Origin: Escherichia phage vB_EcoM_FJ1
DNA length: 64,000 nucleotides
Reading direction: 5' to 3' (one strand)
Sequence record: MZ170040.1
Shown here: positions 1-64,000 of the stretch, one piece after another
How positions within the stretch are numbered: position 1 is the first letter of the stretch
Layout: the number at the start of each line of letters is the position of its first letter
Translations under genes and position numbers: made by a program
Notes under the pieces: generated by a model
Told to the model about the DNA's origin: nothing
Database searches by the model: none
The model's input: only the letters and a program-made list of their open reading frames with translations

Positions 1-228
1 TAACGTGAATTCAATGAAGTCAAGCATATCGGTAAGAGTCAACATTCCAAAACTCTGGGTAGCAATACCAGGTTTAGGCCATTTCTTGATATAATACTGT
101 AACCCACGAGAATAAGTCAGACGATATACTCGTTTAAGCAATTCATTATCTTTATTCTTTTCAAGAATTGCTTGCTTCTGCTTAGTTGAACCAATAGATG
201 CTATTTCGTTCAGAATTTTAAGAATCAT
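1..228 (-). CDS. 30: DNA ligase gp30, N-terminal fragment (gene continues beyond window start)
   Basis: Reverse strand from 228 reads MILKILNEIASIGSTKQKQAILEKNKDNELLKRVYRLTYSRGLQYY..., the N-terminus of T4-type ATP-dependent DNA ligase; frame open to position 1. Confidence 0.85.
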   Translation of the reverse strand, partial: MILKILNEIASIGSTKQKQAILEKNKDNELLKRVYRLTYSRGLQYYIKKWPKPGIATQSFGMLTLTDMLDFIEFTL

Positions 229-494
229 TGTTCATCCTTCAGAGTTTGGTTTACAGCTCTATTATAAATCAATTCATCATTAAGCTCAGTCAAAGACTTA
301 TGATATGTGGTTCTAACTTTATTTCCTTGCATCCAGTGCTTGATATAAATGAAACCTTGCTCTACGCATTTTTTAAAAATTCGTTCGTCTTTTTGAGCTC
401 GGAATTCTGGATTGCATCTAAAAAATTGATTTACGTGACCGTAATCACGTGTAGTATTACCTTCATTTTCATAAATAGTGTGAACAACAAACAT
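225..494 (-). CDS. hypothetical protein (30.1-like position)
   Basis: 89-aa ORF, stop overlaps ligase ATG, start overlaps upstream ORF; typical T4 coupled early-gene packing. Confidence 0.55.
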   Translation of the reverse strand: MFVVHTIYENEGNTTRDYGHVNQFFRCNPEFRAQKDERIFKKCVEQGFIYIKHWMQGNKVRTTYHKSLTELNDELIYNRAVNQTLKDEQ

Positions 495-1333
495 TAGAAT
501 GCTCCTTGGAAAATATTATCACCACAAGTAGGTCTATTATACAAATACTCTATACCGCCGGGTTTAATATAGTTCCATGTCTGAAACGGATGTGTCTGAT
601 ATGGATGATATAGATGATTATAAGGATTAAATCCAGGAGTTCTCCAGGTAGTGTTCCAACGAAAAGAATCGTTTTTAATCATCTTTTCAATTACATCTTT
701 TATAGCTTTTTCACTATCAAAACTTTCTTTATTTTCCTTTGGTGAAAAAAACTTATTCTCTACATCGTTCCATGTATAAACTCGCTGAGCAGTTTTTGGA
801 ATACTGTCACGTTCCCCTCGAGCCATCCAATAAACAGGAACACTTAATATTTCACTCGCGTGATCGCAGTGGTGAGCGAGATCGTCAATATAACAAATTA
901 CGTTATATTTCTCTTTTGCCTTTTTGAACAACTCTTCTTTTGAAGAATCATGACCACACATCAGTACTTCTGAGAAGGCACCAGGAAAAAGAGCATTCAA
1001 ATTAAATTGACGATTCAGCAGAGCGTCAATAGAATCACCCAGCGCTGTAACAGCTACAAAATTATAATCTTCTTTTAATTTGTTAATTACACACAGAGCA
1101 TCTTTATATGGAGACAAGTAACGAATAAAATCTGAACGATTGTATTTTTCAATTAACTTGACACCAAGTTCTTCATCACAATTAAAAAGTTTACCAGGAG
1201 AAATAAATTTTTCATCTTGGATCATTTTTAAAATATGTTCCAACGGAAGATTATATTTCTGAGCAAAATAAGGAAGGCCTGATTGCCAGCTTAAACACAC
1301 TCCATCAATATCAGTTAAAATAGTAGGCTTCAT
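494..1333 (-). CDS. HAD-superfamily phosphatase-like protein
   Basis: 279 aa; N-terminal ILTDIDGV (HAD motif I DxDG) and YIDD near C-terminal half (motif IV-like). Confidence 0.6.
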   Translation of the reverse strand: MKPTILTDIDGVCLSWQSGLPYFAQKYNLPLEHILKMIQDEKFISPGKLFNCDEELGVKLIEKYNRSDFIRYLSPYKDALCVINKLKEDYNFVAVTALGDSIDALLNRQFNLNALFPGAFSEVLMCGHDSSKEELFKKAKEKYNVICYIDDLAHHCDHASEILSVPVYWMARGERDSIPKTAQRVYTWNDVENKFFSPKENKESFDSEKAIKDVIEKMIKNDSFRWNTTWRTPGFNPYNHLYHPYQTHPFQTWNYIKPGGIEYLYNRPTCGDNIFQGAF

Positions 1334-1794
1334 AGAGAGTCTCTTAATAGGTTTAACACATCAATAAATTCAGCTTCGGTTAGTATTGTATCATCTTTTG
1401 TTAGACCACTAGCCATGCTGTGCTTCAAAACTTTTCCTTTCGAGGCTTGTAATGCATCACGAAAGCCCTTGTTTTGGATCGCTGCTTCAAAATATGCATT
1501 TGTGTATAATTCTTTCCACGCCGGGGAGTATCTTGAAAATGGAACTCCAAGCCAGAAGAGGGTTCCACGGTCCTGAGCTCTTGCATAAGACCTTCCAGCT
1601 TGTTGGGCGGCAAGCCCGGATAACCCAAATATACGACGTTGTTGTTCAACGTTTTTCACCTTGCATCCTTGGAGGAATCCTTCAAGACCTCCAAATTGAA
1701 TACCATCCATAACGAAAGGCCATTGGGCGAAATTACTTAATGCACATGATGGCCACCTAAAATTGCTTCTAATCTCTAACTCAGACATTTTCAA
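1330..1794 (-). CDS. NADAR/DUF1768-like protein (30.3-like)
   Basis: 154 aa; LSNFAQWPF...GGLEGFLQGCKV resembles the YbiA/NADAR SNF..PF..E.FQA.K signature; ATGA overlap with downstream ORF. Confidence 0.6.
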   Translation of the reverse strand: MKMSELEIRSNFRWPSCALSNFAQWPFVMDGIQFGGLEGFLQGCKVKNVEQQRRIFGLSGLAAQQAGRSYARAQDRGTLFWLGVPFSRYSPAWKELYTNAYFEAAIQNKGFRDALQASKGKVLKHSMASGLTKDDTILTEAEFIDVLNLLRDSL

Positions 1795-1987
1795 TGCTTA
1801 TAATTTCAACATCAGCCCAATGACCATAGCAAGGAAGACGAAATTCAACTGGCCAGTTAGGGTCCTTTTCTAATATAATAGACTCAACTCGTGGTTCTTC
1901 ACGTTCATCAGTATATGGATTTTTATCTGTTACTTTATATGTGACCTTAATGTACTGAATTCCAAAAATCTTATTAATTATATTCAT
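1781..1987 (-). CDS. hypothetical protein
   Basis: 68-aa ORF in coupled minus-strand series. Confidence 0.5.
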   Translation of the reverse strand: MNIINKIFGIQYIKVTYKVTDKNPYTDEREEPRVESIILEKDPNWPVEFRLPCYGHWADVEIISIENV

Positions 1988-2181
1988 ACTAATTCCTTTA
2001 ATCCGTAGATAGGAGATAATTCATCACCCATACGAAGGTCTTCATTTCCATCTACCCAGGAAACAATATAAGCCTCTTTTATTTGAACACCGCTCCATTT
2101 AAATGGAGGTAGAACCTTAGAAATTAATCCAGGTATACCAACTCCCTTTAATTCAACAGTTTGACCTAAAAAGAATTTCAT
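1984..2181 (-). CDS. hypothetical protein
   Basis: 65-aa ORF, 4-nt overlaps on both sides. Confidence 0.5.
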   Translation of the reverse strand: MKFFLGQTVELKGVGIPGLISKVLPPFKWSGVQIKEAYIVSWVDGNEDLRMGDELSPIYGLKELV

Positions 2182-2468
2182 TAGAACCTCATCTGAAAAC
2201 CGTGCGATTTAACATTACCGCCGCCAATATCAGAGATATTAATTTCGCGCGCAATTGAAGGGTCAATGTCAATTTCACGATTGAGTTTAGTGATAGCTAA
2301 AGTATCGCGCCCATTTACAGTACGAAACTCTAAAGGACAAACCACATCAACGTAGTTTTTAATCGATTCACTGGTAGGCTGCAAATGAGCAGGAAGGTCT
2401 TTAGGCGCCTTTGAGAAAACAACTTCACAGAAATTTTTGCGGGTATCAAAATAAGTAGTCATAAACAT
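2181..2468 (-). CDS. hypothetical protein
   Basis: 95-aa ORF; SD-like GAGG upstream of ATG. Confidence 0.5.
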   Translation of the reverse strand: MFMTTYFDTRKNFCEVVFSKAPKDLPAHLQPTSESIKNYVDVVCPLEFRTVNGRDTLAITKLNREIDIDPSIAREINISDIGGGNVKSHGFQMRF

Positions 2469-2507
2469 AGTATTTTCCTCAATAGGGGCCGAAGCCCCTC
2501 ATTTATT

Positions 2508-2885
2508 TTAAATATCAAATTCGTTAAGAACTACATCAAAGATTGCTTCCAAGTGCTCAGGTTTAGCTTTGTTACTCAGAATATGACGAATCCAAGTTTT
2601 AACTAAGAGTTTACGATTAGCACCATTCCAGCAAGGATGAGTCCCTAAATCACGTTGACGGAAATCATCATCCAGAGCGATTTTAAAGTTGGAACCTTCC
2701 ATCGTGATTGAAACCGTGATACCGTTTTCAAATCGCATATAAACGTAGTTAGGAGTCATATACTGTTCAATTTCGCATACTGATCCATTTTGATGTTTCC
2801 AAAGGCAGATGGTATCAATAGAACCTGCAATACCATTAGAAACATATTTACGTTCAAAGTTAATGTAGTTCATTTTATTCTCCAA
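2508..2885 (-). CDS. hypothetical protein
   Basis: 125-aa ORF preceded by early-promoter-like motif. Confidence 0.55.
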   Translation of the reverse strand: MENKMNYINFERKYVSNGIAGSIDTICLWKHQNGSVCEIEQYMTPNYVYMRFENGITVSITMEGSNFKIALDDDFRQRDLGTHPCWNGANRKLLVKTWIRHILSNKAKPEHLEAIFDVVLNEFDI

Positions 2886-2904
2886 GATGTTTAATTGCGG
2901 TACA

Positions 2905-2940
2905 GGTATATAATATCATGTCCTGTACCAAAGTAAACAA
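2905..2940 (-). promoter_or_regulatory. T4 early-type promoter (-35 GTTTAC, 17-nt spacer, -10 TATTAT)
   Basis: minus strand TTGTTTAC-17nt-TATTAT read directly; upstream of ORF 2508..2885. Confidence 0.5.
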
Positions 2941-3273
2941 TTATTTTACTACTTTCCAATGCTGCATGTCAAGTTTACCAACTTTTTTCATCTTCTCAAT
3001 TAAGCGTTCGGCACGTTGGCGAGCTGTAACATAATACCATTCACCTAATTCATTTTGTTCAATTTTTCCAACGATTACTGTATTCAATTCATAAATCCAA
3101 CCAGTAAAGAAATTATGAACTTGAATTGTAAAGGTGAAATCTGTTCCCATACCTTCTGTTGTTTCTACTTCAATAATATCACCTTCAACTGCCATTAAGA
3201 ACCACATAGTTTCATCATATTTACCATTGAAGCATTTAGTTTTAACTGCAGCGTTCAGATTAATCGTTTTCAT
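2941..3273 (-). CDS. hypothetical protein
   Basis: 110-aa ORF; AAGGAG SD before ATG. Confidence 0.55.
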   Translation of the reverse strand: MKTINLNAAVKTKCFNGKYDETMWFLMAVEGDIIEVETTEGMGTDFTFTIQVHNFFTGWIYELNTVIVGKIEQNELGEWYYVTARQRAERLIEKMKKVGKLDMQHWKVVK

Positions 3274-3295
3274 TTTATTCTCCTTTGTTTGTGTA

Positions 3296-3332
3296 AGATA
3301 ATACTATCACAAAGGAACCATACTGTAAACAA
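3296..3332 (-). promoter_or_regulatory. T4 early-type promoter (-35 GTTTAC, 18-nt spacer, -10 TAGTAT)
   Basis: minus strand GTTTAC at 3325..3330 and TAGTAT at 3301..3306, followed by SD and ATG at 3273. Confidence 0.5.
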
Positions 3333-3349
3333 CTTTATGCAATCTTTGG

Positions 3350-3378
3350 AAAATAAAAAAGGACTCCCGAAGGAGTCC
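3350..3378 (-). terminator. rho-independent terminator
   Basis: GGACTCC-CGAA-GGAGTCC hairpin followed on the minus strand by T-run; same hairpin recurs at 57744..57761. Confidence 0.6.
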
Positions 3379-3383
3379 TCAAC

Positions 3384-3602
3384 TTATGCTTTCTGCTTAC
3401 CAAAACGAGAAGCATCATCTCGAAGAACCGCACGTGCTCGGCGCATGATCTTCTCAACAGTTTGATTGATACGAGAGTTCGACCCACGCTTGTAGCCAGC
3501 GCGTTTAGAATCACCAACTTTCTTTTCAACTGCTTTCTTTGCTTTAGCTTGTTTTGCCATTATAAATTCTCTTTTAAATGAAAATGCAGGACTTATTGGC
3601 AT
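3384..3602 (-). CDS. small lysine-rich basic protein; start ambiguous (3602 or internal Met at 3560)
   Basis: 72-aa ORF, MAKQAKAKKAVEKKVGDSKRAGYKRG...; followed by terminator. Confidence 0.45.
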   Translation of the reverse strand: MPISPAFSFKREFIMAKQAKAKKAVEKKVGDSKRAGYKRGSNSRINQTVEKIMRRARAVLRDDASRFGKQKA

Positions 3603-3958
3603 TGCCTGCGCAAGCCCTCAAGGGGAACATAGGTTTTTGGATATTTAACGACCAGGATAACCATAAACCCGTCATCATACCTTATAGCTCTTATCTGTTG
3701 CACACCGTTAGCTTAAAGGTTCCGGGTTCGATTTCTCGAGGATAAGATATATACTGATGGATATATAGGCCTTGAGGCGTACTCCCGATTGGCCATCACC
3801 TCGGGGTAGCATGCACTTGCCGCTATAAGAATAACATTCAAGAGGTACACCGTAAAACTGCCGGGGTCTTAAAACTATAATGATTCGCAAATCATTAATC
3901 AGACAGTTCGACGGCTCCTCGATTTTAGCTCACACTAAGGCAGTGAATCTCCAGTAAA

Positions 3959-4207
3959 TTACTTCAGTGTTACCACAAAGTGACGAACTGCTTTTCGTGC
4001 AGCAGAAGCCAGAGGCTTAGCATATTTAAGTTCATCTTTTTCCTGAAGCTCAGCAGCTAATGCAGTTTGAGCAGGATTCAGATGTTTGAAATAACGCAGG
4101 ATTTCAAGAGCTTCGGCTTCAACATCAATAGATGCGCCATAGTTTTCGTGACCATTATTCCATGCGTTTCGTTGCAGTTCAAGAGCGTGTTGTAATTGTT
4201 TAATCAT
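3959..4207 (-). CDS. rIII: lysis inhibition accessory protein rIII
   Basis: 82 aa, MIKQLQHALELQRNAWNNGHENYGASIDVEAEALEILRYFKH...; size and position (downstream of 31) as in T4. Confidence 0.8.
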   Translation of the reverse strand: MIKQLQHALELQRNAWNNGHENYGASIDVEAEALEILRYFKHLNPAQTALAAELQEKDELKYAKPLASAARKAVRHFVVTLK

Positions 4208-4354
4208 TTAAAAATTCTCGTTAGAGATTAAAACTCGGTAGTCACGTTCTTCTGAATTTCATCTTCTTTCGACAGATCTCTCAGTTGTAGACTACCACAT
4301 AGAATTGTTCGGTTAACTTATTATTCCGACACCCAATTCATATTATTATTTATA

Positions 4355-4690
4355 TCACTTATAAAGACACGGAATAGCTTTATAGTGACAGGTAACAAAT
4401 TTTTGTTTAATTTCTTTTGGCTGCTTAAGACCCAGAGCTACAAAAGGATGCGGAACATTTCGAATTTGACCAACTGGGAGAGAAGTCAAATCACCAACTT
4501 CGCAGAAACCTTCAGGAACATCAGGACCGACAGAGTGAATTACACACAGTTCAGGAACTTCACCTTGAACACGTTTACCGATAATAAGTCCTGATTCTGT
4601 AACTTCTTCATCACCGGCTTGTGCAGGTTCAGAAACTAAAATAACATATTCACCGACAGCACGAATTGGTAGCTGTTGTACTTCAGACAT
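4355..4690 (-). CDS. 31: gp31 co-chaperonin (GroES-like) for major capsid protein folding
   Basis: 111 aa, [40 protein letters not shown]...; matches T4 gp31 length and sequence. Confidence 0.85.
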
Positions 4691-4746
4691 CGTTTTTCCT
4701 TTTTGTTAACAGATGAGTTAATAATAACAAATAATTCTTAAAGCAT

Positions 4747-5055
4747 TTATTTACCAATAAATTGAAGCAAATGCTCAACTTTCATACCATTAACAGAAAT
4801 CAATTTGTCAATAGAAAAACCTCGCCAAGCGCCAAGTTCAACATCAAATACTGGAATCATATCCGTAGATTCTTTCCGAGTAGATTCAGTCAATTTACCG
4901 GTTTGCATGGTTGGCATAAAGTCTGCATCACGAGTACCTTTCATAGTACGAATAGTACCATCAGACTTTTCAAAAACTACGTTTGAAACACCCATGGACA
5001 ATTTAGTTTTCAAAATTTCACGAATTGCTACTTTCTGCTCAGTTGTTAGTTTCAT
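4747..5055 (-). CDS. hypothetical protein
   Basis: 102-aa ORF between 31 and cd. Confidence 0.5.
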   Translation of the reverse strand: MKLTTEQKVAIREILKTKLSMGVSNVVFEKSDGTIRTMKGTRDADFMPTMQTGKLTESTRKESTDMIPVFDVELGAWRGFSIDKLISVNGMKVEHLLQFIGK

Positions 5056-5292
5056 TTATTTACCTATCACAGTTTTAATATGAGTTGTTCCACGTTCTTT
5101 AAGGGTGGAAAGTAATTTTTGGCATTTTTCTAAATCAGATTTCCAACTATATGGTTTATCAATACAAACCCAATTTGTCTTATAATACTGTTTCCATTTA
5201 GAGAAAAAATATTTCTTATACTCTACAGCAAATGAGATGTTCTCGTTAGAATAAGAACTAATTGCTGTGAGCTTTACCAAACGAAATTTCAT
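5056..5292 (-). CDS. hypothetical protein
   Basis: 78-aa ORF contiguous with cd stop. Confidence 0.5.
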   Translation of the reverse strand: MKFRLVKLTAISSYSNENISFAVEYKKYFFSKWKQYYKTNWVCIDKPYSWKSDLEKCQKLLSTLKERGTTHIKTVIGK

Positions 5293-5873
5293 TATTCACC
5301 GCAGAATTCGTTGATATTTTCCCAGTTTAACTTATTCAAGTTTTTCTTAGGAACATTAAACACTTCAATACCTGCATTTCGCAGAATATCATCCCAACCA
5401 GGTTTATTTTTGTCGTATGTTTCACAATAAACCAGCTTTTTAATACCAGATTGAGCTATCGCTTTTGCGCAATCTGGGCAAGGAGAAAGTGTTACATACA
5501 TAGTAGCACCTTCAATAGAAGAACCATTTCGTGCAGCAAACAAAATTGCATTTAGTTCAGCATGAATTTCATTTTTAGATGACCATTCCGAGTGAGCACT
5601 ACGATGTTCTTTCGCCAAAACAAAACGATCAGTTGAACCAAATGATACGCATTCAGGCTTATGACCTTGAATGATAGTATGTTTAGGCTTATTCAACAAC
5701 CAACCTTGCTCAGCAGCATAATCACAACAGTTCACACCCCCTGCGGGTGAACCATTATACCCAGTAGAAATAATACGTCCATTCTTTTCAATTACTGCTC
5801 CTACCTTCCAGGAGCAACATTTTGATTCCTGCGATACTAAATATGCAATTTGAAGTACTGTACTCGCTTTCAT
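5292..5873 (-). CDS. cd: dCMP deaminase
   Basis: 193 aa; cytidine/dCMP deaminase zinc motifs HAELNAI (H-x-E) and PCPDC; T4 Cd length. Confidence 0.85.
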   Translation of the reverse strand: MKASTVLQIAYLVSQESKCCSWKVGAVIEKNGRIISTGYNGSPAGGVNCCDYAAEQGWLLNKPKHTIIQGHKPECVSFGSTDRFVLAKEHRSAHSEWSSKNEIHAELNAILFAARNGSSIEGATMYVTLSPCPDCAKAIAQSGIKKLVYCETYDKNKPGWDDILRNAGIEVFNVPKKNLNKLNWENINEFCGE

Positions 5874-6208
5874 TTCATAATCACCAGATAAGCAGATTTA
5901 GCAGTTTCAACACGATAAATTTCGTGACGAAGTTTAGTTATACTTTTAATAACAGAACTAATTATATTCTGCCCATCTTTAAAGCGGTTTTTCTTATCAA
6001 TAAAAACTACACCAGTCATCTTTTTGTGAAGCTCAACTGGATACTTCGTCACAATAATAGCATCATACACAGAAGGATGAATACTATTCACCAGAGTATC
6101 ATTCATTAAAGTTATTCTAATGAACTTTGCTGTTTCAGAGTCAAGCGCTCTATGATCACCAGTATCATTTTCAAGACAATTATCAATTATATCAGTTAAA
6201 TTCATCAT
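5870..6208 (-). CDS. hypothetical protein
   Basis: 112-aa ORF, ATGA-type overlap with cd. Confidence 0.5.
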   Translation of the reverse strand: MMNLTDIIDNCLENDTGDHRALDSETAKFIRITLMNDTLVNSIHPSVYDAIIVTKYPVELHKKMTGVVFIDKKNRFKDGQNIISSVIKSITKLRHEIYRVETAKSAYLVIMK

Positions 6209-6441
6209 AGTACGCCATACACCCTTTGTGCTTCAACTAATCCATCAAAATCCAGTTTAAGATGCGATATTTGATCGCCATCACCTGGATTCACAATTAC
6301 TAATACTGAACGAGGAGTTTCGGTAATAACACGAACCGATGTTTCAGGAAATCGTTCAGAAACCTTATTTACCAATTCCTGCGCAAATAGTTTAACTTTT
6401 TCTTGGAATTCTTTAACAGTAATTGGTTTTTCACTTAGCAT
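6205..6441 (-). CDS. hypothetical protein
   Basis: 78-aa ORF. Confidence 0.5.
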   Translation of the reverse strand: MLSEKPITVKEFQEKVKLFAQELVNKVSERFPETSVRVITETPRSVLVIVNPGDGDQISHLKLDFDGLVEAQRVYGVL

Positions 6442-6962
6442 GTTGATCCCAGCTCCTTACTTTCAACGTTTTTAACTAATTTGACAGAAACTAATTCAGC
6501 ATCTTGAGTAATCATTACCGGGCCTTCTTCATACTCTTCAAGATATTCTAGAGCTTTCTTTTTAGCTTCTTCCTTCGTATCAGTTTGAGCATAGATATAA
6601 AACATACAACCAGTAATACCTACTACTTTCCACTTAATTTCTTTATCAGTTTTAATTTCAAATTTACTGACAGAATCATCTTTTTGAACTTCTTCGAAAA
6701 AAGAATATTCTAACATATAAGCAATTGAAAATAACGGGCTAACTTTATAAGATTCGCCCATTACATCAACAGCTTTATACCAACAATCATCAATTTCGCG
6801 TTTAATGCTAATAACATTTTTCGCAGGATCTATTTTTACTTTAAATGAATTTTCCCCAATAAACTGGGCAATTCGTTTATTAGCCCCGCAAGTTTCATTA
6901 AAAATATCTTTATATCCAGCTTTAAAGCGATAAACCTTATCTTCTTCAAACCATTCGCTCAT
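6435..6962 (-). CDS. hypothetical protein
   Basis: 175-aa ORF with SD GGAAAT before ATG and early promoter upstream. Confidence 0.55.
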   Translation of the reverse strand: MSEWFEEDKVYRFKAGYKDIFNETCGANKRIAQFIGENSFKVKIDPAKNVISIKREIDDCWYKAVDVMGESYKVSPLFSIAYMLEYSFFEEVQKDDSVSKFEIKTDKEIKWKVVGITGCMFYIYAQTDTKEEAKKKALEYLEEYEEGPVMITQDAELVSVKLVKNVESKELGSTC

Positions 6963-6987
6963 TTCAATTTCCTCATTTGTTTTGGTA

Positions 6988-7025
6988 GAGCTATAATATC
7001 ACAACTCTACCGTAAAGTAAACTAT
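6988..7025 (-). promoter_or_regulatory. T4 early-type promoter (-35 GTTTAC, 18-nt spacer, -10 TATTAT)
   Basis: minus strand GTTTAC 7018..7023, TATTAT 6994..6999. Confidence 0.5.
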
Positions 7026-7330
7026 TAAATTGCTTTGAATTCTGATGTCTGTGATTCAAAGCGAATATCGCCTTTGATGACTAGCTCAGCATCAAGACCG
7101 AATACAACAATGATATGCGCGGAACCTGGATACAACGTGATGGCAACAGAATCCACCTGGTCTGGAAGCAAAGTATTCAATACATGAGTCACTTGAGCGT
7201 GGATTCGAAGTTCAGCTGCATTATCAAGCTTTTCAAACATGTTATTAGCGATAATTTGGCTAAACACTACTTCTACGATTTTAGAGTAAGTCGGAAACAT
7301 ATTTACCTCACATAATTTTCTTCGAGCCAA
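7025..7330 (-). CDS. hypothetical protein
   Basis: 101-aa ORF. Confidence 0.5.
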   Translation of the reverse strand: MARRKLCEVNMFPTYSKIVEVVFSQIIANNMFEKLDNAAELRIHAQVTHVLNTLLPDQVDSVAITLYPGSAHIIVVFGLDAELVIKGDIRFESQTSEFKAI

Positions 7331-7503
7331 TCAATAACATCCAAAGCGTTATCAAAAGTTGAACCATCTACTTTGTCTTCTGTTTCATAATCAAGAACAT
7401 CTAGGCCTACTCTTCCGTCAACAATAGGCCATAAACAAAATAGATATTTCTTTTCTTTTTCAATTTTATCACAAAGACGATAAATCTTTTCTATATTATT
7501 CAT
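7303..7503 (-). CDS. hypothetical protein
   Basis: 66-aa ORF. Confidence 0.45.
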   Translation of the reverse strand: MNNIEKIYRLCDKIEKEKKYLFCLWPIVDGRVGLDVLDYETEDKVDGSTFDNALDVIDWLEENYVR

Positions 7504-7692
7504 AAGTTTTCCATGGTAAAGGCAGTTTAGTTTTCTTTACTGTTAGTTCAATATCAGGATTCTTTTCTCTTAATTTAAGGCATTCCTCCCAAGCTCTGAT
7601 TTCACTAGTGAATACACAAAATTGCCCATTACTAGTACCAACTAAACCACTATTTACAATAACAATAGACCAAGTTTCATGATGCCACGCCA

Positions 7693-7693
<1 letters not shown>
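7496..7693 (-). CDS. hypothetical protein
   Basis: 65-aa ORF directly downstream of pseT. Confidence 0.45.
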
Positions 7694-8918
<1,225 letters not shown>

Positions 8919-8921
8919 TTA

Positions 8922-9152
8922 TTATTTCTCAACCAATGATTGAATATAATCATGCAGGTCTTTAGATGCTTTACCCCACTTATTTTGGTATTCATTTTTA
9001 AGATTAGCCCGAGATTGAGCTAATAAAACATCATTAGTTGGAGGTAAAGATTCTAACCGTTGAATCTGGCGTCCATAAATCATTGCAGCCATCTCGGATT
9101 CATAAATCAATCCTTTGAGATGTTCAAATTGATGCCATGAAATCATTTGCAT
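8922..9152 (-). CDS. hypothetical protein
   Basis: 76-aa ORF. Confidence 0.5.
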   Translation of the reverse strand: MQMISWHQFEHLKGLIYESEMAAMIYGRQIQRLESLPPTNDVLLAQSRANLKNEYQNKWGKASKDLHDYIQSLVEK

Positions 9153-9442
9153 TTATCCTCTTTTAGCTCTTGACGATAATAACATATCATAGTTTTTTGG
9201 TCATGTACATATCGTTTTACATCATTAAGCCAAATACGAAATTCCTGGGAATCTTCAAATGGCATACCGACCCAAGCTTTACCATCAATAACTTTAACTT
9301 GCCAAGATAGTTTAGCTTCATCATATGACTTTATTTGTACAGGCCAATTAGGATGAACTGTTTCTTTCTTTACTTCTAGAGGCTTTGTCGAACAACCAAC
9401 TAGAAGACCAATAGATAATATTACTGCTGATAGTTTAATCAT
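9143..9442 (-). CDS. putative lipoprotein
   Basis: 99 aa; N-terminal signal MIKLSAVILSIGLLVGCSTKP with lipobox LVGC. Confidence 0.55.
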   Translation of the reverse strand: MIKLSAVILSIGLLVGCSTKPLEVKKETVHPNWPVQIKSYDEAKLSWQVKVIDGKAWVGMPFEDSQEFRIWLNDVKRYVHDQKTMICYYRQELKEDKCK

Positions 9443-9792
9443 TTAGAAAGGTCCTGGATGTCTTCTGCGAACTTGTTGAAGGAGTTGTTGATTTGTTTTT
9501 CAACCAATCCTGGCTTATGAGCCACCACATCCGCCTTCTTTGCGTCTTTGCGCAGTTTTTCATTTTCACGCTCAATAGCAGCAATTGCCTCACGATTTTT
9601 ATTATTCATCGCATCAATATAATTATACTGAATTCGCAAATTATTTAATGCTAAGGCGTTTTCATTGGCCGTTTTTGTAATTTCTACAACAGACGTTTCT
9701 AATCTTTCAATTTTATTTTTTAAAATTAAAGAAGTTCCGCCCAATGCAATTACAATTAATAGCAAGCCTGCTGTCGTATTACTTAATTGCAT
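9439..9792 (-). CDS. membrane-anchored coiled-coil protein
   Basis: 117 aa; hydrophobic N-terminal segment GLLLIVIALGGTSLIL then charged helical region. Confidence 0.5.
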   Translation of the reverse strand: MQLSNTTAGLLLIVIALGGTSLILKNKIERLETSVVEITKTANENALALNNLRIQYNYIDAMNNKNREAIAAIERENEKLRKDAKKADVVAHKPGLVEKQINNSFNKFAEDIQDLSK

Positions 9793-10289
9793 AAAGTTTT
9801 AATAACCTCTATAATATCGTCTTGAGAAAGACCGTTAATTAAAATATGATGTTCAGCCGGAGATTTAGAAATTTTAAAGCATGCCTCAACATCTTCTGCC
9901 ATATCCGATGCGCTACGATTTGGATTACTAATCCCAAGGCGGTGTTTTCCCGTCAAAGGATTAACGATGATATAGCATTTACAACTATTGATATGAACAT
10001 TAGGCTGAGTCTGATTAATGAACACTTCACAATCATACTTAGCGAGTTGATTTTCTAAAAAGACTTTCATCTCTTCAACCGCATCAGGAAGCATATCACG
10101 GGCTTGCTCAAGACGACGATTTCGATATTCTTTAATGGTCGTTTTCCGCTTGACTTGCTTAGCTAAATCTTTCTTAAGATCAGTGATATATCCAACTCGA
10201 CGATTTCCTTTGAATACCGAAATCCCATCTGTAGTATCACCGTATGCTTCAACGACCATTTCAGTAGTAATAAGTTGTAAATCCATCAT
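9783..10289 (-). CDS. alc: Alc, inhibitor of host transcription on cytosine-containing DNA
   Basis: MDLQLITTEMVVEAYGDTTDG...; length (167-168 aa) and position between pseT and rnlA as in T4. Confidence 0.75.
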   Translation of the reverse strand: MMDLQLITTEMVVEAYGDTTDGISVFKGNRRVGYITDLKKDLAKQVKRKTTIKEYRNRRLEQARDMLPDAVEEMKVFLENQLAKYDCEVFINQTQPNVHINSCKCYIIVNPLTGKHRLGISNPNRSASDMAEDVEACFKISKSPAEHHILINGLSQDDIIEVIKTLCN

Positions 10290-10350
10290 AAAGTCCTCAT
10301 GTTATGTCAGTAAGACTACTATAACACAACACGAGGGACTTGTAAACAGC

Positions 10351-11938
<1,588 letters not shown>

Positions 11939-11965
11939 AATAAAATGGGCCTTGCGGCCCACTCC

Positions 11966-13144
11966 TTAAAAATATTTTTTAAAACTCATCATAACTTTAT
12001 CATCAACGTCATTATCAATCTGTGCAACAAGGTAAGATGACAGTTCTACTTCTTGTGGCGCGGATTGAACATTATCAGAATTAAGATATTCACGAATCCA
12101 AGGATATGGATGTTTAACCGGAGCATCGGTAATTGGGCATGGAAGACCACACTGTTTCATACGAGATACAGTTAAGTAATCAATAAAGCTCCACATGCTA
12201 TTTGTATTTAATCCAGGAACATCGCCATCTTTAAATAAATGAACTGCCCAATCTTTTTCTTGGCGGTTAACTTCCATGAAAATATCAACTGCTTCTTGTT
12301 CACACTCTTGAGCAATTTTAACCCATTCATCACCATCAGTACCGGATTGAAGCTGACGAATAATATATTGAGTGCCTTTAAGGTGAAGCTGCTCATCACG
12401 TGCAATGAACTTCATAATCTTGGCATTACCTTCCATGATTTCCATGTTCTTATGGAAGTTAAAGGTACATGCGAAAGATACATAAAAACGAATAGCTTCT
12501 AAGGCATTAATAACGTGCAAACAGAGGTAAAGAGATTTCATTAAAGCACGTTTAGCTTCGGCTTCTTGTTTAATAGCTCGGTTTAAACGAAAGACAGCAT
12601 CAGGAGATTCTTTAGCTAGTTCTACAAATTCTTTAGCATTTTCCCATTCACGGGTTTTAATCAGAACATCATCATAATAACGCCCAATGGATTCAGCACG
12701 TTTCATAATAGCTTCATCTAATACAATCTCATCAAATACCTTCGATGGATCAGTATAAAGATTTCGCATGATATGTGTATATGAACGGCTGTGAATAGTT
12801 TCACTAAAAGTCCACGTAGCAACCCATGTATCAAGGCTTGGGTCTGAAATTAATGACATAAGTACAGCAGACGGCGCACGACCCTGAATGCTATCCAAAA
12901 GTGATTGATACTTCAAGTTGTTAGTAAAAATATTCTGCTGATACTGAGGAAGCTTATTAAACTGTGCAGCATCCATCATTAAGTTTACTTCTTCGGGACG
13001 CCAGAAAAATGATAAGGACTTCTCTGTAAGTTCTTCAAATACTCGATGCCGTTGAATATCATAACGCGCAATACCAAGACCTGAACCAAAAAACATAGGT
13101 TCTTTTAAAACATCAACTGGATTTGTATTAAAAACTGTGCTCAT
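11966..13144 (-). CDS. nrdB: ribonucleotide reductase small subunit (continuous ORF, no intron)
   Basis: 392-aa uninterrupted ORF with di-iron radical R2-type sequence; adjacent to nrdA. Confidence 0.9.
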   Translation of the reverse strand: MSTVFNTNPVDVLKEPMFFGSGLGIARYDIQRHRVFEELTEKSLSFFWRPEEVNLMMDAAQFNKLPQYQQNIFTNNLKYQSLLDSIQGRAPSAVLMSLISDPSLDTWVATWTFSETIHSRSYTHIMRNLYTDPSKVFDEIVLDEAIMKRAESIGRYYDDVLIKTREWENAKEFVELAKESPDAVFRLNRAIKQEAEAKRALMKSLYLCLHVINALEAIRFYVSFACTFNFHKNMEIMEGNAKIMKFIARDEQLHLKGTQYIIRQLQSGTDGDEWVKIAQECEQEAVDIFMEVNRQEKDWAVHLFKDGDVPGLNTNSMWSFIDYLTVSRMKQCGLPCPITDAPVKHPYPWIREYLNSDNVQSAPQEVELSSYLVAQIDNDVDDKVMMSFKKYF

Positions 13145-13195
13145 AAATTTTCCGCTTAGTTAATAGTTGGTGACTCGTCCATGAGTCAAATTATA

Positions 13196-15460
13196 TCATA
13201 ATTTACAGGATGAACAATCTTCAGCTTTTGGAGTTTCTATTTCATAATCATCAGTACCAGAACCATCGCGGGTATTATGATAATAGAAGTTTTTAATGCC
13301 ATAATACCATCCGTATAGCATGTCATCAATCATTATTGACATTGGAACCTTTCCTTTTGGAAAAATCTGCGGGTCATAATATGTATTCGCCGAAGCTGAT
13401 TGACATACCCATTTCAGCATAATAGCTACCTGCGTAAGATAAGGTTTATTACCTTTCTTAGCTAATTTCCATGTATAGTCGTAAAGGTCTATGTTATGCT
13501 CAATATTGGGCACGACTTGATTAAAGGAGCCCTCTTTTGATTCTTTAACAGAGACTGGTCCACGTGGAGGCTCGATACCGTTTGTACTGTTAGAAACTTG
13601 GGAAGATGACTCACATGGCATAAGTGCTGATAATGTGCTATTACGGATGCCAAAGAGCTTAAGGTCTTCCCGCAGCGCCGACCAGTCACAAACGTATTTT
13701 GGAGCTGCGATTTGGTCAATCTTTTTATTGTACCAGTCGATAGGTAATTCGCCTCGAGACCAACGAGTGTCTGAATAATATTCGCAAGGTCCTTTTTCTT
13801 TGGCGAGCTTAATGGATGCTTTAATGAGTCCATACTGTAATCTCTCAAATAGTTCATGTGTTAAATCGTTAGCATCTTCATAAGAAGCAAAGTTACTTGC
13901 CAGCCAAGCTGCATAGTTAGTAACACCTACACCAAGGTTACGACGCTTTTTAGCTTTTTCTGCTTCAGGAACTGGATATCCTTGGTAATCCAACAGATTA
14001 TCAAGAGCGCGAACTTGAACTTCTGCTAATTCATTAATTTTATCTTGGTCTTGCCAATCGAAGTTATCCAGCACAAATGCAGATAACGTGCACAATCCAA
14101 TTTCAGCATCAGGGCTATTCACATCATTTGTTGGAATAGCAATTTCACAGCACAAGTTACTCTGACGAATAGGTGCCTTTTCACGAATAAACGGAGTATA
14201 GTTATTCGTATTATCAATGAACTGCACATAAATCCTTGCTGTTCCTGAACGTTCAGTCATGAGCAATTCAAATAGTTCACGGGCTTTAATACGCTTTTTA
14301 CGAATATTAGGGTCTTTTTCTGCTGCTTCGTATAATTCACGGAAACGGTCTTGATCTTTAAAATAAGAATAATAAAGCTCGCCACCCATTTCATGTGGAC
14401 TGAACAAAGTAATGTAATCGTTCTTTCCGAATCGTTCCATCATTAGATCATTCAGCTGAACACCATAATCCATGTGACGAATGCGGTTTTCTTCTACGCC
14501 TTTGTTATTTTTCAAAACGAGAAGATTTTCAACTTCCAAATGCCAAATAGGATAATAAGCAGTAGCAGCGCCGCCACGAATTCCACCCTGTGAGCATGAT
14601 TTAACAGCAGTCTGAAAATGTTTCCAAAAAGGAATAACACCAGTATGGCGTACTTCACCCATGCCAATCTTAGAACCTTCAGCACGAATCATACCAACGT
14701 TAATACCAATTCCAGCGCGTTTAGAGATATATTCAACAATTGAAGCGGAAGCCTTATTGATAGACTTTAATGAATCACCTGCCTCAATAACAACACATGA
14801 ACTGAACTGTCGAGTCGGAGTACGACAACCAGCCATAATAGGAGTTGGCAATGAAATCTGTCGGGTTGATACTGCTTCATAAAAACGGATAACATGTTTT
14901 AATCTATCAACAGGTTCATCTTGATGCAATGCCATTCCAATAGCCATAAATGCAAACTGTGGAGTTTCATAAATTTGACCAGTGGTTTTATCTTTAACTA
15001 GATATTTTTCTTTTAATTGCATCGCCCCGGAATAAGTAAATTCCATATCCCGTTCGTGCTTAATTTTTGATTCTAAAAATGTAATTTCTTCTGCTGAATA
15101 TTTTGACAATAATTCAGGGTCATATTTACCTTCATTTACACAATAAGAAATATGGTCAATAAATGAACGTGGTTCATACTGCCCATAAACATGCTTACGA
15201 AGAGCAAACATTAAACAGCGTGCAGCTACATATTGATAATCAGGTTCTTCAACCGAAATAGAATTCGCAGCGGCCTTAATGACAATAGTCTGAATATCAT
15301 CAGTTGTCATTCCATCACGGAGATAAGATTTAATATTTTCATATAATTCATAAGGATCTACTGATGTTCCTTCAGCTGCCCAAGATAAAACTTTAATAAT
15401 TTTTTGCGGGTCAAAGCTCTGAGAAACACCACTACTTTTGATAACATTAATTAATTGCAT
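13196..15460 (-). CDS. nrdA: ribonucleotide reductase large subunit
   Basis: 754 aa, class Ia RNR alpha with ATP-cone N-terminus and C-terminal CSSCKL tail. Confidence 0.9.
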   Translation of the reverse strand: MQLINVIKSSGVSQSFDPQKIIKVLSWAAEGTSVDPYELYENIKSYLRDGMTTDDIQTIVIKAAANSISVEEPDYQYVAARCLMFALRKHVYGQYEPRSFIDHISYCVNEGKYDPELLSKYSAEEITFLESKIKHERDMEFTYSGAMQLKEKYLVKDKTTGQIYETPQFAFMAIGMALHQDEPVDRLKHVIRFYEAVSTRQISLPTPIMAGCRTPTRQFSSCVVIEAGDSLKSINKASASIVEYISKRAGIGINVGMIRAEGSKIGMGEVRHTGVIPFWKHFQTAVKSCSQGGIRGGAATAYYPIWHLEVENLLVLKNNKGVEENRIRHMDYGVQLNDLMMERFGKNDYITLFSPHEMGGELYYSYFKDQDRFRELYEAAEKDPNIRKKRIKARELFELLMTERSGTARIYVQFIDNTNNYTPFIREKAPIRQSNLCCEIAIPTNDVNSPDAEIGLCTLSAFVLDNFDWQDQDKINELAEVQVRALDNLLDYQGYPVPEAEKAKKRRNLGVGVTNYAAWLASNFASYEDANDLTHELFERLQYGLIKASIKLAKEKGPCEYYSDTRWSRGELPIDWYNKKIDQIAAPKYVCDWSALREDLKLFGIRNSTLSALMPCESSSQVSNSTNGIEPPRGPVSVKESKEGSFNQVVPNIEHNIDLYDYTWKLAKKGNKPYLTQVAIMLKWVCQSASANTYYDPQIFPKGKVPMSIMIDDMLYGWYYGIKNFYYHNTRDGSGTDDYEIETPKAEDCSSCKL

Positions 15461-15777
15461 AAGTCCTCAACTTGAAAATCGTCTTTAAACAATCGGTTAA
15501 CTATATGAGCTATTATATCACCATGACACGGCTTTGGTTTACATGTGCATCCTAGCCTCATTCCACGTAAAGGCTCTAAATGTGCTTTAGTTATTTCTCC
15601 GGATTTAATTCGACGTATAAAATCTTTTTTGAATAATTCAATGGCAGCCTCCCGGCTGCCAGCATCTTTACCGACGTAATTTCCCCAAAATGTACCGCGG
15701 TGAATATTAACATCAAAGTCGGATTTGTATTTATTCACTACCCGGCATAGACGGCCCACGCTGGAATAATTCGTCAT
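15451..15777 (-). CDS. hypothetical protein with CxC..CHGD motif
   Basis: 108 aa; [19 protein letters not shown] motif. Confidence 0.55.
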
Positions 15778-15994
15778 ATTGTTTTTCCGTTAATACAGTA
15801 ATATCATAGTAACAATCGGAAGAAGTTTTAACTGTGGAAATTTTATTATCAAAATACTCACGAGTCATTTTATGAGTATAGTATTTTTTACCATAAATGG
15901 TAATAGGCTGTTCTGGTCCTGGAACTTCTAACTCGCTTGGGTTAGGAAGTGTAAAAAGAACAACGCCAGAAGTATCTTTAAATCGTAAAATCAT
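15731..15994 (-). CDS. hypothetical protein
   Basis: 87-aa ORF overlapping td start. Confidence 0.5.
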
Positions 15995-16851
15995 ATTGCC
16001 ATTTTCCCTTTAATTGCTGGATGCGATTCATAATTTTCAAGGATAAAATCTTTCGGTTTCATGTATTCAGTTAACCAGTAAAGCTGTGTTTCGGTGTCAC
16101 AATTTCCAAACTCTATAGGCCAATCAATTTTAAGTTCACACAGTTCTTTAGGCTCACGACGTAAAATTTCTTTACATTGCTCAGTATGATTCATATAGAT
16201 GTGAGTATTACCACCAGAAAATATCAAATCTCCTGGGATAAGATTACACATCTTAGCCACAATATGCGTCAAGGCAGCGTACGAGGCAATGTTGAATGGC
16301 AAGCCCAAGAAAACATCTACACTTCTTTGGTACCATTGTAAATCAAGATAACCATTACGCACATTAAACTGATAGAACATATGACAGGGCGGTAATGCCA
16401 TTTGATTGATTTCAGCTGGATTCCATGCTGAAACGATTTGACGTCGATCAGTTGGTAATTTTTTAATACGATCAATAGTTTCAACTAATTGATCCACACC
16501 ACCGAAATCACGCCATTGTTTACCGTATATAGGACCAAGTTCACCACTATGATATCCTAGGTCTTTAGCCTGGTTTTCATAGTTATCGTCCCAAATAGTT
16601 TTACCTTGAATAAGACTGCCATGAGTGCGAAGACGTAAATCATTAACATTGGTAGAACCGGAAATAAACCATAGAAGCTCAGCAATGCATGCATTCCAGG
16701 CGAGCTTCTTAGTTGTTACTGCAGGAAAACCTTTGGTTAAATCCCAACGCAATTTAGTACCGAACAAAGCAATTGTTCCTGTGCCCGTTCGGTCATCGGT
16801 TTCATAGCCATTTTCAAAAATGTCTTTAATTAAATCTTGGTATTGTTTCAT
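15991..16851 (-). CDS. td: thymidylate synthase (continuous ORF, no intron)
   Basis: 286 aa; TS signature incl. active-site region PCHMFYQF; uninterrupted reading frame. Confidence 0.9.
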
Positions 16852-16896
16852 TTAGTACCTTATATAAATTATAATACATTTTATGAAGCTGAATAA

Positions 16897-17256
16897 TCAA
16901 TACGGTTTAGCATCAAATTTTCTTTCAATTTCAGGCGTGAAATATAATTCTTTACCACGTTTGGAAAAGCGACCAATAATATGATAATTATTCTTATCAA
17001 ACGTAATATTACCAATATCCATAGCTTTCAACCAAATATCGATATTTCTATCCAGCTTTATGTCAAAATTCCAATACGGAGAACTATTACCGAAAATACT
17101 GCAAGCGGATTCAGTGAAACAGCTACTATAAATCTTGTCTTTAGGAACTACTAATTGATAGACACCTTTAATAAACTGAGGACCTTGCCATTTTGGCTGT
17201 TTCGCGTCTTTTTCTAATAGAATAGGGTAATAATTAAAATTCATATTTTCCGCCAT
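16897..17256 (-). CDS. hypothetical protein inserted between frd and td
   Basis: 119-aa ORF with its own start/stop and short flanking spacers. Confidence 0.55.
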   Translation of the reverse strand: MAENMNFNYYPILLEKDAKQPKWQGPQFIKGVYQLVVPKDKIYSSCFTESACSIFGNSSPYWNFDIKLDRNIDIWLKAMDIGNITFDKNNYHIIGRFSKRGKELYFTPEIERKFDAKPY

Positions 17257-17264
17257 GCGTTATT

Positions 17265-18091
<827 letters not shown>

Positions 18092-18102
18092 ATTATCTCC
18101 TA

Positions 18103-18435
18103 TTAAAAAGGATCAGGAACATATCCGCTAGCTTTAATCATTTTAATTAACGTTAACATTCCTTTGTTAACTGCTCGTGAGATTTCATCAAAAACTTCAT
18201 CACTAAAAAGTTCTAACACGCCCTTCTGAACTTTTAATTTACAGCCAACAATTTCGTCATCGCCTATAGTAAATTCGTTTCCGCCAATTCCACCGAAAAA
18301 CTTAATTACACCAGTTAACTGTCTTCCACGAGAATATGGGTCGTGTGATAAAGTAATATGAGTCACCCCGGGTACAGTTTTAAATTGGCAGCGAATATTT
18401 ACTTGTGAAATTCCAGTTACATGAATGTCAGACAT
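18103..18435 (-). CDS. hypothetical protein
   Basis: 110-aa ORF. Confidence 0.5.
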   Translation of the reverse strand: MSDIHVTGISQVNIRCQFKTVPGVTHITLSHDPYSRGRQLTGVIKFFGGIGGNEFTIGDDEIVGCKLKVQKGVLELFSDEVFDEISRAVNKGMLTLIKMIKASGYVPDPF

Positions 18436-18445
18436 AATATTTTCC

Positions 18446-18688
18446 TCAAATAGACTTTTTCACAATTTTCCAATCAGCTTTAAACTGATCGACGTCAGAG
18501 TGATAAATCCAAAATCCTGCGCTTTCACCGTCTTCATAAAGCGGACACCCATCACATTCATCTTCCCATCCCATGCCACGTAAAAGGTGTTCAGCTTTTT
18601 CAACAAGTTCAGAATCTTTACCGATGATATTAAAATACCATTTACCTCTAACTTCTGAATCTTTGATGCTCTGGCGTTGTAATCTCAT
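18446..18688 (-). CDS. hypothetical protein
   Basis: 80-aa ORF. Confidence 0.5.
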   Translation of the reverse strand: MRLQRQSIKDSEVRGKWYFNIIGKDSELVEKAEHLLRGMGWEDECDGCPLYEDGESAGFWIYHSDVDQFKADWKIVKKSI

Positions 18689-18826
18689 TTTATTCTCCTT
18701 AGCAAGCTTTAATCAAAAGATATAAACAGACCAACATAACTGCTGCCATAATATAAGGTGCGAACATTTTCTTTTCTCCATTAGTTTTGATAGGGTAATA
18801 GTATCACACTACTACTCTTCTGTAAA

Positions 18827-19192
18827 CTACTTTTTGAAAGTTTTTCGCAAAAGTTCAATGATTTCATCTACATTGTTTTCGTCAACAATGCAGTGAATTT
18901 TTGTTACGCCAGAAACCTTGTCTTTGACTTCATCTTCTTCAGAAGTCGGTTCTTTATACTCACGAAAACAATGAAATTCATCTTCGCAGACGTTGAAGTA
19001 AAAATGCTTTCCATTGGCGCATTCTACGTGTTTTACTACTTTAAATCCATCAGCAAAGAAAACTTCTTTAACTTCAAACCATCCGCCATTTTCTTGAATA
19101 GCTTTAACTATTAATGAATTAGAACGCGGGCGATAATTAATAAATGTATCAATAAGTCTTGGAACAAGTTCGTACTTTTTATCAATATACAT
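18827..19192 (-). CDS. hypothetical protein
   Basis: 121-aa ORF preceded by early promoter-like GTTTAC/TACTAT at ~18790..18825. Confidence 0.5.
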   Translation of the reverse strand: MYIDKKYELVPRLIDTFINYRPRSNSLIVKAIQENGGWFEVKEVFFADGFKVVKHVECANGKHFYFNVCEDEFHCFREYKEPTSEEDEVKDKVSGVTKIHCIVDENNVDEIIELLRKTFKK

Positions 19193-19236
19193 TATGTTTT
19201 CCTCATTTTAATAGGGGCTTGATAGCCCCTCGATAA

Positions 19237-19488
19237 TTACTGTTCAATCAATCCCATGTAAAATTCTGCATCTTCAGCATCCATACCATCACAGTATTCA
19301 TTAGCCATAAATCGTTCAAGAACTTCTAAAGGACCTTCAATAACAATAGAAAAATTGCAATAATTGGGATCATCATGAATACTTGTGATACTAAGTTCAG
19401 GATAACGATTACGAATAATTTCTTCAATATATTCAAAATCAACGATGTCAATATCAACTTTAGCCATATTGTTTTCCTCTTTAATCAT
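19237..19488 (-). CDS. hypothetical acidic protein
   Basis: 83-aa ORF downstream of gene 32 terminator/promoter cassette. Confidence 0.5.
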
Positions 19489-19504
19489 CAGCAGTATTGC
19501 CGAT

Positions 19505-19542
19505 AGTTGTATAGTACCATAAAGCTTTATGCTTGTAAACCG
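19505..19542 (-). promoter_or_regulatory. T4 early-type promoter (-35 GTTTAC, 18-nt spacer, -10 TACTAT)
   Basis: minus strand GTTTAC 19535..19540, TACTAT 19511..19516. Confidence 0.55.
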
Positions 19543-19561
19543 TTTTGTGAAAAAATTTTTG

Positions 19562-19590
19562 AAATAAAAAAGGGGACCTCTAGGGTCCCC
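19562..19590 (-). terminator. rho-independent terminator after gene 32
   Basis: GGGGACC-loop-GGTCCCC hairpin followed by T-run on minus strand. Confidence 0.65.
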
Positions 19591-19612
19591 AATTAATTAG
19601 TAATATAATCTA

Positions 19613-20518
19613 TTAAAGGTCATTCAAAAGGTCATCCAGGTCCGTGTCATCAGCACTAGATGAACTGCCAGAGCTTGAGCTCATAAAATCATCTTCAGTT
19701 TTTGTATTGAAGTCATCAACATTGAATGCATCCAAATCATCAGCAACTTTATCAGCTTTCTTAGCAGCAGTTGCTGCGGCACCACCCATAGCAGCAGTTC
19801 CCATAACTTGACTGAACTTAGTGCTCAGTTCTTCAAACGATTTGAATTTATCTTTAGAAGTCATTTCAGAAAGGTCAACCATTTGTTCGAACAGTTCTTT
19901 CTGGAAAGATTCATCGTCAATATTTGGAATCGCAGATTGATTCAGGAATTTAGATTCGTCGTAGTTACTAAATCCAGAAACCTGTTTAACTTTCAGTACA
20001 AAGTTAGCACCTTCCCACGGGCAAGTTACATCAACTGGAGTTTCACCCATTTCTACATCAACCGCAATCATTGCATTGATTTTATCCCAGATTTTCTTAC
20101 CGAAACGGTATTTAAATACTTTACCTTCGTTTTCTGGAGCAGCTGGGTCTTTTACTACAAGAATGTTAGCCCAGTAAGAAGTTTTACGTTTAACAAGACT
20201 GTACTCTTTATTGTCAGTGTTGTACAGATCATTTTTACTGATGTACTGACATACTGGGCAAGAATCGTAATCACCATGGGTAGATGAACATGTTTCAATA
20301 TACCATTTACCATTTTTCTTGAAACCGTGATTTACAAGAATTGCGAATGGTGCTTGTTCATCATTTTTAGACGGAAGAAAACGAATTACTGCTTGACCGT
20401 TACCCGCATTATCGAGTTTCAGTTTCCACTCGCCTTTATCTTCAGAAGAAAAACCTTTATTGCCATTCAGTTTAGCCATTTGTGCAGCAAGTTCAGCAGT
20501 AGATTTACGTTTAAACAT
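19613..20518 (-). CDS. 32: gp32 single-stranded DNA-binding protein
   Basis: 301 aa, [49 protein letters not shown]..., acidic C-terminal tail; matches T4 gp32. Confidence 0.95.
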
Positions 20519-20572
20519 TTTATTTCCTTTTTAATTTAATTTAATTAACAGTTGGTGCTATGACACTTTACC

Positions 20573-21205
20573 TCATAGCTGGCATAATTCGCAATACTCT
20601 GGGTCTTCGAGAGGTATCCAACCTGAGTTGAAATACTTTACCATCGATTTAGCAGTTGTATCAGTTATATTTATATTACCTTTAACTCTTCGCCATCCAG
20701 GAGTTTTACCGTACAGATTAGAGGATAATAATAACACATAATTCTCGTAAGCAATATGAGATAATTTCCAAGACTCTATATTAGCTCGTGATGTTTTCCA
20801 AGGTCTAAAATCGTCACGGTTCATATAATTAGCCAATCTCATATGCTCTCTAACTTCCGGGTCTTTGGCTGGATGAGTTTCACCACTCACACCAAATCCA
20901 CCACCAGCATATACCAGATTAAAATAGTCTGGATTATCTCTGGCATTTACTTCAAGTTGGTATTTTCGTTCTGCTTCAATAACATCCAAGTCATCATCAA
21001 TTTGAATTATTTTAACGCTCGGTTTTTGAAGCATTAGCGCATTCAAAAATCTTTTTTGTTTACATGAGCTCCAGTATTCCTTTCCGGAAGAGTCATATAT
21101 TATTCCGTTCTCAAATGAGCAATTTAATTTACTACCGATATAGTAGTATGGCGGAGTCTTATTTTTGACACGGTCTTCAAATGTAAACCAATATACTATA
21201 TTCAT
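20573..21205 (-). CDS. segG: freestanding GIY-YIG-like homing endonuclease (segG-like position between 32 and 59)
   Basis: 210 aa; N-terminal NIVYWFTF...PPYYYIGSKLN resembles GIY-YIG; located between genes 32 and 59. Confidence 0.55.
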   Translation of the reverse strand: MNIVYWFTFEDRVKNKTPPYYYIGSKLNCSFENGIIYDSSGKEYWSSCKQKRFLNALMLQKPSVKIIQIDDDLDVIEAERKYQLEVNARDNPDYFNLVYAGGGFGVSGETHPAKDPEVREHMRLANYMNRDDFRPWKTSRANIESWKLSHIAYENYVLLLSSNLYGKTPGWRRVKGNINITDTTAKSMVKYFNSGWIPLEDPEYCELCQL

Positions 21206-21206
21206 A

Positions 21207-21860
21207 TCAATACTTGCAAGATTTCACAGTTTCAATGAAAACACTTTTAGCTTTCTGTGAATCAATATTTAAAATTTTTCTATAAGCCTTTAACTTTATA
21301 GAATAATTATTCCAGACTAAATTATCAGTCTGTTCATCATGTTTATCAATTATATTTAAAAACGAATCAAGCAAGATAAACGTCTCAAACGAAATTATGT
21401 TCGATTGCAGAAGTTTAAAAATATAACTTGATTGAACTTTTGGATTATACTCAAAGATTTCTTTAAAAGCAGAAACTTCAACTTTTTTACTAAAATAATA
21501 AATGTTGCGAATATCTTCTTCAAACTTAAATTTAATTTGCTTTAAGCGTCCGATATATTCACGATAAAACACAAGTGCATCAGCGTCAGAGATGTCACCA
21601 ATCCAAGCATCTTGGTTAGCAACCAAATTACTTATAAAGATTAAAGCAAGTTCCTTTAATTTATATTTTTCTGATAACTTCTGGAAAAAATACTTATCCC
21701 TTCGCTTTTGATAAGCGGCATCAGACACCCGCATGCACCAATTATACTTAATTACATCATACTTTCCATTCATATGTTGTTTTATCATTAAGTATAATTT
21801 ATAAACTGATTTACCATCAATATATCTTTCACCACCAGCAGGCATGCGGAGTTTAATCAT
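21207..21860 (-). CDS. 59: gp59 helicase loader
   Basis: 217 aa, MIKLRMPAGGERYIDGKSVYKLYLMIKQHMNGKYDVIKYNW...; T4 gp59 length and sequence. Confidence 0.85.
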   Translation of the reverse strand: MIKLRMPAGGERYIDGKSVYKLYLMIKQHMNGKYDVIKYNWCMRVSDAAYQKRRDKYFFQKLSEKYKLKELALIFISNLVANQDAWIGDISDADALVFYREYIGRLKQIKFKFEEDIRNIYYFSKKVEVSAFKEIFEYNPKVQSSYIFKLLQSNIISFETFILLDSFLNIIDKHDEQTDNLVWNNYSIKLKAYRKILNIDSQKAKSVFIETVKSCKY

Positions 21861-22204
21861 AGTAGAAAATCTAATGTATTAGTTTTTTCACAACGAACAA
21901 CAGAAGGACGTAAAAGATTTTCGTCAATAGCTTCCGACTGAATTTTTTCAATTATACCCGAAGGAATAAATTTAGCAAATTGAGTTTCAGGAATAGAGTT
22001 TTCTTCCAAGAATGCTGTCGTAGCTTCAAGATAACTCATTCCAAACTCTTCTACCATTTTTTCAATAATAAATCCATTTTCTTGACGATCAAGAAGCTTT
22101 GCTATTTCATCCTTTTCTTTCTTAATTGAAAGTTCTTTTTCTGAAAGACCGGTCTCATCGACCGGACGAATATCATTTAGAGAAAACTGTGTCATAAAGT
22201 TCAA
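21857..22204 (-). CDS. 33: gp33 late transcription co-activator
   Basis: 115-aa acidic protein at the T4 gene 33 position between 59 and dsbA. Confidence 0.7.
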   Translation of the reverse strand: MNFMTQFSLNDIRPVDETGLSEKELSIKKEKDEIAKLLDRQENGFIIEKMVEEFGMSYLEATTAFLEENSIPETQFAKFIPSGIIEKIQSEAIDENLLRPSVVRCEKTNTLDFLL

Positions 22205-22442
22205 CTACCTCTTCAGTTTCAGCTTCAAACACATCACGGTTATCTTTATGATACAAAGCTAATAGACGATTAAACATCTTACCATCAACGCCAAGTTCAT
22301 CTTTGGCACGAATTCGAATATCTTTAATCAATTCATTATAACCAGAAATTTTCAGTTTATGATCAGATGCTTCTTTAATAAATTTAGCCAAGTCTTCGCC
22401 GTGGATAGCTTCATCAAATTCAACCATTTCTTTTTTAGCCAT
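22173..22442 (-). CDS. dsbA: DsbA double-stranded DNA-binding protein
   Basis: 89 aa, position between rnh and 33 as in T4. Confidence 0.7.
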   Translation of the reverse strand: MAKKEMVEFDEAIHGEDLAKFIKEASDHKLKISGYNELIKDIRIRAKDELGVDGKMFNRLLALYHKDNRDVFEAETEEVVELYDTVFSK

Positions 22443-22450
22443 TATTCACC

Positions 22451-23368
22451 TCAAAATTCATTAATGCTATTAGTTAATTTAGAAAGACCCGCTTTTACAA
22501 AATATGAATAAATTTTGCCACGCGGTGGTAATTTATATGAATTATAGTAATTCACAATGTTTGAAGCAATATTATCAGGAATATAATCAAAATCAATTAG
22601 AACTAAATTTTCTTTATAACGATTATATTCAGATTCTGTGAGAAGCACCTTAGCTTGCTCACGGTCATTAGCAATAGCTTCAACGATTGAAGTTTTCATT
22701 GAAGGAGTTCGTTCACCTTCAACTCTGGTAAACCAAAAGTCAGATCGTACTTTAACTGAAGCAACGTTATCCTTTTTGTCGCCTTTAAGGATTTTAGTCA
22801 TACAGTCAATTTCAGCAGAACCGCTTTTAATTTTAACCCATTTCTTGTGCATCGGTGACCATTGCTTAACATTTGGGTATTTGTGAAGTTGAGTAAAGTC
22901 ACCATCCGATGAAATGATTAAAATCTTGTGTCCTTCTAAAGAGAACTTTTTAACAAGAACAGCAATGTGGTCATCTGCTTCATACTTATCAATATCCATA
23001 ACAATGTATGGCATATAAGCTTTCAATTCATCTATAACTTTATGGCTGGATTCAAAATAACCTTCCCAGTCCCAAGTCGATTCTTCTCGTGCCTTTCCAC
23101 GGTTTTTCTTGTAATAATACGCGAAATCACGACGCCAATATCCAGATTTCGCGTTATCAATACACAGTACAATTTTAGTGTATCCAAGAGCTTTTGCTTT
23201 TTTGACATTAAACTTAATTGAGTTCAATATCAAATGACGAACCATTGATAAATTAATTTTTTCTTTATTTGGGAAGTTTACCAAAGCAGTTGAAAGCGCA
23301 ATTTGACTAAAGTCAATTAAGCAGATTCCTTCTTTGTAATCTTCATCCAGCATCATTTCTAAATCCAT
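22451..23368 (-). CDS. rnh: RNase H (5'-3' exonuclease, FEN family)
   Basis: 305 aa from MDLEMMLDEDYKEGICLIDFSQIAL...; ORF track start 23383 is upstream Met. Confidence 0.85.
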   Translation of the reverse strand: MDLEMMLDEDYKEGICLIDFSQIALSTALVNFPNKEKINLSMVRHLILNSIKFNVKKAKALGYTKIVLCIDNAKSGYWRRDFAYYYKKNRGKAREESTWDWEGYFESSHKVIDELKAYMPYIVMDIDKYEADDHIAVLVKKFSLEGHKILIISSDGDFTQLHKYPNVKQWSPMHKKWVKIKSGSAEIDCMTKILKGDKKDNVASVKVRSDFWFTRVEGERTPSMKTSIVEAIANDREQAKVLLTESEYNRYKENLVLIDFDYIPDNIASNIVNYYNSYKLPPRGKIYSYFVKAGLSKLTNSINEF

Positions 23369-23430
23369 ATGAACCTCGTTCAATTAGTGAGATTTCTATT
23401 ATATACCATCCGAATCTTAAAGTAAACAAG

Positions 23431-23438
23431 TATAAATA
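23431..23438 (+). promoter_or_regulatory. T4 late promoter TATAAATA upstream of gene 34
   Basis: exact TATAAATA 35 nt upstream of gene 34 ATG. Confidence 0.7.
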
Positions 23439-23472
23439 CTTATTATTGAAAACACAATAGGAGCCCGGGAGA

Positions 23473-26400
23473 ATGGCCGAGATTAAAAGAAAGTTCAGAG
23501 CAGAAGATGGTCTGGACGCAGGTGGCGATAAAATAATCAACGTAGCTTTAGCTGATCGTACCGTAGGAACTGACGGTGTTAACGTTGATTACTTAATTCA
23601 AGAAAACACAGTTCAACAATACGATCCAACTCGTGGATATTTAAAAGATTTTGTAATCATTTATGATAACCGCTTTTGGGCTGCTATAAATGATATTCCA
23701 AAACCGGCAGGAGCTTTTAATAGCGGACGCTGGAGAGCATTACGTACCGATGCTAACTGGATTACAGTCTCATCTGGTTCATATCAATTAAAATCGGGTG
23801 AAGCAATTTCGGTTAACACCGCAGCTGGAAATGACATCACGTTTACTTTACCATCTTCTCCAATTGATGGTGATACTATCGTTCTCCAAGATATTGGAGG
23901 AAAACCTGGAGTTAACCAAGTTTTAATTGTAGCTCCAGTGCAAAGTATTGTAAACTTTAGAGGTGAACAGGTACGTTCAGTACTAATGACTCATCCAAAG
24001 TCACAGCTAGTTTTAATTTTTAGTAATCGTCTGTGGCAAATGTATGTTGCTGATTATAGTAGAGAAGCTATAGTTGTAACACCAGCGAATACTTATCAAG
24101 CGCAATCCAACGATTTTATCGTGCGTAGATTTACTTCTGCTGCACCAATTAATGTTAAACTTCCAAGATTTGCTAATCATGGCGATATTATTAATTTCGT
24201 CGATTTAGATAAACTGAATCCACTTTATCATACAATTGTTACTACATACGATGAAACGACTTCAGTACAAGAAGTTGGAACTCATTCCATTGAAGGCCGT
24301 ACATCGATTGACGGTTTCTTGATGTTTGATGATAATGAGAAATTGTGGAGATTGTTTGACGGGGATAGTAAAGCACGTTTACGTATCATAACAACTAATT
24401 CAAACATTCGTCCAAATGAAGAAGTTATGGTATTTGGTGCGAATAATGGAACAACTCAGACAATTGAGCTTAAGCTTCCAACTAATATTTCTGTTGGTGA
24501 TACTGTTAAAATTTCCATGAATTACATGAGAAAAGGACAAACAGTTAAAATCAAAGCTGCTGATGAAGATAAAATTGCTTCTTCAGTTCAATTGCTGCAA
24601 TTCCCAAAACGTTCAGAGTATCCACCTGAAGCTGAATGGGTGACTGTTCAAGAATTAATTTTTAACGGTGAAACTAATTATGTTCCAGTTTTGGAGCTTG
24701 CTTACATAGAAGATTCTGATGGAAAATACTGGGTTGTACAGCAAAATGTTCCAACTGTAGAAAGAGTTGATTCTTTAAATGATTCTACTAGAGCGAGATT
24801 AGGCGTAATTGCTTTAGCTACACAAGCGCAAGCTAATGCCGATTTAGAAAATTCTCCACAAAAAGAATTAGCAATTACTCCAGAAACGTTAGCTAATCGT
24901 ACTGCTACTGAAACTCGTAGAGGTATTGCAAGAATAGCAACTACTGCTCAAGTGAATCAGAACACCACATTCTCTTTTGCAGATGACCTTATCATTACTC
25001 CTAAAAAGCTGAATGAAAGAACTGCTACAGAAACTCGTAGAGGTGTTGCTGAAATTGCTACGCAGCAAGAAACTAATGCAGGTACTGATGATACTACAAT
25101 CATTACTCCTAAAAAGCTTCAAGCTCGTCAAGGTTCTGAGTCATTATCTGGTATTGTAACCTTTGTATCTACCGCAGGAGCTACTCCAGCTTCTAGTCGT
25201 GAATTAAATGGTACAAACGTTTATAATAAAAACACTAATAATTTAGTTGTTTCGCCTAAAGCTCTGGATCAGTATAAAGCTACTCCAACGCAACAAGGTG
25301 CAGTAATTTTAGCAGTTGAAAGTGAAGTAATTGCTGGGCAGAGTCAAGAAGGATGGGCAAATGCGGTTGTAACGCCAGAAACGTTACATAAAAAGACATC
25401 AACTGATGCAAGAATTGGTTTAATTGAAATTGCTACGCAAAGTGAAGTTAATACAGGAACTGATTATACTCGTGCAGTCACTCCTAAAACTTTAAATGAC
25501 CGTAAAGCAACTGAAAGTTTAAGTGGTATAGCTGAAATTGCTACACAAGTTGAATTCGACGCAGGCGTCGACGATACTCGTATCTCTACACCATTAAAAA
25601 TTAAAACTAGATTTAATAGTACTGATCGTACTTCTGTTGTTGCTCTATCTGGATTAGTTGAATCAGGAACTCTCTGGGACCATTATACCCTTAATATTCT
25701 TGAAGCAAATGAGACACAGCGTGGTACACTTCGTGTAGCTACACAGGTTGAAGCTGCTGCAGGAACATTAGATAATGTTTTAATAACTCCTAAAAAGCTT
25801 TTAGGTACTAAATCTACCGAATCGCAGGAAGGTGTTATTAAAGTTGCAACTCAGTCTGAAACTGTGACTGGAACGTCAGCAAATACTGCTGTATCTCCAA
25901 AAAATTTAAAATGGATTGTGCAGAGTGAACCTACTTGGGCAGCTACTACTGCGATAAGAGGCTTTGTTAAAACTTCATCTGGTTCAATTACATTCGTTGG
26001 TAATGATACAGCTGGTTCTACGCAGGACTTAGAGCTATACGAGAAAAATAGCTATGCAGTATCACCATACGAATTAAACCGTGTACTCGCTAACTATTTG
26101 CCATTAAAAGCAAAAGCTGCTGACGCAAATTTATTAGATGGCCTAGATTCATCTCAGTTCATTCGTAGGGACATTGCACAGACGGTTAATGGTTCACTAA
26201 CCTTAACCCAGCAAACGAATCTGAGTGCCCCTCTTGTATCATCTAGTACTGCTACGTTTGGTGGATCAGTTTCGGCAAATAGTACATTAACTATTTCTAA
26301 TACTGGAACGGCAACTCGTCTGATTTTTGAGAAAGGACCTCAAACTGGAACTAACCCAGCACAGACGATGACTATCAGAGTTTGGGGAAATCAGTTTGGC

Positions 26401-27342
26401 GGCGGTTCAGATACAACACGTTCTACTGTATTTGAAGTTGGTGATGAAACATCTAATCACTTTTATTCTCAACGTAATAAAGCTGGGAATATAACGTTTA
26501 GTATCAATGGTACTATGATGCCAATAAATGTTAATGCTTCGGGTTCTTTGAATGCGAACGGCGTTGCAACATTTGGTAGTTCAGTTACAGCCAATGGCGA
26601 ATTCATCAGCAAGTCTGCAAATGCTTTCAGAGCAATAAATGGCGACTATGGATTCTTTATTCGCAATGATGCTGCTAACACCTATTTTATGCTTACTGCA
26701 TCGGGTGATCAGACTGGCGGATTTAATGGATTACGTCCTTTAGCTATTAACAATCAGTCCGGTCAAGTAACGATTGGTGAAAGCTTAATCATTGCCAAAG
26801 GTGCTACTATAAATTCAGGTGGTTTAACTGTTAACTCGAGAATTCGTTCTCAGGGCACTAAAACTTCTGACTTATATACCCGTGCGCCAACATCTGATAC
26901 TGTAGGATTCTGGTCAATCGATATTAATGATTCAGCTACTTATAACCAATTCCCGGGTTATTTTAAAATGGTTGAAAAAACTAATGAAGTGACTGGACTT
27001 CCATACTTAGAACGTGGCGAAGAAGTTAAATCTCCTGGTACATTGACTCAGTTTGGTAACACACTTGATTCGCTTTACCAAGATTGGATTACTTATCCAA
27101 CGACGCCAGAAGCGCGTACCACTCGCTGGACACGTACCTGGCAGAAAACCAAAAACTCTTGGTCAAGTTTTGTTCAGGTATTTGATGGAGGTAACCCTCC
27201 TCAACCATCTGATATCGGTGCTTTACCATCTGATAATGCTACAATGGGCAATCTTACTATTCGTGATTTCTTGCGAATTGGTAATGTTCGCATTATTCCT
27301 GACCCAGTGAATAAAACGGTTAAATTTGAATGGGTTGAATAA
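23473..27342 (+). CDS. 34: gp34 long tail fiber proximal subunit
   Basis: 1289 aa, MAEIKRKFRAEDGLDAGGDKIINVALADRTVG...; contains about eight copies of a ~20-aa ITPKKL...TETRRGIAEIATQ repeat. Confidence 0.95.
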   Translation: MAEIKRKFRAEDGLDAGGDKIINVALADRTVGTDGVNVDYLIQENTVQQYDPTRGYLKDFVIIYDNRFWAAINDIPKPAGAFNSGRWRALRTDANWITVSSGSYQLKSGEAISVNTAAGNDITFTLPSSPIDGDTIVLQDIGGKPGVNQVLIVAPVQSIVNFRGEQVRSVLMTHPKSQLVLIFSNRLWQMYVADYSREAIVVTPANTYQAQSNDFIVRRFTSAAPINVKLPRFANHGDIINFVDLDKLNPLYHTIVTTYDETTSVQEVGTHSIEGRTSIDGFLMFDDNEKLWRLFDGDSKARLRIITTNSNIRPNEEVMVFGANNGTTQTIELKLPTNISVGDTVKISMNYMRKGQTVKIKAADEDKIASSVQLLQFPKRSEYPPEAEWVTVQELIFNGETNYVPVLELAYIEDSDGKYWVVQQNVPTVERVDSLNDSTRARLGVIALATQAQANADLENSPQKELAITPETLANRTATETRRGIARIATTAQVNQNTTFSFADDLIITPKKLNERTATETRRGVAEIATQQETNAGTDDTTIITPKKLQARQGSESLSGIVTFVSTAGATPASSRELNGTNVYNKNTNNLVVSPKALDQYKATPTQQGAVILAVESEVIAGQSQEGWANAVVTPETLHKKTSTDARIGLIEIATQSEVNTGTDYTRAVTPKTLNDRKATESLSGIAEIATQVEFDAGVDDTRISTPLKIKTRFNSTDRTSVVALSGLVESGTLWDHYTLNILEANETQRGTLRVATQVEAAAGTLDNVLITPKKLLGTKSTESQEGVIKVATQSETVTGTSANTAVSPKNLKWIVQSEPTWAATTAIRGFVKTSSGSITFVGNDTAGSTQDLELYEKNSYAVSPYELNRVLANYLPLKAKAADANLLDGLDSSQFIRRDIAQTVNGSLTLTQQTNLSAPLVSSSTATFGGSVSANSTLTISNTGTATRLIFEKGPQTGTNPAQTMTIRVWGNQFGGGSDTTRSTVFEVGDETSNHFYSQRNKAGNITFSINGTMMPINVNASGSLNANGVATFGSSVTANGEFISKSANAFRAINGDYGFFIRNDAANTYFMLTASGDQTGGFNGLRPLAINNQSGQVTIGESLIIAKGATINSGGLTVNSRIRSQGTKTSDLYTRAPTSDTVGFWSIDINDSATYNQFPGYFKMVEKTNEVTGLPYLERGEEVKSPGTLTQFGNTLDSLYQDWITYPTTPEARTTRWTRTWQKTKNSWSSFVQVFDGGNPPQPSDIGALPSDNATMGNLTIRDFLRIGNVRIIPDPVNKTVKFEWVE

Positions 27343-27350
27343 GAGGTATT

Positions 27351-28466
27351 ATGGAAAAATTTATGGCAGAGTTTGGACAAGGATATGTCCAAACGCCATT
27401 TTTATCGGAAAGCAATTCAGTAAGATACAAAATAAGTATAGCGGGTTCTTGCCCGCTTTCTACTGCAGGACCATACGTTAAATTTCAGGATAATCCTGTA
27501 GGAAGTCAAACATTTAGCGCAGGACTTCATTTAAGAGTTTTTGACCCTTCCACCGGAGCATTAGTTGATAGTAAGTCATATGCTTTTTCGACTTCAAATG
27601 ATACTACATCAGCTGCTTTTGTTAGCTTCATGAATTCTTTGACAAATAATAGAATTGTTGCTATATTAACTAACGGAAAGGTTAATTTTCCTCCTGAAGT
27701 AGTATCTTGGCTAAGAACTGCAGGAACGTCTGCTTTTCCATCTGATTCTATATTGTCAAGATTCGACGTATCATATGCTGCTTTTTATACTTCTTCTAAA
27801 AGAGCTATCGCATTAGAGCATGTTAAATTAAGTAATAGAAAAAGCACAGATGATTATCAAACTATTTTAGATGTTGTATTTGACAGTTTAGAAGACGTCG
27901 GAGCTACCGGGTTTCCAAGAAGAACGTATGAAAGCGTTGAGCAATTTATGTCAGCGGTTGGTGGAACTAATAACGAAATTGCGCGTCTACCAACTTCGGC
28001 TGCAATAAGTAAACTCTCTGATTATAATTTAATTCCTGGTGATGTTCTTTATCTTAAAACACAGCTATACGCCGATGCTGATTTACTTGCTCTTGGAACT
28101 ACAAATATATCTATCCGTTTTTATAATGCATCAAATGGATATATTTCCTCGACACAAGCTGAATTTACTGGGCAAGCTGGGTCATGGGAATTAAAGGAAG
28201 ATTATGTAGTTGTTCCAGAAAACGCAGTAGGATTTACGATATACGCACAGAGAACTGCACAAGCAGGTCAAGGTGGCATGAGAAATTTAAGCTTTTCTGA
28301 AGTGTCAAGAAATGGTGGTATTTCGAAACCTGCTGAATTTGGTGTCAATGGTATTCGTGTTAATTATATCTGTGAATCTGCTTCACCTCCGGATATAATG
28401 GTACTTCCTACGCAAGCATCGTCTAAAGCTGGTAAAGTGTTTGGACAAGAATTTAGAGAAGTTTAA
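27351..28466 (+). CDS. 35: gp35 long tail fiber hinge connector
   Basis: 371 aa directly downstream of 34. Confidence 0.85.
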   Translation: MEKFMAEFGQGYVQTPFLSESNSVRYKISIAGSCPLSTAGPYVKFQDNPVGSQTFSAGLHLRVFDPSTGALVDSKSYAFSTSNDTTSAAFVSFMNSLTNNRIVAILTNGKVNFPPEVVSWLRTAGTSAFPSDSILSRFDVSYAAFYTSSKRAIALEHVKLSNRKSTDDYQTILDVVFDSLEDVGATGFPRRTYESVEQFMSAVGGTNNEIARLPTSAAISKLSDYNLIPGDVLYLKTQLYADADLLALGTTNISIRFYNASNGYISSTQAEFTGQAGSWELKEDYVVVPENAVGFTIYAQRTAQAGQGGMRNLSFSEVSRNGGISKPAEFGVNGIRVNYICESASPPDIMVLPTQASSKAGKVFGQEFREV

Positions 28467-28471
28467 ATTGA

Positions 28472-28498
28472 GGGAGCCTTCGGGTTCCCTTTTTCTTT
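28472..28498 (+). terminator. rho-independent terminator after gene 35
   Basis: GGGAGCC-TTCG-GGTTCCC hairpin followed by TTTTTCTTT. Confidence 0.6.
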
Positions 28499-28505
28499 AT
28501 AAATA
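28498..28505 (+). promoter_or_regulatory. T4 late promoter TATAAATA upstream of gene 36
   Basis: exact TATAAATA 24 nt upstream of gene 36 ATG. Confidence 0.7.
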
Positions 28506-28528
28506 CTATTAAAATAAAGGGGCATACA

Positions 28529-29191
28529 ATGGCTGATTTAAAAGTAGGTTCAACAACCGGAGGCTCTGTCATTTGGCATCAAGGAAATTTTCCATTGAAT
28601 CCAGCCGGTGACGATGTACTCTATAAATCATTTAAAATATATTCAGAATATAATAAACCACAAGCTGCTGATAACGATTTCGTTTCTAAAGCTAATGGTG
28701 GTACTTACGCCGCGACTGTTCGATTTAATGGAGGAGTACATGTTCCTACTATAGGTAGTAGTCAACCGTGCGGTGTTTATCCAGGTAACGGTGATGCAGC
28801 TACTTTTGCTATGGCAAATATTGACATCGTTTCGTGGAATGGTATTGGTTTTAAATCATCACAAGGTTCAGCAGACCGAACTGTTGTTATTAACGCTCGT
28901 ACCGGTGATATCAGCACTAAGGGCGGTTTTTATGCAACTGGTCCTGTCCGTTCTAACGCTGCTGCTCCTATAGCAGCGAATGACCTTACTAGAAAGGACT
29001 ATGTTGATGGAGCAATAAATACTGTTACGGCAAATGCGAACTCTAGAGTGTTACGATCTGGTGACACCATGACAGGTAATTTAACCGCACCAAACTTTTT
29101 CTCGCAGAATCCTGCATCTCAACCTTCACATGTTCCACGATTTGACCAAATCGTAATTAAGGATTCTGTTCAAGATTTCGGCTATTATTAA
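28529..29191 (+). CDS. 36: gp36 long tail fiber distal connector
   Basis: 220 aa, [34 protein letters not shown]... Confidence 0.85.
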
Positions 29192-29199
29192 GAGGACTT

Positions 29200-32100
29200 A
29201 TGGCTACTTTAAAACAAATACAATTTAAAAGAAGCAAAACCGCAGGTGCACGTCCTGCTGCTTCAGTATTAGCCGAAGGTGAATTGGCTATAAACTTAAA
29301 AGATAGAACAATTTTTACTAAAGACGATTCAGGAACTATCATTGATCTAGGTATTGCTAAAGGCGGTCAAATTGATGGAAATGTGACTATCAATGGTCTT
29401 TTAAGATTAAATGGGGATTATACACAAACTGGTGGAATGACCGTAAATGGACCTATTGGTTCTACTGAAGGCGTATCCGCCTTAGTTTTTAGATCTATGC
29501 GAGGGTCATTTTACGCAAGAGCAACAAATGATACTTCCAATGCCCATCTTTGGTTTGAAAATACAGATGGATCGGAGAGAGGTGTTTTATATTCAAAACC
29601 ACAGTCTGAAAATGAAGGCGTAATTACAATGCGTGTTCGCCAAGGAACCGCAGCAGGGGCTCAAAATTCAGAATTTCATTTCATTTCGACTGATGGTGGT
29701 ATTTTCCAGGCACGTAAATTAACTGCTTTAACTTCTATTAGTACACCAACTATTAGTGTTAATTTAATTAATCATGATTCTAAAGCCTTTGGGCAATACG
29801 ATTCACAATCATTGGTTCAGTATGTTTATCCTGGAACCGGTGAAACTAACGGAGTAAACTATCTTCGTAAAGTTCGTGCTAAATCTGGCGGCACTATATG
29901 GCATGAAATCTGTACAGCTCAGACTGGACAAGCTGATGAAATGTCATGGTGGACTGGTAAAACACCATTATTTAAACTATACGGTATTCGTAACGACGGT
30001 AGAATGATTATCCGCAATAGCTTGGCCATTGGTACTGTGACTGAAGGATACCCGTCAAGCGATTATGGAAATACCGGGGTAATGGGAGATAGGTATTTAG
30101 CTCTTGGCGATAATGCTTCTGGACTTAAATGGGTTCGTACTGGCGTTATTGACTTAATGGCTAACGGTATTTCTGCGGCGACTATTATTAATAATGGTAT
30201 TAATAGTACTAAAAAATTGATGGTCGGTTATAGCCGCGATTCTGGTACTACATGGGATTTTCCAAATAACAACCAAGCAATGTTTACTGCGCGTACCGAT
30301 ATTGATGGTAATAATAACGGTGATGGGCAAACTCATATCGGTTATAACAGTAATTCTAAAATGCATCACTATTTCCGTGGTACAGGTCGTATGGCTGTTG
30401 GTATGTCCCAAGGTCTCCTTGTTGAACCAGGAATTTTAGATATTAACACTGGTTCTAATAGAGTTGCTATTAGAGCAGATGGTACATTTGACTCAACCCG
30501 ACGTATTTCAATGCGTACTGGATTATTTTTATCAGGTGATGATAATACCAATGCTTTGTCATTTAAAGCTCCTACCGGTGTTGACGGAACCAAAACCATT
30601 AACTGGGATGCAGGCACTCGTAACGGACAGAATAAAAATACTGTTTCAATTAAAGCATGGGGTAATGCCTTTAACTCAGTTCCCGGTATTAGAGAAACTG
30701 TATTTGAAGTATATGATTCACAAGGTTATTATTTTTATTCACAACGCCAGCGCCCAGAAGGTTCTGAAACTGTTGGGCCCGTTGTAACCCAGTTCAATGG
30801 ACCAGTTAATGCTAACGGCTCTATTAGCACTGCAGGAAATCTTAAAGTTGATGGTTTAAGCACTTTAAACGGTAATGTTACAATGAAGAACGGCTTGTTT
30901 TTACAAGGTGGTTCTTCTATTACCGGCCAAGTTAAAATCGGCGGAACAACAAATGCATTGAGAATTTGGAACGCCGAATACGGTGCTATTTTCCGCCGTT
31001 CGGAAAGTAATCTTTATATTATTCCAACCAATCAAAATGAAGGCGAAAGTGGAGACATTCACAGCTCTTTGAGACCTGTGAGAATAGGATTAAACGATGG
31101 CATGGTTGGGTTAGGAAGAGATTCTTTTATAGTAGATCAAAATAATGCTTTAACTACTATAAACAGTAACTCTCGCATTAATGCCAACTTTAGAATGCAA
31201 TTAGGACAAAATGCTTATATAGACATTGAGGCTTCTGATGGAGTTCGCCCAACAGGTTGTGGTTCCTTTGCATCTCAGAATGACGTAAACGTCAGAGCTC
31301 CAATTTATATGAATATAGAGCGTACTGCTACTTCTGAATACATTCCTATTGTTAAACAACGGTATGTAAAGGGCGATAGTACTTATTCTATTGGTACCTT
31401 GATTTCTCAGGGAGACTTTCGCGTTCATTATCACCAGGGAACTAGCACCAATGGCGTAGATTTGAGTTGGGAATTCCGTCGCACAGGCGATTTCCGCGCG
31501 GCAGGTAAAATTATTGCCGGTGCTGCTACTCTTGGCACTGATGGTAATATCACGGGCGGTTCAGGAAACTTTGCTAACTTGAATACAACTTTAAACCGTA
31601 AAGTGAATTCTGGTTTTATTACTTATGGAGCAACTGCAGGTTGGTACAAGTTTGCAACAGTAACAATGCCTCAAGCTACATCAACCGTTTCAATTACAGT
31701 CACTGGCGGAAATGGATTTAATTCTGGATCATTTAATCAGTGCGCAATTTCTGAAATTGTTCTTCGTACAGGAAACAATACTCCTAAAGGATTAAATGCT
31801 GTTCTATATAGAAGAGGACTAAATTCATTTAGAGATATTGCTTGGGTTAATACATCTGGTGATACATATGACATTTATGTTAATATGGGAACATATGCTA
31901 ATCAGTTGATATTTAACTATAGTTCTGTTGATAACGCTACAGTTCAAATTATTGGCGCATTCAGTTCAGCCCAAAATCCTGTTGATGCATTGCCAGAAAC
32001 ATATATTAAAGGTCAGGTAGCAGATGTATTGACTAACTTAGTTGATTCTGGAAAAACGAAGCGTTTTGTTGCTGAATCTGAAATAGCTGTTAATAATCAA

Positions 32101-33156
32101 ACTGGATTACGTATTACGAGTAATGGTGATAAATCTGGTTCAAATTCAGTATTATTTAGAAATGACGGTGGAAGCTTCTATATTTTACTGACCGACAAAA
32201 ACTCTTCAGACGGCGATAATAAAGCAACTGAAGGTGATTGGAATGGAAAACGACCGTTTTCAATTGATATGACTGCTGGTACTGTTCGTCTTGGCGAAAA
32301 TACTTCTTTTGATAAAGATATTGTTATTAATGGAAACATTAATTCACGAGTTAAAGTTGCTGGACAGTGGAACGTCAGCTTTTCTTCTATTTCAGATGTG
32401 ACTCGCGACAATTCTGCATTCTTAGCGAATACTGGTGGCATTTCCAAGACAAGTCAAGCTTATTACCCGCTATTTTCTGGATACAGTTTTTTAACTGACG
32501 CAGGTTATCGCCAATCGTTTGAATTTGGATGGTTAGGTGTTTCTGGTACTTGGCGTCAAGGCATTATTCGCATGCGTGGTAACAACCCATCGGGGCAACA
32601 GGCTCGTTGGACTTTTGATATGGACGGAACATTTTATGCTCCTATACTATCATGTGGGTCTGCGAGAGCATTCGGTGTCAATACAACAAATGGATGGGGT
32701 GGTAACTCAATTGCGATAGGTGATAGTGATACTGGTTTTAGACAAGTAGGCGATGGGCTTTTAGAAACATGGGCAAACAACGTTAAGGTCGTTCGTTATA
32801 CTTCAAGTGAAGTTTATTCCGAGAAAAACGTCAACGCTCCTAACGTTTATATTCGTTCTGATATTCGTTTGAAATCTAATTTCAAGCCTATTGAAAACGC
32901 GCTCGAAAAGGTTGAACAACTTGATGGTTTAATCTATGACAAAGCTGAATATATAGGCGGTGAACCTGTCCAAACAGAAGCGGGTATTATAGCTCAAACG
33001 TTGCAAGACGTTTTACCAGAAGCTGTCCATGAAACAGAAGACAGTAAGGGTAATAAAATACTCACTGTTTCTTCTCAAGCCCAGATTGCTCTTCTGGTTG
33101 AAGCTGTGAAAACACTTTCTGCTCGTGTAAAAGAACTTGAATCTAAACTTATGTAA
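29200..33156 (+). CDS. 37: gp37 long tail fiber distal subunit with C-terminal intramolecular chaperone-like domain
   Basis: 1318 aa starting [43 protein letters not shown]; C-terminal ~100 aa ([29 protein letters not shown]...) resembles S74-type autoproteolytic chaperone domain. Confidence 0.85.
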
Positions 33157-33186
33157 AAGAGGGCTTCGGCCCTCTAAGGATTTTTA

Positions 33187-33993
33187 ATGGCAATTGTAGG
33201 TGTTCCTGGCTGGATTGGCGAATCTGCCGTGAATGAAACTGGACAACGTTGGATGGATGCTGCGATGAGAGCAGTTCGTGTTTCAGTTCCCGGTTGGATG
33301 AGTTCAATGGCAGGAAAGTCAGTTGAAAAAGCTTATTCAATTGGCTCAAATCATTCATATAATAAAGATACTTTAATTAATTGGCTTAAATCAATTGGAA
33401 CAGCTCCTGCTGTTGTAACAATAACAGGAGATATTGTTTCTAGTTCTTCAACTATTCCGTGCTTAGATTTTCCTAGTTCATTAACTAATGAATATGTGAC
33501 ATTGATTATTAACTCTGGCGTTACTGTTTATGGCCGAGGAGGTAATGGATCTGGATCTAGTGGAGGTTCTGGAGATGCTTTAGTTCGAGCAACTGCTGGT
33601 GGTACAGCGATTAATAATGGTATTGGTACACGCTTACGTATTACGAATAATGGCGCAATTGCTGGCGGCGGTGGTGGCGGCGGTGGTTGGTCCGTAGATT
33701 ATAACTTCACATTAGGTAATGTTGCTGGTGGTGGAGGCGGACGTCCTTTCGGTACTGGTGGTCGAGGTGGTCGAGGTAATGGTGGTAATGCATCGTTAAC
33801 CGCCGCAGGTGGTAAAGTAACTGTTGATGGTAATAACATGAGTGGTGCGGGTGGTAATGTTGGCTCAGCTGGTGGCGCTGCTGTTCGTACATCAAACTTT
33901 CAAACTAGTGGCGCTGGCGCTGCGGGTAAAGCTGTTACCGGAAATGCCCCAACATGGACTAAGGTTGGTACAATATACGGTTCAAGAGTATAA
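33187..33993 (+). CDS. 38: gp38 tail fiber adhesin, T2-type with glycine-rich motifs
   Basis: 268 aa, MAIVGVPGWIGESAVNETGQRWM... then poly-Gly blocks (AGGGGGGGGW, GGGGGRPFGTGGRGGRGNGG). Confidence 0.85.
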   Translation: MAIVGVPGWIGESAVNETGQRWMDAAMRAVRVSVPGWMSSMAGKSVEKAYSIGSNHSYNKDTLINWLKSIGTAPAVVTITGDIVSSSSTIPCLDFPSSLTNEYVTLIINSGVTVYGRGGNGSGSSGGSGDALVRATAGGTAINNGIGTRLRITNNGAIAGGGGGGGGWSVDYNFTLGNVAGGGGGRPFGTGGRGGRGNGGNASLTAAGGKVTVDGNNMSGAGGNVGSAGGAAVRTSNFQTSGAGAAGKAVTGNAPTWTKVGTIYGSRV

Positions 33994-34024
33994 TTTTGAA
34001 TAAATATCCTTAAAAGGAGGGTCT

Positions 34025-34681
34025 ATGGCAGCACCTAGAATATCATTTTCGCCCTCTGATATTCTATTTGGTGTTCTAGATCGCTTGTTCAAAGATAACG
34101 CTACCGGGAAAGTTCTTGCTTCCCGGGTAGCTGTCGTAATTCTTTTATTTATGATGGCGATTGTTTGGTATAGGGGAGATAGTTTCTTTGAGTACTATAA
34201 GCAATCAAAGTATGAAACATACAGTGAAATTATTGAAAAGGAAAGAAATGCACGCTTTGAATCTGTCGCCCTGGAACAACTCCAGATAGTTCATATATCA
34301 TCTGAGGCAGACTTTAGTGCGGTGTATTCTTTCCGCCCTAAAAACTTAAACTATTTTGTTGATATTATAGCATATGAAGGAAAATTACCTTCAACAATAA
34401 GTGAAAAATCACTTGGAGGATATCCTGTTGATAAAACTATGGATGAATATGCAGTTCATTTAAATGGACGTCATTATTATTCCAACTCAAAATTTGCTTT
34501 TTTACCAACTAAAAAGCCTACTCCCGAAATAAACTACATGTACAGTTGTCCATATTTTAATTTGGATAATATCTATGCTGGAACGATAACCATGTACTGG
34601 TATAGAAATGATCATATAAGTAATGACCGCCTTGAATCAATATGTGCTCAGGCGGCCAGAATATTAGGAAGGGCTAAATAA
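34025..34681 (+). CDS. t: holin T
   Basis: 218 aa, single N-terminal TM (VAVVILLFMMAIVWY) plus large periplasmic domain. Confidence 0.9.
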   Translation: MAAPRISFSPSDILFGVLDRLFKDNATGKVLASRVAVVILLFMMAIVWYRGDSFFEYYKQSKYETYSEIIEKERNARFESVALEQLQIVHISSEADFSAVYSFRPKNLNYFVDIIAYEGKLPSTISEKSLGGYPVDKTMDEYAVHLNGRHYYSNSKFAFLPTKKPTPEINYMYSCPYFNLDNIYAGTITMYWYRNDHISNDRLESICAQAARILGRAK

Positions 34682-34954
34682 TTATTTGTTCGTATACATC
34701 TCTAGATATCGATATACACCCTCAAAACCCTCGTTGAATTCGTCGATGAGGGTTTTCTTATCTTCTTGAGTTAATTCAGAAACAATTTTACGGAATGAAT
34801 TCTGATTTAATTTTCTACCTTCATGCGTTACTCCAATCTCATTCAGAAATGCAATAAAATTAGCACGATTCTCAACAATATCTTCTCTGGAAAATTTAAT
34901 CAAAATAGACGCAACAGTAATAATTTCACGAACTGTATCAATATTTTTATTCAT
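34682..34954 (-). CDS. asiA: AsiA anti-sigma70 factor
   Basis: 90 aa, MNKNIDTVREIITVASILIKFSREDIVENRANFIAFLNEIGVTHEGRKLN... Confidence 0.9.
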   Translation of the reverse strand: MNKNIDTVREIITVASILIKFSREDIVENRANFIAFLNEIGVTHEGRKLNQNSFRKIVSELTQEDKKTLIDEFNEGFEGVYRYLEMYTNK

Positions 34955-34966
34955 TAACTATACCAC

Positions 34967-35119
34967 TCAATTAGTTGACTTTGTTATAATATCATCAGAC
35001 GCTTGATTTGTAAACCGGTCTGTGTTATTTTCTTCAAAAATTTTTTCTACGAATTCCTTGAACGACTCACGTTCCTGAGCTGCATTATGCTCGATTACCT
35101 TTTCAAGATTATGACTCAT
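34967..35119 (-). CDS. small ORF (50 aa) between arn and asiA, not in ORF track
   Basis: MSHNLEKVIEHNAAQERESFKEFVEKIFEENNTDRF...; ATGA overlap with arn stop; hand-translated. Confidence 0.35.
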   Translation of the reverse strand: MSHNLEKVIEHNAAQERESFKEFVEKIFEENNTDRFTNQASDDIITKSTN

Positions 35120-35394
35120 TCGAAATAATCTTCAATTTCATAATCATGGACATAAATCATTATAGTTTTTAATACATCATCAATACTTTTTCCTGGAGCT
35201 GGAATTACGTAGAAATATCCTGCTTTTGAGAGGTCTTTATAAGTTCCAATCAAGAAATCATTATTCTCAAGATGTAGTTCTTCAACTAATTCATTAACAA
35301 TTGAATGGTATAGGTTTGGTAGAAACTTATATAGCTTTTCTAGAATATCAATTTTGATTGTGTATTGAACCACAGACTGAGAATCAATAATCAT
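35116..35394 (-). CDS. arn: Arn anti-restriction protein (McrBC inhibitor)
   Basis: 92-aa acidic protein, MIIDSQSVVQYTIKIDILEKLYKFLPNLYHSIVNELVEELH... Confidence 0.75.
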   Translation of the reverse strand: MIIDSQSVVQYTIKIDILEKLYKFLPNLYHSIVNELVEELHLENNDFLIGTYKDLSKAGYFYVIPAPGKSIDDVLKTIMIYVHDYEIEDYFE

Positions 35395-35477
35395 AGACCT
35401 TCCCCTTATGTTTCTGTTTGCGATTAGATTCTTTAAACGCTTTCTTCTTATCCTTATGAACAGAAGCTTTATTAAAA

Positions 35478-35696
35478 TTATGTTTTGCGACTAAATTGTT
35501 CATAGTGCTGAATTACCTCTCTTAAACATTTGCATGTGAATGAAAACTTTTTAGCTACACCACATTCAAATATATGTTCTCTTAAATCGCGTGTATCAGT
35601 ATATCCCATCTCAACAATAAAATGCCGTATTAGATTTTTATCTTTATCATTGAGAGAGTTAAAATAGTCAGATTTTGAATTAATTTCCCTGGCCAA
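35478..35696 (-). CDS. hypothetical protein
   Basis: 72-aa ORF. Confidence 0.5.
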   Translation of the reverse strand: MAREINSKSDYFNSLNDKDKNLIRHFIVEMGYTDTRDLREHIFECGVAKKFSFTCKCLREVIQHYEQFSRKT

Positions 35697-35976
35697 ATTG
35701 AATCACCTTCAGTTGACGTTTTAACTCTTTTATCATTTCTTCGTTCATCGCAATATAAAGATCACGTAAAGCAGGTTTTAGCGTTCCATTTATTGGAGAA
35801 CTAAATGGACATACATAATCTTTTCCTACAAGCTTTTTGGTGAATTCCATATCGCAGAACTTAAATCCCGGCTCATTGGTATAAATTCCCCAATTAGTTG
35901 ACATCATTTTATTGGCATATTCTAGTGCCTGGATTTGATTCATAATTCCATCAATTTGAAACTTTTTAATATTCAT
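35680..35976 (-). CDS. hypothetical protein
   Basis: 98-aa ORF. Confidence 0.5.
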   Translation of the reverse strand: MNIKKFQIDGIMNQIQALEYANKMMSTNWGIYTNEPGFKFCDMEFTKKLVGKDYVCPFSSPINGTLKPALRDLYIAMNEEMIKELKRQLKVIQFGQGN

Positions 35977-36437
35977 TAGTAAAGGTCCTCAGAGTAAAGT
36001 TCTTTTTCATTACCACCACGTTCAATACGTACTTGTCCAGCGTAAGTTGCAATAATCATTGCTTCTTCACGTGTCCAATAATTACTATATTGGTCAATAA
36101 ACCCTTGGTCATCATTACAAACTTGTTGAGTAACTAATTGAGGTTTAACTACATCTAAAACTTCTGCCATATCTTTAGAATAATGACGAGCACCTGGAAT
36201 AATAAGAGTTCGTCCATCTTTTAATTTAAAACGGTTGGCTGCACAGACAATTCGTCGTTGATACTTTTGGTTTTCATCCCAATACACAGTCTGCCAACAG
36301 ATTTCAGGAACTTCATCTAAAACATTTTGTTCTGTATATTCACCACCGTAAGAAGCTAATTTAGCAGCCAGACTTTCCGGAGTCTCACGAGATAAAGCTT
36401 TATCTAACAGAGCTAAACGTTCTTTAAAAGTTTTCAT
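35976..36437 (-). CDS. hypothetical protein
   Basis: 153-aa ORF. Confidence 0.5.
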
Positions 36438-36763
36438 TTAAACCATCCTTTAATACGTTGCCACAAAGTTTTCTGCTGAGCTTTGTTAACACCAATTGAG
36501 CGAATAACCGGTTGAGATTCCTGGAATTCTTTATAATCAGCAAGGTAAATTTCGTAAGCTGCATCTGTAAATGAACTTATCGCTGCCATAAAATTATTGC
36601 GAATACCTACTGGAGCATCTTTACTTTCACGAATAATCATGTATTTACCAGTCTTAATCTTTACGATAGTTCCAAGATAAGCTCCATGGTACCAAATATC
36701 CCAACCCTCTTGAGTAGGTTCTGCGCAACGACGAAGTTCATTAACAATTTCTAACTTGTTCAT
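36434..36763 (-). CDS. hypothetical protein
   Basis: 109-aa ORF. Confidence 0.5.
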
Positions 36764-36773
36764 TATTTATTCC

Positions 36774-37409
36774 TCACAGTTCAGATGCTACAGTGATTAC
36801 AGCTTCAATGTTTTCTGCCGAGCGTTTAATGTCAAGATACACATTACCGTTTTTAGCGATTTTACATGACATTCCGATATCAGTAAATTTCTGAATATGA
36901 TGTTCCATCATTTTGTATCCAAAAATTCGCATATTTCCATTGTTGTTAATTTCAAAATTACGAATTCCGTGAGTGCGTTTTTCTAAAATGGCAAGATAAT
37001 TACTACGATAAGTTTCAACCTTTTTAAGAACAAATCCATTTTCATCTAAAAGTTTTAACATGAGGTCTTTATCTTCTTCCATATCAGAAGTAATCTCACG
37101 AGCTTTACGAGTTGCTCGTTTTTTCAGCAGTTCTGGAGCATTTTCTTGTGCGTATAAAGTTGCTGCATTTGAAATAATATCCTGAGCTTCACCAGTAATG
37201 ATTAATCCATCACCAGATTTCTCCACCAGGCCTTTTTTAATCAATACCCCAATATTACTATTAACTACTGCGTTACCTAAATCTGGATGCACCTCACGAA
37301 CTTCTGCAGCTGTAATGAAATCTTTCTTAGCAATGGTAATTAAAATCGCAGCAGTTTTTTCATTCAGAACATCGTTAGAAGCTTTGATGATGTAAGTTAC
37401 TTTAGACAT
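36774..37409 (-). CDS. motA: MotA middle-transcription activator
   Basis: 211 aa, MSKVTYIIKASNDVLNEKTAAILITIAKKDFITAAEVREVHPDLG... Confidence 0.9.
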   Translation of the reverse strand: MSKVTYIIKASNDVLNEKTAAILITIAKKDFITAAEVREVHPDLGNAVVNSNIGVLIKKGLVEKSGDGLIITGEAQDIISNAATLYAQENAPELLKKRATRKAREITSDMEEDKDLMLKLLDENGFVLKKVETYRSNYLAILEKRTHGIRNFEINNNGNMRIFGYKMMEHHIQKFTDIGMSCKIAKNGNVYLDIKRSAENIEAVITVASEL

Positions 37410-37444
37410 TTTCTAATCTCCGTAATTCTGTATCAGTAGTTGAT

Positions 37445-37482
37445 AGTTGTATAGTACCACAGTATGCTTTGGTTGTAAACCG
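37445..37482 (-). promoter_or_regulatory. T4 early-type promoter upstream of motA (-35 GTTTAC, -10 TACTAT)
   Basis: minus strand GTTTAC 37475..37480, TACTAT 37451..37456. Confidence 0.55.
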
Positions 37483-37501
37483 TTTTGTGAAAAAATTTTT
37501 G

Positions 37502-37530
37502 AAATAAAAAAAGGGGAGCCGAAGCTCCCC
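37502..37530 (-). terminator. rho-independent terminator downstream of gene 52 region
   Basis: GGGGAGC-CGAA-GCTCCCC hairpin followed by T8 on minus strand. Confidence 0.65.
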
Positions 37531-37682
37531 AAAAATTACTGTTCAAACGCGATAACTATCGTGATAACACGCTGAATACCAAAAGCAAGAAGACCTCCTG
37601 CTACGGCTGGAACAACACCTACCCCCGCTAGTAAAATGCCGCCAGATACTAATGCTGCGCTTGTAATACCTACGAATGGGAC

Positions 37683-39011
37683 TCATTTGATTTCCTCTAA
37701 ATCTTTGGTGTATTCTGTAACTACATCAGTAGTTTTCCAATATTCGTTTTCTTCTTTCTTAGCTTTAGCTTCTTCAGCAAGTTTCTTTGCTTCGTCGGAA
37801 GTCATATGAAAAATATTCATTCCGACTAGTTTATCAACATAAGAAGAATACATATCGATTTTCGAAAGTTCTTCGGTCAGTTCTTTACGAGTTTTACCCT
37901 GCACAACGATTTCACCTGAAATTACTTTCTTAATGAAATGCGCCTTGGCAAAGGCTAAACGAAAAGCTGATTCAGTTTCTTTAATTTTGTTATCAATTCG
38001 TTTTTGAACATAAGTTTTACGAACTTCAACAAAGTCTTTAATTAAATCAACTACGTTATCGTAAACTTGTAGTTTTCCTTTCTCATTAATAACCGTAATA
38101 TTCTGAGAACGACGCTCAATCAACCCGAAGTCTTTCATGATTTTTGCATGGCGTTCTTCTTCATTATCACTCAAAGAGTATTCTTTGCGGAATTTAATTT
38201 TAAAGCCAAAACCATGCTCACCACAAGCATCATCCCATGTAATGAAGCCTTTATCTTCAAGCGGGTCTAAGATTTTACTCACGTAAGTTTCACGATCATA
38301 CTTATACGGAATCTCAGTGATATTCATTTGAGTTCGTGAAGTAAACTTGTACGTTCCACGAATTTCATATTGACCGTCAATTTCAACGACTTCACCGCGA
38401 AATTCTGGGAATTCTACCTTCGGTTTAGTTACTTTCTTTCCTTGAAGAGCTTGTAGTACAGCTTTCTTGACAGAAGAAACACTATGAGGAAGAATGTAAG
38501 TTGCATAACCAGTTGCAATACCGGAAACACCATTAAGAAGAACAGTAGGAATAATAGGCAAATAGAAAGCAGGCGGAATGTGTTCTTTATCTTGATGTAC
38601 TGGAGCATATTCAGTATCTTTATACACGTTATAGAAATTTTTACTTACACGAGCAAAAATATAACGACTTGCCGCTGCCTTTTGGACAGTACGAGAACCA
38701 AAGTTTCCTTGACCATCTAACAGAGGAAAGTTATTATTCCAAGTGTTAGCCATCAAAGCGCCCGCATCTTGTGCAGAGTTTTCGCCATGGTGATATCCAA
38801 GGTCCGCTACACCACCTGCAATAGAAGCAAGTTTGTGAAACTTATCTTTATTTCCTCGTGCTAAATCAAGGGCTCGAGCAATAACAAATCGTTGAACTGG
38901 CTTAAATCCATCAATCATATTTGGAATAGCACGATTTTCAACCGTGTACATAGCATAAGCCAATGCTTCATTATCAATGATACTTTTTAAATCACGATTA
39001 TTCAGTTGCAT
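37683..39011 (-). CDS. 52: gp52 DNA topoisomerase II medium subunit
   Basis: 442 aa, MQLNNRDLKSIIDNEALAYAMYTVENRAIPNMIDGFKPVQRFV...; GyrA-like N-terminal breakage-reunion region. Confidence 0.9.
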   Translation of the reverse strand: MQLNNRDLKSIIDNEALAYAMYTVENRAIPNMIDGFKPVQRFVIARALDLARGNKDKFHKLASIAGGVADLGYHHGENSAQDAGALMANTWNNNFPLLDGQGNFGSRTVQKAAASRYIFARVSKNFYNVYKDTEYAPVHQDKEHIPPAFYLPIIPTVLLNGVSGIATGYATYILPHSVSSVKKAVLQALQGKKVTKPKVEFPEFRGEVVEIDGQYEIRGTYKFTSRTQMNITEIPYKYDRETYVSKILDPLEDKGFITWDDACGEHGFGFKIKFRKEYSLSDNEEERHAKIMKDFGLIERRSQNITVINEKGKLQVYDNVVDLIKDFVEVRKTYVQKRIDNKIKETESAFRLAFAKAHFIKKVISGEIVVQGKTRKELTEELSKIDMYSSYVDKLVGMNIFHMTSDEAKKLAEEAKAKKEENEYWKTTDVVTEYTKDLEEIK

Positions 39012-39015
39012 AAAT

Positions 39016-39156
39016 TTACCATACTAGTGAATGTAGTGCCATAATAACATCAGAAATGAAAAGCACGACTTGAATTAATCCGAACATTACTCCATAATAT
39101 AGTGCTACCAATAAAGTAGCAAGGGCTAATGAATAGCCCAAGATTTTCTTAATCAT
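39016..39156 (-). CDS. small hydrophobic membrane peptide (46 aa), not in ORF track
   Basis: hand-translated MIKKILGYSLALATLLVALYYGVMFGLIQVVLFISDVIMALHSLVW. Confidence 0.5.
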   Translation of the reverse strand: MIKKILGYSLALATLLVALYYGVMFGLIQVVLFISDVIMALHSLVW

Positions 39157-39307
39157 TAGTAGATAACAACACAAATGTTAAATATGCACACATACCCTGG
39201 GCTAAAGCTTGTGAAAACACACTGCTAGCATCGATACAGATAGTTAAAACACATGCTACTATCCAACAAATAAATGAAATAACTCCTAATAATTTTGCAA
39301 TATTCAT
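39149..39307 (-). CDS. small hydrophobic membrane peptide (52 aa; ac-like position), not in ORF track
   Basis: hand-translated MNIAKLLGVISFICWIVACVLTICIDASSVFSQALAQGMCAYLTFVLLSTND. Confidence 0.5.
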   Translation of the reverse strand: MNIAKLLGVISFICWIVACVLTICIDASSVFSQALAQGMCAYLTFVLLSTND

Positions 39308-39314
39308 ATTTTCC

Positions 39315-39395
39315 TCACTGGCGTCCGAAGACGCCTTTAGTTTTAAGATTGTTACGATAGAACTGCATCACGTGTTCGTTATGGAAATTACTCAT
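39315..39395 (-). CDS. stp: Stp peptide (activator of host PrrC anticodon nuclease)
   Basis: hand-translated 26 aa [26 protein letters not shown]; start overlaps ndd stop (TAATG). Confidence 0.8.
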
Positions 39396-39850
39396 TAATA
39401 TGCCTGCAAAACAAATTTAAAGTTATCAGCCAACATACGGTTCATTTCTTCAAGTGTTTGATACTCAGAATGATGATTACGAGTAAACGCTAAAGCTAAC
39501 TGACCCTTTCCAAATCCCGTCGTCAGAGGTTTCATCTTAGAAGCAGGCAAATAAAATACCGTGTATGGAACATTGTTATTTGCAATAGTACGCGCAAGCT
39601 GAGACCGACGTTGACGAATATGACTTAAAACCGCACTGAATCCTTGCTTAGAACGCTGATTACCTACATAAAATCGTGCAGACACACATGGATTACTAAA
39701 TGGACGACCATCTAATTTACTTACTAAAAAGTAAAATCCAGGTTTAGATAAAATATCTTTATGTGGAACTCCCAAAAACCATTCACCGTTCTTGATTGTA
39801 CCAATAACAGTAGCGCCTGCGTTGTTCAGATCAGTAACAGTCATATATTT
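39395..39850 (-). CDS. ndd: Ndd nucleoid disruption protein
   Basis: 151 aa from [28 protein letters not shown]...; ORF track start 39901 is upstream Met. Confidence 0.8.
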
Positions 39851-39913
39851 CATATTAATTTCCTCTAAATTATTTTCTACTCCAAGGCCGCATGAATACA
39901 CGCGGCCATTAAA

Positions 39914-40129
39914 TTAATCGTCGCAGTCGACGCTCAATTCCCAAAACTCTTCTACGGTATAAGTTTCAGTATCATTTTCAATACAGAAACGTTCATTACT
40001 GTTATTTGCTAAAGTAGCGTTAACTGTCATTTTCTCGCTGGTGCTCTTAAGAGGTGAAATACGAATTAACTGATCACCACTATCCAAGCAAAAAATTTCA
40101 CCAACTTTTACATCTTTAAAACTTTTCAT
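39914..40129 (-). CDS. hypothetical protein
   Basis: 71-aa acidic ORF. Confidence 0.5.
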   Translation of the reverse strand: MKSFKDVKVGEIFCLDSGDQLIRISPLKSTSEKMTVNATLANNSNERFCIENDTETYTVEEFWELSVDCDD

Positions 40130-40244
40130 AATTCACCTCAAGGAGTATAAAATCCAAATGCAGTTGTTGACCATCCCATCCAATATGGAAAATTTGCGCC
40201 AATGTAAAACATAAGAATATAAAACCAAATGTTTAGTAAATTCA

Positions 40245-40463
40245 TCATTTTACACCATTCCAAATTGTTTCAACCACAGATTTTAAACCATTTTGATGAA
40301 TGTCCATTCCGACTACCGCCATCAAATAGATTCCAACTACAACTGAACCTAAGGCAAAAATCAGCATGAAAATGAATAAAGCCGGAAAAATATTATCGAA
40401 AAACCATTCAATAAATGTAAAAGCACTGCGTTTACGCTTCATATTTTCCTCACATAAATCCAA
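40245..40463 (-). CDS. small membrane protein
   Basis: 72 aa with hydrophobic stretch IFPALFIFMLIFALGSVVVGIYLMAVV. Confidence 0.5.
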   Translation of the reverse strand: MDLCEENMKRKRSAFTFIEWFFDNIFPALFIFMLIFALGSVVVGIYLMAVVGMDIHQNGLKSVVETIWNGVK

Positions 40464-40698
40464 AGTAAGCGTTTAATACATCAATCATTAAAACGATTGG
40501 GAATATACTCAAAACTACTAGTATTATAACTACATTCCATATAGCTTTAACAATCTTTTTCATTTTCTGTTCCTCCGTAGTTGATAGGGTAATAATACCA
40601 CAGAGGAACAGTCTTGTAAACAACTTTTTTAAAAATATTCGTAATAAATGTGAATACCAACTACTACCGCTGAAACTTGTGCAACCCACCACGCACAA
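40450..40698 (-). CDS. small membrane protein
   Basis: 82 aa with two hydrophobic stretches. Confidence 0.45.
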   Translation of the reverse strand: MCVVGCTSFSGSSWYSHLLRIFLKKLFTRLFLCGIITLSTTEEQKMKKIVKAIWNVVIILVVLSIFPIVLMIDVLNAYFGFM

Positions 40699-40806
40699 GC
40701 AATAAGTACAGAATTCAAAATTTTCATAATAACCTCATCACAAAAGTAAATGTTAAACAAATTAATGGAATACTAATTAACCAAACAAAACACCACCATA
40801 ATGAAC

Positions 40807-41070
40807 TCATAGTTCAATCTCAATGATTTCAAGATTATTTTCTTTAATAGCTTTCTTTAAATCATCGTAAATAAGAACTTCCCAAGAATTGTTTAAATCA
40901 CCATTCAACAAACGCTCTTGTTGCAATTTATCAGTAAGATATGGTTGATCTGATTCATATTTAGACAATCCCAATGAAATAAATGATGTTGCATCATCAA
41001 TTTCAGAATATTGTACATAAACAAATTCACCTGTGATTTTATGTTTAACATAAAAGAATTTAAATTTCAT
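40807..41070 (-). CDS. hypothetical protein
   Basis: 87-aa ORF. Confidence 0.5.
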   Translation of the reverse strand: MKFKFFYVKHKITGEFVYVQYSEIDDATSFISLGLSKYESDQPYLTDKLQQERLLNGDLNNSWEVLIYDDLKKAIKENNLEIIEIEL

Positions 41071-41146
41071 TTTTGTTCCTCCGTAGTTGATAGGGTAATA
41101 GTACCACGGTCCTTGTGGTATGTAAACCGTTTTGTGAAAAATTTTT

Positions 41147-41704
41147 TTAAATGGAAAGATACCATCCGTTGTAGTTGCTTTTTCTTACAACTTTACGAAG
41201 GTCTTCTCTGTCACCGATGAACTTCGGAGTGTACTGGATGACACCTGGATGAATTTCTTTAGTGTTGAATATAATTATACAGTCAGCGACCTGATGATTC
41301 AGAATGGGCCCTAGATTTATTCCAGAACCATATGGATACTCTCCGCTGCATCCTGTTGTAACCGAAATCCAACGTGAGTCAGTTTGATGTGTCTTAACTT
41401 CTACACGAAGCCCACAGTATTTTGGATGCGCCAATACATCCCATGCATATGTGTACGGATCATCGACATCTTCTTGACCTTTGTTAACATACCCGCTTAG
41501 CCAATCTGCTACAAAAAATTCTGCGTACACAGCGATACGACATCTTTCAATAACTTCTGCTTTATCCTGGTTCGGGTTTTGTTTTAAAGAGTATCTTGCT
41601 GTATCAGCAATTTTGACCTTCATTTCACTAGTCAAGTCACTGTTCGATAGGGTAAATGTCGGAATCTGAAATAGTCTCTGTAAACCCGGATTCGTTTTCT
41701 GCAT
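41147..41704 (-). CDS. denB: endonuclease IV
   Basis: 185 aa at the T4 denB position downstream of rIIB; length identical to T4 DenB. Confidence 0.65.
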   Translation of the reverse strand: MQKTNPGLQRLFQIPTFTLSNSDLTSEMKVKIADTARYSLKQNPNQDKAEVIERCRIAVYAEFFVADWLSGYVNKGQEDVDDPYTYAWDVLAHPKYCGLRVEVKTHQTDSRWISVTTGCSGEYPYGSGINLGPILNHQVADCIIIFNTKEIHPGVIQYTPKFIGDREDLRKVVRKSNYNGWYLSI

Positions 41705-41966
41705 TTAGACTTTCCTTTTTACCACTGAGATAGGCGTTATATACTTTAAGAGTGCCGTAATAAATTCGGTCATTTTCATCTAAAGACTCGCGGTCAAGTT
41801 CATCGAGCTCCTTTTTATCCATGACTATAACATTATTACAGTAAAGAAACCCAAGTTTTTCGTGACCAAACTCAAATTTATTACAGTACACAATATTAGC
41901 GTGATGATTTCCGTGTAGTTTAATCTCTTTTATGTCGGAATCACCGATATTCATACAATAAATCAT
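41637..41966 (-). CDS. hypothetical protein
   Basis: 109-aa ORF overlapping denB start. Confidence 0.45.
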   Translation of the reverse strand: MIYCMNIGDSDIKEIKLHGNHHANIVYCNKFEFGHEKLGFLYCNNVIVMDKKELDELDRESLDENDRIYYGTLKVYNAYLSGKKESLNAENESGFTETISDSDIYPIEQ

Positions 41967-41982
41967 AATTTTTCCTTAAAAC

Positions 41983-42002
41983 AAAAGGGCCGAAGCCCTT
42001 TA
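41983..42002 (-). terminator. GC hairpin with flanking T-runs (possible bidirectional terminator)
   Basis: AAGGGC-CGAA-GCCCTT flanked by T-rich tracts on both strands. Confidence 0.45.
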
Positions 42003-42004
42003 TT

Positions 42005-42226
42005 TTACTTGAATTGTGCAATTCTTTTCTCTAAACAATCTGCGTAAGATTTCATTGAGATAAACTGTGAAAGCAGCAGTTCTTGCTCAACTGCACTAAC
42101 TGTTAAAAACTTTGCGCTTTCTAAAAATTTGCTCAGTGCATTAATTTTGAGCATTAATTGATCGTATTCTTCTTTTACTCGTGCTTGATAACCTAACATA
42201 ATTTTCCTTAATGCGATAAGGGCCAA
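42005..42226 (-). CDS. hypothetical protein
   Basis: 73-aa ORF directly downstream of rIIB. Confidence 0.5.
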   Translation of the reverse strand: MALIALRKIMLGYQARVKEEYDQLMLKINALSKFLESAKFLTVSAVEQELLLSQFISMKSYADCLEKRIAQFK

Positions 42227-42231
42227 AGCCC

Positions 42232-43170
42232 TTATTTAAATTGTTCAGTAACGTCTTCAACTACTTCGTATTGGCAGGTACGCATTTTAGCGTCGTTGTA
42301 ATCAATCGGAATTGATACTACATCGCGAGGATGTACTTTAACTTTTACAACTCGGCTGGTTGAACTACCAAAGTGACGAATATAAGATTTAGAACACACA
42401 TGCAGACCACGAGAACAAGTTTGTGTATCATCGTCGTTCACACGAGTACGTGGCATTTTAACTACTTTACCCGGACTGTTATCAAAGGTATTTGAGTGAC
42501 AGTCAAAGTAATTGCTACGAACTACTTTCCAAGCATAGAAGTAACCATCTTCTGTAATTTCAATATCGTTTGCTACCAAGAAATCAAAGAGTCGAGATAC
42601 CGCTTTTTGGTTTGGGTTTTCCAACAGATTTTCCAAGAACGGAAAATAAAATTCAAAGTTTTCGCCTTTTTCCATCGAGTCAAGAATACGACCAACCAAA
42701 CCAGACCGCAATTCAATATTTTGATAGAACAAGCTTCCACCTTCAATTCGAACATCGCCGGAAATATATTTTTCAACAGCGCGACGAACATTAATTTTTT
42801 GTGCCGCTTCTTCTAACTTATCCGCTACAAGCAGATTAAGAATTTCCTGGAAGTTTGAATGAGTATTAGGAGTTGCGTTATAAGTTACACCGTCAACAGT
42901 AATTGAAATGAATTTTTTAGATGCATTCCAAATAATATCAGATTTAGCAACCGGAGCAATAACTGCATCGCTATTAACTTTAACTGTAATATCACCTCTA
43001 ATAGTAACTTTAGGGCGTTTAGCTTCTTCAGCATTTTTCAAAACACGACGGATTGTGTCAACCGATACATCCTTCCAATAAGCCAATTCCTGTTGAGTGT
43101 AATTACCGCTTGAATACAGTTTAACAATTTCAGCTTGTTCGTTTTTGGTCAGGCATTTAATATTGTACAT
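42232..43170 (-). CDS. rIIB: rIIB membrane-associated protein
   Basis: 312 aa, MYNIKCLTKNEQAEIVKLYSSGNYTQQELAYWKDVSVDTIRR...; immediately downstream of rIIA. Confidence 0.9.
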   Translation of the reverse strand: MYNIKCLTKNEQAEIVKLYSSGNYTQQELAYWKDVSVDTIRRVLKNAEEAKRPKVTIRGDITVKVNSDAVIAPVAKSDIIWNASKKFISITVDGVTYNATPNTHSNFQEILNLLVADKLEEAAQKINVRRAVEKYISGDVRIEGGSLFYQNIELRSGLVGRILDSMEKGENFEFYFPFLENLLENPNQKAVSRLFDFLVANDIEITEDGYFYAWKVVRSNYFDCHSNTFDNSPGKVVKMPRTRVNDDDTQTCSRGLHVCSKSYIRHFGSSTSRVVKVKVHPRDVVSIPIDYNDAKMRTCQYEVVEDVTEQFK

Positions 43171-43181
43171 AATTTTCCTTA

Positions 43182-45359
43182 TTAGGCCGCAAGGGCCTTC
43201 ATAGTTTTAGCGATTTGGGAAACTTCATCATCACTTAAAGAGTTGCGATAACCGATGAAGTCGGAAACAATACGGAATTTCTTGGTAAACTCAGCAACCA
43301 TTTTATCACTATTTTTTGAAGCATTACGTGATAATTCATCAAAGAGATTAGTTACTGTCCAGATGTCATGACCGATGGTATCTTTTCCACCATTAAAATA
43401 TACACCCTGTAATGAACTAACCATATTACCAAGTCGTGTATATTCTTCAGAAACTTCATCTGTACTGAAGTACTTCATCATAAAATCTAGTTCAGGATAC
43501 TTGATAATTTTATCAATATATCGTTTAGCTGAACTTGAATAACCTACATACTTATCATAATCTACAGCATCAAAAGCATCTACATATAAATCACGCAAAG
43601 CTTCAAAAATACATTGGCACTGACCGAGTTCTTTTACCTTTTTCTGTAAAAGCGGACGAATAACATAAAATTCATTAATGCCAATAAGATTAGCCATACG
43701 AATCAAAATATTCATAGATGGATGACAAAGAGATGTAGTACCATCCATAGAGAAAATATCAGAACGATGCATATACGCTACATAACCAGTAATTTCATCT
43801 GCTTCTGACGTGAGTGTAAATAGTTCCTCTTTTTCCCAGCGCCCATCTTTAATTTCAAACTTAAATGCTGTAGCAGCTTTAGGACGAGGAGCTTTACTTT
43901 TAACTACCTTTGGAATATAGCTTTTAACTAAAGCTTCAATTTCTGACAAATAATGAATGTTAACTTCATCACTTTCAAACATTGCCATAATATCAGGAAG
44001 TAAATCAATCTGCGATTCTACTTCTGGATTAATAAACAGAAGACGCTCATTATGATGAATATTCAAAGTGTTATTAAATTCACTATCATCTAACGCTCGT
44101 GCTAATCCACGAACAATATTAACACGATTTTTAATATTATCAATAACGATATTAATTTTTGTTGTATTAATACCAAACAGACGATAACTTGATGCAACGG
44201 CTGAAGTTTCATGACTTTGCTTAATACGTTTCAGTCGAGGGTCAAGATTTACTTCATACACAACTCCTGCATTGCATAACTTACTATCAGGTTCAAACAT
44301 GCTTTGCATCTTCTTATATGACAGATTTTTAGTCGTGAATTTGACTGAATTACTAATCATATAATCTCGAGCAGAATATCCCATCTTCATCAATTCACGA
44401 TATGTGTGACGAGGAGATGTAGATTCTTTAAATCGTTTTACATCTTCATTAAATGCTTTCTCACTGAGTTCTTTAACTCGTTCAATAATATTTTTACGAG
44501 TACGATCATCCAGTGAAAGAGCCTCGCGAGATGGAGCAATATCAAGTGAACCCATTGGAAACTTAATGTAATTCACTTCATTGCGAATGCTTAGCCAGTT
44601 ACGGTCTCTAATAACACCATCGATAGGATAAACAATACCGCCATAGATAGCATATAATCCACCACGATCAGGCCAGTATCTTTCTGGATTTACGCCGTAA
44701 TAGTCATCGAAATTCGGAAAATAATCAATTTCGCGGTCAAGACCATTAATGATAGCCAAATCTTTGAACGGTCGCATGATATAAGAAACTTCATAAGCAA
44801 AGTTTCTAAAGTCTTTTTCTTCAACTGGAACTACGATTTCAATACCAGTTTTATCATCTGGACCCATTTCTTTTACGAATGTAGGTTTAATCTGTGGACC
44901 ATCACCATCCATGTAAGCTACATAACCGCGAATTTCACCTTTATGATACGAAGTAATACTAAATGTATCAGTATAACTAAATGGAGATTTAGAACCTAAA
45001 CCAAATCCGCCAATGAAATCGTTAGATTCAGCCTTAGATGAACTGAAGTATGAATTATACAGCCCAGGAGAATTATCATCACCCTGAATATCAAAATCAC
45101 TCATACCCGGACCAAAATCTCGGCAAACAAATCGTGGATCTAAACGTCCAGGAACTTGAATGATAAATTTTTCAGGATTTCCATTGAGAGCATGAGCATC
45201 AATCATGTTAGTAATTAATTCACGGACTACTGCGCGAATTTTGTTTGTATACAAATCAGATGACAGAATTTTAAATACTTTAGGAGATGCTGTGATGCTA
45301 AATGCTTTTGATTTAGAACCATTACCAAGAATTGTTTCTTTTTCAGTGGTGATAATCAT
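43182..45359 (-). CDS. rIIA: rIIA membrane-associated protein
   Basis: 725 aa, [51 protein letters not shown]... (GHKL-like ATPase motifs). Confidence 0.9.
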
Positions 45360-45369
45360 AATTTCCTCA

Positions 45370-45573
45370 TTAATTCATATTACGCTTAATAACTTCAGCA
45401 ACTTCTAGTAGTTCATCTTTAGTTGCGGTGTCGGATTGAATTTTATCTCTAATATCTTTAAAGCGGTTTTTAAATTCTTCGGCTTCTCCCATATCGAAAA
45501 AGCGTTGAATGATTCTATATTCTCGATGAACTGCTTTATCAAAAAGTTCTAAATTTACTTTATATGATTTCAT
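45370..45573 (-). CDS. hypothetical protein (rIIA.1-like)
   Basis: 67-aa ORF between 39 and rIIA. Confidence 0.5.
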
Positions 45574-45627
45574 TTCAATATCCTCATTTGCCCAATTAAT
45601 TATACCACATCCTTGTGGTAAAGTAAA

Positions 45628-47448
45628 CTACTGACTCATCCATTCTTTGCGAAGGTCAGCATTATCTCCCATGAGCATTTCAAAAAGCTCTTTCCAATTC
45701 TCAGGAAGTTTAACAACATCATATACTGGGTTTTGAATCATCTCACGATATTCAGATTTTTCCAAAGAGCCAAGTCCCTTAATATAACGGATGCTATGTT
45801 TAGGTAGAGCATCTTTAGCACTCTCATATTCAGCGACTGTATAAAACCATTCTTGTTTTTTACCGACCTGAGCGATGATTACAGGAGTTTTGACAAAGCG
45901 AATTCGTCCTTGCTCAAACAATTCTGGCCAATTACTAAAAAACCCGAGCAGAGAAGGATAAATGCTTCCTAAACCATCATGGTCAGCATCAGTCATAATA
46001 GCAATATTATGATAATTCAAGTTTTCAGCTTTTTCACCAAGAACTAGACCAGTGATTGCGCAAATATCAAATAGTTCTTTGTTTTTAAGCATATCAGCAT
46101 ATGACATACCCCAACTGTTGAGAACTTTACCGCGCAATGGATAACCACCATGAAGTTCTTTATCACGAACATCAATAAGATATCCGATAGCAGAATCACC
46201 CTCAGTCAAGAAAAGAGTAGTGTCAGCATCTTTACCGCAAAGATTCGCTTTGATATGTTTATGAACTTTAGCTTTAGAAGCCTTTTTAGCTGCTTTAGTT
46301 TCAGCTGCTTTTTCTGCTGCCAATTTACGGGCCAAGGCAGCTTCAATAATTGGCATCAAAATAGCTTCATTATTTAGAATAGCGCGTGAAATCTTTTTAG
46401 CATCAAGCTGAATATGACTACGAATTTCGCCAAATGGAGAAGTCAAACGCTCTTTAGTTTGAGAATCAAATCGCATGTTTTTCATATCACGAACAAACAT
46501 AACGATAGTCAAACATTCTTTAACACGTGCTTTAGTTACATCAATTTTGAATTTACGTTTGATTTGTGGAATAAGGTCTTCACAAATATCATCCATCACG
46601 CAGTCAATGTGATGGCCACCATTCTTAGTATGAATGTTATTGACGTACGTCAACTGACGAAAACCATCAGGTGAACGACCAACCGCAATAGAACAATTTT
46701 CTTGTTCTTGAACGATAGCATGTTCATCATACTGTCGTGCATATTTCTTAAAATTGCCCTGAACCTTTTTACCATTAAAGGTAAATTGAATATCAGGATA
46801 AACAACAGCAAGTGTCTGGAGACGATCTAATGTAATGTCAAGATAAACTTGGGACAGCTCATTAGTTTCAAATGACATAAAATCAGGAATGAAAGTAACA
46901 CGAGTTCCTTTCCATTTTCCTGGAATAGTTTCCCATGATTTATTTTCCATGCCGTTTGAACAACGAACTACAATATTATTTTGACCATCGCCAGTTTCAC
47001 CGACAAACATCACAGAAAAAATGTTTGTCAAACTAGAACCAACACCATTCATACCGCCAGTGACGCGTTCTTTATCATCACCGAAGTTACCACCTGCTTT
47101 TGGAATAGTCCATGCAGCAACAGGACCAGGAATTTCTTCACCGGTAGGTGTTTTAACCATCGCCTGTGGAATACCGCGACCGTTATCTTCAACTGTTACT
47201 TGATTGTTTTTAATAGTAACATTAATTTTATTTGCGAATTTAAACTTAGTACGAATACCTTCATCTACTGAGTTATCGATAATTTCATCAATAAGCTTAA
47301 CAAGACCAGGTACATACTGAACACTTTCCCATTTACCAAACAGAAAGCGCTCATGCATTTCATTAGCAGAAGAACCAATGTACATGCCGCTACGCTTTTT
47401 GATATGTTCAATATCGCTCAGAATTTTAATTTCATTCTTAATCATCAC
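45628..47448 (-). CDS. 39: DNA topoisomerase II large subunit, single uninterrupted ORF (39 and 60 equivalents fused)
   Basis: 606 aa; GyrB-like ATPase N-terminus (IKILSDIEHIKKRSGMYIGS) through TOPRIM (LFLTEGDSA, TDADHDG) in one frame. Confidence 0.9.
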   Translation of the reverse strand: MMIKNEIKILSDIEHIKKRSGMYIGSSANEMHERFLFGKWESVQYVPGLVKLIDEIIDNSVDEGIRTKFKFANKINVTIKNNQVTVEDNGRGIPQAMVKTPTGEEIPGPVAAWTIPKAGGNFGDDKERVTGGMNGVGSSLTNIFSVMFVGETGDGQNNIVVRCSNGMENKSWETIPGKWKGTRVTFIPDFMSFETNELSQVYLDITLDRLQTLAVVYPDIQFTFNGKKVQGNFKKYARQYDEHAIVQEQENCSIAVGRSPDGFRQLTYVNNIHTKNGGHHIDCVMDDICEDLIPQIKRKFKIDVTKARVKECLTIVMFVRDMKNMRFDSQTKERLTSPFGEIRSHIQLDAKKISRAILNNEAILMPIIEAALARKLAAEKAAETKAAKKASKAKVHKHIKANLCGKDADTTLFLTEGDSAIGYLIDVRDKELHGGYPLRGKVLNSWGMSYADMLKNKELFDICAITGLVLGEKAENLNYHNIAIMTDADHDGLGSIYPSLLGFFSNWPELFEQGRIRFVKTPVIIAQVGKKQEWFYTVAEYESAKDALPKHSIRYIKGLGSLEKSEYREMIQNPVYDVVKLPENWKELFEMLMGDNADLRKEWMSQ

Positions 47449-47514
47449 TTATCCTCGTTTGGTTTCGGGAATATTATACTCCGGTAATCATAAAGCTAAA
47501 GGCCCGAAGGCCTT

Positions 47515-47775
47515 TTATTTAAAACGAATAGTTGAATCCTTAAAGAACAGCCCAGAACATACTGTTCCTTCTACTTTCTGCCCAGTAGGTCCAATAGCAC
47601 GAAATCCAGTATGCTGGAAATCATTTTCAGAGCAACCGAACCAGTTATATCCAGTGATTTCAATATTAGTAAAACCACTTGAAGACAAAACTTTGGTTGC
47701 ATTATCAGCATCAGTACATCCTATTAAAGACACTGCTAATACTAATGCTGCGATAGAACGATTAATATATTTCAT
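47515..47775 (-). CDS. putative lipoprotein
   Basis: 86 aa; signal peptide with lipobox LIGC; SD AAGGG upstream. Confidence 0.55.
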   Translation of the reverse strand: MKYINRSIAALVLAVSLIGCTDADNATKVLSSSGFTNIEITGYNWFGCSENDFQHTGFRAIGPTGQKVEGTVCSGLFFKDSTIRFK

Positions 47776-47777
47776 AA

Positions 47778-47954
47778 TTACCCTTTAAGCAAGTCGTAAA
47801 ATCCACCATTCACATGCTTAGGGGCAGAGACTAACCGAATAGCAATCCGATGACAATCAGGACATACATCAGTATCTCTTTCAGAAATTTTCTTGATTTT
47901 TTCGTATTCTTTTGCGCAGTCTTTGGATTGACATTTATAATCATAAAGCGGCAT
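47778..47954 (-). CDS. FmdB-like zinc-ribbon protein (58 aa), not in ORF track
   Basis: hand-translated MPLYDYKCQSKDCAKEYEKIKKISERDTDVCPDCHRIAIRLVSAPKHVNGGFYDLLKG with CxxC...CxxC. Confidence 0.5.
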   Translation of the reverse strand: MPLYDYKCQSKDCAKEYEKIKKISERDTDVCPDCHRIAIRLVSAPKHVNGGFYDLLKG

Positions 47955-47956
47955 AA

Positions 47957-48376
47957 TTATTCCTTAAAGTGAGCTTTCAACATCTGATACAAGGACCATG
48001 CTTGTTCATTATTTTCAATAGTAATTTTCATGACTGGGAATTCTGTGAAATCTTCTATTTGTTCTTGCTCTTCCTGCTCTTGTTCTTCAGCTGCCTGGTA
48101 TGGATTTTCAACTTCATTAAAGAACCCAGCTTCGTTAGTAGAAAGCCAGATAAAGTTTTCGCCAAGGATATCACCATATGTTGAATATCCAACTGTGCCA
48201 GTAGATGTCACAATTTTAGTAGGACGCCCGTAATAGTCAACATCTAAAATTTTAAAAGGTTCCATACCTAAACGGCGCGCATAGATTCCGTTATAAGTAT
48301 GGTCTTTAATAAAAGCTTCTTGAGCTTGTTTATTTTTAAATTGATACCATTTATTAACTTCAAATTTAATAGCCAT
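47957..48376 (-). CDS. hypothetical protein with acidic [10 protein letters not shown] tract
   Basis: 139-aa ORF. Confidence 0.5.
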
Positions 48377-48594
48377 TAATAAATTTCCTTCCAGTAAGTT
48401 GTGCCATCTTCAGTAATTTCACGAAATACACCGTAAATTGGTTGTTTATCACTGACTTTCTCATACACATAAACCAAAGTCAAGTGAGTAAACTTGCTAG
48501 TATGTTCCTTTTGAACTACTACCAAATCTGGATCGAATAATACATCTTCAAATTCATCATTAGTGCAATTCTGAACAATTTTACGTTTCATCAT
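48376..48594 (-). CDS. hypothetical protein
   Basis: 72-aa ORF. Confidence 0.5.
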
Positions 48595-48763
48595 AATTTC
48601 CTCATTAATTGAACATTGGAGAGATGCGTTTCAGAAGAGTATCAGCACCTTTGGCGAATTATCCATTTTATTCTTCAAGTTGTTTTCTGTATCAGTAGTT
48701 GATATTGATATAGTACCATAATCAACTACTGATGTATATAGTTTTATGAAAAAATTTTAAACT

Positions 48764-49255
48764 TTATGCATAGCGAGCTTTGCTGTAGTGTTTAATCCAA
48801 CTTTCAGGAATGACTTTGTATGTTCCTAAAAATACCACATTGTACAGCTTAACGCCATCTTCTACCCATTGATCAGTAATGTATGCACACATAGCGCGAG
48901 TACGCTGAGGAAGTGGTTGTCCACCTTCGGTAAATTCAAACTCATAAGGAGCAATGAACTTGATAGCTTGACCAAGTTTCCACTTAAAGTCTACACCTAC
49001 ATGTGAAGTATCAATCGTTTCAATTCCTTTAGCAGGAACAGCTTTCAAAAACGCAGATTCAAGAAATTTCGCGCGAACATAACCAAACTGAGGTTTAGAC
49101 TTTCCATCTTTAGGAATGATACGCACTTTTACTTCAGAATCTTCATCTTTAACGCCATGTTTAAGCTGAATGCTTACAATTTCGACCAATTTTCCTGCTG
49201 CTTTAGAACGGGATTTATCAGATACACGAGCAATTTCACCAATATTAATAATCAT
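48764..49255 (-). CDS. MotB-like protein (paralog of next ORF)
   Basis: 163 aa; C-terminal CAYITDQWVEDGVKLYNVVF shared with 49332..49874. Confidence 0.5.
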   Translation of the reverse strand: MIINIGEIARVSDKSRSKAAGKLVEIVSIQLKHGVKDEDSEVKVRIIPKDGKSKPQFGYVRAKFLESAFLKAVPAKGIETIDTSHVGVDFKWKLGQAIKFIAPYEFEFTEGGQPLPQRTRAMCAYITDQWVEDGVKLYNVVFLGTYKVIPESWIKHYSKARYA

Positions 49256-49331
49256 AGTTATCTCTCACTTGTTAAAAAGATTTTATACTCCACAGGACCA
49301 TTATACTCTGGTCCCAAGAGTTTGTAAACTA

Positions 49332-49874
49332 TTAATTCAAAATAGCTACCACTGCACTACGAGGTACTACGCTAAAATCACCTGCATGAACAACGTTCAG
49401 AAGTTCAACACCATCTTCAATCCATTGGTCTGTTACCCAACCACAGACCGAAATAAATGGAGTCTTGATAGCTACCGCATGAGTTAGAAGGTCGGTAGGG
49501 TCTTGTTCTTCAACTTCTTGGAACAGGATGAACTCATCTTCATAAACCAGGTTTTTCTTTATTTTGTTATTATCTAACCGGCGACCGTGGATGACGTAAG
49601 ATTTGTCAAACCACTCACTTTTGGCAAATTCTTCAACAATAAATTCGCCTTCGCCAAAAACATCAGTCAGAGTTTTATGACCGGAAATCAAGGCATTAGT
49701 TTTAATTTTAGGTTCAACCAGTTTGTAGGTTTTGCCGATTTCAATAGCGGTAGTCATAGTAGGTTCCTTAATTTCCAGCGGTTTAACAGGGCATACATAA
49801 GTGCTTACAACATCAAAATCAATCAGTTTAGCTACCGGATTTGGTATGTATTCAGGATTATAATTAAATTTCAT
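49332..49874 (-). CDS. hypothetical protein, paralog of MotB-like ORF
   Basis: 180 aa; C-terminal CGWVTDQWIEDGVELLNVVH. Confidence 0.5.
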   Translation of the reverse strand: MKFNYNPEYIPNPVAKLIDFDVVSTYVCPVKPLEIKEPTMTTAIEIGKTYKLVEPKIKTNALISGHKTLTDVFGEGEFIVEEFAKSEWFDKSYVIHGRRLDNNKIKKNLVYEDEFILFQEVEEQDPTDLLTHAVAIKTPFISVCGWVTDQWIEDGVELLNVVHAGDFSVVPRSAVVAILN

Positions 49875-49876
49875 AA

Positions 49877-50416
49877 TTATCTCATTTCAATAAAATCTAC
49901 GAGTTCAGCATGCGATTTGCGGAACATTACTTGGTGCCCACCAATGATAACTTCATCTTCAGGAACTTCGTATACAGCGAGATAAAATCCTTTAGAAGAT
50001 AATTCTTCCCGCTCTTCTCGCGTGAACCATCTCATCATATCATATTCGCTAGCGAAAGCAAAATGATAAAGACCTATAAACCATCCTGGAATATGATATT
50101 CTACTCCAACATAATCTTTCTTGAACTTAGTATTAATTACTTTATTAGCGTTTTTAACTAATAGTTTATCTTCGTGTGGTAAAGGAATTCTTTTATTATT
50201 ATCGCTATGATGCATAAAATTAGGTCTGTCATAACCTACGTGTAATAACCACTCTTCGCTCCATGAATCTATTATACTCCTGTATGGCGTTATTTGAACA
50301 CAAAGATTTCGACGTATTGTTATAGCATCTTCATAATCAAGAATACTAAACGATGATTCAACGCGATAAATTTTCATTTTATTATCCTCAGTAGCTATGA
50401 TGTTATAATACCACAA
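49877..50416 (-). CDS. hypothetical protein
   Basis: 179-aa ORF (start may be internal Met). Confidence 0.5.
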   Translation of the reverse strand: MWYYNIIATEDNKMKIYRVESSFSILDYEDAITIRRNLCVQITPYRSIIDSWSEEWLLHVGYDRPNFMHHSDNNKRIPLPHEDKLLVKNANKVINTKFKKDYVGVEYHIPGWFIGLYHFAFASEYDMMRWFTREEREELSSKGFYLAVYEVPEDEVIIGGHQVMFRKSHAELVDFIEMR

Positions 50417-50440
50417 CTAACCGAGGAAGTAAACAACTTT

Positions 50441-51124
50441 TTATCGTTTTGTTGGAAGAGACAGAGGATCGCACTCTTCCTCTGACGGGGCATCTTCAAG
50501 ACCCATAGCATATCGCAAAGCATACTTCATCATCAGGATGTCTTTCGCACAGTCATGAATAGAATCATGTGCAACGAATCCATCTAAGGTTCCCTTTGGA
50601 AGAGGACATGTGGTCATATCACGAACAAGCAGAAGTGCTTCAATTCTGGTACGAATATCACGCTGATTCCAAAATTTACAAGGTTCTAACTTAAATGTAT
50701 CAAGCTCATTCTCGGAAACACCATTAAGACGTTGAATATCGCGAATGAGATCGACTAAAATTGGAAAATCAAACGACATTCCACGGCACCAGCCCTGAGA
50801 TTTCCAAGGATCGATGTTATGTGCATTGATGTAATCATTAAATTTTGCAATACCATCGATAGTGCTTACATCTTCATCTGATGGCGCAATATTTTTTCGA
50901 GCTTCGGGAGACTGATTTTTCCACCATTCGATAGTGCTTTTAGTAAAAAGACGATGTCCTTTTTGGCTTTTTAAATCAAACTTGATTTTAATGCCACGTG
51001 AAACTAATTCATCAAATGTTTCAACGACTTCTGGATTAGGGTCAAAAGCAATTACAGCCAAATCAATAACAGCTGCTTTTTCACCACTTCCCATTGTTTC
51101 AAAATCTATAATAAAATCAAACAT
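50441..51124 (-). CDS. dexA: exonuclease A (DEDDh 3'-5' exonuclease)
   Basis: 227 aa; N-terminal IIDFETMG Exo I motif. Confidence 0.85.
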   Translation of the reverse strand: MFDFIIDFETMGSGEKAAVIDLAVIAFDPNPEVVETFDELVSRGIKIKFDLKSQKGHRLFTKSTIEWWKNQSPEARKNIAPSDEDVSTIDGIAKFNDYINAHNIDPWKSQGWCRGMSFDFPILVDLIRDIQRLNGVSENELDTFKLEPCKFWNQRDIRTRIEALLLVRDMTTCPLPKGTLDGFVAHDSIHDCAKDILMMKYALRYAMGLEDAPSEEECDPLSLPTKR

Positions 51125-51381
51125 TAAATTTTCCTTGCTAAATCACGAATTTGACCTACAGTATAATCTTGAATATAAACTTTATTAATAGGCTCATCAA
51201 TAAATTTTGCCATAGATTCAATATCTTTTTGCATCTCTTCAAGACTGTATACTATCTTTAAAGCTTTTTCGCGAATAGTAATATTTTCAGGACCCGAATT
51301 TTTCTCAATGACAGCTTTAACATTTGTCATAAGAGATTTAAACTGGTACCAACTTAATTCAATCATTAATAATCGCCTCAT
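51124..51381 (-). CDS. hypothetical protein (tandem paralog family)
   Basis: 85 aa, MRRLLMIELSWYQF... Confidence 0.5.
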   Translation of the reverse strand: MRRLLMIELSWYQFKSLMTNVKAVIEKNSGPENITIREKALKIVYSLEEMQKDIESMAKFIDEPINKVYIQDYTVGQIRDLARKI

Positions 51382-51619
51382 AAAGATAGCTAATTTCGCC
51401 TAAAACGTAATCATTGATTGTAACAGTTTTCACTTCACCACAAAAGAATTCTAACGCAATTAAATCTCGTTCAATTTCTTCTAATTGAAGCATCAACTTA
51501 CTAGATTCAATTTTTACAGTTTCACGATTTTTACCATGAGCAATTTCATAAATTTCGCTCACTTTATCTTGAAGCAGATAAAACTGATCTTTAGTTATTT
51601 CCACGAATAGCTTCCTCAA
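51359..51619 (-). CDS. hypothetical protein (tandem paralog family)
   Basis: 86 aa, MRKLFVEITKDQFY...; similar layout to neighbour. Confidence 0.5.
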   Translation of the reverse strand: MRKLFVEITKDQFYLLQDKVSEIYEIAHGKNRETVKIESSKLMLQLEEIERDLIALEFFCGEVKTVTINDYVLGEISYLYEAIIND

Positions 51620-51851
51620 ATTTAATTAGTAATTTACAGACACTTTCATCTAGTGTAATTACCGTATCTGTATTACTGTGATATGATTGTTTTTCAATTC
51701 GTTTAATTGCTAATATAGTATCACTTATAAGATAAAGCTTATGAAGGAGCTCAGCTCCTGTTACCATAACATTAAGATTATCTTGCTTATTAGTATGCTT
51801 CCTTATACCATCTATTAGACGATTTAAATATTTTGAATTGATGTTAATCAT
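51591..51851 (-). CDS. hypothetical protein
   Basis: 86-aa ORF. Confidence 0.5.
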   Translation of the reverse strand: MININSKYLNRLIDGIRKHTNKQDNLNVMVTGAELLHKLYLISDTILAIKRIEKQSYHSNTDTVITLDESVCKLLIKFEEAIRGNN

Positions 51852-51857
51852 ATAGCC

Positions 51858-53177
51858 TCACACATAAAACACATCATAACGACCACGGGTAACACCAACA
51901 TAAAGAAGTTGTTGGGCCAATTCAGCATCTGCATAATGAATACAAGGCGTATAAATGAAAGCACGGTCTACAGACATACCCTGAGCTTTATGGAATGTTG
52001 ATGCAGGAAGTGCTTTCACTTTACTGAACTGTGATTTAGCATCCCAAAAATCACTCCATGGAGCTTTTCCGCCTTTGTTCCAATTTTTATAAGTTTCTGC
52101 CGTTTTACCTAAAAATAGGTTAAACTTATATAGCTCTTCATCAGATGAAATTATTTTAATCTTTTCACGATAATATTCATCATCGCCGTAAGTTTCTACT
52201 GTTAAATCCCAATGACGAATTAAGTATTCTCCAGGAACACCACGAGCTTTAACAAACGTTGATGTATACTCTGCTTCTATAATACGAACTAATTGTCCGT
52301 TATTAAAAATAATTTCTGACACAGGCTTTCCATCAATTTTATATGTTTTAATTAATGGTTCCTGCATTACAATAATTTCACCGACAATAAAATCTTTATC
52401 AGTTTCAAAAATCTTTTTGCGAATAATGCTATTTAACTTGTCAACAGATTTATTCGTAAATGCCATTACGCGATTTTCAAACAAATCATCTAATGATTTT
52501 ACGATTGAAAAATAATTTACCATAAAATCGCGTAAAGCGGTATCACCAGTAAATCCACGTACTCCATGCCCGTCAACAACTTTATCATAAATCCACTTAC
52601 CGTTGCGAACATCAGTAGCTACATCAATAATAGGAGCATTACTGCGTTTAACTTCAGTAAGTTCACACTGATAAAAATCTTTGTGTGTAAAGAATGGACT
52701 GATATAAGCAGTATTTTCTCCTGGATCAACAGGTCTAATTTGCTTATTATCGCCTATTCCAATTATAGTACACCACGGCGGGATAGTTGAAAGCAGAATT
52801 TTGAATAGCTTTCTATCATACATTGACACTTCGTCGCAGATTAATACTCTGCATTTAGCTAAATCCGGTACTTCCTTCTGTTCAAAAAGAACGTTTTCTT
52901 CATATGTTACCGGGTTAATTTTGAGAATACTGTGAATAGTACTCGCTTCTTTCCCTGACAGTTTTGAAAGAATCTTTTTAGCTGCATGAGTAGGAGCTGC
53001 TAAAATAATGCCAGTTTCGCCCGTAGATATTAAGGCTTCAATGATGAACTTAGTAAGAGTAGTCTTACCAGTACCAGCAGGTCCATTAATAGTTACATGA
53101 TGTTTCTTTTCTTTAATAGCCTTCATAACAATGTTAAAGGCATTTTTCTGGCCTTCGGTCAAATCATCAAATGTCAT
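51858..53177 (-). CDS. dda: Dda DNA helicase (SF1B)
   Basis: 439 aa; Walker A INGPAGTGKTT; MTFDDLTEGQKNAFNIVMKAIKEKKHHVTINGPAG. Confidence 0.9.
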   Translation of the reverse strand: MTFDDLTEGQKNAFNIVMKAIKEKKHHVTINGPAGTGKTTLTKFIIEALISTGETGIILAAPTHAAKKILSKLSGKEASTIHSILKINPVTYEENVLFEQKEVPDLAKCRVLICDEVSMYDRKLFKILLSTIPPWCTIIGIGDNKQIRPVDPGENTAYISPFFTHKDFYQCELTEVKRSNAPIIDVATDVRNGKWIYDKVVDGHGVRGFTGDTALRDFMVNYFSIVKSLDDLFENRVMAFTNKSVDKLNSIIRKKIFETDKDFIVGEIIVMQEPLIKTYKIDGKPVSEIIFNNGQLVRIIEAEYTSTFVKARGVPGEYLIRHWDLTVETYGDDEYYREKIKIISSDEELYKFNLFLGKTAETYKNWNKGGKAPWSDFWDAKSQFSKVKALPASTFHKAQGMSVDRAFIYTPCIHYADAELAQQLLYVGVTRGRYDVFYV

Positions 53178-53485
53178 CGTAAATTCCCTGCAATTGGAAT
53201 ACTAACAATACGCCCAGTATCTAGAATTCGCTGATATAATCTTTGTGTGTCTACATCAGGCTTAACATGTTTAACTTCTATTTTATTAAACCAAAATTTA
53301 CGTGGAGTCTCAACTAATCTTGGAATTCCCTTGCCTAAAGCTAGTTGATACTGCTCTTTGAGAGTAGTAAAAACTCTATCAGCAATCTCTCTTTCAAAAA
53401 ACACAGCAGGACGATGTTCATCAAGTGGAACTGGCGCCGTAAATCCGTCTTTGTCTCGGTAAACTATCGCATATACATAAACCAT
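53174..53485 (-). CDS. hypothetical protein (dda.1-like)
   Basis: 103-aa ORF, ATGA overlap with dda. Confidence 0.5.
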   Translation of the reverse strand: MVYVYAIVYRDKDGFTAPVPLDEHRPAVFFEREIADRVFTTLKEQYQLALGKGIPRLVETPRKFWFNKIEVKHVKPDVDTQRLYQRILDTGRIVSIPIAGNLR

Positions 53486-53486
53486 A

Positions 53487-54233
53487 TTATCCTCGGATAA
53501 GTTTAAAAATTGAACAATTTAGCGGGTATCCTCTTTTCAGTTTAAGTTTATCAATAAAAGACAAGTTTTGATACCGCTCTACACCTTGAATAATTTTATC
53601 ACACATATCATATTGCATTTCTGCTTCTGACAACTTTTTCACAGTTTTCCAATCCGAGCCTTTAAGAAGAACGTTCAGTTTAACAACTTCAGCGCCTTCT
53701 GCTATGCGAGAACCATCAATACGAGCTTTAAGTGCTATAATCATCAGCTTAATGTCAGAGGTCTGTTTTGATTTAGAAAGCTGAGAAATGTGCTCAATTC
53801 GGTTTTCACGTTTTTTCTGTATAGCTTTAATTTGATTATAAGTCTTTTTGATTTTAGCCCATTTCTTTTCATCTAAATTTAGTTTATGAACTTTTTTCGC
53901 AGATGAACGACCAATTCGCAAAGCAAACAAATCACGCTTTTCAATCAACTCTTCTAAAGTATAATCAGAACGAAATGTATTATACTTTTTCTTTACTGCA
54001 ATAACATTCCCTTTAATGTATCCAACGTTATTATCAAAACGTTCTAATGATAATTTCTCTCCTTCAATACGATTATCAAAAGGTTCTCCCGAGTAAGCAC
54101 AAACTTTCTGATCTAAAATGTTCTTAATGTAATTGAAGTCTAAGTTAAAATCTTTAGAACGTCTTTTTGCAGATGCCTGGGTATGCTCTAGACGACGTTT
54201 AATTTTACGAATTTGATTATTAGACAATTTCAT
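53487..54233 (-). CDS. srd: Srd-like protein
   Basis: 248-aa basic protein at the T4 srd position between dda and modA. Confidence 0.5.
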   Translation of the reverse strand: MKLSNNQIRKIKRRLEHTQASAKRRSKDFNLDFNYIKNILDQKVCAYSGEPFDNRIEGEKLSLERFDNNVGYIKGNVIAVKKKYNTFRSDYTLEELIEKRDLFALRIGRSSAKKVHKLNLDEKKWAKIKKTYNQIKAIQKKRENRIEHISQLSKSKQTSDIKLMIIALKARIDGSRIAEGAEVVKLNVLLKGSDWKTVKKLSEAEMQYDMCDKIIQGVERYQNLSFIDKLKLKRGYPLNCSIFKLIRG

Positions 54234-54356
54234 ATTTTTCTCACATCTTACGGACGGTTAACTACTTATACTATAACATTTTTACCTTAACTTGTAAACA
54301 ACTTTATGTAAAAATGCTTTAAAACTTTCATGGTATAATGAATCTAAGTCCTTCCA

Positions 54357-54959
54357 TTATAGATTAAATCCTTCAAAATCAAGAGTATAGATAGTGTATG
54401 TTGAATACTTTTTGTACTCATATCTATCTGCAATTCTAAATACACTTCCAGCTGGTATCATTACTTCTTGTTCATCTGAAACTAATTCCATATTACGATA
54501 ACGATGACTATCCGGAAACTTAAAGTTTGGATTGTATTCTTTACAGCGTAGAGCTTTTATAGCATACTCCTGGAAATTGAATACCATAGGAGCTTTGAAT
54601 TCAAAAATAACCTGTGTGTTATACTCTAAACCGGAAGCAAAATGTAGAGCTATATTTTTATCATATGAAGCTGATACTACTTTATCAAATGTAATAATAT
54701 CAATTCCTTGATTTAATACTTGTTTAGTCTCAGCTGGAACACCTCTCCAAAGAGGTTTATCGTTTGGAACCAAACGAGATTTGATTATTTCATTTAACCA
54801 AGTATGGTCATCTGGCTTATTGGTAATACAATGAATTAAAAGTTCAATTTCAGATAAATTAAACCCTTCAGAAAGCAATTCTTCACGAATAGAAGCACGC
54901 ACCGATGCATCCATTGATTTTATTTTAAAATCTTTTAGTTGCATTACTGAGTATTTCAT
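54357..54959 (-). CDS. modA: ADP-ribosyltransferase ModA
   Basis: 200 aa; ART R-S-E elements (LWRG, SASY, EQEVMIP). Confidence 0.8.
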   Translation of the reverse strand: MKYSVMQLKDFKIKSMDASVRASIREELLSEGFNLSEIELLIHCITNKPDDHTWLNEIIKSRLVPNDKPLWRGVPAETKQVLNQGIDIITFDKVVSASYDKNIALHFASGLEYNTQVIFEFKAPMVFNFQEYAIKALRCKEYNPNFKFPDSHRYRNMELVSDEQEVMIPAGSVFRIADRYEYKKYSTYTIYTLDFEGFNL

Positions 54960-55579
54960 TCAACTACCTCAATATCATAAACTTTAAATGTTCCAAATGA
55001 ATCGTGTAATTTTTCTTTTGAAATAGAAGTTATTTTATACTTTCCAATTGGAATCATCCATTCTTGTTCACGCACAATCATCATTAAGTTATCAGTACGC
55101 TCCGAATCTAATCCATCAGTATCTTCATACGTGTACTTAAACTCAGTATTAGGAGAAGAAAGTATAATATCGCTGATATGGTCAGAATAATTAAAAGCTT
55201 TATCAGTTTTTAAGCGAAGTATTATTTTAGTAAAATATTCAGCATAAGAAAAAGAACATGCTGTGAGCAAACTAGTAGTAAATGAATCTACCCTGTTCGT
55301 TGAAAACACTTCTCCAACTTGTAAATCTTTAATGAGTTCTTCTGTTGATTTTGATATACCACGATATAACTGATAAGGCGATTTAGTTAAATGCTTTTTA
55401 ATGATTTTATTCAACTGTCGATGAAGAGCTTCATTCTTTTTAGCTTCCATACATTGCCAAAGAACTGACTGCTCAAAGTCAGTAAATTTTTCACAGACCT
55501 TTTTATACATATCATATTGAAAATCAACGCTTTCAGCTTTTATAGATAACTGTTCAACATCTGCAAGATTAATAATCAT
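54956..55579 (-). CDS. modB: ADP-ribosyltransferase ModB
   Basis: 207 aa; paralog of modA (LYRG ... EQEWMIP). Confidence 0.8.
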   Translation of the reverse strand: MIINLADVEQLSIKAESVDFQYDMYKKVCEKFTDFEQSVLWQCMEAKKNEALHRQLNKIIKKHLTKSPYQLYRGISKSTEELIKDLQVGEVFSTNRVDSFTTSLLTACSFSYAEYFTKIILRLKTDKAFNYSDHISDIILSSPNTEFKYTYEDTDGLDSERTDNLMMIVREQEWMIPIGKYKITSISKEKLHDSFGTFKVYDIEVVE

Positions 55580-55646
55580 GATAGCCTCCGTATACTTCAG
55601 AAGCTATCATATCATCGTTAGAAAGGAAAGTAAACAACTTTTTGAA

Positions 55647-55829
55647 TTATTTTGCCCAGGGAGCCCAGGGCGGAGGGTCAAGATGGTATGAAGCTAGTTC
55701 TTCTAGAAGAGCATCTGGGGCTTCAATTCCATAATTCTGTAATACTATACGGTACTCTTTCTTATAATCACTAGAATCATTCTGGATATTCGTAGAATGA
55801 TTATCTTCTAACATCTCAAATAAATCCAT
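55647..55829 (-). CDS. hypothetical protein
   Basis: 60-aa ORF. Confidence 0.45.
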   Translation of the reverse strand: MDLFEMLEDNHSTNIQNDSSDYKKEYRIVLQNYGIEAPDALLEELASYHLDPPPWAPWAK

Positions 55830-55837
55830 ATTAATTC

Positions 55838-56308
55838 CTAGCGATAAAAACCAAAATGACGATTAGCTTCAGCAATCTTTCTTTCTTCTTCGGACATTCT
55901 CCAGCGTAGTCCAACATCAAAATGAGCCCAGACCATCCTAACAAATGCATTTATATCTTTAATATCTTCAATAATGAATGTTTTACTTTTAGAAGGTTGA
56001 CTCGCTAATTTAACTTTATCGTCTTCAAACATGTCAAAAAGACCATATTCATGAGCTCTTTTATAGCCTTTAATAGTTAAAGCTTCAGAAGAAGAAAACG
56101 GTGAATCAGTATTCTGCAAAATATCTTCAGTATGCTTTATAATTAGAATAACATTTTCTGGATATTTTCTTTCTTTTATATCTTTAATTAAAAAATCCGG
56201 ATTTTCTGCTAAAGGAATAATCAATGAGCAATTTTTATCAAGCGTATTTACTGATTTACCTTCTTTAGACATAAATTCTATTGAATAATGTTTTGCTACT
56301 TCAATCAT
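55838..56308 (-). CDS. hypothetical protein
   Basis: 156-aa ORF. Confidence 0.5.
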
Positions 56309-56461
56309 GTGATTTCCTTTTGCCTACTAATGGACCGTCAGGAATTTTGTTTTCCTGGATATATTTCTCATTTTCTTCCATCATTTTACTGCCAATTTTA
56401 AGAAGCAAATCCAAGGCTTCATTTGCTTTTGCTTTGGCCTCTTCTAACGTCATATCTCTGT

Positions 56462-56665
56462 TCATGATTTATCCCCATAGATGTCTCTCATTAATTTAAG
56501 AGCTGAGCGCTCTAATTTCTTTTCTTTCTCAGCACTAATCATTGATTTCATCCATTCTTCTGATTCATTCTGCATTTCTTTATTTGCTTGTTCAACCCAA
56601 CCATCATCAATGTACATTGAGTTTGGTCTACTGAACCATTCAAGCATTTTCTTCAGAACTTTCAT
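56462..56665 (-). CDS. hypothetical protein
   Basis: 67-aa ORF. Confidence 0.45.
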
Positions 56666-57158
56666 TTGTTTTACCTAAAACAACAGTAGGAGCATCATCA
56701 AATTCATGAATTTTTAGCAAATTTGGATGTAAACTATTCCATACAGAAGAAATAAAGTATGATAAAGCATCTTCACTCACAATTATAAATTTATTTCCTT
56801 TATCTATTTTCCAGCTATATACTGAATCATACGAATAGAAAGATAAAGGTTTATCATTATATTGTTCTGCGCTAACATTAATGTATTCGGATTTAGTAAA
56901 TGCTTCAATTGCTCTAAACGGAATATTTGGTACAGTTTCAATAATTCCGATCTTTTTAAGTTTTATTTCAGCATCTTCTGGAACTGGCATTGAAACAAAA
57001 TTTTCTACGAGATACATAGGGTCACAATAACCCTTATCAATCATTACTGCTACGGTAATTGGAACGTCTTTAGCAAACGACATGCTATTACTGCTAATAT
57101 ACATTTCAAACAAAATCGCTTCCATAATTTTCCTCAATCGCAAGATGTAGATGAACAA
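56640..57158 (-). CDS. hypothetical protein
   Basis: 172-aa ORF. Confidence 0.5.
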
Positions 57159-57466
57159 CCAGAATCACAAGAACTTCCGCATGAATCACCTGCCCATACA
57201 TGAACAGGGACATTTGTATCATATGAATCAGAACTAGACTGTGTATTAGATGATGTAGTAGGTACTGACCAGCGCCAAGGATTTTTATAATATTCTTGGG
57301 CTTCTTCATAAGTCATAGTAACTGCTTCTACTGTTCCATCTCCCATATAAACATATTCAACTACAGTTAAAGGGAGGTAGTCGTTTGAAATAGGAACTAC
57401 ACCTTCTCCGGGAGTTGTAGAGAAAAAATCCGTAAAGAAACTTTTAAACCAATTAAAGATAAACAT
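57134..57466 (-). CDS. hypothetical protein with Cys/Ser-rich C-terminal tail
   Basis: 110 aa ending ...[19 protein letters not shown]. Confidence 0.5.
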
Positions 57467-57672
57467 TACAAAAAGCCTCTCTTGAATTCGACTTGCTTTT
57501 CGCCATAATCATATCGAATCTCTGCATTAAATTCGACAGAACCATCTGCGTACATCATAAATGAATGCACAACAACTTCTGTAGACCATGGCTGTAGTTC
57601 ATATTTCTTCATTACATGTCGTGAAATGATAATATCTAAATCTTCATTTGGTTTAATCCAGCGATTTAACAT
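57466..57672 (-). CDS. hypothetical protein
   Basis: 68-aa ORF preceded by early promoter. Confidence 0.5.
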   Translation of the reverse strand: MLNRWIKPNEDLDIIISRHVMKKYELQPWSTEVVVHSFMMYADGSVEFNAEIRYDYGEKQVEFKRGFL

Positions 57673-57692
57673 AGTGCTCTCCTCTATAAGAT

Positions 57693-57730
57693 AATTCTAT
57701 TATACCATACTCATTTTGGAAAGTAAACCA
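57693..57730 (-). promoter_or_regulatory. T4 early-type promoter (-35 GTTTAC, 18-nt spacer, -10 TATAAT)
   Basis: minus strand GTTTAC 57723..57728, TATAAT 57699..57704. Confidence 0.55.
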
Positions 57731-57735
57731 TTTAA

Positions 57736-57761
57736 ATGAAAAAGGACTCCCGAAGGAGTCC
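57736..57761 (-). terminator. rho-independent terminator after soc
   Basis: GGACTCC-TTCG-GGAGTCC hairpin plus T-run on minus strand, immediately after soc stop. Confidence 0.65.
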
Positions 57762-57767
57762 TTGAAT

Positions 57768-58013
57768 TTATTCACCAGTTACTTTCCACAAATCTTCATT
57801 TGCAGCAATCCATTCAGTACGTTGATTTTCTTCATATACTGTAGAATATGCTGCTTTTTCTGAAGGGAATGTCTGATAATGAGCACCAGAAATTTTGTGA
57901 ACGTCAGAATAAAGAGGGAAAGCTACAGAAATTTCCTTTCCTTCAATTTTCTTATTTCCATCTAATTTCTGCTCAAATGTTTTGATATTAACATAACCGC
58001 GAGTACTAGCCAT
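57768..58013 (-). CDS. soc: Soc small outer capsid protein
   Basis: 81 aa, MASTRGYVNIKTFEQKLDGNKKIEGKEISVAFPLYSDVHKISGAHYQTF... Confidence 0.9.
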   Translation of the reverse strand: MASTRGYVNIKTFEQKLDGNKKIEGKEISVAFPLYSDVHKISGAHYQTFPSEKAAYSTVYEENQRTEWIAANEDLWKVTGE

Positions 58014-58043
58014 GTAATTCTCCTTTTATTTAAATTACATGAT

Positions 58044-58051
58044 TATTTATA
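58044..58051 (-). promoter_or_regulatory. T4 late promoter TATAAATA upstream of soc
   Basis: minus strand TATAAATA 30 nt upstream of soc ATG, overlapping the 3' end of the segF-like ORF. Confidence 0.65.
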
Positions 58052-58736
58052 CATCTTCTTTTCTGAATAAGTAAATTAAATTCTTAAGAGCTGAACTTGT
58101 TACATCATATTTTCCTTTAAGCGCCTTTACAACCGGGCCTGTTGCTGGTTTACCTAAAGAAACCCATAACTCATGTATTTCGCTTTTAAGCGGTTCATGC
58201 CAATGCGGCGCTTTTCTTTGCGCCCTTGAAGTTCCTTCTGAAATCTTTTTATTTCCGCCATTCGAATAAAACTTTTTCATTACTTCAGATTGCCGAGCTT
58301 TTCGTTCTGCTCTATTTTGGGCTATACGTTGTGAATTCTTCATCCGAGTTTTTGTTTCAGGATTGTTTAATCTAAGTTTATGTTCTAATCGTTGTTGCTC
58401 AGTCCATTTTCTTCCTTCTCCACCCTGACCACCAGGAGAAATATTAATGCAAGTATCTGGGTGTTTACGTTTTAATGCAGATATTAGCTCGCGTTCAACT
58501 TCATATGATTTTTCTCTAGAACCATGGCATTTTGACCAACGTATTTTATAATTAAAACCATACTTACGATATATGTTCCATAGTATTTTGCCTGACCCCG
58601 GATATTTATCATCATATGGATTTACAATAAATGATTCATGTTTCCCAGCGTACCAAAAGACGCCTTTCGGCGTCCTAACTTTTACGATATATGTTCTATA
58701 AAATTTTTGTTTAATACCCATTATCTTGACGTTCAA
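58047..58736 (-). CDS. segF: freestanding GIY-YIG-like homing endonuclease (segF-like position between 56 and soc)
   Basis: 229 aa; N-terminal YIVKVRTPKGVFWYAGKH GIY-YIG-like element, basic C-terminal DNA-binding region. Confidence 0.55.
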   Translation of the reverse strand: MNVKIMGIKQKFYRTYIVKVRTPKGVFWYAGKHESFIVNPYDDKYPGSGKILWNIYRKYGFNYKIRWSKCHGSREKSYEVERELISALKRKHPDTCINISPGGQGGEGRKWTEQQRLEHKLRLNNPETKTRMKNSQRIAQNRAERKARQSEVMKKFYSNGGNKKISEGTSRAQRKAPHWHEPLKSEIHELWVSLGKPATGPVVKALKGKYDVTSSALKNLIYLFRKEDV

Positions 58737-59226
58737 AATTATGTTTATTTTTCAAATAATAAAGTTTAAAGATTTCTTCCGCATTCATTCCAAGGCCAGC
58801 AAACATATTTAATACGAAATGAAATATATCCACAAGCTCAAATTTAATTTCGAGCTGATCTTCTGGGGACATTTCATCAATGCGTTTTTCTTGCGCTTCA
58901 ATATAACGTGCTTTCCATTTTTTCCAAACTGCCGATGCATCTTTTTCACCACGTGACATTTCACCAAGAGAAGTCAGAAGTTCGCGGAATTCATCATCAA
59001 TACAGTCTTTTTGTTCACGCATCCAAGAAACAACATCACCGGCAGTTTCTAATTTATCTGGATGATAACAGTATTCGCGGTCATTTGCTAAACGAATCTG
59101 CAGAGATTTCTGCATGTCAAGCATTACCTGCAGCGGGTCTTTTTCATCACCGAGAATATCCCAATATTCATTTTGAGCTTTATCAGCGCCTTCGATCAGT
59201 TGACTACATTCGTTAAAGTAAGCCAT
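58711..59226 (-). CDS. 56: dCTPase / dCTP pyrophosphatase gp56
   Basis: 171 aa from MAYFNECSQLIEGADKAQNEYWD...; MazG-like; ORF track start 59241 is upstream Met. Confidence 0.8.
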   Translation of the reverse strand: MAYFNECSQLIEGADKAQNEYWDILGDEKDPLQVMLDMQKSLQIRLANDREYCYHPDKLETAGDVVSWMREQKDCIDDEFRELLTSLGEMSRGEKDASAVWKKWKARYIEAQEKRIDEMSPEDQLEIKFELVDIFHFVLNMFAGLGMNAEEIFKLYYLKNKHNFERQDNGY

Positions 59227-59286
59227 TATTTTTCCTTTCAATTCATTAATAAGTTAAATAATTATATCATTTGAGTATGTAAGCAA

Positions 59287-60626
<1,340 letters not shown>

Positions 60627-60645
60627 TATATCATCCTCAACAATT

Positions 60646-60683
60646 TATTTTATAATACCATAACAAGCTGAGAAAGTAAACAA
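60646..60683 (-). promoter_or_regulatory. T4 early-type promoter for the 186-aa nuclease-like ORF
   Basis: minus strand GTTTAC 60676..60681, TATTAT 60652..60657, 18-nt spacer. Confidence 0.5.
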
Positions 60684-60716
60684 ATTTATGATAAATATTA
60701 ATTTAAAGGAGGACAT

Positions 60717-60917
60717 ATGGTACAAAAATTAATGGCACTTGTTAATGCCATAAAAGGTAATAAGAAACGTATAGCTTTTACTATTTCTGCTATGATAGGA
60801 ATTTTACTTTGGAATTTTGTTTTATCGCCAGTTGCTATTGCTCATGGTGTTAATATTCCAGTAATTACTCTTGATACATTCGTAGATTTAGCATTTGCTT
60901 TAGTTGGGTTAATTTAA
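60717..60917 (+). CDS. small membrane protein (66 aa) on the opposite strand
   Basis: strong SD AAGGAGG 6 nt before ATG; two hydrophobic segments (IAFTISAMIGILLWNFVLSPVAIA, FVDLAFALVGLI). Confidence 0.5.
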   Translation: MVQKLMALVNAIKGNKKRIAFTISAMIGILLWNFVLSPVAIAHGVNIPVITLDTFVDLAFALVGLI

Positions 60918-61942
60918 ATCTTAGCATATTTAGATAGCCGCATTTTAGCCATTAACCCCTGGGCAATATTATTTTTCATATATTCCATAATTTGTTCAGG
61001 GGTTGCACCTTCCTTTCTAATCATATCATTAACATCTTTTGATTTCCAGGGAGATTTATCCCAAAACATAACCCTTTCTCCTGCATCAACTAATTTAGTC
61101 ATTCGTTTAATAGTGTCAGGGTGACGAGGTTCATTATCTAAAACCCACACTCGTCTATCTTTAAATGGAACAACTTCTAGGTCTAATTGACCACCCGTAA
61201 TAGCTATACCATTTTCAATAAAAAGTGAATCTATAGGTCCTTCTAGAACATATACATCACCATCTTTAACTCGTTCGACTCCATAGATTTTTGTTGCTTC
61301 AGGATAAGCTTTGATGGTGATATATTTTTGAGGAGCATCTTTCTTTAATGCACGTCCTTGAAACGACTCAGCTTTTCCATTAGCATTATAAATTGGAATA
61401 ACAAGACGAGGCTCAGAAATTTCCTTTTTATATGTTCCCGGTGCTATGCTATTAACCAATTTAGGCCATTCGGTTGTAAACCAAAGATATTTCCATTTAT
61501 CCTTTGGAATACAACGAGCTTTTACATATTTTATAATTGGATGGTCTTCCGCCAGTTTATCTAATCTAACACATGACGGAAGAGATTTAATTATTTTCTT
61601 CTCAGGTTGTTTAGGAAGTTCTTTAGGTTTTTCTACTGGACGACTTTTACCTTTTTCTTTTCTTATTTCAAAGATATACTCACGATATAAATCAGGTTCA
61701 AACTCCTTTAAATATATTCCGATTGGTGCATGATAGTTACAGTTATAACAATGAATATTTCCTTCATTATTATCACCATAATACCATCCACGGGCTTTAT
61801 TTTGGTCGGTTTTTGAATCTCCACACACTGGGCATCTAAACCGTAATTTAAAAGTTGAACTATTATTTACTTGTGTGAATTTAGGTAAATGAGCTAATGC
61901 ACGGTATGCAAACTCATTATCAATCCAAGGTATTGATGACAT
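60914..61942 (-). CDS. 61: gp61 DNA primase
   Basis: 342 aa; N-terminal zinc ribbon CPVCGDS...CYNC and TOPRIM-like region. Confidence 0.85.
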   Translation of the reverse strand: MSSIPWIDNEFAYRALAHLPKFTQVNNSSTFKLRFRCPVCGDSKTDQNKARGWYYGDNNEGNIHCYNCNYHAPIGIYLKEFEPDLYREYIFEIRKEKGKSRPVEKPKELPKQPEKKIIKSLPSCVRLDKLAEDHPIIKYVKARCIPKDKWKYLWFTTEWPKLVNSIAPGTYKKEISEPRLVIPIYNANGKAESFQGRALKKDAPQKYITIKAYPEATKIYGVERVKDGDVYVLEGPIDSLFIENGIAITGGQLDLEVVPFKDRRVWVLDNEPRHPDTIKRMTKLVDAGERVMFWDKSPWKSKDVNDMIRKEGATPEQIMEYMKNNIAQGLMAKMRLSKYAKI

Positions 61943-61944
61943 TT

Positions 61945-62109
61945 TTACTCTTCTTTTTCTTTAGATTCCTCTTTTTTCTTTTTAGGAATCTGTTCAGGAC
62001 CTTTATTTACTACAGCGCCTGATGTTGTTCCAGTAGAGATATTTTCAGGATTACCACCTGAATCTCCAGCGACCATATCTTCTTTGATAAATTCTTTATA
62101 TGTTTTCAT
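61945..62109 (-). CDS. small ORF (54 aa; 61.1-like), not in ORF track
   Basis: hand-translated MKTYKEFIKEDMVAGDSGGNPENISTGTTSGAVVNKGPEQIPKKKKEESKEKEE. Confidence 0.45.
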   Translation of the reverse strand: MKTYKEFIKEDMVAGDSGGNPENISTGTTSGAVVNKGPEQIPKKKKEESKEKEE

Positions 62110-62110
62110 A

Positions 62111-62737
62111 TTAACCTCTATTCATAAAAGCATTAAAAATTTGGTCATCAATAGAAACATTTACTTTAGACTGTTCTTCAAACGGTAATTCATATCCACA
62201 TATTACAATTTTGTGATCAATATCAAAATACACAGAAGCAATATGATTAATGATGTTTTCAGTAAAGTCTAAATCAACATCAATATCTTTTTGACCACAG
62301 CCCAAAGGATAAATAATGCGAGTAATTCGATTATCTTTAACAAATATTCCACCGACATACTCTGTACTGCGTTTAAAGTCTACACGCCGACGAAATGAAA
62401 AATATTCAGACTCTTTATGAGCTCGGCTCATAGGACACAACGAATAACTAGAATAAGAAATGTCAAATCCTACGCCTTCAATATGAACTAAATTGTCATG
62501 ATTAAACCAATTATAATCATATGCCAAGTCCATTAGATTGTCATATGTGAAAGGCACCGGATTAACATCATTGGTCACAAGCATATAATTAGCAACTGCT
62601 ATAATTTCATTATTTTTAACGAATACAAACCGTGATTGATGCGAATGGCCTGGACCTGCGTTTTCACGATTAATGATATAACACTGGGCACCTTTATATT
62701 TGTATGTATCTTTGCACTTGTGCATTTGATAGAGCAT
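62111..62737 (-). CDS. hypothetical protein
   Basis: 208-aa ORF. Confidence 0.55.
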   Translation of the reverse strand: MLYQMHKCKDTYKYKGAQCYIINRENAGPGHSHQSRFVFVKNNEIIAVANYMLVTNDVNPVPFTYDNLMDLAYDYNWFNHDNLVHIEGVGFDISYSSYSLCPMSRAHKESEYFSFRRRVDFKRSTEYVGGIFVKDNRITRIIYPLGCGQKDIDVDLDFTENIINHIASVYFDIDHKIVICGYELPFEEQSKVNVSIDDQIFNAFMNRG

Positions 62738-63030
62738 TATTCACCTACCACTTCAGCGATGATATTTTTATTATTAAAGTTTTTATCGCAATACAGAACA
62801 TAATTATACTGCATTACACCACCAGACTTAAGCTGTTTTTGCACTTCAGCTTTCATTTCAGGACGATCGCGCTCAACGATATTCATAATATCTGCTTCAA
62901 TTTGGGTTTCAACTTCAGTCTGATCAGCAGTCATAGACCATTCGCACAAATCTTTATCATAACCTGCCATAGCAGGCTGAGCAGCACAAGAAGCTAAAGC
63001 AAAAATTGTAGCAAAGATAAATTTTTTCAT
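62737..63030 (-). CDS. sp: Spackle periplasmic protein (superinfection exclusion / lysozyme inhibitor)
   Basis: 97 aa; signal peptide MKKFIFATIFALASCAAQPAMA. Confidence 0.8.
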   Translation of the reverse strand: MKKFIFATIFALASCAAQPAMAGYDKDLCEWSMTADQTEVETQIEADIMNIVERDRPEMKAEVQKQLKSGGVMQYNYVLYCDKNFNNKNIIAEVVGE

Positions 63031-63088
63031 GATAATCTCCTCAGTAGTTTATGTTTATAGTATCTCAATTTCCAACAAAAGTAAACAG

Positions 63089-63346
63089 CTATTTTAAAAC
63101 TTTTGCATAATCACATGTTACAAACTGTTTCTCTAGCTTGACGATTTTACGAAAGTATCTTTTGCATTGGCGAATCTGCCGCTTCGTAGGGCGAACAGCA
63201 AACTTAATAAATTCCACTCGACCAAATGGAGGACTTTCTTCTGCTGGAATATCTAATACCAATTCCCACGTATCGGCAATAAGTGCTTTGAATTGCGTAT
63301 TTTTCCTGACGCTATACGGAGTAGGTTTAAATAAAACAATATGCAT
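63089..63346 (-). CDS. hypothetical protein (61.4-like)
   Basis: 85 aa from MHIVLFKPTPYSV... with SD GAGGA; ORF track start 63388 would overlap dmd. Confidence 0.5.
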   Translation of the reverse strand: MHIVLFKPTPYSVRKNTQFKALIADTWELVLDIPAEESPPFGRVEFIKFAVRPTKRQIRQCKRYFRKIVKLEKQFVTCDYAKVLK

Positions 63347-63347
63347 A

Positions 63348-63530
63348 TTATCCTCGGCAATCCACTTCACATACTTTCTTGTCATCAATGAAAGCTTTAA
63401 CTAATGCTTTATTAACTTCAGCATACTGAGTAGTAGCCCATTGAACGTCATCTTTCATCATTGTGATTTCTTTAGTAAACATGCTTTCATTCTTAAACCA
63501 CCCCATAAAAACTACCTTTACCAATTCCAT
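63348..63530 (-). CDS. dmd: Dmd antitoxin (inhibitor of RnlA/LsoA toxins)
   Basis: 60 aa, MELVKVVFMGWFKNESMFTKEITMMKDDVQWATTQYAEVNKALVKAFIDDKKVCEVDCRG. Confidence 0.8.
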   Translation of the reverse strand: MELVKVVFMGWFKNESMFTKEITMMKDDVQWATTQYAEVNKALVKAFIDDKKVCEVDCRG

Positions 63531-63588
63531 AACAATCTCCTCATTTAACCAACAAGACTACTATACCATAGTCTTGTCAGCTTGTAAA

Positions 63589-64000
63589 CTAAAATTTTAA
63601 TTCATTCGCCAAAGCATCTAACTGAGCTCGAGTCGATTCGTTTCTTTGATAGCGATTCTGTTCAGCCTGAATCTGCTGTGAACCTGCTACTTCGTTCACT
63701 TCAGTTGGAGTAGAATCTTGTTCAATTTCTACCCATTTCTGATTTCCTTTTTGAACACCCATCAAAAACTTATTCCATTTATTCTTATCACCATATCGTG
63801 ATTTGATTTGCTTAATGAGTTGTTGTTCAGCAGCTGCTAACTCCTCGGTTTCAATGACCGCAAGCATAAAATCAGCTGTCGCTGGAAGACCAGCAGATTC
63901 TGCGATATCACTCATGTTAACATCGGAAGAGTCCCAAGCTTGTTTACCAACCTGTGCTGCAGTCCAAAGAACAGTTTCAGTTTCAACAGCCAGAGCACGC
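63589..64000 (-). CDS. 41: gp41 replicative helicase, C-terminal fragment (gene continues beyond window end)
   Basis: frame stays open upstream of the listed Met to position 64000 (...RALAVETETVLWTAAQVGKQAWDSSDVNMSDIAESAGLPATADFMLAVIE...), ends ...LDALANELKF. Confidence 0.6.
   Translation of the reverse strand, partial: RALAVETETVLWTAAQVGKQAWDSSDVNMSDIAESAGLPATADFMLAVIETEELAAAEQQLIKQIKSRYGDKNKWNKFLMGVQKGNQKWVEIEQDSTPTEVNEVAGSQQIQAEQNRYQRNESTRAQLDALANELKF

Follow-up and report, generated by a model that had tools for sequence, protein, structure and literature searches.

A covarying four-way-junction RNA on the minus strand of the rIII–30.9 spacer of T4-like phages

The untranslated spacer between genes rIII and 30.9 of Escherichia phage vB_EcoM_FJ1 (MZ170040.1), a T4-like coliphage, harbors a 152-nt structured RNA domain, here called element A, which lies at positions 3679..3830 on the minus strand of the analyzed stretch of DNA (64,000 nt, referred to as the window), was identified by a covariance-model match, and has no counterpart in T4. 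Element A is almost certainly a functional structured RNA of the minus strand. The island as a whole is probably best explained as a minus-strand untranslated rIII–30.9 spacer made up of independent RNA modules, among which element A would act as an autonomous RNA whose function depends on its fold.

Both flanking genes are on the minus strand. The upstream gene of the transcription unit is rIII (3959..4207, minus), which encodes a lysis-inhibition accessory protein (PHROG 1457, E = 4.7e-44, and annotations), and the downstream gene is 30.9 (3384..3560, minus), which encodes a very basic 58-aa protein (PHROG 1427, T4 annotation, and alignment); Pfam and PHROG searches of the two proteins yielded no functional clue for 30.9. 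Gene 30.9 starts with the ATG at 3560 (MAKQAK..., the same in T4 NP_049823 and all homologues), and the upstream ATG of a 72-aa ORF was rejected as its start on this comparison. The gap therefore extends over 3561..3958 on the minus strand, from the rIII stop codon to the 30.9 start codon according to the ORFs and the T4 annotation. A previous sequence-only reading had placed a non-coding island at 3603-3958; its non-coding character was borne out by stops in all six frames of the central 152 nt, and the gap proved slightly larger. An intrinsic terminator closing the rIII/30.9 transcription unit is found at 3359..3380 (minus), and is labelled as a terminator in related records; within 3561..3958, by contrast, neither a sigma-70 promoter nor an intrinsic terminator was found, a GC-rich hairpin followed by a U-run being absent there. 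Between gene 31 and rIII, TATAAATA (4347..4354, minus) matches the T4 late-promoter consensus, a match of consensus only, with the motif not enriched across the window as a whole. From established knowledge of T4 promoters we take this site to be a late promoter, and a late transcript starting from it would include the spacer. Expression of rIII/30.9 was the subject of a 2003 paper by Driukas and Nivinskas, cited in PMC9409239.

No open frame runs across the central 152 nt, and every homologue contains stops in all six frames; furthermore, element A homologues differ in length by +1 and +9 nt. A short conserved protein gene, the finding that would have overturned the proposal of a structured RNA, is thus absent from the homologues. 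The Rfam comparison suggested by the sequence-only reading was made with the 4227 models of Rfam 15—riboswitches, ribozymes, RNase P, tmRNA, group I/II introns, and phage RNAs included—over the 401 nt of 3560..3960, and gave no match at E <= 10; no known ribozyme model in Rfam matches element A, and scans of its diverged copies returned chance matches only. A full-text search of the literature found no description of element A, and the main text of a large viral RNA-motif survey does not mention T4-like phages (PMC10690425). Element A appears to belong to no catalogued family and to constitute a new RNA family.

The fold of element A is a four-way junction of helix P1, arm PI, hairpin P5, and arm P2, comprising 42 nested pairs and a loop–loop kiss. 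P1 closes the domain by pairing of its 5′ strand CUUAUAGC (3822..3829, minus) with GCUAUAAG (3681..3688), and opens into a perfect four-way junction without linker bases. Arm PI (3768..3821, minus) consists of GGC/GCC, the internal loop AAGUGCAU(GC)/(CGC)CUCAAG, UAC/GUA, CCCGA/UCGGG, an AA bulge, and the terminal hairpin GGU-GAUG-GCC (loop 3794..3797, minus); its internal-loop bases AAGNGCAU do not change, even in the most diverged copies. The neighboring P5 hairpin, UAUAUAU-CCAUCA-GUAUAUA (3748..3767, minus), presents the loop CAUC (3756..3759) to the PI loop GAUG (3794..3797), forming a kiss of 4-6 bp that ties together the tips of the two arms. Five classes of loop pairs were observed: GAUG/CAUC, UAUG/CAUA, CAAUGA/UCAUUG, UGUAUU/AAUACA, and UGCAUU/AAUGCA. 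As read by eye from the alignments, the P5 stem and the kiss measure 8+4 or 6+6 bp. Such length compensation fits an intramolecular coaxial stack and suggests that the kiss is formed within one molecule, though an intermolecular contact could also be made.

Arm P2 (3689..3747, minus) is built on a helix of UCUUAUC (3741..3747) with GAUAAGA (3689..3695), which encloses the P3 hairpin UCGA-GAAA-UCGA (3728..3739, minus), P4 (3723..3727 with 3702..3707, minus) with its loop GAACCUUUAAGCUAA (3708..3722, minus), and the joining strand GCAACA (3696..3701, minus). The arm thereby holds a three-way junction, the core of which (~30 nt, ACCCGGAACCUUUAAGCUAACGGUGUGCAACAG) is invariant, and the 20-mer GCUAAYGGUGUGCAACAGAU shows no variation among Tevenvirinae copies. 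The unpaired invariant bases of element A as a whole fall into two clusters.

The fold was first obtained with RNAalifold from 18 distinct sequences aligned by MAFFT without regard to structure, in which 21 of the 42 pairs show compensatory changes and 98.3% of the cells are paired. The covariation score was 0.318, compared with 0.149 in shuffles, and was reached by 0 of 500 shuffles; slid controls were only 26-42% paired. With 37 distinct sequences, in an alignment fitted to the model, pairing rose to 98.9% and compensatory changes to 32 of the 42 pairs. Because the sequences are related, counting cells exaggerates how many independent events there were; at least eight genera contribute changes. 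Among the 37 sequences, each of the five modelled P1 pairs has changed at both of its positions, the helix being found as AUAGC/GCUAU, UAAAC/GUUUA, CAUAC/GUAUG, ACAC/GUGU, and AUUAG/CUAAU. The P2 helix is fully paired in 18 of 18 sequences with compensatory changes at three positions, so that the 7-bp inverted repeat TCTTATC (3689..3695)/GATAAGA (3741..3747), first noticed in the letters of FJ1, is a real RNA helix. Covariation support for element A is on a par with that for established riboswitches and ribozymes, and strongly backs the earlier proposal that this unusual non-coding island holds a small structured RNA.

The specifics of that proposal have to be revised. The functional strand is the minus strand, on which 98.3% of the cells are paired, as compared with a plus-strand figure of 92.9%, with 43 G.U cells; only one of the two strands tolerates G.U pairs. 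The sequence-only reading had pointed to a T-loop-like string on the plus strand, GGTTCGATT (3725..3733), and a plus-strand tRNA-like element or, alternatively, a small protein gene at this site was to be considered. The string does resemble a T-arm, and several GenBank records label small hypothetical proteins at element A. Nevertheless, GGTTCGATT merely complements the 3′ half of the P3 GAAA-hairpin and the start of P4, which lie on the opposite strand, ARAGORN detected neither a tRNA nor a tmRNA gene anywhere in the window, Rfam was likewise negative, the plus strand pairs worse, and the annotated ORFs are inconsistent between records and contradicted by the six-frame stops. A tRNA-like element or protein gene has virtually no chance of being the correct explanation.

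Element A is also conserved more strongly than the surrounding genes. Its core is 95.6% identical between the FJ1 window and a Klebsiella phage, whereas the rIII genes of the same two phages are 73% identical, and 48% identical at third codon positions. Part of this high conservation could stem from recent horizontal exchange of the cassette rather than from selection at every base.

Element A was found in 410 phage records, and about 400 Straboviridae records are counted as its carriers. Within IMG/VR, it occurs at 19 of 45 rIII loci with one copy per window, and 14 metagenome contigs carry it, all of them T4-like; a further metagenome match, L089, proved to be a chance match inside a coding region. 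The invariant 20-mer has 0 matches in 185,579 species genomes, and blastn against 5,426 E. coli genomes gave 0 matches; on these results, descent from an E. coli sequence, or mimicry of one, was rejected. Element A is restricted to enterobacterial T4-like phages, its carriers being therapeutic-type phages that infect E. coli, Klebsiella, Enterobacter, Shigella, Yersinia, and Serratia, among other hosts; T4 and many of its close relatives lack it, and in some of the phages without it a different 50-nt module occupies its slot.

Viewed against T4, element A is a 154-bp insertion, and might be a miniature mobile element or a homing remnant whose terminal inverted repeat (CTTATAGC...GCTATAAG) would act at the DNA level. 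Its presence or absence among close relatives, with sharp boundaries, the 8-bp length of the repeat, and the alternative cassettes in its slot would agree with such an origin. We consider it highly improbable, since the terminal repeat shows the covariation of an RNA helix, with G.U pairs on one strand only, RNA-type compensatory changes extend across the interior, and the element occurs in a single copy per genome region, without a target-site duplication and in no bacterial genome. A replication or recombination element, as had also been suggested for the island, found no support.

The genomic context of element A bears on whether it regulates 30.9 in cis. Element A lies upstream of 30.9 in all Tevenvirinae. 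A second and unrelated context was found in the Slopekvirus-type phages JC221, K41P2, and phiEap-3, in which a diverged copy (79-89 bits) follows uvsY.-2 and converges on uvsW.1, with no annotated ORF downstream on its strand save one 39-aa GTG-start call in JC221. There, (T/C)ATAAATA, which reads as a late promoter on the strength of a consensus match in three genomes, is located 11-14 nt upstream of a conserved GGGCAAG, and the unit ends in a GC hairpin and a U-run, the homologous KP15 site being annotated as a terminator. That this copy lies behind a late-promoter consensus with no gene downstream argues for an autonomous non-coding RNA domain rather than a 30.9 riboswitch, and element A is likely to be autonomous rather than a cis-regulator of 30.9, for which the genus-dependent order of the modules around it also speaks. 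Expression would occur at least late in infection, with element A presumably carried inside the rIII–30.9 mRNA in Tevenvirinae and forming, in the Slopekvirus-type phages, the 5′ domain of a late non-coding transcript of its own.

As a cis-acting riboswitch or protein-binding leader, by comparison, element A would respond to a ligand, or to the basic protein made from 30.9, and thereby govern translation or transcription of 30.9. An aptamer-like domain with conserved junction and loop bases, shut by the P1 helix, and its place upstream of 30.9 in the Tevenvirinae are in keeping with such a function, as is the adjoining or overlapping of the P1 3′ strand with the next module, B, in several phages; outside Tequatrovirus, moreover, the 30.9 ribosome-binding site of most genera appears by eye to lie within a conserved hairpin, UCUCC...GGAAGA. 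A riboswitch would be expected at a constant position next to its regulated gene with an overlapping expression platform, whereas element A is separated from 30.9 by 60-200 nt of modules that vary in identity and order, and looking for alternative pairings that involve a terminator or a ribosome-binding site yielded none. In addition, 30.9 is regulated in T4 without element A, and the three diverged copies have no same-strand gene downstream. Cis-regulation of 30.9 by ligand or protein sensing is thus improbable.

Several known RNAs share this type of architecture. The hairpin ribozyme and the yybP-ykoY Mn2+, cobalamin, and lysine riboswitches likewise have perfect four-way junctions free of linker bases, neighboring arms docked side by side through a tertiary contact, and conserved internal-loop bases, and the cobalamin and lysine riboswitches have kissing loops as well; element A lacks the conserved cores of all of them, has no match at E <= 10, and lies in a genomic context that argues against a classical riboswitch. 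By analogy with the natural hairpin ribozyme, which the perfect four-way junction, side-by-side arms, and conserved internal loops recall, element A might be catalytic, for instance a new self-cleaving RNA, and serve to cut the rIII–30.9 transcript or to mature a late non-coding RNA. Phage genomes commonly carry self-cleaving ribozymes, and the invariant unpaired bases of element A are grouped in two clusters. We regard catalysis as very unlikely, as no Rfam ribozyme model matches, the length of 150 nt is above that of most self-cleaving classes, and no cleavage-site signature can be named.

Similarly to element A, the ROOL, GOLLD, raiA, and HEARO-type motifs, ornate RNAs of phages and bacteria, were found by covariation, adopt complex tertiary folds of several helices with kissing loops, and are often phage-borne (ROOL/GOLLD/OLE structures, PMC12286853). 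These RNAs are 200-800 nt long, compared with 150 nt for element A, which has no detectable similarity to them in sequence or structure (no Rfam match) and, unlike them, occurs only in lytic T4-like phages that infect Enterobacterales. The pRNA of the phi29 family resembles element A in being phage-encoded, ~120-170 nt long, and built on a multi-helix junction with two covarying Watson-Crick loops. However, pRNA contains a three-way junction and its loops pair between molecules, which assembles a ring on the connector, whereas element A contains a four-way junction, is located away from packaging genes, and shows no similarity in the Rfam scans. The T4 packaging motor is not known to need an RNA. 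The stable T4 RNAs rnaC and rnaD (species 1 and 2) are, like element A, small non-coding RNAs of T4-like phages co-transcribed with other genes, but reside in the tRNA cluster and carry tRNA-like T-arms, and element A is absent from T4; on reading the sequences by eye, no resemblance was seen that would relate element A to them.

The core of arm P2 bears a possible likeness to the double T-loop module that recognizes the tRNA elbow in RNase P (J11/12-J12/13), T-box Stem I, and the L1 stalk (PMC3664808, PMC4810234), in that two pentads, AGCUA of the AG..A pattern and UGCAA of the UG..A pattern, flank one helix strand. UGCAA is invariant across copies, the first base of AGCUA varies (A, U, or G), and both patterns are degenerate. 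Element A and E. coli RNase P RNA also have the 10-mer GUGCAACAGA in common (positions 125-134 of the latter), and 13 7-mer positions altogether versus 3.1 +/- 2.2 in shuffles, a marginal similarity, while one rRNA window reaches 12. The likeness is kept as a lead only, because the shared words occur in different secondary-structure contexts and rRNA windows score almost as high; nor does element A match any of the RNase P models. Word matches to 16S rRNA seen by eye were judged to be within chance.

Element A may bind a specific partner through its conserved internal loop and three-way-junction core, candidates being a protein, a small molecule, or a further RNA, for example a tRNA; partner binding or action as a decoy is a plausible but tentative assignment of its mode of action. 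Since T4 and many relatives do without element A, some having the 50-nt module instead, any role would be non-essential or replaceable, and its absence from T4 implies that it is dispensable, suggesting an accessory role, possibly in host takeover or counter-defence. A bolder and rather unlikely proposal is that element A founds a new functional class of late, compact RNAs of T-even-type phages acting in trans on the host, for which tRNA docking by the double T-loop-like core, a sponge for a defence protein or signal, or a new ribozyme would each be one possibility. If this were true, no accessory or counter-defence factor made of RNA would have preceded element A in this very well-studied group of phages, where it would have been overlooked because T4 lost it, and action on the host would add an RNA player to the phage–host conflict. 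T4-like phages are among the best-studied viruses, yet element A has apparently been overlooked, probably because T4 itself lacks it. Its defined fold, which lends itself to tests by compensatory mutation, makes its function directly testable, and natural relatives without it, such as T4, can serve for comparison.

The remainder of the spacer is modular as well. In transcript order, the FJ1 spacer comprises module D, a segment shared with T4, element A, modules B and C, a last hairpin, and the 30.9 ribosome-binding site, and the order around element A varies by genus (D-A-B-C, B-D-A-C, B-A-C, and C-A-B); copies of the island modules elsewhere in the 64-kb window were not found. Comparison with the region downstream of rIII in T4, a check put forward by the sequence-only reading, revealed modules B and C and the 5′ segment to be shared and element A to be absent. 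An array of this kind could serve mRNA stability or processing, with the modules, element A included, blocking 3′-to-5′ exonucleases or Rho loading or directing RNase cleavage; it would set rIII and 30.9 mRNA levels or yield stable decay fragments, like viral 3′-UTR arrays. Element A is indeed always untranslated and situated among other structured modules, between an upstream gene and a downstream terminator; the modules shuffle independently, and distant T4-like phages have no spacer at all, 30.9 directly following rIII. Simple GC hairpins would suffice for such a purpose, however, and the invariant single-stranded loops, the kiss, and 95% cross-genus identity exceed the needs of a roadblock, while the Slopekvirus-type copy lies at the predicted 5′ end of its transcript and not at the 3′ end. 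A stability or processing array is therefore unlikely to account for element A, and the autonomous RNA described above is preferred.

Module B (3627..3680, minus), which is found in T4 and nearly every spacer, is a candidate H-type pseudoknot with two stems (stem 1 and stem 2) and a third loop rich in A, GUUAAAUAUCCAAAA. Its paired cells amount to 84% and 79%, compared with ~69-70% in shuffles, and 0 of 500 shuffles match. By our own count of 24 sequences, core pairs of S1 (AU/UA/GC; CG/GC/UA) and pairs of S2 (GC/AU; AU/UA/GC) covary; the order S1-5′, S2-5′, S1-3′, S2-3′ with covariation in both stems supports, with moderate confidence, a predicted H-type pseudoknot. The T-even gene 32 mRNA pseudoknot is likewise of H-type and part of an untranslated region of a T4 mRNA, where it nucleates autoregulatory gp32 binding; candidate module B differs from it in locus and sequence. 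The spacer with its putative pseudoknot, present also in T4, suggests a modular RNA "cassette" region. Module C (3611..3628, minus) is the local hairpin GUUCCCCUUGAGGGCUUG, whose variants include CCUC-UUA-GAGG and CCU-UCG-AGG, and which is kept in T4 despite the absence of element A. It includes CCTCAAGG (3616..3623), for which long-range complementarity with CCTTGAGG (3770..3777) had been proposed; both strings are present, as are all those quoted with it, but their pairing shows no covariation. The 3616 copy belongs instead to the local CCC-loop-GGG hairpin with a freely variable loop, which T4 retains without the 3770 partner, and the 3770 copy sits in the internal loop and helix of arm PI. 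The predicted last hairpin before the 30.9 ribosome-binding site, GCAGG-CAAUGCCAAUAAGU-CCUGC (3586..3609, minus), was read off the sequence. At the opposite end, the 5′ part of the spacer common to T4 (3831..3958, minus) includes a putative D-like hairpin at 3927..3952 and the putative hairpin AAUGAUU-UGCG-AAUCAUU at 3879..3896 (minus), and one compensatory variant in this part, AUCGAUU/AAUCGGU, was seen by eye in L049.

The window belongs to a Tequatrovirus (T4-like) genome, and its positions 3300..4300 are 100% identical to Escherichia phage vB_EcoM_SP1. All genes around the non-coding island are encoded on the minus strand, namely gene 31 (4355..4690), rIII (3959..4207), and gene 30.9 (3384..3560), the last followed by an intrinsic terminator (3380..3359, minus strand). 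The longest gene 30.9 reading frame (3384..3602, minus strand; 72 aa) begins at an upstream ATG and is annotated as such in some records, but homologues and T4 indicate that the true start is the ATG at 3560 (MAKQAK...; 58 aa), as in T4 and all homologues. Because gene 30.9 starts there, the gap spans 3561..3958, slightly longer than the interval 3603..3958 of the sequence-only reading, whose quoted strings were all found where it placed them and whose view of the interval as non-coding holds. No sigma-70-type promoter or terminator was found inside the gap, and a match to the late-promoter consensus, TATAAATA (4354..4347, minus strand), lies upstream of rIII; the island is therefore expected to be transcribed from the minus strand within the rIII-30.9 message. 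The consensus match opens the gene 31-rIII spacer (4208..4354, minus strand) directly after the gene 31 stop codon, and this spacer, at 147 nt, is also long for this genome.

Comparison with the rIII-downstream region of T4 showed the same spacer, but without about 154 nt corresponding to 3676..3830. This missing piece, which contains a structured domain termed element A (3679..3830, minus strand), is 93–96% identical in T4-like phages of Klebsiella, Enterobacter, Citrobacter, and Edwardsiella, with flanks that barely align. The conserved core of A is 95.6% identical to that of a Klebsiella phage, compared with 73% for the neighboring rIII and 48% for its third codon positions; constraint on A is evidently stronger than that on neighboring genes. 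The piece was found in 410 phage records, and A in 19 of 45 rIII loci from IMG/VR and in 14 metagenome contigs, all T4-like. One further metagenome pattern match was a chance match inside a gene. An invariant 20-mer of A was absent from 185,579 species genomes of bacteria and archaea, and blastn of A against 5,426 E. coli genomes gave no match; within the 64 kb window, the covariance model detected one copy, and the island has no part that recurs elsewhere. A is specific to T4-like phages of Enterobacterales. It is also non-coding: stops occur in every frame of both strands in every homologue, homologue lengths differ by +1 and +9 nt, and no short conserved protein gene is present. Several records annotate small "hypothetical proteins" here, almost certainly in error. 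Examples across A and neighboring modules in public records (L001:1909-2091, U115_218; L003:1521-1625 and 1637-1753; L095:803-937, COW86c_228) are not conserved and probably represent mis-annotations.

The proposal that the island holds a structured RNA is strongly supported by covariation in A on the minus strand. In a structure-blind MAFFT alignment of 18 distinct A sequences from at least 8 genera, RNAalifold predicted 42 nested pairs, of which 21 show compensatory changes, and 98.3% of cells are paired; the sequences are related, and counts of compensatory cells overstate independent events. The covariation score of 0.318 was reached by none of 500 shuffles (0.149), and sliding the partners by 1–3 columns lowered pairing to 26–42%. 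A model-aligned set of 37 distinct sequences, an alignment that leans towards structure, gave 98.9% paired cells and 32 of 42 compensatory pairs. The opposite strand would pair only 92.9%, with 43 cells being G.U in the alignment, and the RNA is therefore read as mRNA-sense. Comparative evidence thus shows A to be a very well supported, strand-specific predicted fold. It is not in Rfam: a 401-nt search with the island gave no family match, even at E <= 10.

In this fold (all minus strand), P1 (3822..3829 with 3681..3688) closes the domain onto a four-way junction with no linker bases. In arm PI (3768..3821), AAGNGCAU faces CUCAAG across a conserved internal loop, and the arm is capped by the hairpin GGU-GAUG-GCC; P5 (3748..3767) is a hairpin with the loop CAUC; and arm P2 (3689..3747) holds P3 (UCGA-GAAA-UCGA) and P4, together with a 15-nt loop, GAACCUUUAAGCUAA, that is invariant and the joining strand GCAACA. 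The inverted repeat TCTTATC/GATAAGA singled out previously is real, forming the covarying helix P2. The supposed T-loop-like GGTTCGATT, however, is complementary to a portion of the P3 GAAA hairpin plus the beginning of P4 and forms no T-loop; no tRNA or tmRNA occurs anywhere in the window. The proposed long-range pairing of CCTTGAGG (3770..3777), which sits within PI, with CCTCAAGG (3616..3623) is rejected, because the latter is a separate local hairpin, module C, with a freely varying loop (CUUGA, CUCGA, UUAG, UUCGA, UAUG, and others), and is kept in T4 without A.

The PI and P5 loops are complementary in every lineage despite differing sequence, namely GAUG/CAUC, UAUG/CAUA (Serratia-type), CAAUGA/UCAUUG (EcS1 and fHe-Yen9-01), UGUAUU/AAUACA (JC221), and UGCAUU/AAUGCA (Slopekvirus). 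As read from the alignments, the P5 stem has 6 bp where this loop–loop kiss has 6 bp, and 8 bp where it has 4 bp. Since the total length stays constant, the data fit an intramolecular kiss, in which P5, the kiss, and the PI hairpin would stack as a single column alongside the remainder of PI; the kiss may instead be intermolecular and give multimers.

Diverged copies (79–89 bits; E-values 1e-17 to 5e-20, those of our home-made covariance model being rough) occur in Yersinia phage JC221 and the Slopekvirus phages K41P2 and phiEap-3, not beside rIII, but after uvsY.-2 and converging on uvsW.1. These copies conserve GUGUGCAAC, the internal loop of PI, and both the helix and the loop of P4, whereas P1, P2, P3, P5, and the kiss have changed in sequence with pairing kept. 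In all three, (T/C)ATAAATA stands 11–14 nt upstream of a conserved GGGCAAG. T4 late transcripts begin about 6 nt past the late-promoter box, and with this spacing the predicted start falls within 0–3 nt of the 5′ end of P1. Past A, the unit (L098:1365-1568; L100:1368-1600; L096:955-1335) contains a module C-like hairpin GUACCCGAAAGGGGCUUG and a conserved structured stretch with GGCGUACUCUUUUGCGCCGUCCGAUGGAGUUUACCUUCGGCGGGGUGAUUGAUAAC, and it closes with a GC hairpin and U-run; in KP15, the homologous site carries a terminator annotation. Records of phiEap-3 and K41P2 show no ORF in this unit, and the one 39-aa GTG-start call in JC221 is probably spurious. In Slopekviruses, parts of the region have 2–3 matching places in each genome. 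Immediately upstream of the Slopekvirus-type A, tiny ORFs encode acidic peptides in which the motif DERPDL(L/I) recurs, such as MIGYGEGITDRDERPDLLESDEHPDF (L098:1117-1197; L100:1120-1196; L096:510-655).

We infer that A is an autonomous functional RNA domain, because it keeps its fold in two unrelated loci, tolerates any neighboring modules, and can sit at the start of a predicted dedicated late non-coding transcript. The same features argue against a putative 30.9 riboswitch and suggest more than a simple stabilizing structure. Furthermore, the invariant unpaired bases cluster in two places, suggesting a putative binding site for a specific partner. A partner-binding or decoy RNA is a tentative reading, somewhat short of an even chance, with a processing or stability element, a cis-regulator, and a ribozyme sharing the remaining probability. 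A full-text literature search, of incomplete coverage, returned no description of this RNA.

One lead comes from the invariant core, in which one helix strand lies between two pentads, AGCUA (pattern AG..A) and UGCAA (pattern UG..A). RNase P, T-box leaders, and the L1 stalk are reported to have this sequence signature in the double T-loop module on which the tRNA elbow docks (PMC3664808, PMC4810234). With E. coli RNase P RNA (rnpB, L102), A has 13 7-mer positions in common, against 3.1 ± 2.2 in shuffles, a marginal significance; the plus strand shares none. The 10-mer GUGCAACAGA (within 3696..3707) recurs at RNase P RNA positions 125–134, which we take to be the J11/12 strand. However, the pentads are degenerate, the shared words sit in different structural contexts, 12 shared 7-mers are attained by one rRNA window out of 186, and no Rfam RNase P model matches A; the possible likeness is a lead only.

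The rest of the spacer is assembled, mosaic-like, from smaller modules. Module B (3627..3680, minus strand) occurs in T4 (NC_000866, about 130,610..130,660) and nearly all rIII-30.9 spacers, sometimes before and sometimes after A; it starts with a near-invariant (G)UAUGAUG and, with two interleaved covarying stems and an A-rich third loop, is a moderately supported candidate H-type pseudoknot. The module order varies by genus: this phage has D-A-B-C, phages of Klebsiella and Edwardsiella have B-D-A-C, those of Serratia have B-A-C, and Karamvirus and EcS1 have C-A-B. The 5′ part (3831..3958) is common to T4 and contains further hairpins. Among these is a perfect 7-bp hairpin, AAUGAUU-UGCG-AAUCAUU (3879..3896, minus strand), with a compensatory variant in one relative (L049); visual inspection of the same part also pointed to GAGG/CCUC and ACUGUC/GGCAGU as possible long-range pairs.

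In close relatives lacking A, its slot is either empty (T4) or filled by a different module of about 50 nt, which looks like a cassette exchange. This alternative, CUAUCACGCGUCAGAAAAAGGUUAUCUGUCUAAGUCGUGGUUG, lies exactly between CTTGAATGT and GTATGATGACG in nine IMG/VR rIII loci (L034, L036, L039-L042, L045, L047, and L049), with related versions at other spacer positions in L051, EcS1, L065, and L077. That A is patchily present and replaced by another cassette suggests an accessory role. More distant T4-like phages have no spacer, a 30.9-like ORF following within about 10 nt after rIII. Outside Tequatrovirus, the spacer in most genera (e.g., L003, L004, and L022-L025) has the 30.9 ribosome-binding site (GGAAGA) located together with UCUCC in a small conserved hairpin (UCUCC-AAAAU-GGAAGA) 10–35 nt before the 30.9 start, suggesting possible translational control of 30.9 independent of A.

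Follow-up and report, generated by a model that had tools for sequence, protein, structure and literature searches.

A PHROG 1928 gene usually occupies the frd-td interval of T-even-type phages, and T4 carries a rare empty allele

The open reading frame (ORF) of 119 aa located between frd and td in Escherichia phage vB_EcoM_FJ1 (record MZ170040.1, of which a stretch of 64,000 nt, hereafter the window, was analysed) is, on comparative grounds, a genuine phage gene under strong purifying selection. The interval in which it lies is a cassette slot with three alleles in Tequatrovirus-like records: a gene of the PHROG 1928 family, to which our ORF belongs, an unrelated gene of PHROG 9550, or nothing. 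The PHROG 1928 gene is the majority state, T2 included, and T4 is a rare empty allele. The original prediction had presented the ORF as an extra gene inserted at this place, and this reading is largely reversed: T4 is the exception, and the window is ordinary. We are confident of the identity of the gene and of its evolutionary description. The fuller explanation that we prefer, in which a genuine accessory protein of ~115 aa usually resides between frd and td, would have been lost in T4 and would have a binding role, appears probable to us rather than secure.

The elements of the region are the following:

17265..17846, minus strand: frd, dihydrofolate reductase, 193 aa, 97% nucleotide identity to T4 frd
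17263..17271, minus strand: exact direct repeat TAAATGAAA (9 nt), left copy, covering the frd stop codon
16897..17256, minus strand: gene of the PHROG 1928 / RB32ORF229c family, 119 aa from the ATG at 17256, as given by the ORF list
16852..16896, minus strand: ORF-td spacer, 45 nt, from the ORF stop to the td ATG
16846..16854, minus strand: right copy of the direct repeat TAAATGAAA, covering the td start codon
15991..16851, minus strand: td, thymidylate synthase, 286 aa, uninterrupted, a divergent allele

The frd stop codon occupies 17265-17267, and the start homologous to that of T4 is the ATG at 17846 (MIKLVF); the frame of the ORF list runs to 17873, beginning upstream of this conserved start. 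An ORF of 119 aa with its own spacers on either side had been predicted between the two genes and is indeed present (16897..17256, minus strand), with 8 nt between the frd stop and its first ATG, and 45 nt between its own stop and td. Its translation opens with MAENMNFNYYPILLEKDAKQPKWQGPQFIKGVYQLVVPK. The conserved core of the protein is 115 aa long and begins at the ATG at 17244 (MNFNYY), the start chosen by most depositors. The upstream ATG, at 17256 in the window, is replaced by GTG in T2 and Lutter, and a metagenomic homologue (66% identical) uses this upstream codon as its start (MVKNV-NFNYY). The start, and with it the length of the product (115 or 119 aa), is therefore ambiguous.

The ORF matches PHROG 1928 with E=3e-35 (3.1e-35), residues 8-115 aligning to positions 2-125 of the 126 of the profile, and a profile built from homologues recovers the protein at E=1.5e-42. 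By tblastn, it was found in 589 phage records, and the region of the ORF is 95-99% identical across several hundred T-even-type records. Pairwise comparisons of six alleles (Nei-Gojobori) gave dN/dS values of 0.01-0.09. A chance ORF is ruled out by this conservation and by these values. In phage T2, the gene carries the depositors' note RB32ORF229c. The RB32ORF229c of T2, RB32, RB3, RB14, RB18, PP01, AR1, Shfl2 and others is the same gene, also located between frd and td, with 95-99% amino-acid identity and no substantive difference from ours; the window merely adds an in-frame upstream ATG, giving 119 instead of the usual 115 aa. Every name attached to the 90% cluster of the ORF is 'hypothetical protein'. 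A family search detected no paralogue elsewhere in the window, nor in the frd regions of T4 and RB69, and we found no paper on this gene in the literature searched under several names.

In T4 (NC_000866), td begins at 145112 and frd stops at 145109; the two genes overlap by 4 nt (ATGA), with no ORF between them. The direct adjacency stated in the original prediction is correct, and the homologous ORF that was looked for at this position of the T4 reference is absent. In the window, frd ends as ...GTATA TAAATGAAA TAACGC ATG..., and td starts as ...GGTAC TAAATGAAA CAATACC...; the T4 junction reads ...GTATA TAAATGAAA CAATACC..., with a single copy of the repeat at the frd/td overlap. In other words, the two flanks of the window, left and right, meet in T4 at one copy of the repeat, and T4 equals the window minus exactly the 417 nt of ORF and spacer that run from repeat copy to repeat copy. 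The direct repeats exist because the sequence following the frd stop and td both begin with a stop codon and ATGAA. A mini-frame of two codons, ATGAAATAA (ATG AAA TAA, 17260-17268, minus strand), opens on the ATG that overlaps the frd TGA; it is in frame with the ORF, is kept in T2 and Lutter, and has the form ATG AAA TAG in Shf125875; it may be either a reinitiation device or what is left of a td-like start.

The phage collection was split with four probes, the counts being database records, duplicate and near-clonal entries included. A 701-nt probe spanning the ORF matched 536 records, ~354 of which cover at least 80% of it. The exact T4-type junction, detected with a 43-nt probe centred on the T4 overlap and too short for seeding on either half alone, is found in 32 records, mostly T4 isolates together with RB55, RB59, HY03, SG1 and a few others. 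An ORF of 68 aa, first met in intron-bearing records lacking the 119-aa ORF, occupies the slot in 142-147 phage records. These three states (354 + 142 + 32) account for ~528 of the 536 probe-matching records. The two-allele view, according to which every record without the ORF would be T4-like, proved wrong: only 32 records have the T4 junction, and most of the others have the 68-aa ORF. The latter (MSNKLKVKDVP..., PHROG 9550) is unrelated to PHROG 1928, overlaps both frd and td, and has no Pfam match; in phage fFiEco06 it lies at 1042-1248 of locus L010, and it is also present in L011, L012 and L006 (4670-4879). What stands of the predicted accessory gene at the junction is that the slot is polymorphic (PHROG 1928, PHROG 9550 or empty), but an occupied slot is not an unusual insertion, with ~354 records carrying our ORF versus 32 with the empty junction.

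The T4 td gene is split by an intron carrying I-TevI (NC_000866). The td of the window aligns to both T4 exons (83% nucleotide identity in exon 1, 75% in exon 2), and the ~1-kb intron is missing; no Rfam match to a group I intron was detected in 9000-21000 at E<=1. As a single frame of 286 aa, it does not belong with the td genes that harbour the group I intron and I-TevI, as had been predicted. Two further parts of the prediction were not borne out. The site known for attracting mobile DNA is that of I-TevI and the intron, ~550 nt inside td, rather than the junction. Nor does the ORF take the place of the intron. A probe taken from the T4 td intron (its first 399 nt, including the I-TevI start) matched 254 records, 201 of which cover at least 80% of it, and 79 records, for example RB10 and EC128, fully cover a chimeric probe with both ORF and intron. 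This means that the two are independent, and their mutual exclusion is refuted, even though the intron is relatively enriched on the alleles without the ORF. In two records, OK148441 (MLP2) and OP978391 (HP3.2), the ORF accompanies only the first ~100 nt of the intron probe, which suggests that their td intron has a different ORF or none.

Three annotated phages, Klebsiella phage KP17 (Jiaodavirus), Erwinia phage Cronus (Roskildevirus) and Enterobacter phage IME523 (Kanagawavirus), have homologues with 30-45% identity at the same place, between frd and td. The two closest homologues outside the T-even phages (63-66% identity) are on metagenomic contigs, again between frd and td. Altogether, a family member occupies this position in all 19 other non-redundant loci (14 IMG/VR loci found with the family profile, 3 annotated phages and 2 metagenomic contigs), which span several genera of Tevenvirinae. 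It is present as a tandem pair in 13 of the 19, and in three loci the 68-aa gene lies just before td; in some genera this gene follows two PHROG 1928 paralogues. The second, B-type paralogue has the same key residues and an insert of ~20 residues. An exhaustive HMMER search of 1.84 billion representatives returned only ~20 clusters at 50% identity, all of 95-120 aa; two long matches, P0021 and P0023, were repetitive and eukaryotic-looking, and were rejected. Judging from this search, PHROG 1928 is a small family, confined to T4-like phages.

The presence or absence of the gene also varies in a second genus. RB69 (Mosigvirus) has an empty overlap like that of T4, while the Mosigviruses SF and Shf125875 have the ORF, with 93% amino-acid identity to ours. 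The frd and td genes of SF and RB69 share 96-97% identity, but the ORF is in SF only, so that the indel is polymorphic within both genera. RB69 corresponds to SF minus the DNA lying between two copies of the short repeat TAAATGAA; written as TAAATGAA(A), the repeat describes the T4-type and the RB69-type empty junctions alike. In Mosigvirus, the state with the ORF looks like the minority one (14 records in the 90-95% identity band of the tblastn matches). Between the window and SF, dS is 2.74 in frd, 0.56 in the ORF and 1.25 in td; dN is 0.37, 0.036 and 0.083, respectively. Being far below that of the flanks, the dS of the ORF indicates a more recent common ancestor than theirs, and thus a lateral exchange of the cassette between Tequatrovirus and Mosigvirus. 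By the same measures, the constraint on the ORF is close to that on thymidylate synthase.

What the protein does was approached through its residues and a structural model. In an alignment of 23 family members, six residues do not vary (Q20, W23, G31, G95, K99 and G101), three (Y33, F97 and F106) are shared by at least 90% of the sequences, and R96 is shared by most. These residues form the motifs Q-x-K-W, (H)G-x-Y and G-R-F-x-K-x-G, all present in the ORF protein, and B-type paralogues keep Y33 together with the six invariant residues. Among the 23 members, no catalytic pattern of Cys, His or acidic residues is conserved. The pI of the family ranges from 6.8 to 9.4, and aromatic residues make up 10-20% of the sequence. 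Pfam (E<=10), NCBIfam and PADLOC scans of the ORF protein gave no match, a Pfam scan of the 23 members gave only scattered single weak matches, none to a nuclease family, PDB sequence and profile searches returned nothing meaningful, and neither the protein nor its relatives matched a nucleic-acid-binding family. An initial AlphaFold2 run with 4 sequences only (pLDDT 59) was discarded for one with an alignment of 18 sequences, which reached a pLDDT of 81 and a pTM of 0.76. The modelled strands are 10-16, 31-38, 42-44, 52-54 and 66-68, followed by a helix (72-80) and by strands 84-86, 90-100 and 103-108. This predicted order resembles that of an OB-type barrel. The predicted order of strands with a single helix, and the size of ~100 aa, are similar to those of OB-fold domains (RPA, SSB, S1, cold-shock, HIN), and the ORF protein is basic and aromatic-rich.

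The barrel model, the composition and the lack of a catalytic pattern speak for a binding protein rather than an enzyme. We picture a small OB-like beta-barrel, mildly basic and rich in aromatic residues, on which the invariant residues of the three motifs would make up the binding surface. Its ligand could be single-stranded nucleic acid, or a partner within the DHFR/TS (dNTP-synthesis) machinery. We put forward such a binding protein, made together with DHFR and TS, as a tentative proposal; binding of single-stranded DNA or RNA is hinted at by the pI and the aromatic content of the protein. The fixed position of the gene could also reflect the general synteny of T4-like phages rather than a functional link with DHFR and TS.

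How the gene came to differ between the window and T4 can be read in two directions, and the repeats by themselves give none. An ancestrally T4-like, overlapping junction may have received the gene recently, which would make it 'extra' in this lineage. The same overlap junction occurs in T4 and in RB69, which belong to two genera; the left junction of the window, ATGAAA followed by a stop codon, reproduces the first two codons of td; and the ORF of Mosigvirus looks like a minority allele acquired laterally, for which a gain is at least as likely as a loss. Against a recent insertion, occupied junctions outnumber those of the T4 type by ~496 to 32, one to three genes fill the slot in every other genus examined, and the 5′ extension of the ORF is homologous to that of a metagenomic relative, in which it overlaps frd. 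Given this occupancy and this homology, an occupied slot is the parsimonious ancestral state; since occupancy prevails in every genus examined, the T4 state is best read as a loss, and we regard a recent insertion as distinctly unlikely. T4 would have lost the cassette, or never regained it, through recombination at the microhomology of the repeats. A selfish mobile gene lodged between conserved genes, such as a free-standing homing endonuclease, would also produce an indel polymorphism of this kind, and like the seg, mob and hef homing genes of T4-type phages, the ORF lies between conserved genes, varies by presence or absence, and has its own promoter-like spacer. Its synonymous divergence is below that of the flanks, and MZ501050 and its sister records call it a 'putative homing endonuclease', the basis of which is not given. 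Unlike seg, mob and hef, however, the ORF is constrained, fixed in position and duplicated in tandem across genera, and it has no nuclease or DNA-binding module: neither GIY-YIG, nor HNH, nor any other was detected in its protein or in the 23 members, among which no conserved pattern of His, Cys, Asp or Glu exists. The family profile compared with T4 I-TevI, MobE and I-TevIII gave a best E of 6.7, and the predicted beta-barrel is neither the alpha/beta GIY-YIG fold nor the beta-beta-alpha-metal one. Homing endonuclease genes are sporadic and prone to decay; the ORF is under a constraint like that of thymidylate synthase. We therefore consider a homing gene highly improbable, and the hint of mobile DNA in the original prediction receives no support from the Pfam, family-profile and 23-member scans. 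The BASEL records concerned (MZ501050, MZ501052, MZ501065-67 and MZ501089) bear this label with no note or supporting domain, and it looks like an annotation error able to propagate.

The gene may, on the other hand, serve the phage against its host, as a small early protein that binds and inhibits a host protein, for instance an enzyme of defence or one depleting the nucleotide pool. It would then be kept or lost according to the hosts met, and the frd-td slot would be only historical. Such a role fits the patchiness within genera and the dispensability in T4 and RB69, the alternative alleles found in the slot, the combination of lateral cassette exchange with strong purifying selection, and a small protein devoid of enzyme signature. 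It fits less well with the anchoring of the gene between frd and td, seen in all 19 loci across genera and often in tandem, a pattern unlike that of most rapidly relocating counter-defence genes. Neither PADLOC nor any annotated family gave a match, and no experimental or literature link was found in the literature searched. We hold this anti-defence or host-takeover function to be unlikely, though less so than a recent insertion. The dispensability itself is presumed from the lack of the gene in T4 and RB69. A bolder version of the binding role that we favour is that PHROG 1928 supplies a dedicated third partner to the DHFR-TS pair, as a small OB-like adaptor or regulator forming a heterodimer of tandem paralogues in most genera; this seems to us a long shot. 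If true, it would constitute a non-covalent DHFR-TS link, comparable in function to the linker in bifunctional DHFR-TS enzymes, or a coupling to DNA or RNA, and it would have gone unnoticed for 40 years, the gene having been deleted in the model phage T4.

The gene would be co-transcribed with the early/middle frd-td unit of nucleotide metabolism. The ORF-td spacer (16852..16896) contains a MotA-box-like AGCTTCA (16884-16890), a TATAAT (16868-16873) and a ribosome-binding site, AAGG (16858-16861). A stretch of ~30 nt within this spacer, TCAGCTTCATAAAATGTATTATAATTTAT, which includes the MotA-box-like GCTTCA and the TATAAT, is present in the Tequatrovirus alleles and missing from the Mosigvirus version. 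The depositors of phage Lutter annotated a promoter in this spacer, as a prediction only. The promoter-like element has AGCTT where the MotA-box consensus has TGCTT, and a sigma-70 promoter scan of the region performed at chance level, no better than on shuffled sequences. In the 45-nt Tequatrovirus spacer, the predicted element would serve td.

Hundreds of T-even-type genomes, T2 and RB32 among them, already list the gene as a hypothetical protein. The results that correct earlier descriptions are that the T4 reference represents a rare empty allele, that the homing label is unsupported, and that the gene is independent of the td intron. They concern a family with no recognisable fold relative, constrained at the level of thymidylate synthase, whose place between DHFR and TS is fixed across Tevenvirinae and which is often duplicated there; it was never studied because T4 does not have it. 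The PHROG 1928 gene is a reasonable target for functional study in T2.

The region differs from other phages at further places. Along 15991-17846, frd is 97% T4-like and td 83%/75% in its two exons, which places a mosaic breakpoint at or near the junction; the td of the window is also strongly unlike the alleles of T2 and phage 107 (dS >1). In the I-TevI target region (~16290-16340), the intronless td retains GATGTTTTCTTGGG at the intron insertion site; upstream of this site, the window reads CCAAAGAAGTG and T4 TCAACGCTCAG, and the CNNNG cleavage motif is CAAAG, not CAACG. On the other side of the ORF, an 81-aa ORF (17846-18091, minus strand) overlaps the start of frd; it is 99% identical to RB32ORF231c of T2, is not in the frd regions of T4 and RB69, and has no Pfam match. 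A 110-aa ORF (18103-18435, minus strand) matches DUF7247 (PF23905, E=9e-44). It was not found in the T4, T2 and RB69 loci, is located upstream of frd in the metagenomic loci L006 and L007, and is a second point at which the frd.1-frd interval departs from that of T4. Finally, nrdA (13196-15460, minus strand) is separated by 51 nt from the next large frame (11966-13144, 392 aa, minus strand), which we take as nrdB from the annotations of matching phages. This nrdA-nrdB region of the window (11966-15460) is unlike that of T4, as it has no mobE, no nrdB.1 and no nrdB intron.

Follow-up and report, generated by a model that had tools for sequence, protein, structure and literature searches.

The locus around g37 and g38 of Escherichia phage vB_EcoM_FJ1, a published coliphage, raises the question of which kind of receptor-recognition module its long tail fibre carries and how far the sequence of that module reveals the receptor. 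In the 64,000-nucleotide stretch of DNA analyzed (the window), open reading frame calls and Pfam matches place g34, g35 and g36 upstream of the g37/g38 pair and the t holin gene downstream (Table 1), and the order 36-37-38-t is common to T2. The two proteins are exactly QYW00298.1 (gp37, with the length given in the initial annotation) and QYW00299.1 (gp38), both of vB_EcoM_FJ1, and gp38 has already been named an adhesin by the authors of FJ1. The locus is very probably a standard T2/S16-type receptor-recognition module of a Tequatrovirus that works as proposed in the following sections, in which gene structure, family membership, catalytic motif, predicted fold, mosaic ancestry and hairpin conservation are direct observations.

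Table 1. Features of the FJ1 receptor-recognition locus, with positions in the window.
Feature	Position	Strand	Evidence
Late promoter TATAAATA, T4-type, 5' of g36	28498..28505	+	exact TATAAATA match
g36, distal connector of long tail fibre, 220 aa	28529..29191	+	Pfam Phage_T4_gp36, E 3.9e-38
g37, long tail fibre distal subunit precursor, 1318 aa, 142 kDa	29200..33156	+	ORF; PHROG 1699
Distal tip of gp37, residues 1166-1219, with ...NAPNVYIR last; predicted to dock gp38 once gp37 is cleaved	32695..32856	+	aligns with S16 tip in 6F45_A
gp37 intramolecular chaperone (IMC)/Peptidase S74 domain, residues 1220-1318, 99 aa, 10.8 kDa	32857..33153	+	Pfam PF13884
S1220-D-I-R1223-L-K1225: S74 dyad (Ser as nucleophile, Lys as general base), conserved Arg	32857..32874	+	
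RNA hairpin AGAGGGC-UUCG-GCCCUCU, 7 bp, C(UUCG)G tetraloop, between g37 and g38	33158..33175	+	
g38 Shine-Dalgarno AAGGA, 6 nt 5' of ATG	33176..33180	+	read from sequence
g38, T2/S16-type tail-fibre tip adhesin, 268 aa, 26 kDa	33187..33993	+	PF05268, PF21721; PHROG 2056
gp38 N-terminal attachment domain, residues 1-46, W9/W22/W37	33187..33324	+	Gp38_N E 8.5e-18
gp38 specificity domain (residues): GRM1 116-121, HVS1 122-155, GRM2 156-167, HVS2 168-180, GRM3 181-189, HVS3 190-219, GRM4 220-230, HVS4 231-241, GRM5 242-252	33532..33942	+	alignments
GDALVRAT, 8-residue HVS1 insertion, residues 128-135, specific to FJ1/Lutter allele group	33568..33591	+	

The late promoter is preceded by a UUCG hairpin and T-run at 28470-28491, and the corresponding site in phage Lutter carries a promoter annotation. 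It is likely the start of a late transcript from which g36, g37 and g38 would all be expressed.

The gp38 adhesin and its receptor

Judged by its sequence and its modelled fold, gp38 is a member of the T2/S16 adhesin family. Besides T2 gp38, its nearest known counterparts include the K3, Ox2, M1 and T6 adhesins of the Henning and Krisch laboratories. FJ1 gp38 has Pfam matches to PF05268 (GP38 adhesin, E 8e-67) and PF21721 (Gp38_N, E 8.5e-18), both of which are also carried by T2 gp38, and finds in the PDB the gp38 of S16 (6F45_D, E 3.6e-43, about 43% identity) and the receptor-binding domain of PP01 gp38 (9V85, E 4e-41, 48% identity). The AF2 model (pLDDT 91.5) has structural matches only to S16 and PP01 gp38 (TM 0.80-0.91), superposing on S16 with TM 0.80/0.86 and sharing the fold of PP01 with TM 0.76/0.91. 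In contrast, the gp38 that T4 encodes at the common locus is an unrelated 183-aa chaperone with no similarity to FJ1 gp38 (BLASTP E 7.7) and no Pfam match, and the choice of the T2/S16 type over the T4 chaperone type in the initial annotation is thus borne out. The N-terminal domain is 93-100% identical to those of T2 (93%), Sf22, UFV13 and Lutter, and its W9, W22 and W37 align with three tryptophans of S16; such tryptophan "prongs" have been ascribed a docking role on the cleaved gp37 tip (PMC7917993). By analogy with T2, S16, PP01 and other relatives, a single gp38 would cap the exposed gp37 tip through this conserved domain, giving a 3:1 gp37:gp38 assembly.

Glycine accounts for 22% of gp38 and for 35% of residues 116-252, including runs of eight (160-167) and five (181-185), and the poly-glycine blocks and intervening variable segments noted earlier in this 268-aa protein resolve into five glycine-rich motifs (GRMs) and four hypervariable segments (HVSs), as in T2. 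Across the gp38 alignments the GRMs are 55-100% conserved, and the pLDDT of the model dips at the HVS loops. The GRMs would build a polyglycine-II sandwich scaffold holding the four loops, whose contact with the primary receptor would determine the initial, reversible recognition step. The role of these loops has been described in relatives (PMC3157838; PMC12032242; PMC12892980; 10.64898/2026.04.02.716166), and by extension from T2, S16, PP01 and others, receptor binding in FJ1 is probably loop-mediated and host range set by the gp38 loops.

Alignment to adhesins of known specificity, suggested in the initial annotation, recovers the shared GRM/HVS layout but points to no receptor, since HVS2-4 are only 0-40% identical to those of every compared adhesin with a mapped receptor and none can be transferred by similarity. 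The nearest receptor-mapped allele is that of the Sf22 group (Sf22/KRT47), which uses OmpC (PMC12892980) and shares about 70% identity along the whole protein and 65% within the specificity domain; for HVS2-4 the identity is only 23-36% with Sf22 and 18-40% with PP01. The loops of S16, which binds Salmonella OmpC, also differ from those of FJ1. Against T2 the identity, which depends on the alignment, is 8% for HVS2, 23-40% for HVS3 and 0-27% for HVS4, and T2 lacks the 8-aa insertion in HVS1, so that the T2 receptors FadL/OmpF cannot be transferred to FJ1 either. Among 52 aligned homologues this insertion, GDALVRAT, occurs only in the FJ1 protein and four others (P0006, P0020, P0022, P0023), and it is absent from SH-1, Sf22, T2, T6, PP01 and S16. 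Phages isolated with Hafnia, Shigella boydii or STEC as host also carry the FJ1 gp38 allele.

Published adsorption experiments bear on the receptor class. Periodate lowered FJ1 adsorption from 57.8% to 9.8%, proteinase K was without effect, and a Keio (K-12) knockout screen, in which no single-gene knockout blocked infection, found no receptor (10.1101/2022.07.04.498734; PMC10035155). Adsorption of FJ1 therefore does not look like that to a simple outer-membrane-protein receptor, in an assay that is crude and for a phage type whose short tail fibres also bind LPS. Together with HVS2-4 that are unlike those of OmpC, OmpA, Tsx and FadL binders, the allele-specific HVS1 insertion and the recurrence of the allele in phages from Hafnia, Shigella boydii and STEC, these data would fit a gp38 that, throughout the FJ1 allele group, binds carbohydrate (LPS core or an O-antigen-related sugar) instead of the known outer-membrane proteins. 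Also counted for carbohydrate binding are host-range mutants of Ox2 gp38, which, in work ascribed to Drexler in 1991, can reportedly switch from protein to carbohydrate. We nevertheless consider carbohydrate binding unlikely: on intact cells, beta-barrel porins frequently resist proteinase K, periodate additionally destroys the LPS core that the short tail fibres need and can disturb how porins are presented, and FJ1, whose host range is very narrow, may fail to plate on K-12, in which case the Keio screen would be uninformative. Moreover, every gp38 adhesin mapped so far in large screens is a porin binder (10.64898/2026.04.02.716166; PMC12032242).

The hairpin between g37 and g38

The GC hairpin that the initial annotation placed at 33159..33174 is real but one base pair longer on each side; it starts 1 nt past the g37 stop codon and abuts the g38 Shine-Dalgarno sequence. 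At -13.4 kcal/mol, its minimum free energy does not stand out from that of shuffled sequence (61-nt context, z = -1.08); the evidence for its importance is comparative. T2 shares the 30-nt g37-g38 spacer, and its hairpin is identical; in relatives (A/G)AGGA is placed likewise with respect to the hairpin, and the stem is conserved with compensatory changes in T6, L004, L017, L018, L024, L026, L027, T4 and AV122, the hairpin being present at the g37/g38 junction of T4-type modules as well. The window contains nine strong C(UUCG)G hairpins on the coding strand, several of them directly 5' of a ribosome-binding site without a T-run, and the g37-g38 hairpin is a conserved member of this genome-wide class of T-even intercistronic C(UUCG)G hairpins. 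The g37-g38 hairpin is absent from at least 11 more distant loci that carry gp38, and is therefore not required for module function.

The initial annotation suggested that the hairpin may tune the ratio of g37 to g38. As an intrinsic terminator it is poor and at best weak, because the T-run begins 5 nt past the stem. Partial termination, by which g38 mRNA would be kept below g37 mRNA to yield the 3:1 stoichiometry, appears quite unlikely, even though the hairpin is listed as terminator-like, combines a G+C-rich 7-bp stem with a downstream TTTTT and is conserved through compensatory changes, and although S16 needs one monomeric gp38 per gp37 trimer (PMC12032242). The g38 ribosome-binding site AAGGA parts the T-run from the stem, whereas canonical intrinsic terminators require an adjacent U-tract, and relatives retain the hairpin while varying or losing the T-run (UUUGGAGAAAAUU in T6, CUAAAU in T4). 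The occurrence of other C(UUCG)G hairpins before ribosome-binding sites without a T-run argues for a general role in mRNA or translation, and the homologous hairpin of T4 acts in translation initiation and not as a terminator, being located between Shine-Dalgarno sequence and AUG (PMC3014915) and not upstream of the Shine-Dalgarno sequence as in FJ1. Most likely, the FJ1 hairpin would protect or insulate the mRNA and couple translation of g37 and g38; for the coupling, we infer that initiation on g38 would require ribosomes arriving straight from termination on g37.

The gp37 C-terminus and shaft

A C-terminal segment of about 100 aa in gp37 had been likened to an autoproteolytic intramolecular chaperone; the peptide quoted starts at residue 1220, giving 99 aa, and Peptidase_S74 (PF13884) matches there over its whole profile (1-58/58; E 9.8e-15; 55 bits, bit cutoff 22). 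The Ser/Lys dyad context is present as S1220/K1225 within S-D-x-x-x-K, a motif found in 27/27 of the gp37 C-termini that were recovered 5' of genes for gp38 adhesins, with S, D and K invariant in their alignment (A4). The domain is identical at 90/99 positions (91%) to that of T2 gp37, which likewise carries PF13884, and at 97/99 to that of Lutter. The profile of A4 matches solved IMC structures, namely 6F45_A (2e-23), 8JOV (1e-10), MyRF 7DC3 (5e-9) and GA-1 3GUD (2.4e-5), the likeness to 7DC3 and 3GUD being at the profile level and distant beyond the motif and the first ~60 residues. Endosialidase K1F, GA-1 3GUD (whose released domain begins SDERHK) and the MYRF ICA share with FJ1 the C-terminal place on a trimeric fibre, the invariant Ser and Lys five apart and the conserved Arg, and in the endosialidase and MYRF domains a dyad of this spacing is catalytic (PMC3742443).

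The tip and IMC of gp37 align with those of S16 (6F45), including the S1220/K1225 context with the site DLNVS^SDRRIKK at which the S16 IMC is autocleaved, and NVYIR is the counterpart of the DVYIR/DLNVS strand (PMC7917993). In S16 the IMC is 113 aa long and the cut follows Ser (DLNVS^S), whereas the cut predicted for FJ1 falls after Arg (NVYIR^S) and would free 99 aa. Proteolytic processing of T2 and T6 gp37, followed by capping with gp38, is recorded in PMC3157838, which cites Drexler 1986. By analogy with T2, S16, PP01 and other relatives, gp37 would trimerize aided by its own C-terminal chaperone, and in the folded trimer the Ser1220/Lys1225 dyad would then cleave R1219-S1220 and the chaperone would depart. 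Cleavage would thereby make a docking site for a separate adhesin, in contrast to other S74 domains, which simply mature the spike. That the segment is instead kept in the mature fibre and that gp38 acts mainly as an assembly factor like T4 gp38, as the label "distal long tail fiber assembly catalyst" on several database records of gp38 homologues would have it, is highly improbable, since these labels are annotation carry-over from T4, the dyad and Arg are intact in a domain with 91% identity to its counterpart in T2, where gp37 is processed (PMC3157838), and FJ1 gp38 is unrelated to T4 gp38 and shares the fold of S16/PP01 adhesins located at the fibre tip (PMC12892980).

Identity in 50-aa bins indicates that gp37 is mosaic, with no fewer than four parental types: residues ~1-600 resemble UFV13, 600-800 the T4-type phage AV122, 800-1250 the Mosigvirus AV115, and the final 100-150 aa Lutter/T2. 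Because the shaft is a different mosaic, FJ1 and T2 gp37 are only 56% identical overall. T4 gp37, a needle-tip adhesin, is homologous over its N-terminal ~850 aa (65% identity) but, unlike FJ1, ends in Collar and fibre-repeat domains without an S74 domain.

Conclusion

Taken as a whole, the module is the textbook, well-understood receptor-binding end of a T2-like long tail fibre. What goes beyond the initial annotation is the mosaic gp37, the conservation of the hairpin, its class and its occurrence in T4-type modules, and the combination of HVS2-4 without likeness to receptor-mapped adhesins with adsorption data that point to carbohydrate. If gp38 of the FJ1 allele group did bind carbohydrate, the architecture would be standard and the receptor class would be unusual among gp38 adhesins.

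Gene content and transcription of the tail fibre region

The tail fibre region of the window holds the canonical T-even long tail fibre gene set, the genes g34 to g38 and the holin gene t all being encoded on the same strand (see the table). By exact look-up, the distal subunit gp37 and the tip adhesin gp38 are identical to the Escherichia phage vB_EcoM_FJ1 proteins QYW00298.1 and QYW00299.1, and both were deposited in GenBank as "hypothetical protein". The gp38 proteins of several relatives are labelled "distal long tail fiber assembly catalyst" or "tail assembly protein"; such assembly-type labels on relatives of an adhesin are annotation transferred from T4 gp38. Since a T4-type late promoter and a hairpin preceding it are found at g36, and the record of phage Lutter annotates the same two features upstream of g36, g36-g37-g38 probably form a single late transcription unit. 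A 14-bp terminator-like hairpin lies just downstream of t, inside the opposite-strand gene asiA, and may mark the end of the late tail fibre/holin transcript. An unexpected family assignment concerns the fibre hinge protein gp35, of which residues 58-127 match the Pfam family ILEI (interleukin-like EMT inducer/FAM3) above the gathering threshold (E 6.3e-9).

Features of the tail fibre module, gp37 segments by closest relative, and hairpins (window positions unless another locus or protein is named)
Feature	Position	Strand	Remarks
g34, proximal subunit	23473-27342	+	ORF and family match
g35, proximal connector	27351-28466	+	ORF and family match
C(UUCG)G hairpin with T-run	28470-28491	+	precedes the late promoter
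T4-type late promoter TATAAATA	starts 28498	+	motif match, just upstream of g36
g36, distal connector	28529-29191	+	ORF and family match
g37, 1318 aa	29200-33156	+	ORF and family match
C(UUCG)G hairpin AGAGGGC-UUCG-GCCCUCU (g37/g38 junction)	33158-33175	+	starts one base past the g37 stop
g38 Shine-Dalgarno AAGGA	abuts hairpin 3' end	+	6 nt before ATG
g38, 268 aa	33187-33993	+	ORF and family match
t, holin	34025-34681	+	ORF and family match
Terminator-like hairpin, 14 bp	34724-34756	+	inside opposite-strand asiA
C(UUCG)G hairpin	57742-57763	-	
C(UUCG)G hairpin	47498-47515	-	
C(UUCG)G hairpin	41984-42001	-	
C(UUCG)G hairpin	39320-39335	-	
C(UUCG)G hairpin	37513-37530	-	
C(UUCG)G hairpin	3359-3380	-	
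C(UUCG)G hairpin	2484-2499	-	
gp37 segment	residues ~1-600		closest to UFV13
gp37 segment	residues ~600-800		closest to AV122, whose tip is T4-type
gp37 segment	residues ~800-1250		closest to AV115, a Mosigvirus
gp37 segment	last 100-150 residues		closest to Lutter/T2
Junction hairpin, T4	L032, 5623-5650		
Junction hairpin, AV122	L035, 6204-6232		
Junction hairpin, T6	L039, 8690-8725		

The C-terminal chaperone domain of gp37

The initial annotation had pointed to a C-terminal gp37 segment of about 100 residues that resembles the autoproteolytic chaperones of tail spikes. The peptide it quoted begins at residue 1220, and the segment comprises the last 99 of the 1318 residues, at the extreme C-terminus of the distal subunit. 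The resemblance is borne out by a match of residues 1220-1277 to Peptidase_S74 ("chaperone of endosialidase", PF13884) over the full profile (1-58/58; 55 bits with a cutoff of 22, E 9.8e-15) and by a profile search that reached solved intramolecular chaperone (IMC) domains. The context of the Ser/Lys dyad, on which this reading hinged, is present as S1220-D-I-R1223-L-K1225, where Ser and Lys are five residues apart and the conserved Arg is retained. In endosialidases and MYRF the catalytic dyad consists of a Ser and a Lys five residues downstream, while the Arg stabilises the oxyanion (PMC3742443).

Of 29 metagenomic and viral loci with a gp38-type gene, searched upstream of it for a gp37 C-terminus, 27 have an IMC with S-D-x-x-x-K in the gp37 directly upstream of gp38; one of the other two has a gp38 without a preceding g37, and in the other no ORF was found by the script. 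The S, D and K of the motif are invariant in an alignment of 13 gp37 C-termini, and the profile built on it matches, at the sequence level, 6F45_A from S16 (2e-23), the tail fibre 8JOV (1e-10), the MyRF ICA domain 7DC3 (5e-9) and the GA-1 neck appendage 3GUD (2.4e-5). The profile search was needed to reach GA-1 and 8JOV, because a search of the PDB with the single IMC sequence returned only 6F45_A, a weak MyRF match and chance haemagglutinin matches. The deposited GA-1 chain starts exactly at SDERHK, and 6F45_A, the part of S16 gp37 present in the crystal structure with gp38, can be aligned with both the FJ1 IMC and the tip preceding it. T4 gp37, in contrast, has no S74 domain.

Autocleavage of S16 gp37 takes place at DLNVS^SDRRIKK and a cut has been predicted at DVYIR^SD in related Tequatroviruses (PMC7917993), while in T2 and T6 gp37 is a known substrate of proteolytic processing, after which gp38 caps it (PMC3157838). 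Given the S-D-x-x-x-K motif, the S16, T2 and T6 precedents and the close similarity of the T2 IMC (90 of 99 residues, or 91%, identical), cleavage of FJ1 gp37 is predicted at R1219^S1220. This would produce a mature gp37 of 131 kDa ending in ...NAPNVYIR and release a fragment of 10.8 kDa. By analogy with the processing in T2 and T6 (PMC3157838) and the autocleavage in S16 (PMC7917993), autoproteolytic release of the FJ1 IMC would follow trimer folding.

Further upstream, gp37 residues 498-628 (window 30691-31083) match Gp34_trimer (PF21446, E 3e-10), as do T4 and T2 gp37, which suggests a trimerisation module common to the proximal and distal half-fibres.

gp38 is an adhesin of the T2/S16 type

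The same annotation had taken gp38 for a T2/S16-type tip adhesin with glycine blocks between variable segments, and both parts of this description hold. Residues 47-268 match PF05268 over the entire profile (1-218/218, E 8.4e-67) and residues 1-42 match the N-terminal domain family PF21721 (E 8.5e-18). The gp38 sequence resembles those of 6F45_D, the adhesin of S16 (E 3.6e-43), and 9V85, the receptor-binding domain of PP01 (E 4e-41), and these two structures are also the sole significant PDB matches of an AlphaFold2 model built with 52 homologues (pLDDT 91.5, pTM 0.86), with TM-scores of 0.80/0.86 and 0.76/0.91, respectively. The modelled fold corresponds to a beta-helix and a polyglycine-II sandwich. 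Glycine makes up 35% of residues 116-252, and alignments placed five glycine-rich motifs and four hypervariable segments (HVS1-4) precisely in the protein, conservation over the 52 homologues dropping to near zero in HVS2-4. In the N-terminal attachment domain W9, W22 and W37 align with Trp residues of S16, W9 and W22 being at least 90% conserved in the gp38 alignment; the domain shares 93-100% identity with its counterparts in T2, Sf22, UFV13 and Lutter, which fits the shared NVYIR tip. A T4-type chaperone can be rejected, as BLASTP found no likeness between T4 and FJ1 gp38 (E 7.7 over 7 residues) and T4 gp38 matches neither PF05268 nor PF21721 nor any other Pfam family.

Mosaic ancestry of the module

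The 10 kb flanking the module are 96-97% identical to many Tequatrovirus genomes; no phage record was found that covers 80% of the module itself at high identity. Binned at 50 aa, gp37 proves to be composed of at least four parental types, some segments being shared between genera and between the two tip architectures. Lutter gp38 is 99.6% identical to that of FJ1. Recombinational shuffling of T-even fibre genes is already familiar (PMC3157838). The gp38 of Shigella phage SH-1 (L037, 4201-4989) is itself chimeric, with an N-terminal half and HVS1 resembling those of the OmpC binder Sf22 and HVS2-4 resembling those of FJ1; as a natural recombinant it could help to locate the loops that carry specificity.

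Receptor specificity of the gp38 allele

Relatives of gp38 were sought with the whole protein and with the specificity domain alone by tblastn in 50,697 phage records, and additionally among 5.8 billion proteins. Within the phage records, a nearly unchanged specificity domain occurs only in Lutter, G8 and the Hafnia phage IsaacDaniel, while the Shigella phages SH-1 and SH-2 share HVS2-4 alone. The next allele group (Sf22, KRT47, ime09 and CrRp10) shows about 65% identity in the specificity domain, and for the classical M1 and T6 adhesins the figure is 44-46% over the whole protein. Among the 52 homologues, only the FJ1/Lutter allele group has the 8-residue HVS1 insertion GDALVRAT. HVS2, HVS3 and HVS4 show 0-40% identity to those of Sf22, PP01 and S16 (OmpC), T2 (FadL), T6 (Tsx) and PaulHMueller (OmpA), and neither the two collections nor the per-segment comparisons yielded an adhesin of mapped receptor that shares HVS2-4. 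Therefore no receptor can be transferred by similarity, and an assignment on this basis was dropped. OmpC is the receptor of Sf22 and KRT47 (PMC12892980); three supplements to one gp38-receptor paper do not mention Lutter, IsaacDaniel, ime09, Sf22, CrRp10 or KRT47.

In relatives, the HVS loops bind the primary receptor (PMC3157838; PMC12032242; PMC12892980; 10.64898/2026.04.02.716166), and FJ1 gp38 would by analogy do the same. The authors of the FJ1 study, who had already recognised gp38 as an adhesin and as different from T4 gp38, arrived at a carbohydrate as the receptor, which their screen of the Keio collection of K-12 knockouts did not reveal (10.1101/2022.07.04.498734; PMC10035155). Adsorption fell from 57.8% to 9.8% with periodate and was unaffected by proteinase K (10.1101/2022.07.04.498734; PMC10035155), in assays that pool long- and short-fibre binding and are still compatible with a protease-resistant porin. 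The divergence of HVS2-4, the HVS1 insertion, the periodate-sensitive and proteinase K-insensitive adsorption and the outcome of the K-12 screen lead to the speculative and on balance rather unlikely proposal that the FJ1/Lutter/G8/IsaacDaniel allele recognises a receptor outside Tsx, OmpA, OmpC, OmpF, FadL and OmpW, most plausibly LPS carbohydrate.

A conserved hairpin at the g37/g38 junction

The hairpin between g37 and g38 is identical in T2, Sf22, UFV13, AV115, Lutter and G8. More distant phages carry compensated variants in the same place (AGGGCC-UUCG-GGCCCU, AAGGGCC-UUUG-GGCCCUU and AGGGGC-GUAAA-GCCCCU), and T6 has AAGGGGC-UUU/AUU-GCCCCUU; the free energies of the variants range from -8.8 to -14 kcal/mol. 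Stems were compared by folding each variant separately, since a MAFFT alignment of the spacers misregistered the hairpins. The hairpin is absent from at least 11 more divergent gp38 loci, whose stop and start codons overlap or lie 8-9 nt from each other and leave no space for it. In 28300-34200 no Rfam family was found for the hairpin, the only hit being a chance snoRNA match (E 0.7).

The junction hairpin is a member of the T-even intercistronic C(UUCG)G hairpins, a class reportedly described by Tuerk et al. in 1988, with a stable stem and a C-G-closed UUCG loop between cistrons on the coding strand. Such hairpins recur genome-wide: there are 28 copies of CTTCGG, compared with 13.3 +/- 3.8 in shuffled sequence, and 14 UUCG hairpins with stems of 5 bp or more, compared with 3.6. 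Nine strong C(UUCG)G hairpins, the junction hairpin included, lie on the coding strand of the window; some are followed by T-runs and others, among them the junction hairpin, directly by a ribosome-binding site, which is a near-identical A(G/T)TGAGGAAAAT after the hairpins at 39320 and 2484.

As an intrinsic terminator the junction hairpin is marginal because 5 nt separate the stem from its T5 run; a permissive terminator scan barely picked it up, and the T-run is conserved in neither T6 nor T4. We infer that the hairpin most probably insulates or stabilises the mRNA, or couples g38 initiation to g37 termination; that it tunes the 37:38 ratio, as the initial annotation suggested, is a further hypothesis. 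A G+C-rich UUCG/UUUG hairpin at this junction is common to T2-type and T4-type modules despite unrelated flanking coding sequences. In T2-type phages the hairpin precedes the Shine-Dalgarno sequence; in T4 it separates this sequence from the AUG, and the structure of this split ribosome-binding site in T4 gene 38 brings the two close together (PMC3014915). Besides being an RNA element, the hairpin may be a conserved junction for module exchange. On a 165-kb contig (L006, 1400-1500) a gp38 without a preceding IMC-bearing g37 has a different hairpin with a T-run upstream (GCCCC-UUAAUU-GGGGC UUUUCUU), an arrangement in keeping with a report of displaced gp38 in Krischvirus (10.64898/2026.04.02.716166).

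Implications

Taken together, this is a textbook receptor-recognition module of the T2/S16 type, as the initial annotation had observed and interpreted it. Because it is a textbook module in a published phage, its kind was already known, and the general understanding of how such modules work is left unchanged. Its residual interest lies in a specificity allele lacking a mapped receptor and in the junction hairpin common to T2-type and T4-type modules. By determining the bacteria to which FJ1 can initially adsorb, the module matters for a phage that has a very narrow host range and is under development against enterotoxigenic E. coli of pigs. Recognising the two proteins as a putatively self-cleaving gp37 and a gp38 adhesin of the T2 type replaces the incorrect "hypothetical protein" annotation, singles out an adhesin allele of unmapped specificity and indicates a site for host-range engineering, since gp38 swaps from HVS2 onwards work in relatives.

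Follow-up and report, generated by a model that had tools for sequence, protein, structure and literature searches.

An extra cytosine at codon 3 of motA.1 as the probable source of the start-less hydrophobic frame behind gene 52 in Escherichia phage vB_EcoM_FJ1

The start-less hydrophobic reading frame found directly behind gene 52 of Escherichia phage vB_EcoM_FJ1 is, with a probability that we put at about 0.93, the body of the known gene motA.1, put out of register with its ATG by a single surplus C; that the frame sits in the register of gene 52 is, at the same probability, a by-product of this one-nucleotide insertion and not a recoding device. An earlier sequence-only reading of the same DNA missed that this is an annotated T4 gene, into which one nucleotide is inserted here and in no other genome searched. 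A single C inserted into the C-run of codon 3 (CC to CCC) would move the ATG into a meaningless Arg-rich frame, and the gene body, otherwise untouched, would fall by coincidence, past the TGA, into the register of gene 52, so that one extra base would account both for the ATG being out of the hydrophobic frame and for the body being in that of gene 52.

Layout of the locus

The window, by which we mean the whole 64,000-nt stretch of record MZ170040.1 that was analysed, derives from a T4-like phage (Tequatrovirus), and genes on its minus strand run in the order ndd, stp, ac, gene 52, the hydrophobic region, a terminator and motA (Table 1). The gp52 of the window, with Pfam domain PF00521, is found as an identical protein on 15 public contigs and aligns end to end with the gp52 of ECO78 at 99.5% identity, while its MotA protein, with PF09114 and PF09158, is found unchanged on many contigs.

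Table 1. Features of the gene 52-motA.1-motA region, in window coordinates
Feature	Position	Strand	Basis and remarks
Gene 52, DNA topoisomerase II medium subunit, 442 aa	37683..39011	-	ORF list
Gene 52 stop codon TGA	37685-37683	-	ORF list
Shine-Dalgarno GAGG	37694..37697	-	Read from sequence; inside the 3' end of gene 52
motA.1 start codon ATG	37684..37686	-	Sequence and annotated orthologues; ATGA overlap with gene 52 stop
C-run CCC (GGG on the plus strand)	37678..37680	-	Alignment with relatives; codon 3, one surplus C
Hydrophobic frame, read as motA.1 body (codons 3-49 and TAA stop)	37536..37679	-	PHROG 3487, tblastn
Arg/Ser/Cys-rich ORF, 47 aa, opened by the ATG	37543..37686	-	ORF list
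Intrinsic terminator GGGGAGC-UUCG-GCUCCCC + T7	37503..37530	-	Terminator scan
motA, activator of middle transcription, 211 aa	36774..37409	-	ORF list; downstream neighbour fixing synteny

Reading past the TGA in the frame of gene 52, we found 48 codons (37682-37539) that encode VPFVGITSAALVSGGILLAGVGVVPAVAGGLLAFGIQRVITIVIAFEQ and are followed by a TAA at 37538-37536. This agrees with what the sequence-only reading had described, namely 48 hydrophobic in-frame codons behind the gene 52 stop, and the peptide has a GRAVY of 1.58 as against -0.80 for the Arg-rich frame. A codon check bore out the statement that the hydrophobic frame contains not one ATG, GTG or TTG, and the ATG that overlaps the stop does open an Arg/Ser/Cys-rich frame of 47 aa, as had been claimed. 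The strong terminator reported just after the hydrophobic frame is also present: the hairpin at 37530-37513 has a 7-bp stem with six G-C pairs and a UUCG loop, a T7 tail follows, and the structure closes the 52-motA.1 transcription unit. The G+C content of the motA.1 region is 0.467 compared with 0.355 for the genome.

We considered whether a start-less open frame is significant in its own right and rejected the idea, because the window contains 388 stop-to-stop intervals that are 48 codons or longer, and 25 of them have no canonical start. A start-less open stretch of such length is not rare in this window, and the hydrophobic frame stands out from chance by its homology and by the selection on it, not by the absent start.

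Identity of the hydrophobic frame and distribution of the extra C

The gene motA.1 is recorded as T4p263, NP_049874.1, UniProt P39512 / Y16H_BPT4, Pfam PF26886 (Phage_T4_Y16H) and PHROG 3487, and its coding sequence in T4 occupies 163730..163879 of NC_000866. In T4, UFV-AREG1, RB32 and PP01 the annotated gene is 150 nt long, begins with the ATG that forms part of the ATGA overlap and specifies a product of 49 aa, MSPF[V/I]GITSAALVSG..., which is the hydrophobic peptide of the window with Met-Ser added in front. The hydrophobic frame matched positions 3-49 of PHROG 3487 (a 49-position profile with no assigned function) at E = 7.7e-26, and in a tblastn comparison residues 3-49 of ECO78 MotA.1 aligned to 37679-37539. 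When we compared the locus by megablast with 50,697 phage records, it was matched in several hundred Tequatrovirus genomes. Its place is also that of motA.1, directly after gene 52 and ahead of the terminator and motA; the T4 gene likewise lies between gene 52 and motA, and the ATGA overlap, the Shine-Dalgarno sequence and the downstream terminator are all alike. The difference is that in T4 the ATG is joined to the gene body, whereas in the window the extra C at codon 3 breaks this link.

Removing one C gives an intact product of 49 aa, MSPFVGITSAALVSGGILLAGVGVVPAVAGGLLAFGIQRVITIVIAFEQ, which shares 98% identity with P0001 and is set apart from the UFV-AREG1 protein by a single residue. Among 5.8 billion proteins searched, all 16 clusters of the MotA.1 family were 82-98% identical to this repaired peptide, and every one of them begins with MSPF, carries PF26886 and falls within 47-68 aa; the start-less 48-aa frame as it stands is 77-96% identical to the family (alignment A2), and over residues 3-49 the identity to family members is 83-98%. 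A local Pfam hmmscan returned no family for the peptide and likewise none for the MotA.1 of T4 itself, a miss that was probably caused by composition filtering or by the local model set. The PF26886 assignment accordingly means the precomputed matches, which are available for every orthologue, and not the local scan, which did not recover the model. As sequenced, the window has no intact ORF of about 49 codons beginning at the ATG of the ATGA overlap, the frame from this ATG reading MSPIRRYYKR... instead. The locus is therefore orthologous to motA.1 but is a frameshifted allele and not an intact family member.

Focusing on the inserted base, the window reads ATGAGTCCCATTC where relatives read ATGAGTCCATTC. 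Alignment with UFV-AREG1, RB32 and PP01 (alignment A1) contained a single gap column, located at the C-run, and was otherwise 93-98% identical. In the relatives examined, the hydrophobic frame is offset by -1 from that of gene 52 and is opened directly by its own ATG. A 43-mer centred on CCC had no exact match among 489 matching phage genomes, and in its best matches 43 query bases were aligned to 42 record bases. After removal of one C, the same 489 genomes were matched at 95% identity or more, 11 of them exactly; all 60 rows of this control 43-mer sampled across the ranking were ungapped, with the identity bands raised by exactly one difference. The CCC allele thus appears to occur in 0 of the 489 phage genomes. 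Loci that we fetched individually gave the same picture (30 with CC, 0 with CCC), and these 30 include 10 contigs with the exact gp52 of the window and 10 with its exact MotA. An exact scan of IMG/VR, JGI metagenomes and GTDB genomes with a CCC 20-mer gave zero matches. As to how close the available relatives are, the best identity in a 20-kb megablast was 94-95%, and contigs sharing the exact gp52 or MotA of the window were at most 96.6% identical across the locus. At the motA.1 segment the nearest sequences were UFV-AREG1 (98.2%) and L037 (97.2%), both of which read CC.

Coding potential and expected expression of motA.1

The sequence-only reading had proposed comparing the two frames in homologues, and named a conserved Arg-rich frame beside an interrupted hydrophobic one as the outcome that would refute it; the comparison came out the other way, on the side of the hydrophobic frame. 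Across 15 distinct orthologue DNA sequences, 23 of the 34 variable columns fell on third positions of this frame (7, 4 and 23 columns at the first, second and third codon positions). The ratio of synonymous to non-synonymous differences among the same 15 sequences was 707:323 in the hydrophobic frame, compared with 120:927 and 91:938 in the other two, the latter being the Arg-rich frame. These counts point to purifying selection on the hydrophobic frame and to none on the Arg-rich frame. Combined with the invariant MSPF, the Shine-Dalgarno sequence and the ATGA overlap, the excess of third-position variation makes a good comparative case for motA.1 as a genuine protein-coding gene.

The segment AGAGGAAATCAAATGAGT, in which the GAGG lies 7 nt upstream of the ATG within the ATGA overlap, was identical in 30 of 30 loci. 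We infer from this arrangement that motA.1 would be translationally coupled to gene 52: ribosomes finishing gp52 would restart on motA.1 by way of the overlap and the Shine-Dalgarno sequence inside gene 52, and the transcript would end at the hairpin terminator just past motA.1. Ancestral motA.1 has the same layout as the ATGA-coupled overlapping genes that are common in phage and bacterial operons, in which the Shine-Dalgarno sequence also lies in the upstream gene; in the window, by contrast, such coupling would bring ribosomes into the wrong frame. Distant T4-like phages (L009-L014) keep an ATGA or TTGA overlap at this place, with a small ORF of different sequence. In relatives the stem of the terminator is maintained and its loop is variable. 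A literature search for motA.1 turned up only a terminator table, that of phage UFV13, which lists the hairpin as the 'motA.1' terminator (PMC5931544).

The MotA.1 peptide is rich in glycine and alanine and almost uncharged, containing a single Arg and no more than one acidic residue. An AlphaFold2 model built on a shallow family alignment consists of a single helix spanning residues 2-47 (pLDDT 85.7), and this predicted helix would be compatible with a membrane helix or with a helical hairpin in an oligomer. MotA.1 is most likely a small inner-membrane peptide. The earlier suggestion of a small membrane protein holds in part, in that the hydrophobic frame is the true coding frame by its PHROG 3487 match and by selection, and is not supported in the mechanisms that were invoked for its synthesis. 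In T4, motA.1 is transcribed early, and shotgun proteomics did not pick up its protein (PMC9697503, Table S2), which is unsurprising for a hydrophobic peptide of 5 kDa. Since protein-level evidence for MotA.1 is lacking even in T4, the status of the gene rests on comparative evidence.

Alternative readings and the origin of the extra base

Two mechanisms had been offered for the hydrophobic frame in the sequence-only reading, a membrane tail on gp52 made by UGA readthrough, and a small protein made by non-canonical initiation or frameshifting. Neither survived the comparison with relatives, in which an ordinary ATG opens the hydrophobic frame directly, so that no readthrough, odd initiation or frameshifting is needed. 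The least improbable alternative is a functional +1 ribosomal frameshift at CCC-A, in which translation would begin AUG AGU CCC, the P-site tRNA-Pro would slip from CCC to CCA, and decoding would continue with UUC GUA GGU. Such a slip would yield exactly the wild-type MSPFVG... of MotA.1, CCC and CCA both coding for proline, and at CCC-A the tRNA in the P site can indeed pair perfectly again after moving by +1. Rare AGG codons follow soon after CCC-A in the ATG frame, and T4 carries a tRNA-Pro(UGG). Start-proximal CCC-N is a known error-prone site: in E. coli, +1 frameshifts have been reported at a frequency of about 1% for CCC-C at codon 2 (Gamper et al. 2015; PMC4519876), and CCC-A shifted fastest and most in vitro when native tRNA-Pro(UGG) was used (PMC4519876). 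As in these errors and in the programmed +1 frameshift of prfB, the window has a slippery site, here CCC-A near the start codon, and a +1 slip at it would restore MotA.1, but it has neither a stimulatory Shine-Dalgarno sequence at prfB-like spacing nor a slow A-site codon, and the arrangement is not conserved. From its GAGG to CCC there are 13 nt where prfB has about 3, the A-site codon after CCC is the common AUU and neither a stop nor a hungry codon, and slippage would take place at codon 3 instead of codon 2. The arrangement that would require a frameshift was seen in no other sequence searched and was therefore not selected as a device. An expected slippage yield of about 1% of normal or less would amount to leakiness and not to a mechanism. 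It is conceivable that some MotA.1 leaks through by slippage at CCC-A, at error level at best; we regard it as highly improbable that the C is real and that useful MotA.1 is made in this way, possibly helped by a phage tRNA-Pro(UGG), and hold the frameshift reading as a whole to be improbable to the same degree. If it were true, this would be a natural frameshift allele rescued by start-proximal CCC-N slippage.

Slippage by RNA polymerase was considered and rejected, three consecutive Cs being much too few. The remaining routes are more remote. Readthrough of the UGA would extend some gp52 by 49 residues (the residue inserted at UGA and those of the 48 codons), and the hydrophobic tail would anchor this fraction to the membrane. 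A single UGA does stand between gene 52 and the in-frame hydrophobic codons in the window, and gp52 is entered as 'membrane-associated' in the RB32 record. No stop codon of E. coli is leakier than UGA, but this one is followed by G, UGA-G is not known as a leaky context, and no stimulatory structure is evident downstream. The window resembles the programmed UGA readthrough of Qbeta A1 in that a single UGA parts a complete gene from open codons in the same frame; it differs in that an indel unique to this genome made the in-frame relation, and in having no fused homologue. None of the 5.8 billion proteins is a gp52-length protein with a MotA.1 tail, the family running from 47 to 68 aa. Because the hydrophobic frame in relatives is one base off that of gene 52 and has its own ATG, the in-frame relation in the window is an accident of the insertion. 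A weaker variant, in which readthrough yields a minor membrane-tailed gp52, is conceivable; as an account of the locus, however, readthrough is very unlikely. Less probable again is initiation or reinitiation within the hydrophobic frame at GUC or at the AUU of 37667, which would give a membrane peptide with an altered N-terminus. Near-cognate AUU codons are present in this frame at 37667, 37637 and 37577, and ribosomes terminating at the UGA of gene 52 would be at hand for reinitiation. However, a canonical ATG with a Shine-Dalgarno sequence at 7 nt in the same place would capture initiation, the first in-frame AUU (37667) is 26 nt from the Shine-Dalgarno sequence, and no near-cognate start was found at a compatible spacing free of a competing canonical start. 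Starting at AUU would also lose the MSPF that is invariant in the family, and an arrangement with a non-canonical start is not conserved in the relatives (30 loci).

The least probable reading takes the Arg/Ser/Cys-rich 47-aa frame as a real product, a new basic peptide. This frame has an ATG, a good Shine-Dalgarno sequence and 47 open codons, and it is open in several relatives as well, but it is interrupted by a stop in another (L008), and its substitutions among relatives are overwhelmingly non-synonymous. It gave no PHROG or Pfam match, and an exact look-up found its product absent from 153 billion gene positions. E. coli uses seven of its codons rarely; four of these are AGG, and CGG is also among them. 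We conclude that it stays open through composition, as a consequence of the G/C-rich Gly/Ala/Val codons in the true frame, and that the ORF is an out-of-frame by-product and not a gene; judged by the comparative data, the reading as a real product is effectively refuted.

With a frameshifted motA.1 as the preferred reading, which no observation spoke against, the remaining question is whether the extra C arose in the phage or in the record. The gene has no lesion besides the extra C, and the change is therefore either recent or artefactual. Of the 72 ECO78 coding sequences with a counterpart in the window (9.1-57.7 kb), 71 aligned end to end in one frame with no stops, the exception being motA.1, which is separated from its start. 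This speaks against an assembly that is indel-prone overall and makes a real mutation somewhat more likely, which leaves room for leaky expression. We consider the odds to be a little better than even that the C is real and stems from a recent frameshift mutation in a gene that the phage can do without, and there is a considerable if smaller chance that it is an isolated homopolymer error in the deposited sequence.

For the annotation of this phage, the result is a correction: the locus holds a single-base frameshift in an annotated gene of the T4 family and not a recoding signal, and gene callers will miss motA.1 here or call a spurious Arg-rich ORF. If the base is real, motA.1 would be inactive or nearly so in FJ1, making the phage a natural motA.1 null or strong hypomorph. 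The phage would then have been isolated under conditions that make the gene dispensable, and FJ1 would offer a ready-made strain for probing a conserved, uncharacterised membrane peptide.

Start-less frames and natural variants of motA.1

Across the six frames of the whole window, ATG, GTG and TTG are all absent from 25 of the intervals that run from one stop codon to the next over 48 codons or more. With that many in an AT-rich genome, a long open frame without a start, a property that the sequence-only reading had noted for the frame after the gene 52 stop, is a weak criterion on its own. Length variants occur among the MotA.1-family protein clusters (members P0015 and P0016), one of 68 and one of 47 residues. 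The 68-aa protein departs from the family near the C-terminus and ends in an extension of 19 aa with unrelated sequence, as though translation had run past the usual stop. The 47-aa protein has lost two residues from its first hydrophobic segment. Some lesions are tolerated by motA.1 in nature. Misannotation of the orthologues is widespread in public records, with labels such as "transcriptional regulator", "flagellar motor protein MotA" and "periplasmic protein", which apparently derive from the gene name with no evidence behind them; the annotation of PHROG 3487 itself is "unknown function".

Local signals and relationship to other phages

The terminator-like hairpin inside motA.1 (see table) shows no sequence variation across all aligned relatives and codes for AGGLLAF; its invariance is probably mere coding constraint. 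The promoter-like site, located 3′ of the motA.1 terminator and before motA, fits the early promoter expected for motA. In some relatives an insertion of approximately 330 bp with a 75-aa ORF, for which no Pfam match was found, separates the motA.1 terminator from motA; this insertion is missing from the window. Among the collections searched, the closest 20-kb matches to window positions 28000-48000 were ECO78 and slur02/04 (94-95% identity), and the motA.1 segment was nearest to UFV-AREG1 (98.5%). The window lacks counterparts of two ECO78 CDSs (L026 30678-30884 and 37594-37965). The phage is a mosaic Tequatrovirus.

Coordinates of features at and around motA.1 and gene 52 (L numbers, fetched loci of related phages; H3 and H4, phage records matching the locus)
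Feature	Location	Strand	Basis or remark
Tiny hydrophobic ORF at gene 52 stop	L009:2113-2195; L010:2113-2195; L012-L014:2115-2190 (IMG/VR)		Compare window 37536-37686
ac, tiny hydrophobic ORF	39149..39307	minus	PF26944 in orthologues
52.1-like tiny hydrophobic ORF	39016..39174	minus	DUF7396 / PF24129 in L018
Terminator-like hairpin with AGGAGG, AGCAGGAGGTCTTCTTGCT then TTTGG	37584-37602	minus	Terminator scan
Promoter-like site, TTTACA, 17 nt, TACTAT, extended -10 TG	37451-37479	minus	Sequence scan
75-aa ORF in ~330-bp insertion	L016, L018:3611-3838; L027, L032, L035, L036:868-1095; also H3, H4

Small hydrophobic ORFs flanking gene 52

Tiny hydrophobic ORFs also adjoin gene 52 upstream (window 39016-39307, minus strand), placing the gene among clustered ORFs for small predicted membrane peptides. 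On the downstream side, more distant T4-like phages whose gp52 is 58-85% identical to that of the window also carry a tiny hydrophobic ORF, with a start codon that shares bases with the stop of gene 52 as TTGA or ATGA (L009, L010 and L012-L014). The encoded peptides, LSALALGFLGAIAALVIWLYWLDNHD (26 aa) and MIEFYLIIGSVIAVFGLVLLLLS (23 aa), are shorter than MotA.1 and look unrelated to it in sequence. Another locus, L011 (gp52 74% identical), encodes a diverged 49-aa homologue beginning MSVFVGLTNAALFSG. Conservation here may be positional, with gene 52 keeping a coupled small membrane peptide even in phages where the sequence of that peptide has been replaced.

What the first reader, a model, noticed from the sequence alone, without database searches (positions are those of the whole stretch)
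60691..60917. Lone opposite-strand membrane-peptide gene with a strong RBS inside a 29-kb minus-strand block
Between gene 61 and the nuclease-like ORF there is a + strand ORF (66 aa, two predicted transmembrane segments) preceded by a near-perfect SD (AAGGAGG) 6 nt before ATG. Every other gene from 34.7 kb to 64 kb is on the - strand. Its 3' end overlaps the gene 61 stop convergently. A near-match to the late promoter (GATAAATA) lies about 30 nt upstream. It could be a late-expressed membrane factor (immunity or superinfection-exclusion-like) acquired together with the adjacent nuclease-like gene.
Basis: seen in the sequence. Interest (0 to 1): 0.55.

Follow-up and report, generated by a model that had tools for sequence, protein, structure and literature searches.

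The report
Conserved late T4-type small membrane protein
This is a real, conserved 66-codon gene of T4-type phages, unannotated in the T4 reference genome, that most likely makes a small inner-membrane protein late in infection; its function is unknown and it did not arrive with the neighbouring nuclease gene.

Summary
ORF 60717..60917 (+, 66 aa) has AAGGAGG 4 nt before its ATG, with GATAAATA starting 27 nt upstream. It overlaps the gene 61 stop by 4 nt and is the only + strand gene between holin t and gene 41.

It is not a chance ORF. It belongs to phrog_2024 (function unknown) and is intact in 686 of 692 phage records, including T4 (17738..17938, unannotated in NC_000866.4). dN/dS is 0.13-0.40. 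Divergent subtypes sit at the same convergent position beside gene 61 in about ten Tevenvirinae genera.

NATAAATA lies upstream in 11 of the 12 lineages where the gene leads its own transcription unit, although ATAAATA is about 3-fold depleted in the window. That makes a gp55-dependent late gene the best reading.

Only one transmembrane helix is robust (residues ~19-41, invariant Trp-Asn), with an N-in/C-out charge bias. The second "TM" is a short acidic amphipathic helix.

The co-acquisition idea fails: T6, SA20RB, ST0 and VR7 lack dam and the nuclease ORF but keep this gene. No holin or Imm homology was found. Function is still inferred: a late envelope role through TM-helix association. The gene is already catalogued, so interest is modest.

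The parts
60690..60697 (+). Late-promoter-like motif GATAAATA (T4 late consensus TATAAATA, positions -13 to -6). The predicted transcription start is near 60703 (inferred).
   Evidence: Seen directly. NATAAATA sits at the equivalent place in 11 of 12 divergent lineages, and is a perfect TATAAATA in Marfa and Q7622. The -13 position is reported as variable in T4-like phages (PMC1524935). Holin t in this window uses AATAAATA where T4 has TATAAATA.
60706..60712 (+). Shine-Dalgarno sequence AAGGAGG, 4 nt before the ATG.
   Evidence: It is one of only two AAGGAGG in the window; the other precedes holin t.
60717..60917 (+). Coding sequence of a 66-aa protein, a phrog_2024 member.
   Evidence: phrog_2024 match E=8.5e-31. 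Intact in 686 of 692 phage records. dN/dS 0.13-0.40, with substitutions ordered pos3 > pos1 > pos2.
60720..60770 (+). N-terminal basic amphipathic helix (residues 2-18; five Lys/Arg, no acidic residues), predicted to be cytoplasmic.
   Evidence: AF2 helix 2-13; charge count and helical moment.
60771..60839 (+). Transmembrane helix (residues ~19-41) containing invariant W32-N33 and P38.
   Evidence: KD19 1.98. Hessa-scale sum 0.41 kcal/mol. AF2 helix 16-42. Invariant columns W32, N33, P38, G44, P48 and G64 across three subtypes.
60870..60902 (+). C-terminal acidic amphipathic helix (residues 52-62; D53, D57). Predicted to be periplasmic or interfacial, not a membrane span on its own.
   Evidence: AF2 helix 52-62. 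Hessa-scale sum 5-11 kcal/mol in all subtypes; C-flank charge 0 positive, 2 negative.
60914..60917 (.). 4-nt convergent overlap of the ORF stop with the gene 61 (primase) stop.
   Evidence: The same 4-nt overlap occurs in IME537, Lutter, ST0, VR25, Marfa and contig L028.
60722..60751 (-). Intrinsic-terminator-like hairpin on the - strand (8-bp stem, 4-nt loop, T-run). It lies inside codons ~2-12 of the ORF and is a candidate terminator for gene 61 transcripts.
   Evidence: Consensus scan. Fold z-score -2.34. Annotated as a terminator at the equivalent site in SA20RB.

Best explanation
This is a bona fide accessory gene that is conserved across a group of Tevenvirinae genera. It is the orthologue of RB32ORF030w/VR7ORF033w, belongs to phrog_2024, and is present but unannotated in T4 at 17738..17938.

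Proposed mechanism:
- Late in infection, gp55-RNA polymerase starts at the NATAAATA element about 14 nt upstream of the ATG.
- The short leader carries the joint-strongest Shine-Dalgarno sequence in the window, so the mRNA is translated efficiently.
- The product inserts into the inner membrane as a single-pass protein: a basic amphipathic N-terminus in the cytoplasm, one TM helix, a G-x3-P turn, and a short acidic amphipathic helix on the periplasmic face.
- The invariant Trp-Asn inside the TM helix suggests it works by helix-helix association, with itself or with a phage or host membrane partner.
- The most plausible setting is a late envelope process: lysis timing or lysis inhibition, or late exclusion.

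Shown computationally: the gene is real, under purifying selection, fixed in position and orientation, and carries conserved promoter-like and SD signals and one TM helix with an invariant motif. Inferred: late transcription, topology, TM-mediated partner binding and the envelope role.

The gene is independent of the neighbouring PD-(D/E)XK nuclease-like ORF.
For: Coding:
- Substitutions fall pos3 > pos1 > pos2, and dN/dS is 0.13-0.40 within subtypes.
- 686 of 692 records carry it near full length.
- Three subtypes only 18-30% identical to the window protein all hit phrog_2024 at E of 1e-25 to 1e-31.

Synteny:
- The gene is always on the + strand, convergent on gene 61 (or on a gene inserted after it), between 56/dam and 61.
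- This holds in Tequatro-, Mosig-, Gapriver- (tandem A+B copies), Dhaka-, Marfa-, Mosuguk-, Kanagawa-, Gelderland- and Jiaodavirus.

Late expression:
- NATAAATA lies 12-33 nt before the ATG (motif end to ATG) in 11 of 12 lineages whose flanks are otherwise unalignable. It lies 12-22 nt before the ATG in 10 of them; in the P0120 contig the only copy lies 33 nt before the ATG.
- The heptamer is about 3-fold depleted in the window.
- The orientation matches the late genes.
- The leader architecture matches holin t and soc.
- The second tandem copy in VR25 has no promoter motif of its own, consistent with one late operon.

Membrane topology.

Independence from ORF186.
Against: - No transcript, ribosome-footprint or peptide evidence could be accessed. 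A T4 dRNA-seq TSS table exists but is not held as text.
- The promoter motif has G rather than T at -13.
- No homology or structural match points to any function.
- T6 (AP018814) has ATT in place of the ATG, and one phage has a 3-aa deletion in the TM region, so the gene may be dispensable in the laboratory.
- The envelope or lysis role is inference only.
- Topology rests on simple hydrophobicity scales and a pLDDT-74 model, not on a dedicated predictor.
Confidence: 0.7

Rival explanations
1. It is a small holin, pinholin or antiholin-type lysis protein (class II-like helical hairpin) that forms or regulates membrane lesions together with holin T.
For: - It is small, hydrophobic and probably late.
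- Its leader is nearly identical in architecture to that of holin t: NATAAATA, 7-8 nt, AAGGAGG, 4 nt, ATG.
- It has a polar Asn in the TM helix.
- One UniRef entry, for the OE5505 orthologue, is labelled 'Holin'.
- Tequatrovirus copies have Met1 and Met6, which resembles a dual-start motif.
Against: - The second hydrophobic segment is not predicted to span the membrane (5-11 kcal/mol; an 11-residue helix).
- There is no charged C-terminal tail.
- There is no hit to any holin family in Pfam at E up to 1-10.
- The Met6 feature is absent from the other subtypes.
- These phages already encode T, RI, RIII and spanins (established T4 knowledge).
- The 'Holin' label is an unsupported automatic name.
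Confidence: 0.12
2. One reading: an immunity or superinfection-exclusion membrane factor brought in as a cassette with the adjacent nuclease-like gene.
For: - It is a membrane protein lying close to spackle (sp, 62737..63030).
- Its coarse host-genus range resembles that of sp: Escherichia, Shigella, Klebsiella, Yersinia and Salmonella phages.
- ORF186 is indeed a PD-(D/E)XK nuclease-like protein.
Against: - Co-acquisition is refuted. The gene is present without ORF186 and without dam in T6, SA20RB, ST0, VR7/VR25 and JS98, and ORF186 is in only about 145 of 503 related records.
- There is no similarity to Imm.
- Known T4 exclusion genes imm and sp act early, whereas only a late-type promoter is conserved here.
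- The similarity in range to sp is not discriminating, because both are simply restricted to core Tevenvirinae.
Confidence: 0.12
3. The main function is at the RNA or DNA level. The late promoter drives antisense transcription into gene 61 to help shut off primase late, and/or the region is conserved as the gene 61 terminator and divergent promoter region. In this view the ORF is incidental.
For: - No significant + strand terminator follows the ORF, so a late transcript would run antisense into gene 61.
- A - strand terminator-like hairpin lies inside the 5' codons.
- The ORF stop always abuts a convergent early gene.
Against: - The codon-position pattern and dN/dS well below 1 show selection on the protein.
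- The amino-acid motif W-N-x4-P-x-A-x3-G-x3-P is invariant where nucleotides are saturated.
- Every lineage has a strong SD.
- The tandem paralogue in Gaprivervirus argues for a protein product.
- The hairpin covers only about 30 nt and is specific to Tequatrovirus.
- An antisense effect could still be a secondary role.
Confidence: 0.08
4. It is a chance ORF in an AT-rich intergenic spacer.
For: - It is short.
- It is unannotated in the T4 and JS98 reference records.
- It has no known domain.
Against: See: family HMM match, near-universal intactness, purifying selection, and conserved signals across genera.
Confidence: 0.02

Closest known systems
phrog_2024 / RB32ORF030w / VR7ORF033w (hypothetical protein family of T4-like phages)
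   Same: It gives a full-length HMM match (E=8.5e-31). It is 92-100% identical to annotated hypothetical proteins in Tequatrovirus genomes and sits at the same position and orientation beside gene 61.
   Different: Nothing differs; it is a member. The family has no assigned function, and the gene is missing from the T4 (NC_000866.4) and JS98 reference annotations.
T4 holin T and small class II holins / pinholins (e.g. phage 21 S68)
   Same: It is a late, strongly translated small membrane protein. Its promoter-SD-ATG leader is almost superimposable on that of t in this phage, T4 and JS98. It has polar residues in the TM helix.
   Different: There is no sequence or profile similarity. Only one credible TM helix is present. 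It lacks both a charged C-terminal tail and a large periplasmic domain like that of T. Hole formation was not tested.
T4 Imm and Sp (superinfection exclusion proteins)
   Same: It is a small envelope-located accessory protein of T-even phages. sp lies 1.8 kb away in the same block and has a similar coarse host-genus range.
   Different: There is no homology to Imm or Sp. It is on the opposite strand with a late-type rather than an early promoter. Topology also differs: Imm has two TM helices and Sp is a secreted periplasmic protein (general knowledge of T4).
T4 lysis-inhibition accessory proteins RI, RIII, RI.-1, RI.1
   Same: These are small T-even-specific proteins acting at or near the inner membrane to tune holin T (PMC2962797, listed).
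   Different: There is no sequence relationship and the locus is different. Any link to lysis inhibition is hypothesis only.

Membership tests
phrog_2024 (T4-like phage protein family, function unknown) | Significant full-length match to the family HMM | tested here: met
   E=8.5e-31, residues 2-66 against profile positions 1-65 of 65. The divergent B-type copies and the Mosigvirus A-type copy also match at E of 1e-25 to 1e-28.
phrog_2024 (T4-like phage protein family, function unknown) | Conserved genomic position: + strand, convergent with the gene 61 block, downstream of 56/dam | tested here: met
T4 late gene class (gp55/gp33/gp45-dependent) | TATAAATA at -13 to -6 upstream of a short leader | tested here: inconclusive
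   The match is 7 of 8 (GATAAATA) at 60690-60697. NATAAATA is conserved in 11 of 12 lineages, and two of them are perfect. Variability at -13 is documented in T4-like phages (PMC1524935) and is seen at t in this very phage. Activity with G at -13 has not been shown.
T4 late gene class (gp55/gp33/gp45-dependent) | Clockwise (+) orientation shared with the late genes | tested here: met
   It has the same strand as genes 37/38/t in the window and is opposite to the early block.
T4 late gene class (gp55/gp33/gp45-dependent) | Transcript appears only after DNA replication starts and depends on gp55 | not testable with these tools
   A T4 dRNA-seq dataset exists (bioRxiv 10.1101/2024.04.04.588121), but the TSS table is not held as text.
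Class II holin / pinholin | Two transmembrane domains | tested here: not met
   TM1 sums to 0.4 kcal/mol. The C-terminal segment sums to 5-11 kcal/mol in all subtypes and forms only an 11-residue helix in AF2. Caveat: simple scales were used, not DeepTMHMM.
Class II holin / pinholin | Hydrophilic, highly charged C-terminal tail | tested here: not met
   The C-terminus is ...AFALVGLI, with no basic residues after residue 18.
Class II holin / pinholin | Homology to a described holin family | tested here: not met
   No Pfam family at E up to 1 (window protein) or up to 10 (three homologues). No NCBIfam hit. Foldseek against BFVD returns only its own family.
Class II holin / pinholin | Lethal, timed membrane permeabilisation that releases or activates endolysin | not testable with these tools
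   This requires expression and lysis assays.
Imm-type superinfection immunity protein (Pfam Imm_superinfect) | Sequence homology to T4 Imm | tested here: not met
   No Pfam hit at permissive thresholds.
Imm-type superinfection immunity protein (Pfam Imm_superinfect) | Early expression so that exclusion is established within minutes | tested here: inconclusive
   Only a late-type motif is conserved upstream. A sigma-70-like match at 60607-60634 lies inside ORF186 and is absent from phages that lack ORF186.
   The ORF is in 692 records, whereas about 145 of 503 related records have ORF186. T4, T6, SA20RB, ST0, VR7 and JS98 have the ORF without ORF186.

The most novel reading that the evidence does not exclude
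The protein is an overlooked component of the T-even late envelope programme. For example, it could be a TM-helix partner that tunes holin T triggering or lysis inhibition, or a late-acting exclusion or anti-defence factor. On this reading it has escaped genetics for decades because the gene is not annotated in the T4 reference genome. The tandem A+B paralogues in Gaprivervirus and the fast-evolving termini around an invariant W-N...P...G...P core would then reflect an arms race at the membrane.
Probability: 0.2. Interest if true: 0.7.

Novelty: already known. Interest (0 to 1): 0.3.

Why it matters
T4 is a reference organism, yet this gene is missing from its RefSeq annotation (NC_000866.4). 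Screens and omics analyses built on that gene list would not score it. The gene is conserved, under purifying selection, and carries the same strong late expression signals as the holin gene. A cheap knockout and topology experiment in T4 could therefore assign a function to a family present in hundreds of therapeutic-candidate T4-like phages. As it stands, this is an already catalogued hypothetical protein and not a new kind of system.

Tried and rejected
Searches that gave no functional lead:
- Pfam, NCBIfam and PADLOC scans of the 66-aa protein and its homologues found no family.
- A PDB sequence-profile search gave only chance hits with E of 0.16 or more.
- Foldseek of the AF2 model against BFVD returned only its own family; the remaining hits had E above 0.1.
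- An exhaustive HMM search of 1.84 billion representatives and two word-indexed searches of 5.8 billion proteins found nothing outside T4-like contigs.

Literature:
- Searches for RB32ORF030w, OL964735, T4 Ribo-seq, unannotated ORFs and small membrane proteins found no paper on this gene.
- One search failed because a search term was too short.
- PMC150520 (the T4 genome review) is not held.
- PMC12283622 turned out to concern an unrelated Drexlerviridae phage.
- The T4 dRNA-seq preprint has a TSS table, but it is not in the held supplement.

Structure and distribution checks:
- The + strand 3' region does not fold better than shuffled sequence (z = -0.11), so I do not claim a terminator there.
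- The range comparison with spackle is too coarse to be evidence of a functional link.
- The resemblance to the t leader extends to T4 and JS98 but not to Marfa. I use it as evidence for late expression only, not for a functional link.

Full report
**What the window is.** The region is from a Tequatrovirus (T4-like phage). The 1.1 kb around the finding is 99% identical to Escherichia phage IME537 and matches 503 phage records. The local gene order on the - strand is soc, a seg-like GIY-YIG ORF, 56 (dCTPase), dam, a 186-aa ORF, then the finding on the + strand. Gene 61 (primase), 61.1, 61.2, sp and dmd follow on the - strand.

**Checking the observation.**
- The ORF runs 60717..60917 (+), 66 aa, ATG to TAA.
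- AAGGAGG is at 60706-60712, and the spacer to the ATG is 4 nt, not 6. T4 itself has 6.
- AAGGAGG occurs only twice in the 64-kb window on either strand. The other copy is the ribosome-binding site of holin gene t at 34014.
- GATAAATA is at 60690-60697.
- The ORF's TAA overlaps the gene 61 stop by 4 nt (60914-60917).
- In the annotated closest relative, every gene from asiA to gene 41 is on the - strand except this one.
- All of these points are confirmed. Only the 'two TM segments' claim needs correction (see the paragraph on the protein).

**Is it a real gene?** Yes.
- It matches phrog_2024, a family of unknown function, over its full length (E=8.5e-31).
- tblastn finds it in 692 phage records, near full length in 686.
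- These include T4, where it lies at 17738..17938 (+) inside the unannotated 309-bp gap between dam and 61 in NC_000866.4.
- It has been annotated elsewhere as RB32ORF030w and VR7ORF033w.
- Between orthologues, differences fall mainly at codon position 3, then 1, and least at 2. Nei-Gojobori dN/dS is 0.13-0.40, with synonymous sites saturated between genera.
- No - strand gene overlaps it beyond 4 nt, so this signal belongs to the ORF itself.

**Distribution and anatomy of the family.** A second, very divergent subtype (B, about 20% identical) surfaced as an unannotated ORF just downstream of the A-type copy in Gaprivervirus VR7.
- The B subtype is intact and annotated in VR25, 8 nt after the A copy.
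- B alone occupies the same site in Dhakavirus JS98 (unannotated), Marfavirus, Mosugukvirus PM2, Kanagawavirus Q7622 and Gelderlandvirus SEA1.
- A third subtype (C) is in Jiaodavirus and a metagenomic relative.
- The B-type copies and the Mosigvirus A-type copy hit phrog_2024.
- The invariant residues are W32, N33, P38, G44, P48 and G64, with A40 nearly invariant: W-N-x4-P-x-A-x3-G-x3-P.
- In every case the gene is the lone + strand gene, convergent on the 3' end of gene 61 or of a gene inserted after it.
- No convergent ORF of this kind is present beside gene 61 in Roskildevirus, Krischvirus, Gualtarvirus, Acinetobacter Acj9, Klebsiella Earwig or Aeromonas UP87.
- Profile searches of 1.84 and 5.8 billion proteins find members only on T4-like contigs.

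**The co-acquisition idea fails.** T6, SA20RB, ST0, VR7/VR25 and JS98 have the gene directly between 56 and 61, with neither dam nor the 186-aa ORF. T4 has dam only. Only about 145 of 503 related records cover the 186-aa ORF. In the alignment of junctions, similarity between the window and T4 resumes exactly at GATAAATA. The promoter-SD-ORF unit is therefore the conserved module, and the variable DNA lies upstream of it.

**Expression signals.**
- In 11 of 12 lineages whose upstream sequences are otherwise unalignable, NATAAATA sits 12-33 nt before the ATG (motif end to ATG). It is a perfect TATAAATA in Marfa and Q7622.
- SEA1 has only TAAATA.
- The downstream tandem copy in VR25 has none, as expected for a two-gene operon.
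- ATAAATA is about 3-fold under-represented in the window: 8 and 7 copies against 21-25 expected. It occurs only twice on the + strand of the 29-kb early block. The repeated placement is therefore not chance.
- Nolan et al. 2006 report that the T at -13 is poorly conserved in T4-like phages (PMC1524935).
- In this very phage, holin t has AATAAATA where T4 has TATAAATA.
- The leaders of t and of this ORF share one layout in the window, T4 and JS98: NATAAATA, 7-9 nt, an AGGAG-core SD (AAGGAGG for both genes in the window and T4), 4-6 nt, ATG.
- I take this as good, though indirect, evidence for gp55-dependent late transcription starting near 60703. I do not take it as evidence of a functional tie to t, because Marfa's t leader differs.
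- No credible + strand terminator follows the ORF, so a late transcript probably runs antisense into gene 61.
- A - strand terminator-like hairpin with a T-run (60751..60722) lies within codons 2-12 of the ORF. It may end gene 61 transcripts.

**The protein.**
- AF2 (pLDDT 74) gives helices at residues 2-13, 16-42 and 52-62.
- Residues ~19-41 are clearly membrane-spanning (KD19 1.98; Hessa-scale sum 0.4 kcal/mol).
- The C-terminal stretch sums to 5-11 kcal/mol in all subtypes and is amphipathic with an acidic face (D53, D57).
- The N-flank carries five positive and no negative charges. The C-flank carries none positive and two negative.
- By the positive-inside rule this predicts N-in/C-out: one span, a G-x3-P turn, and an interfacial or periplasmic helix.
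- The Hessa values were entered from memory, and no dedicated topology predictor was available.
- The invariant Trp-Asn in the middle of the span is the kind of polar TM motif that commonly mediates helix-helix association (general knowledge). That is the basis for the proposed mode of action.

**Comparison with known systems.** There is no match to Pfam, NCBIfam, PADLOC, PDB sequences or BFVD folds beyond its own family.
- Holin membership fails on TM number, C-terminal tail and homology.
- Imm membership fails on homology and, as far as the promoter evidence goes, on timing.
- The 'Holin' and 'head morphogenesis' labels on single orthologues are automatic names without support.
- Spackle has a similar coarse host-genus range, but that only reflects restriction to core Tevenvirinae.

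**Verdict.** This is a genuine, conserved, probably late-expressed single-pass inner-membrane protein of T-even phages. It is already catalogued as a hypothetical protein family but missing from the T4 reference annotation. Its function is unknown. The most likely setting is a late envelope process acting through TM-helix association (inference). Interest is modest. It would rise if the gene proved to be a missing lysis, lysis-inhibition or exclusion component.

Noticed in passing
window 60066..60626 (-): The 186-aa ORF next to dam is a PD-(D/E)XK nuclease-like protein. It has an invariant D72-x12-E85-x-K87 motif, a PADLOC REase_II hit at E=9e-5 and a sub-threshold Pfam DpnII hit. The AF2 model has pLDDT 80, and Foldseek matches VC1899, AF1548, McrC, Bax1 and Can2/Card1 nuclease domains. 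Its stop overlaps the dam start by 1 nt, which suggests a restriction-enzyme-like plus Dam methyltransferase operon in a T4-like phage. It is present in only about 145 of 503 related records and absent from T4, and homologues are very few.
   Followed up: partly
window 33999..34027 and 60690..60719 (+): The only two AAGGAGG heptamers in the 64-kb window (both strands) are the ribosome-binding sites of holin t and of the 66-aa ORF. Both have the layout NATAAATA, 7-8 nt, AAGGAGG, 4 nt, ATG. T4 and JS98 show the same pairing, but Marfa does not.
   Followed up: partly
window 60722..60751 (-): A terminator-like hairpin (ATGGCATT-AACA-AGTGCCAT followed by TAATTTTTGT) lies on the - strand inside the first codons of the + strand ORF. 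This stretch would therefore code for protein on one strand and act as a probable gene 61 terminator on the other. It is annotated as a terminator in SA20RB.
   Followed up: partly
L002 (T4 NC_000866.4) 17738..17938; L014 (JS98) 2001..2201: The family member is intact but not annotated in the T4 and JS98 reference records.
   Followed up: yes
L005 (VR7) 2700..2970; L019 (VR25) 1795..2201: Gaprivervirus carries two tandem paralogues (A-type and B-type). In VR25 both are intact and 8 nt apart. In VR7 the B copy is unannotated, has a changed C-terminus and reads about 70 nt into gene 61.
   Followed up: partly
L003 (T6 AP018814) 2501: T6 has ATT in place of the ATG start codon of the ORF. The record's annotators started the CDS at the internal Met6. 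This could be a rare start codon, a lab-strain mutation or a sequencing error.
   Followed up: no
whole window, both strands: ATAAATA, the core of the late promoter, is about 3-fold depleted relative to base composition: 8 and 7 copies against 21-25 expected. This is consistent with selection against spurious late promoters.
   Followed up: partly
window 58047..58736 (-): A 229-aa GIY-YIG seg-like homing endonuclease ORF lies between soc and gene 56. Its 5' end overlaps the 3' end of gene 56, at the position of segF in T4.
   Followed up: no
L028 3204..3578 (-): In a metagenomic Jiaodavirus-like contig, an extra 124-aa gene sits between gene 61 and the small + strand gene. The small gene keeps the 4-nt stop overlap, but with this inserted gene instead of gene 61.
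   Followed up: no
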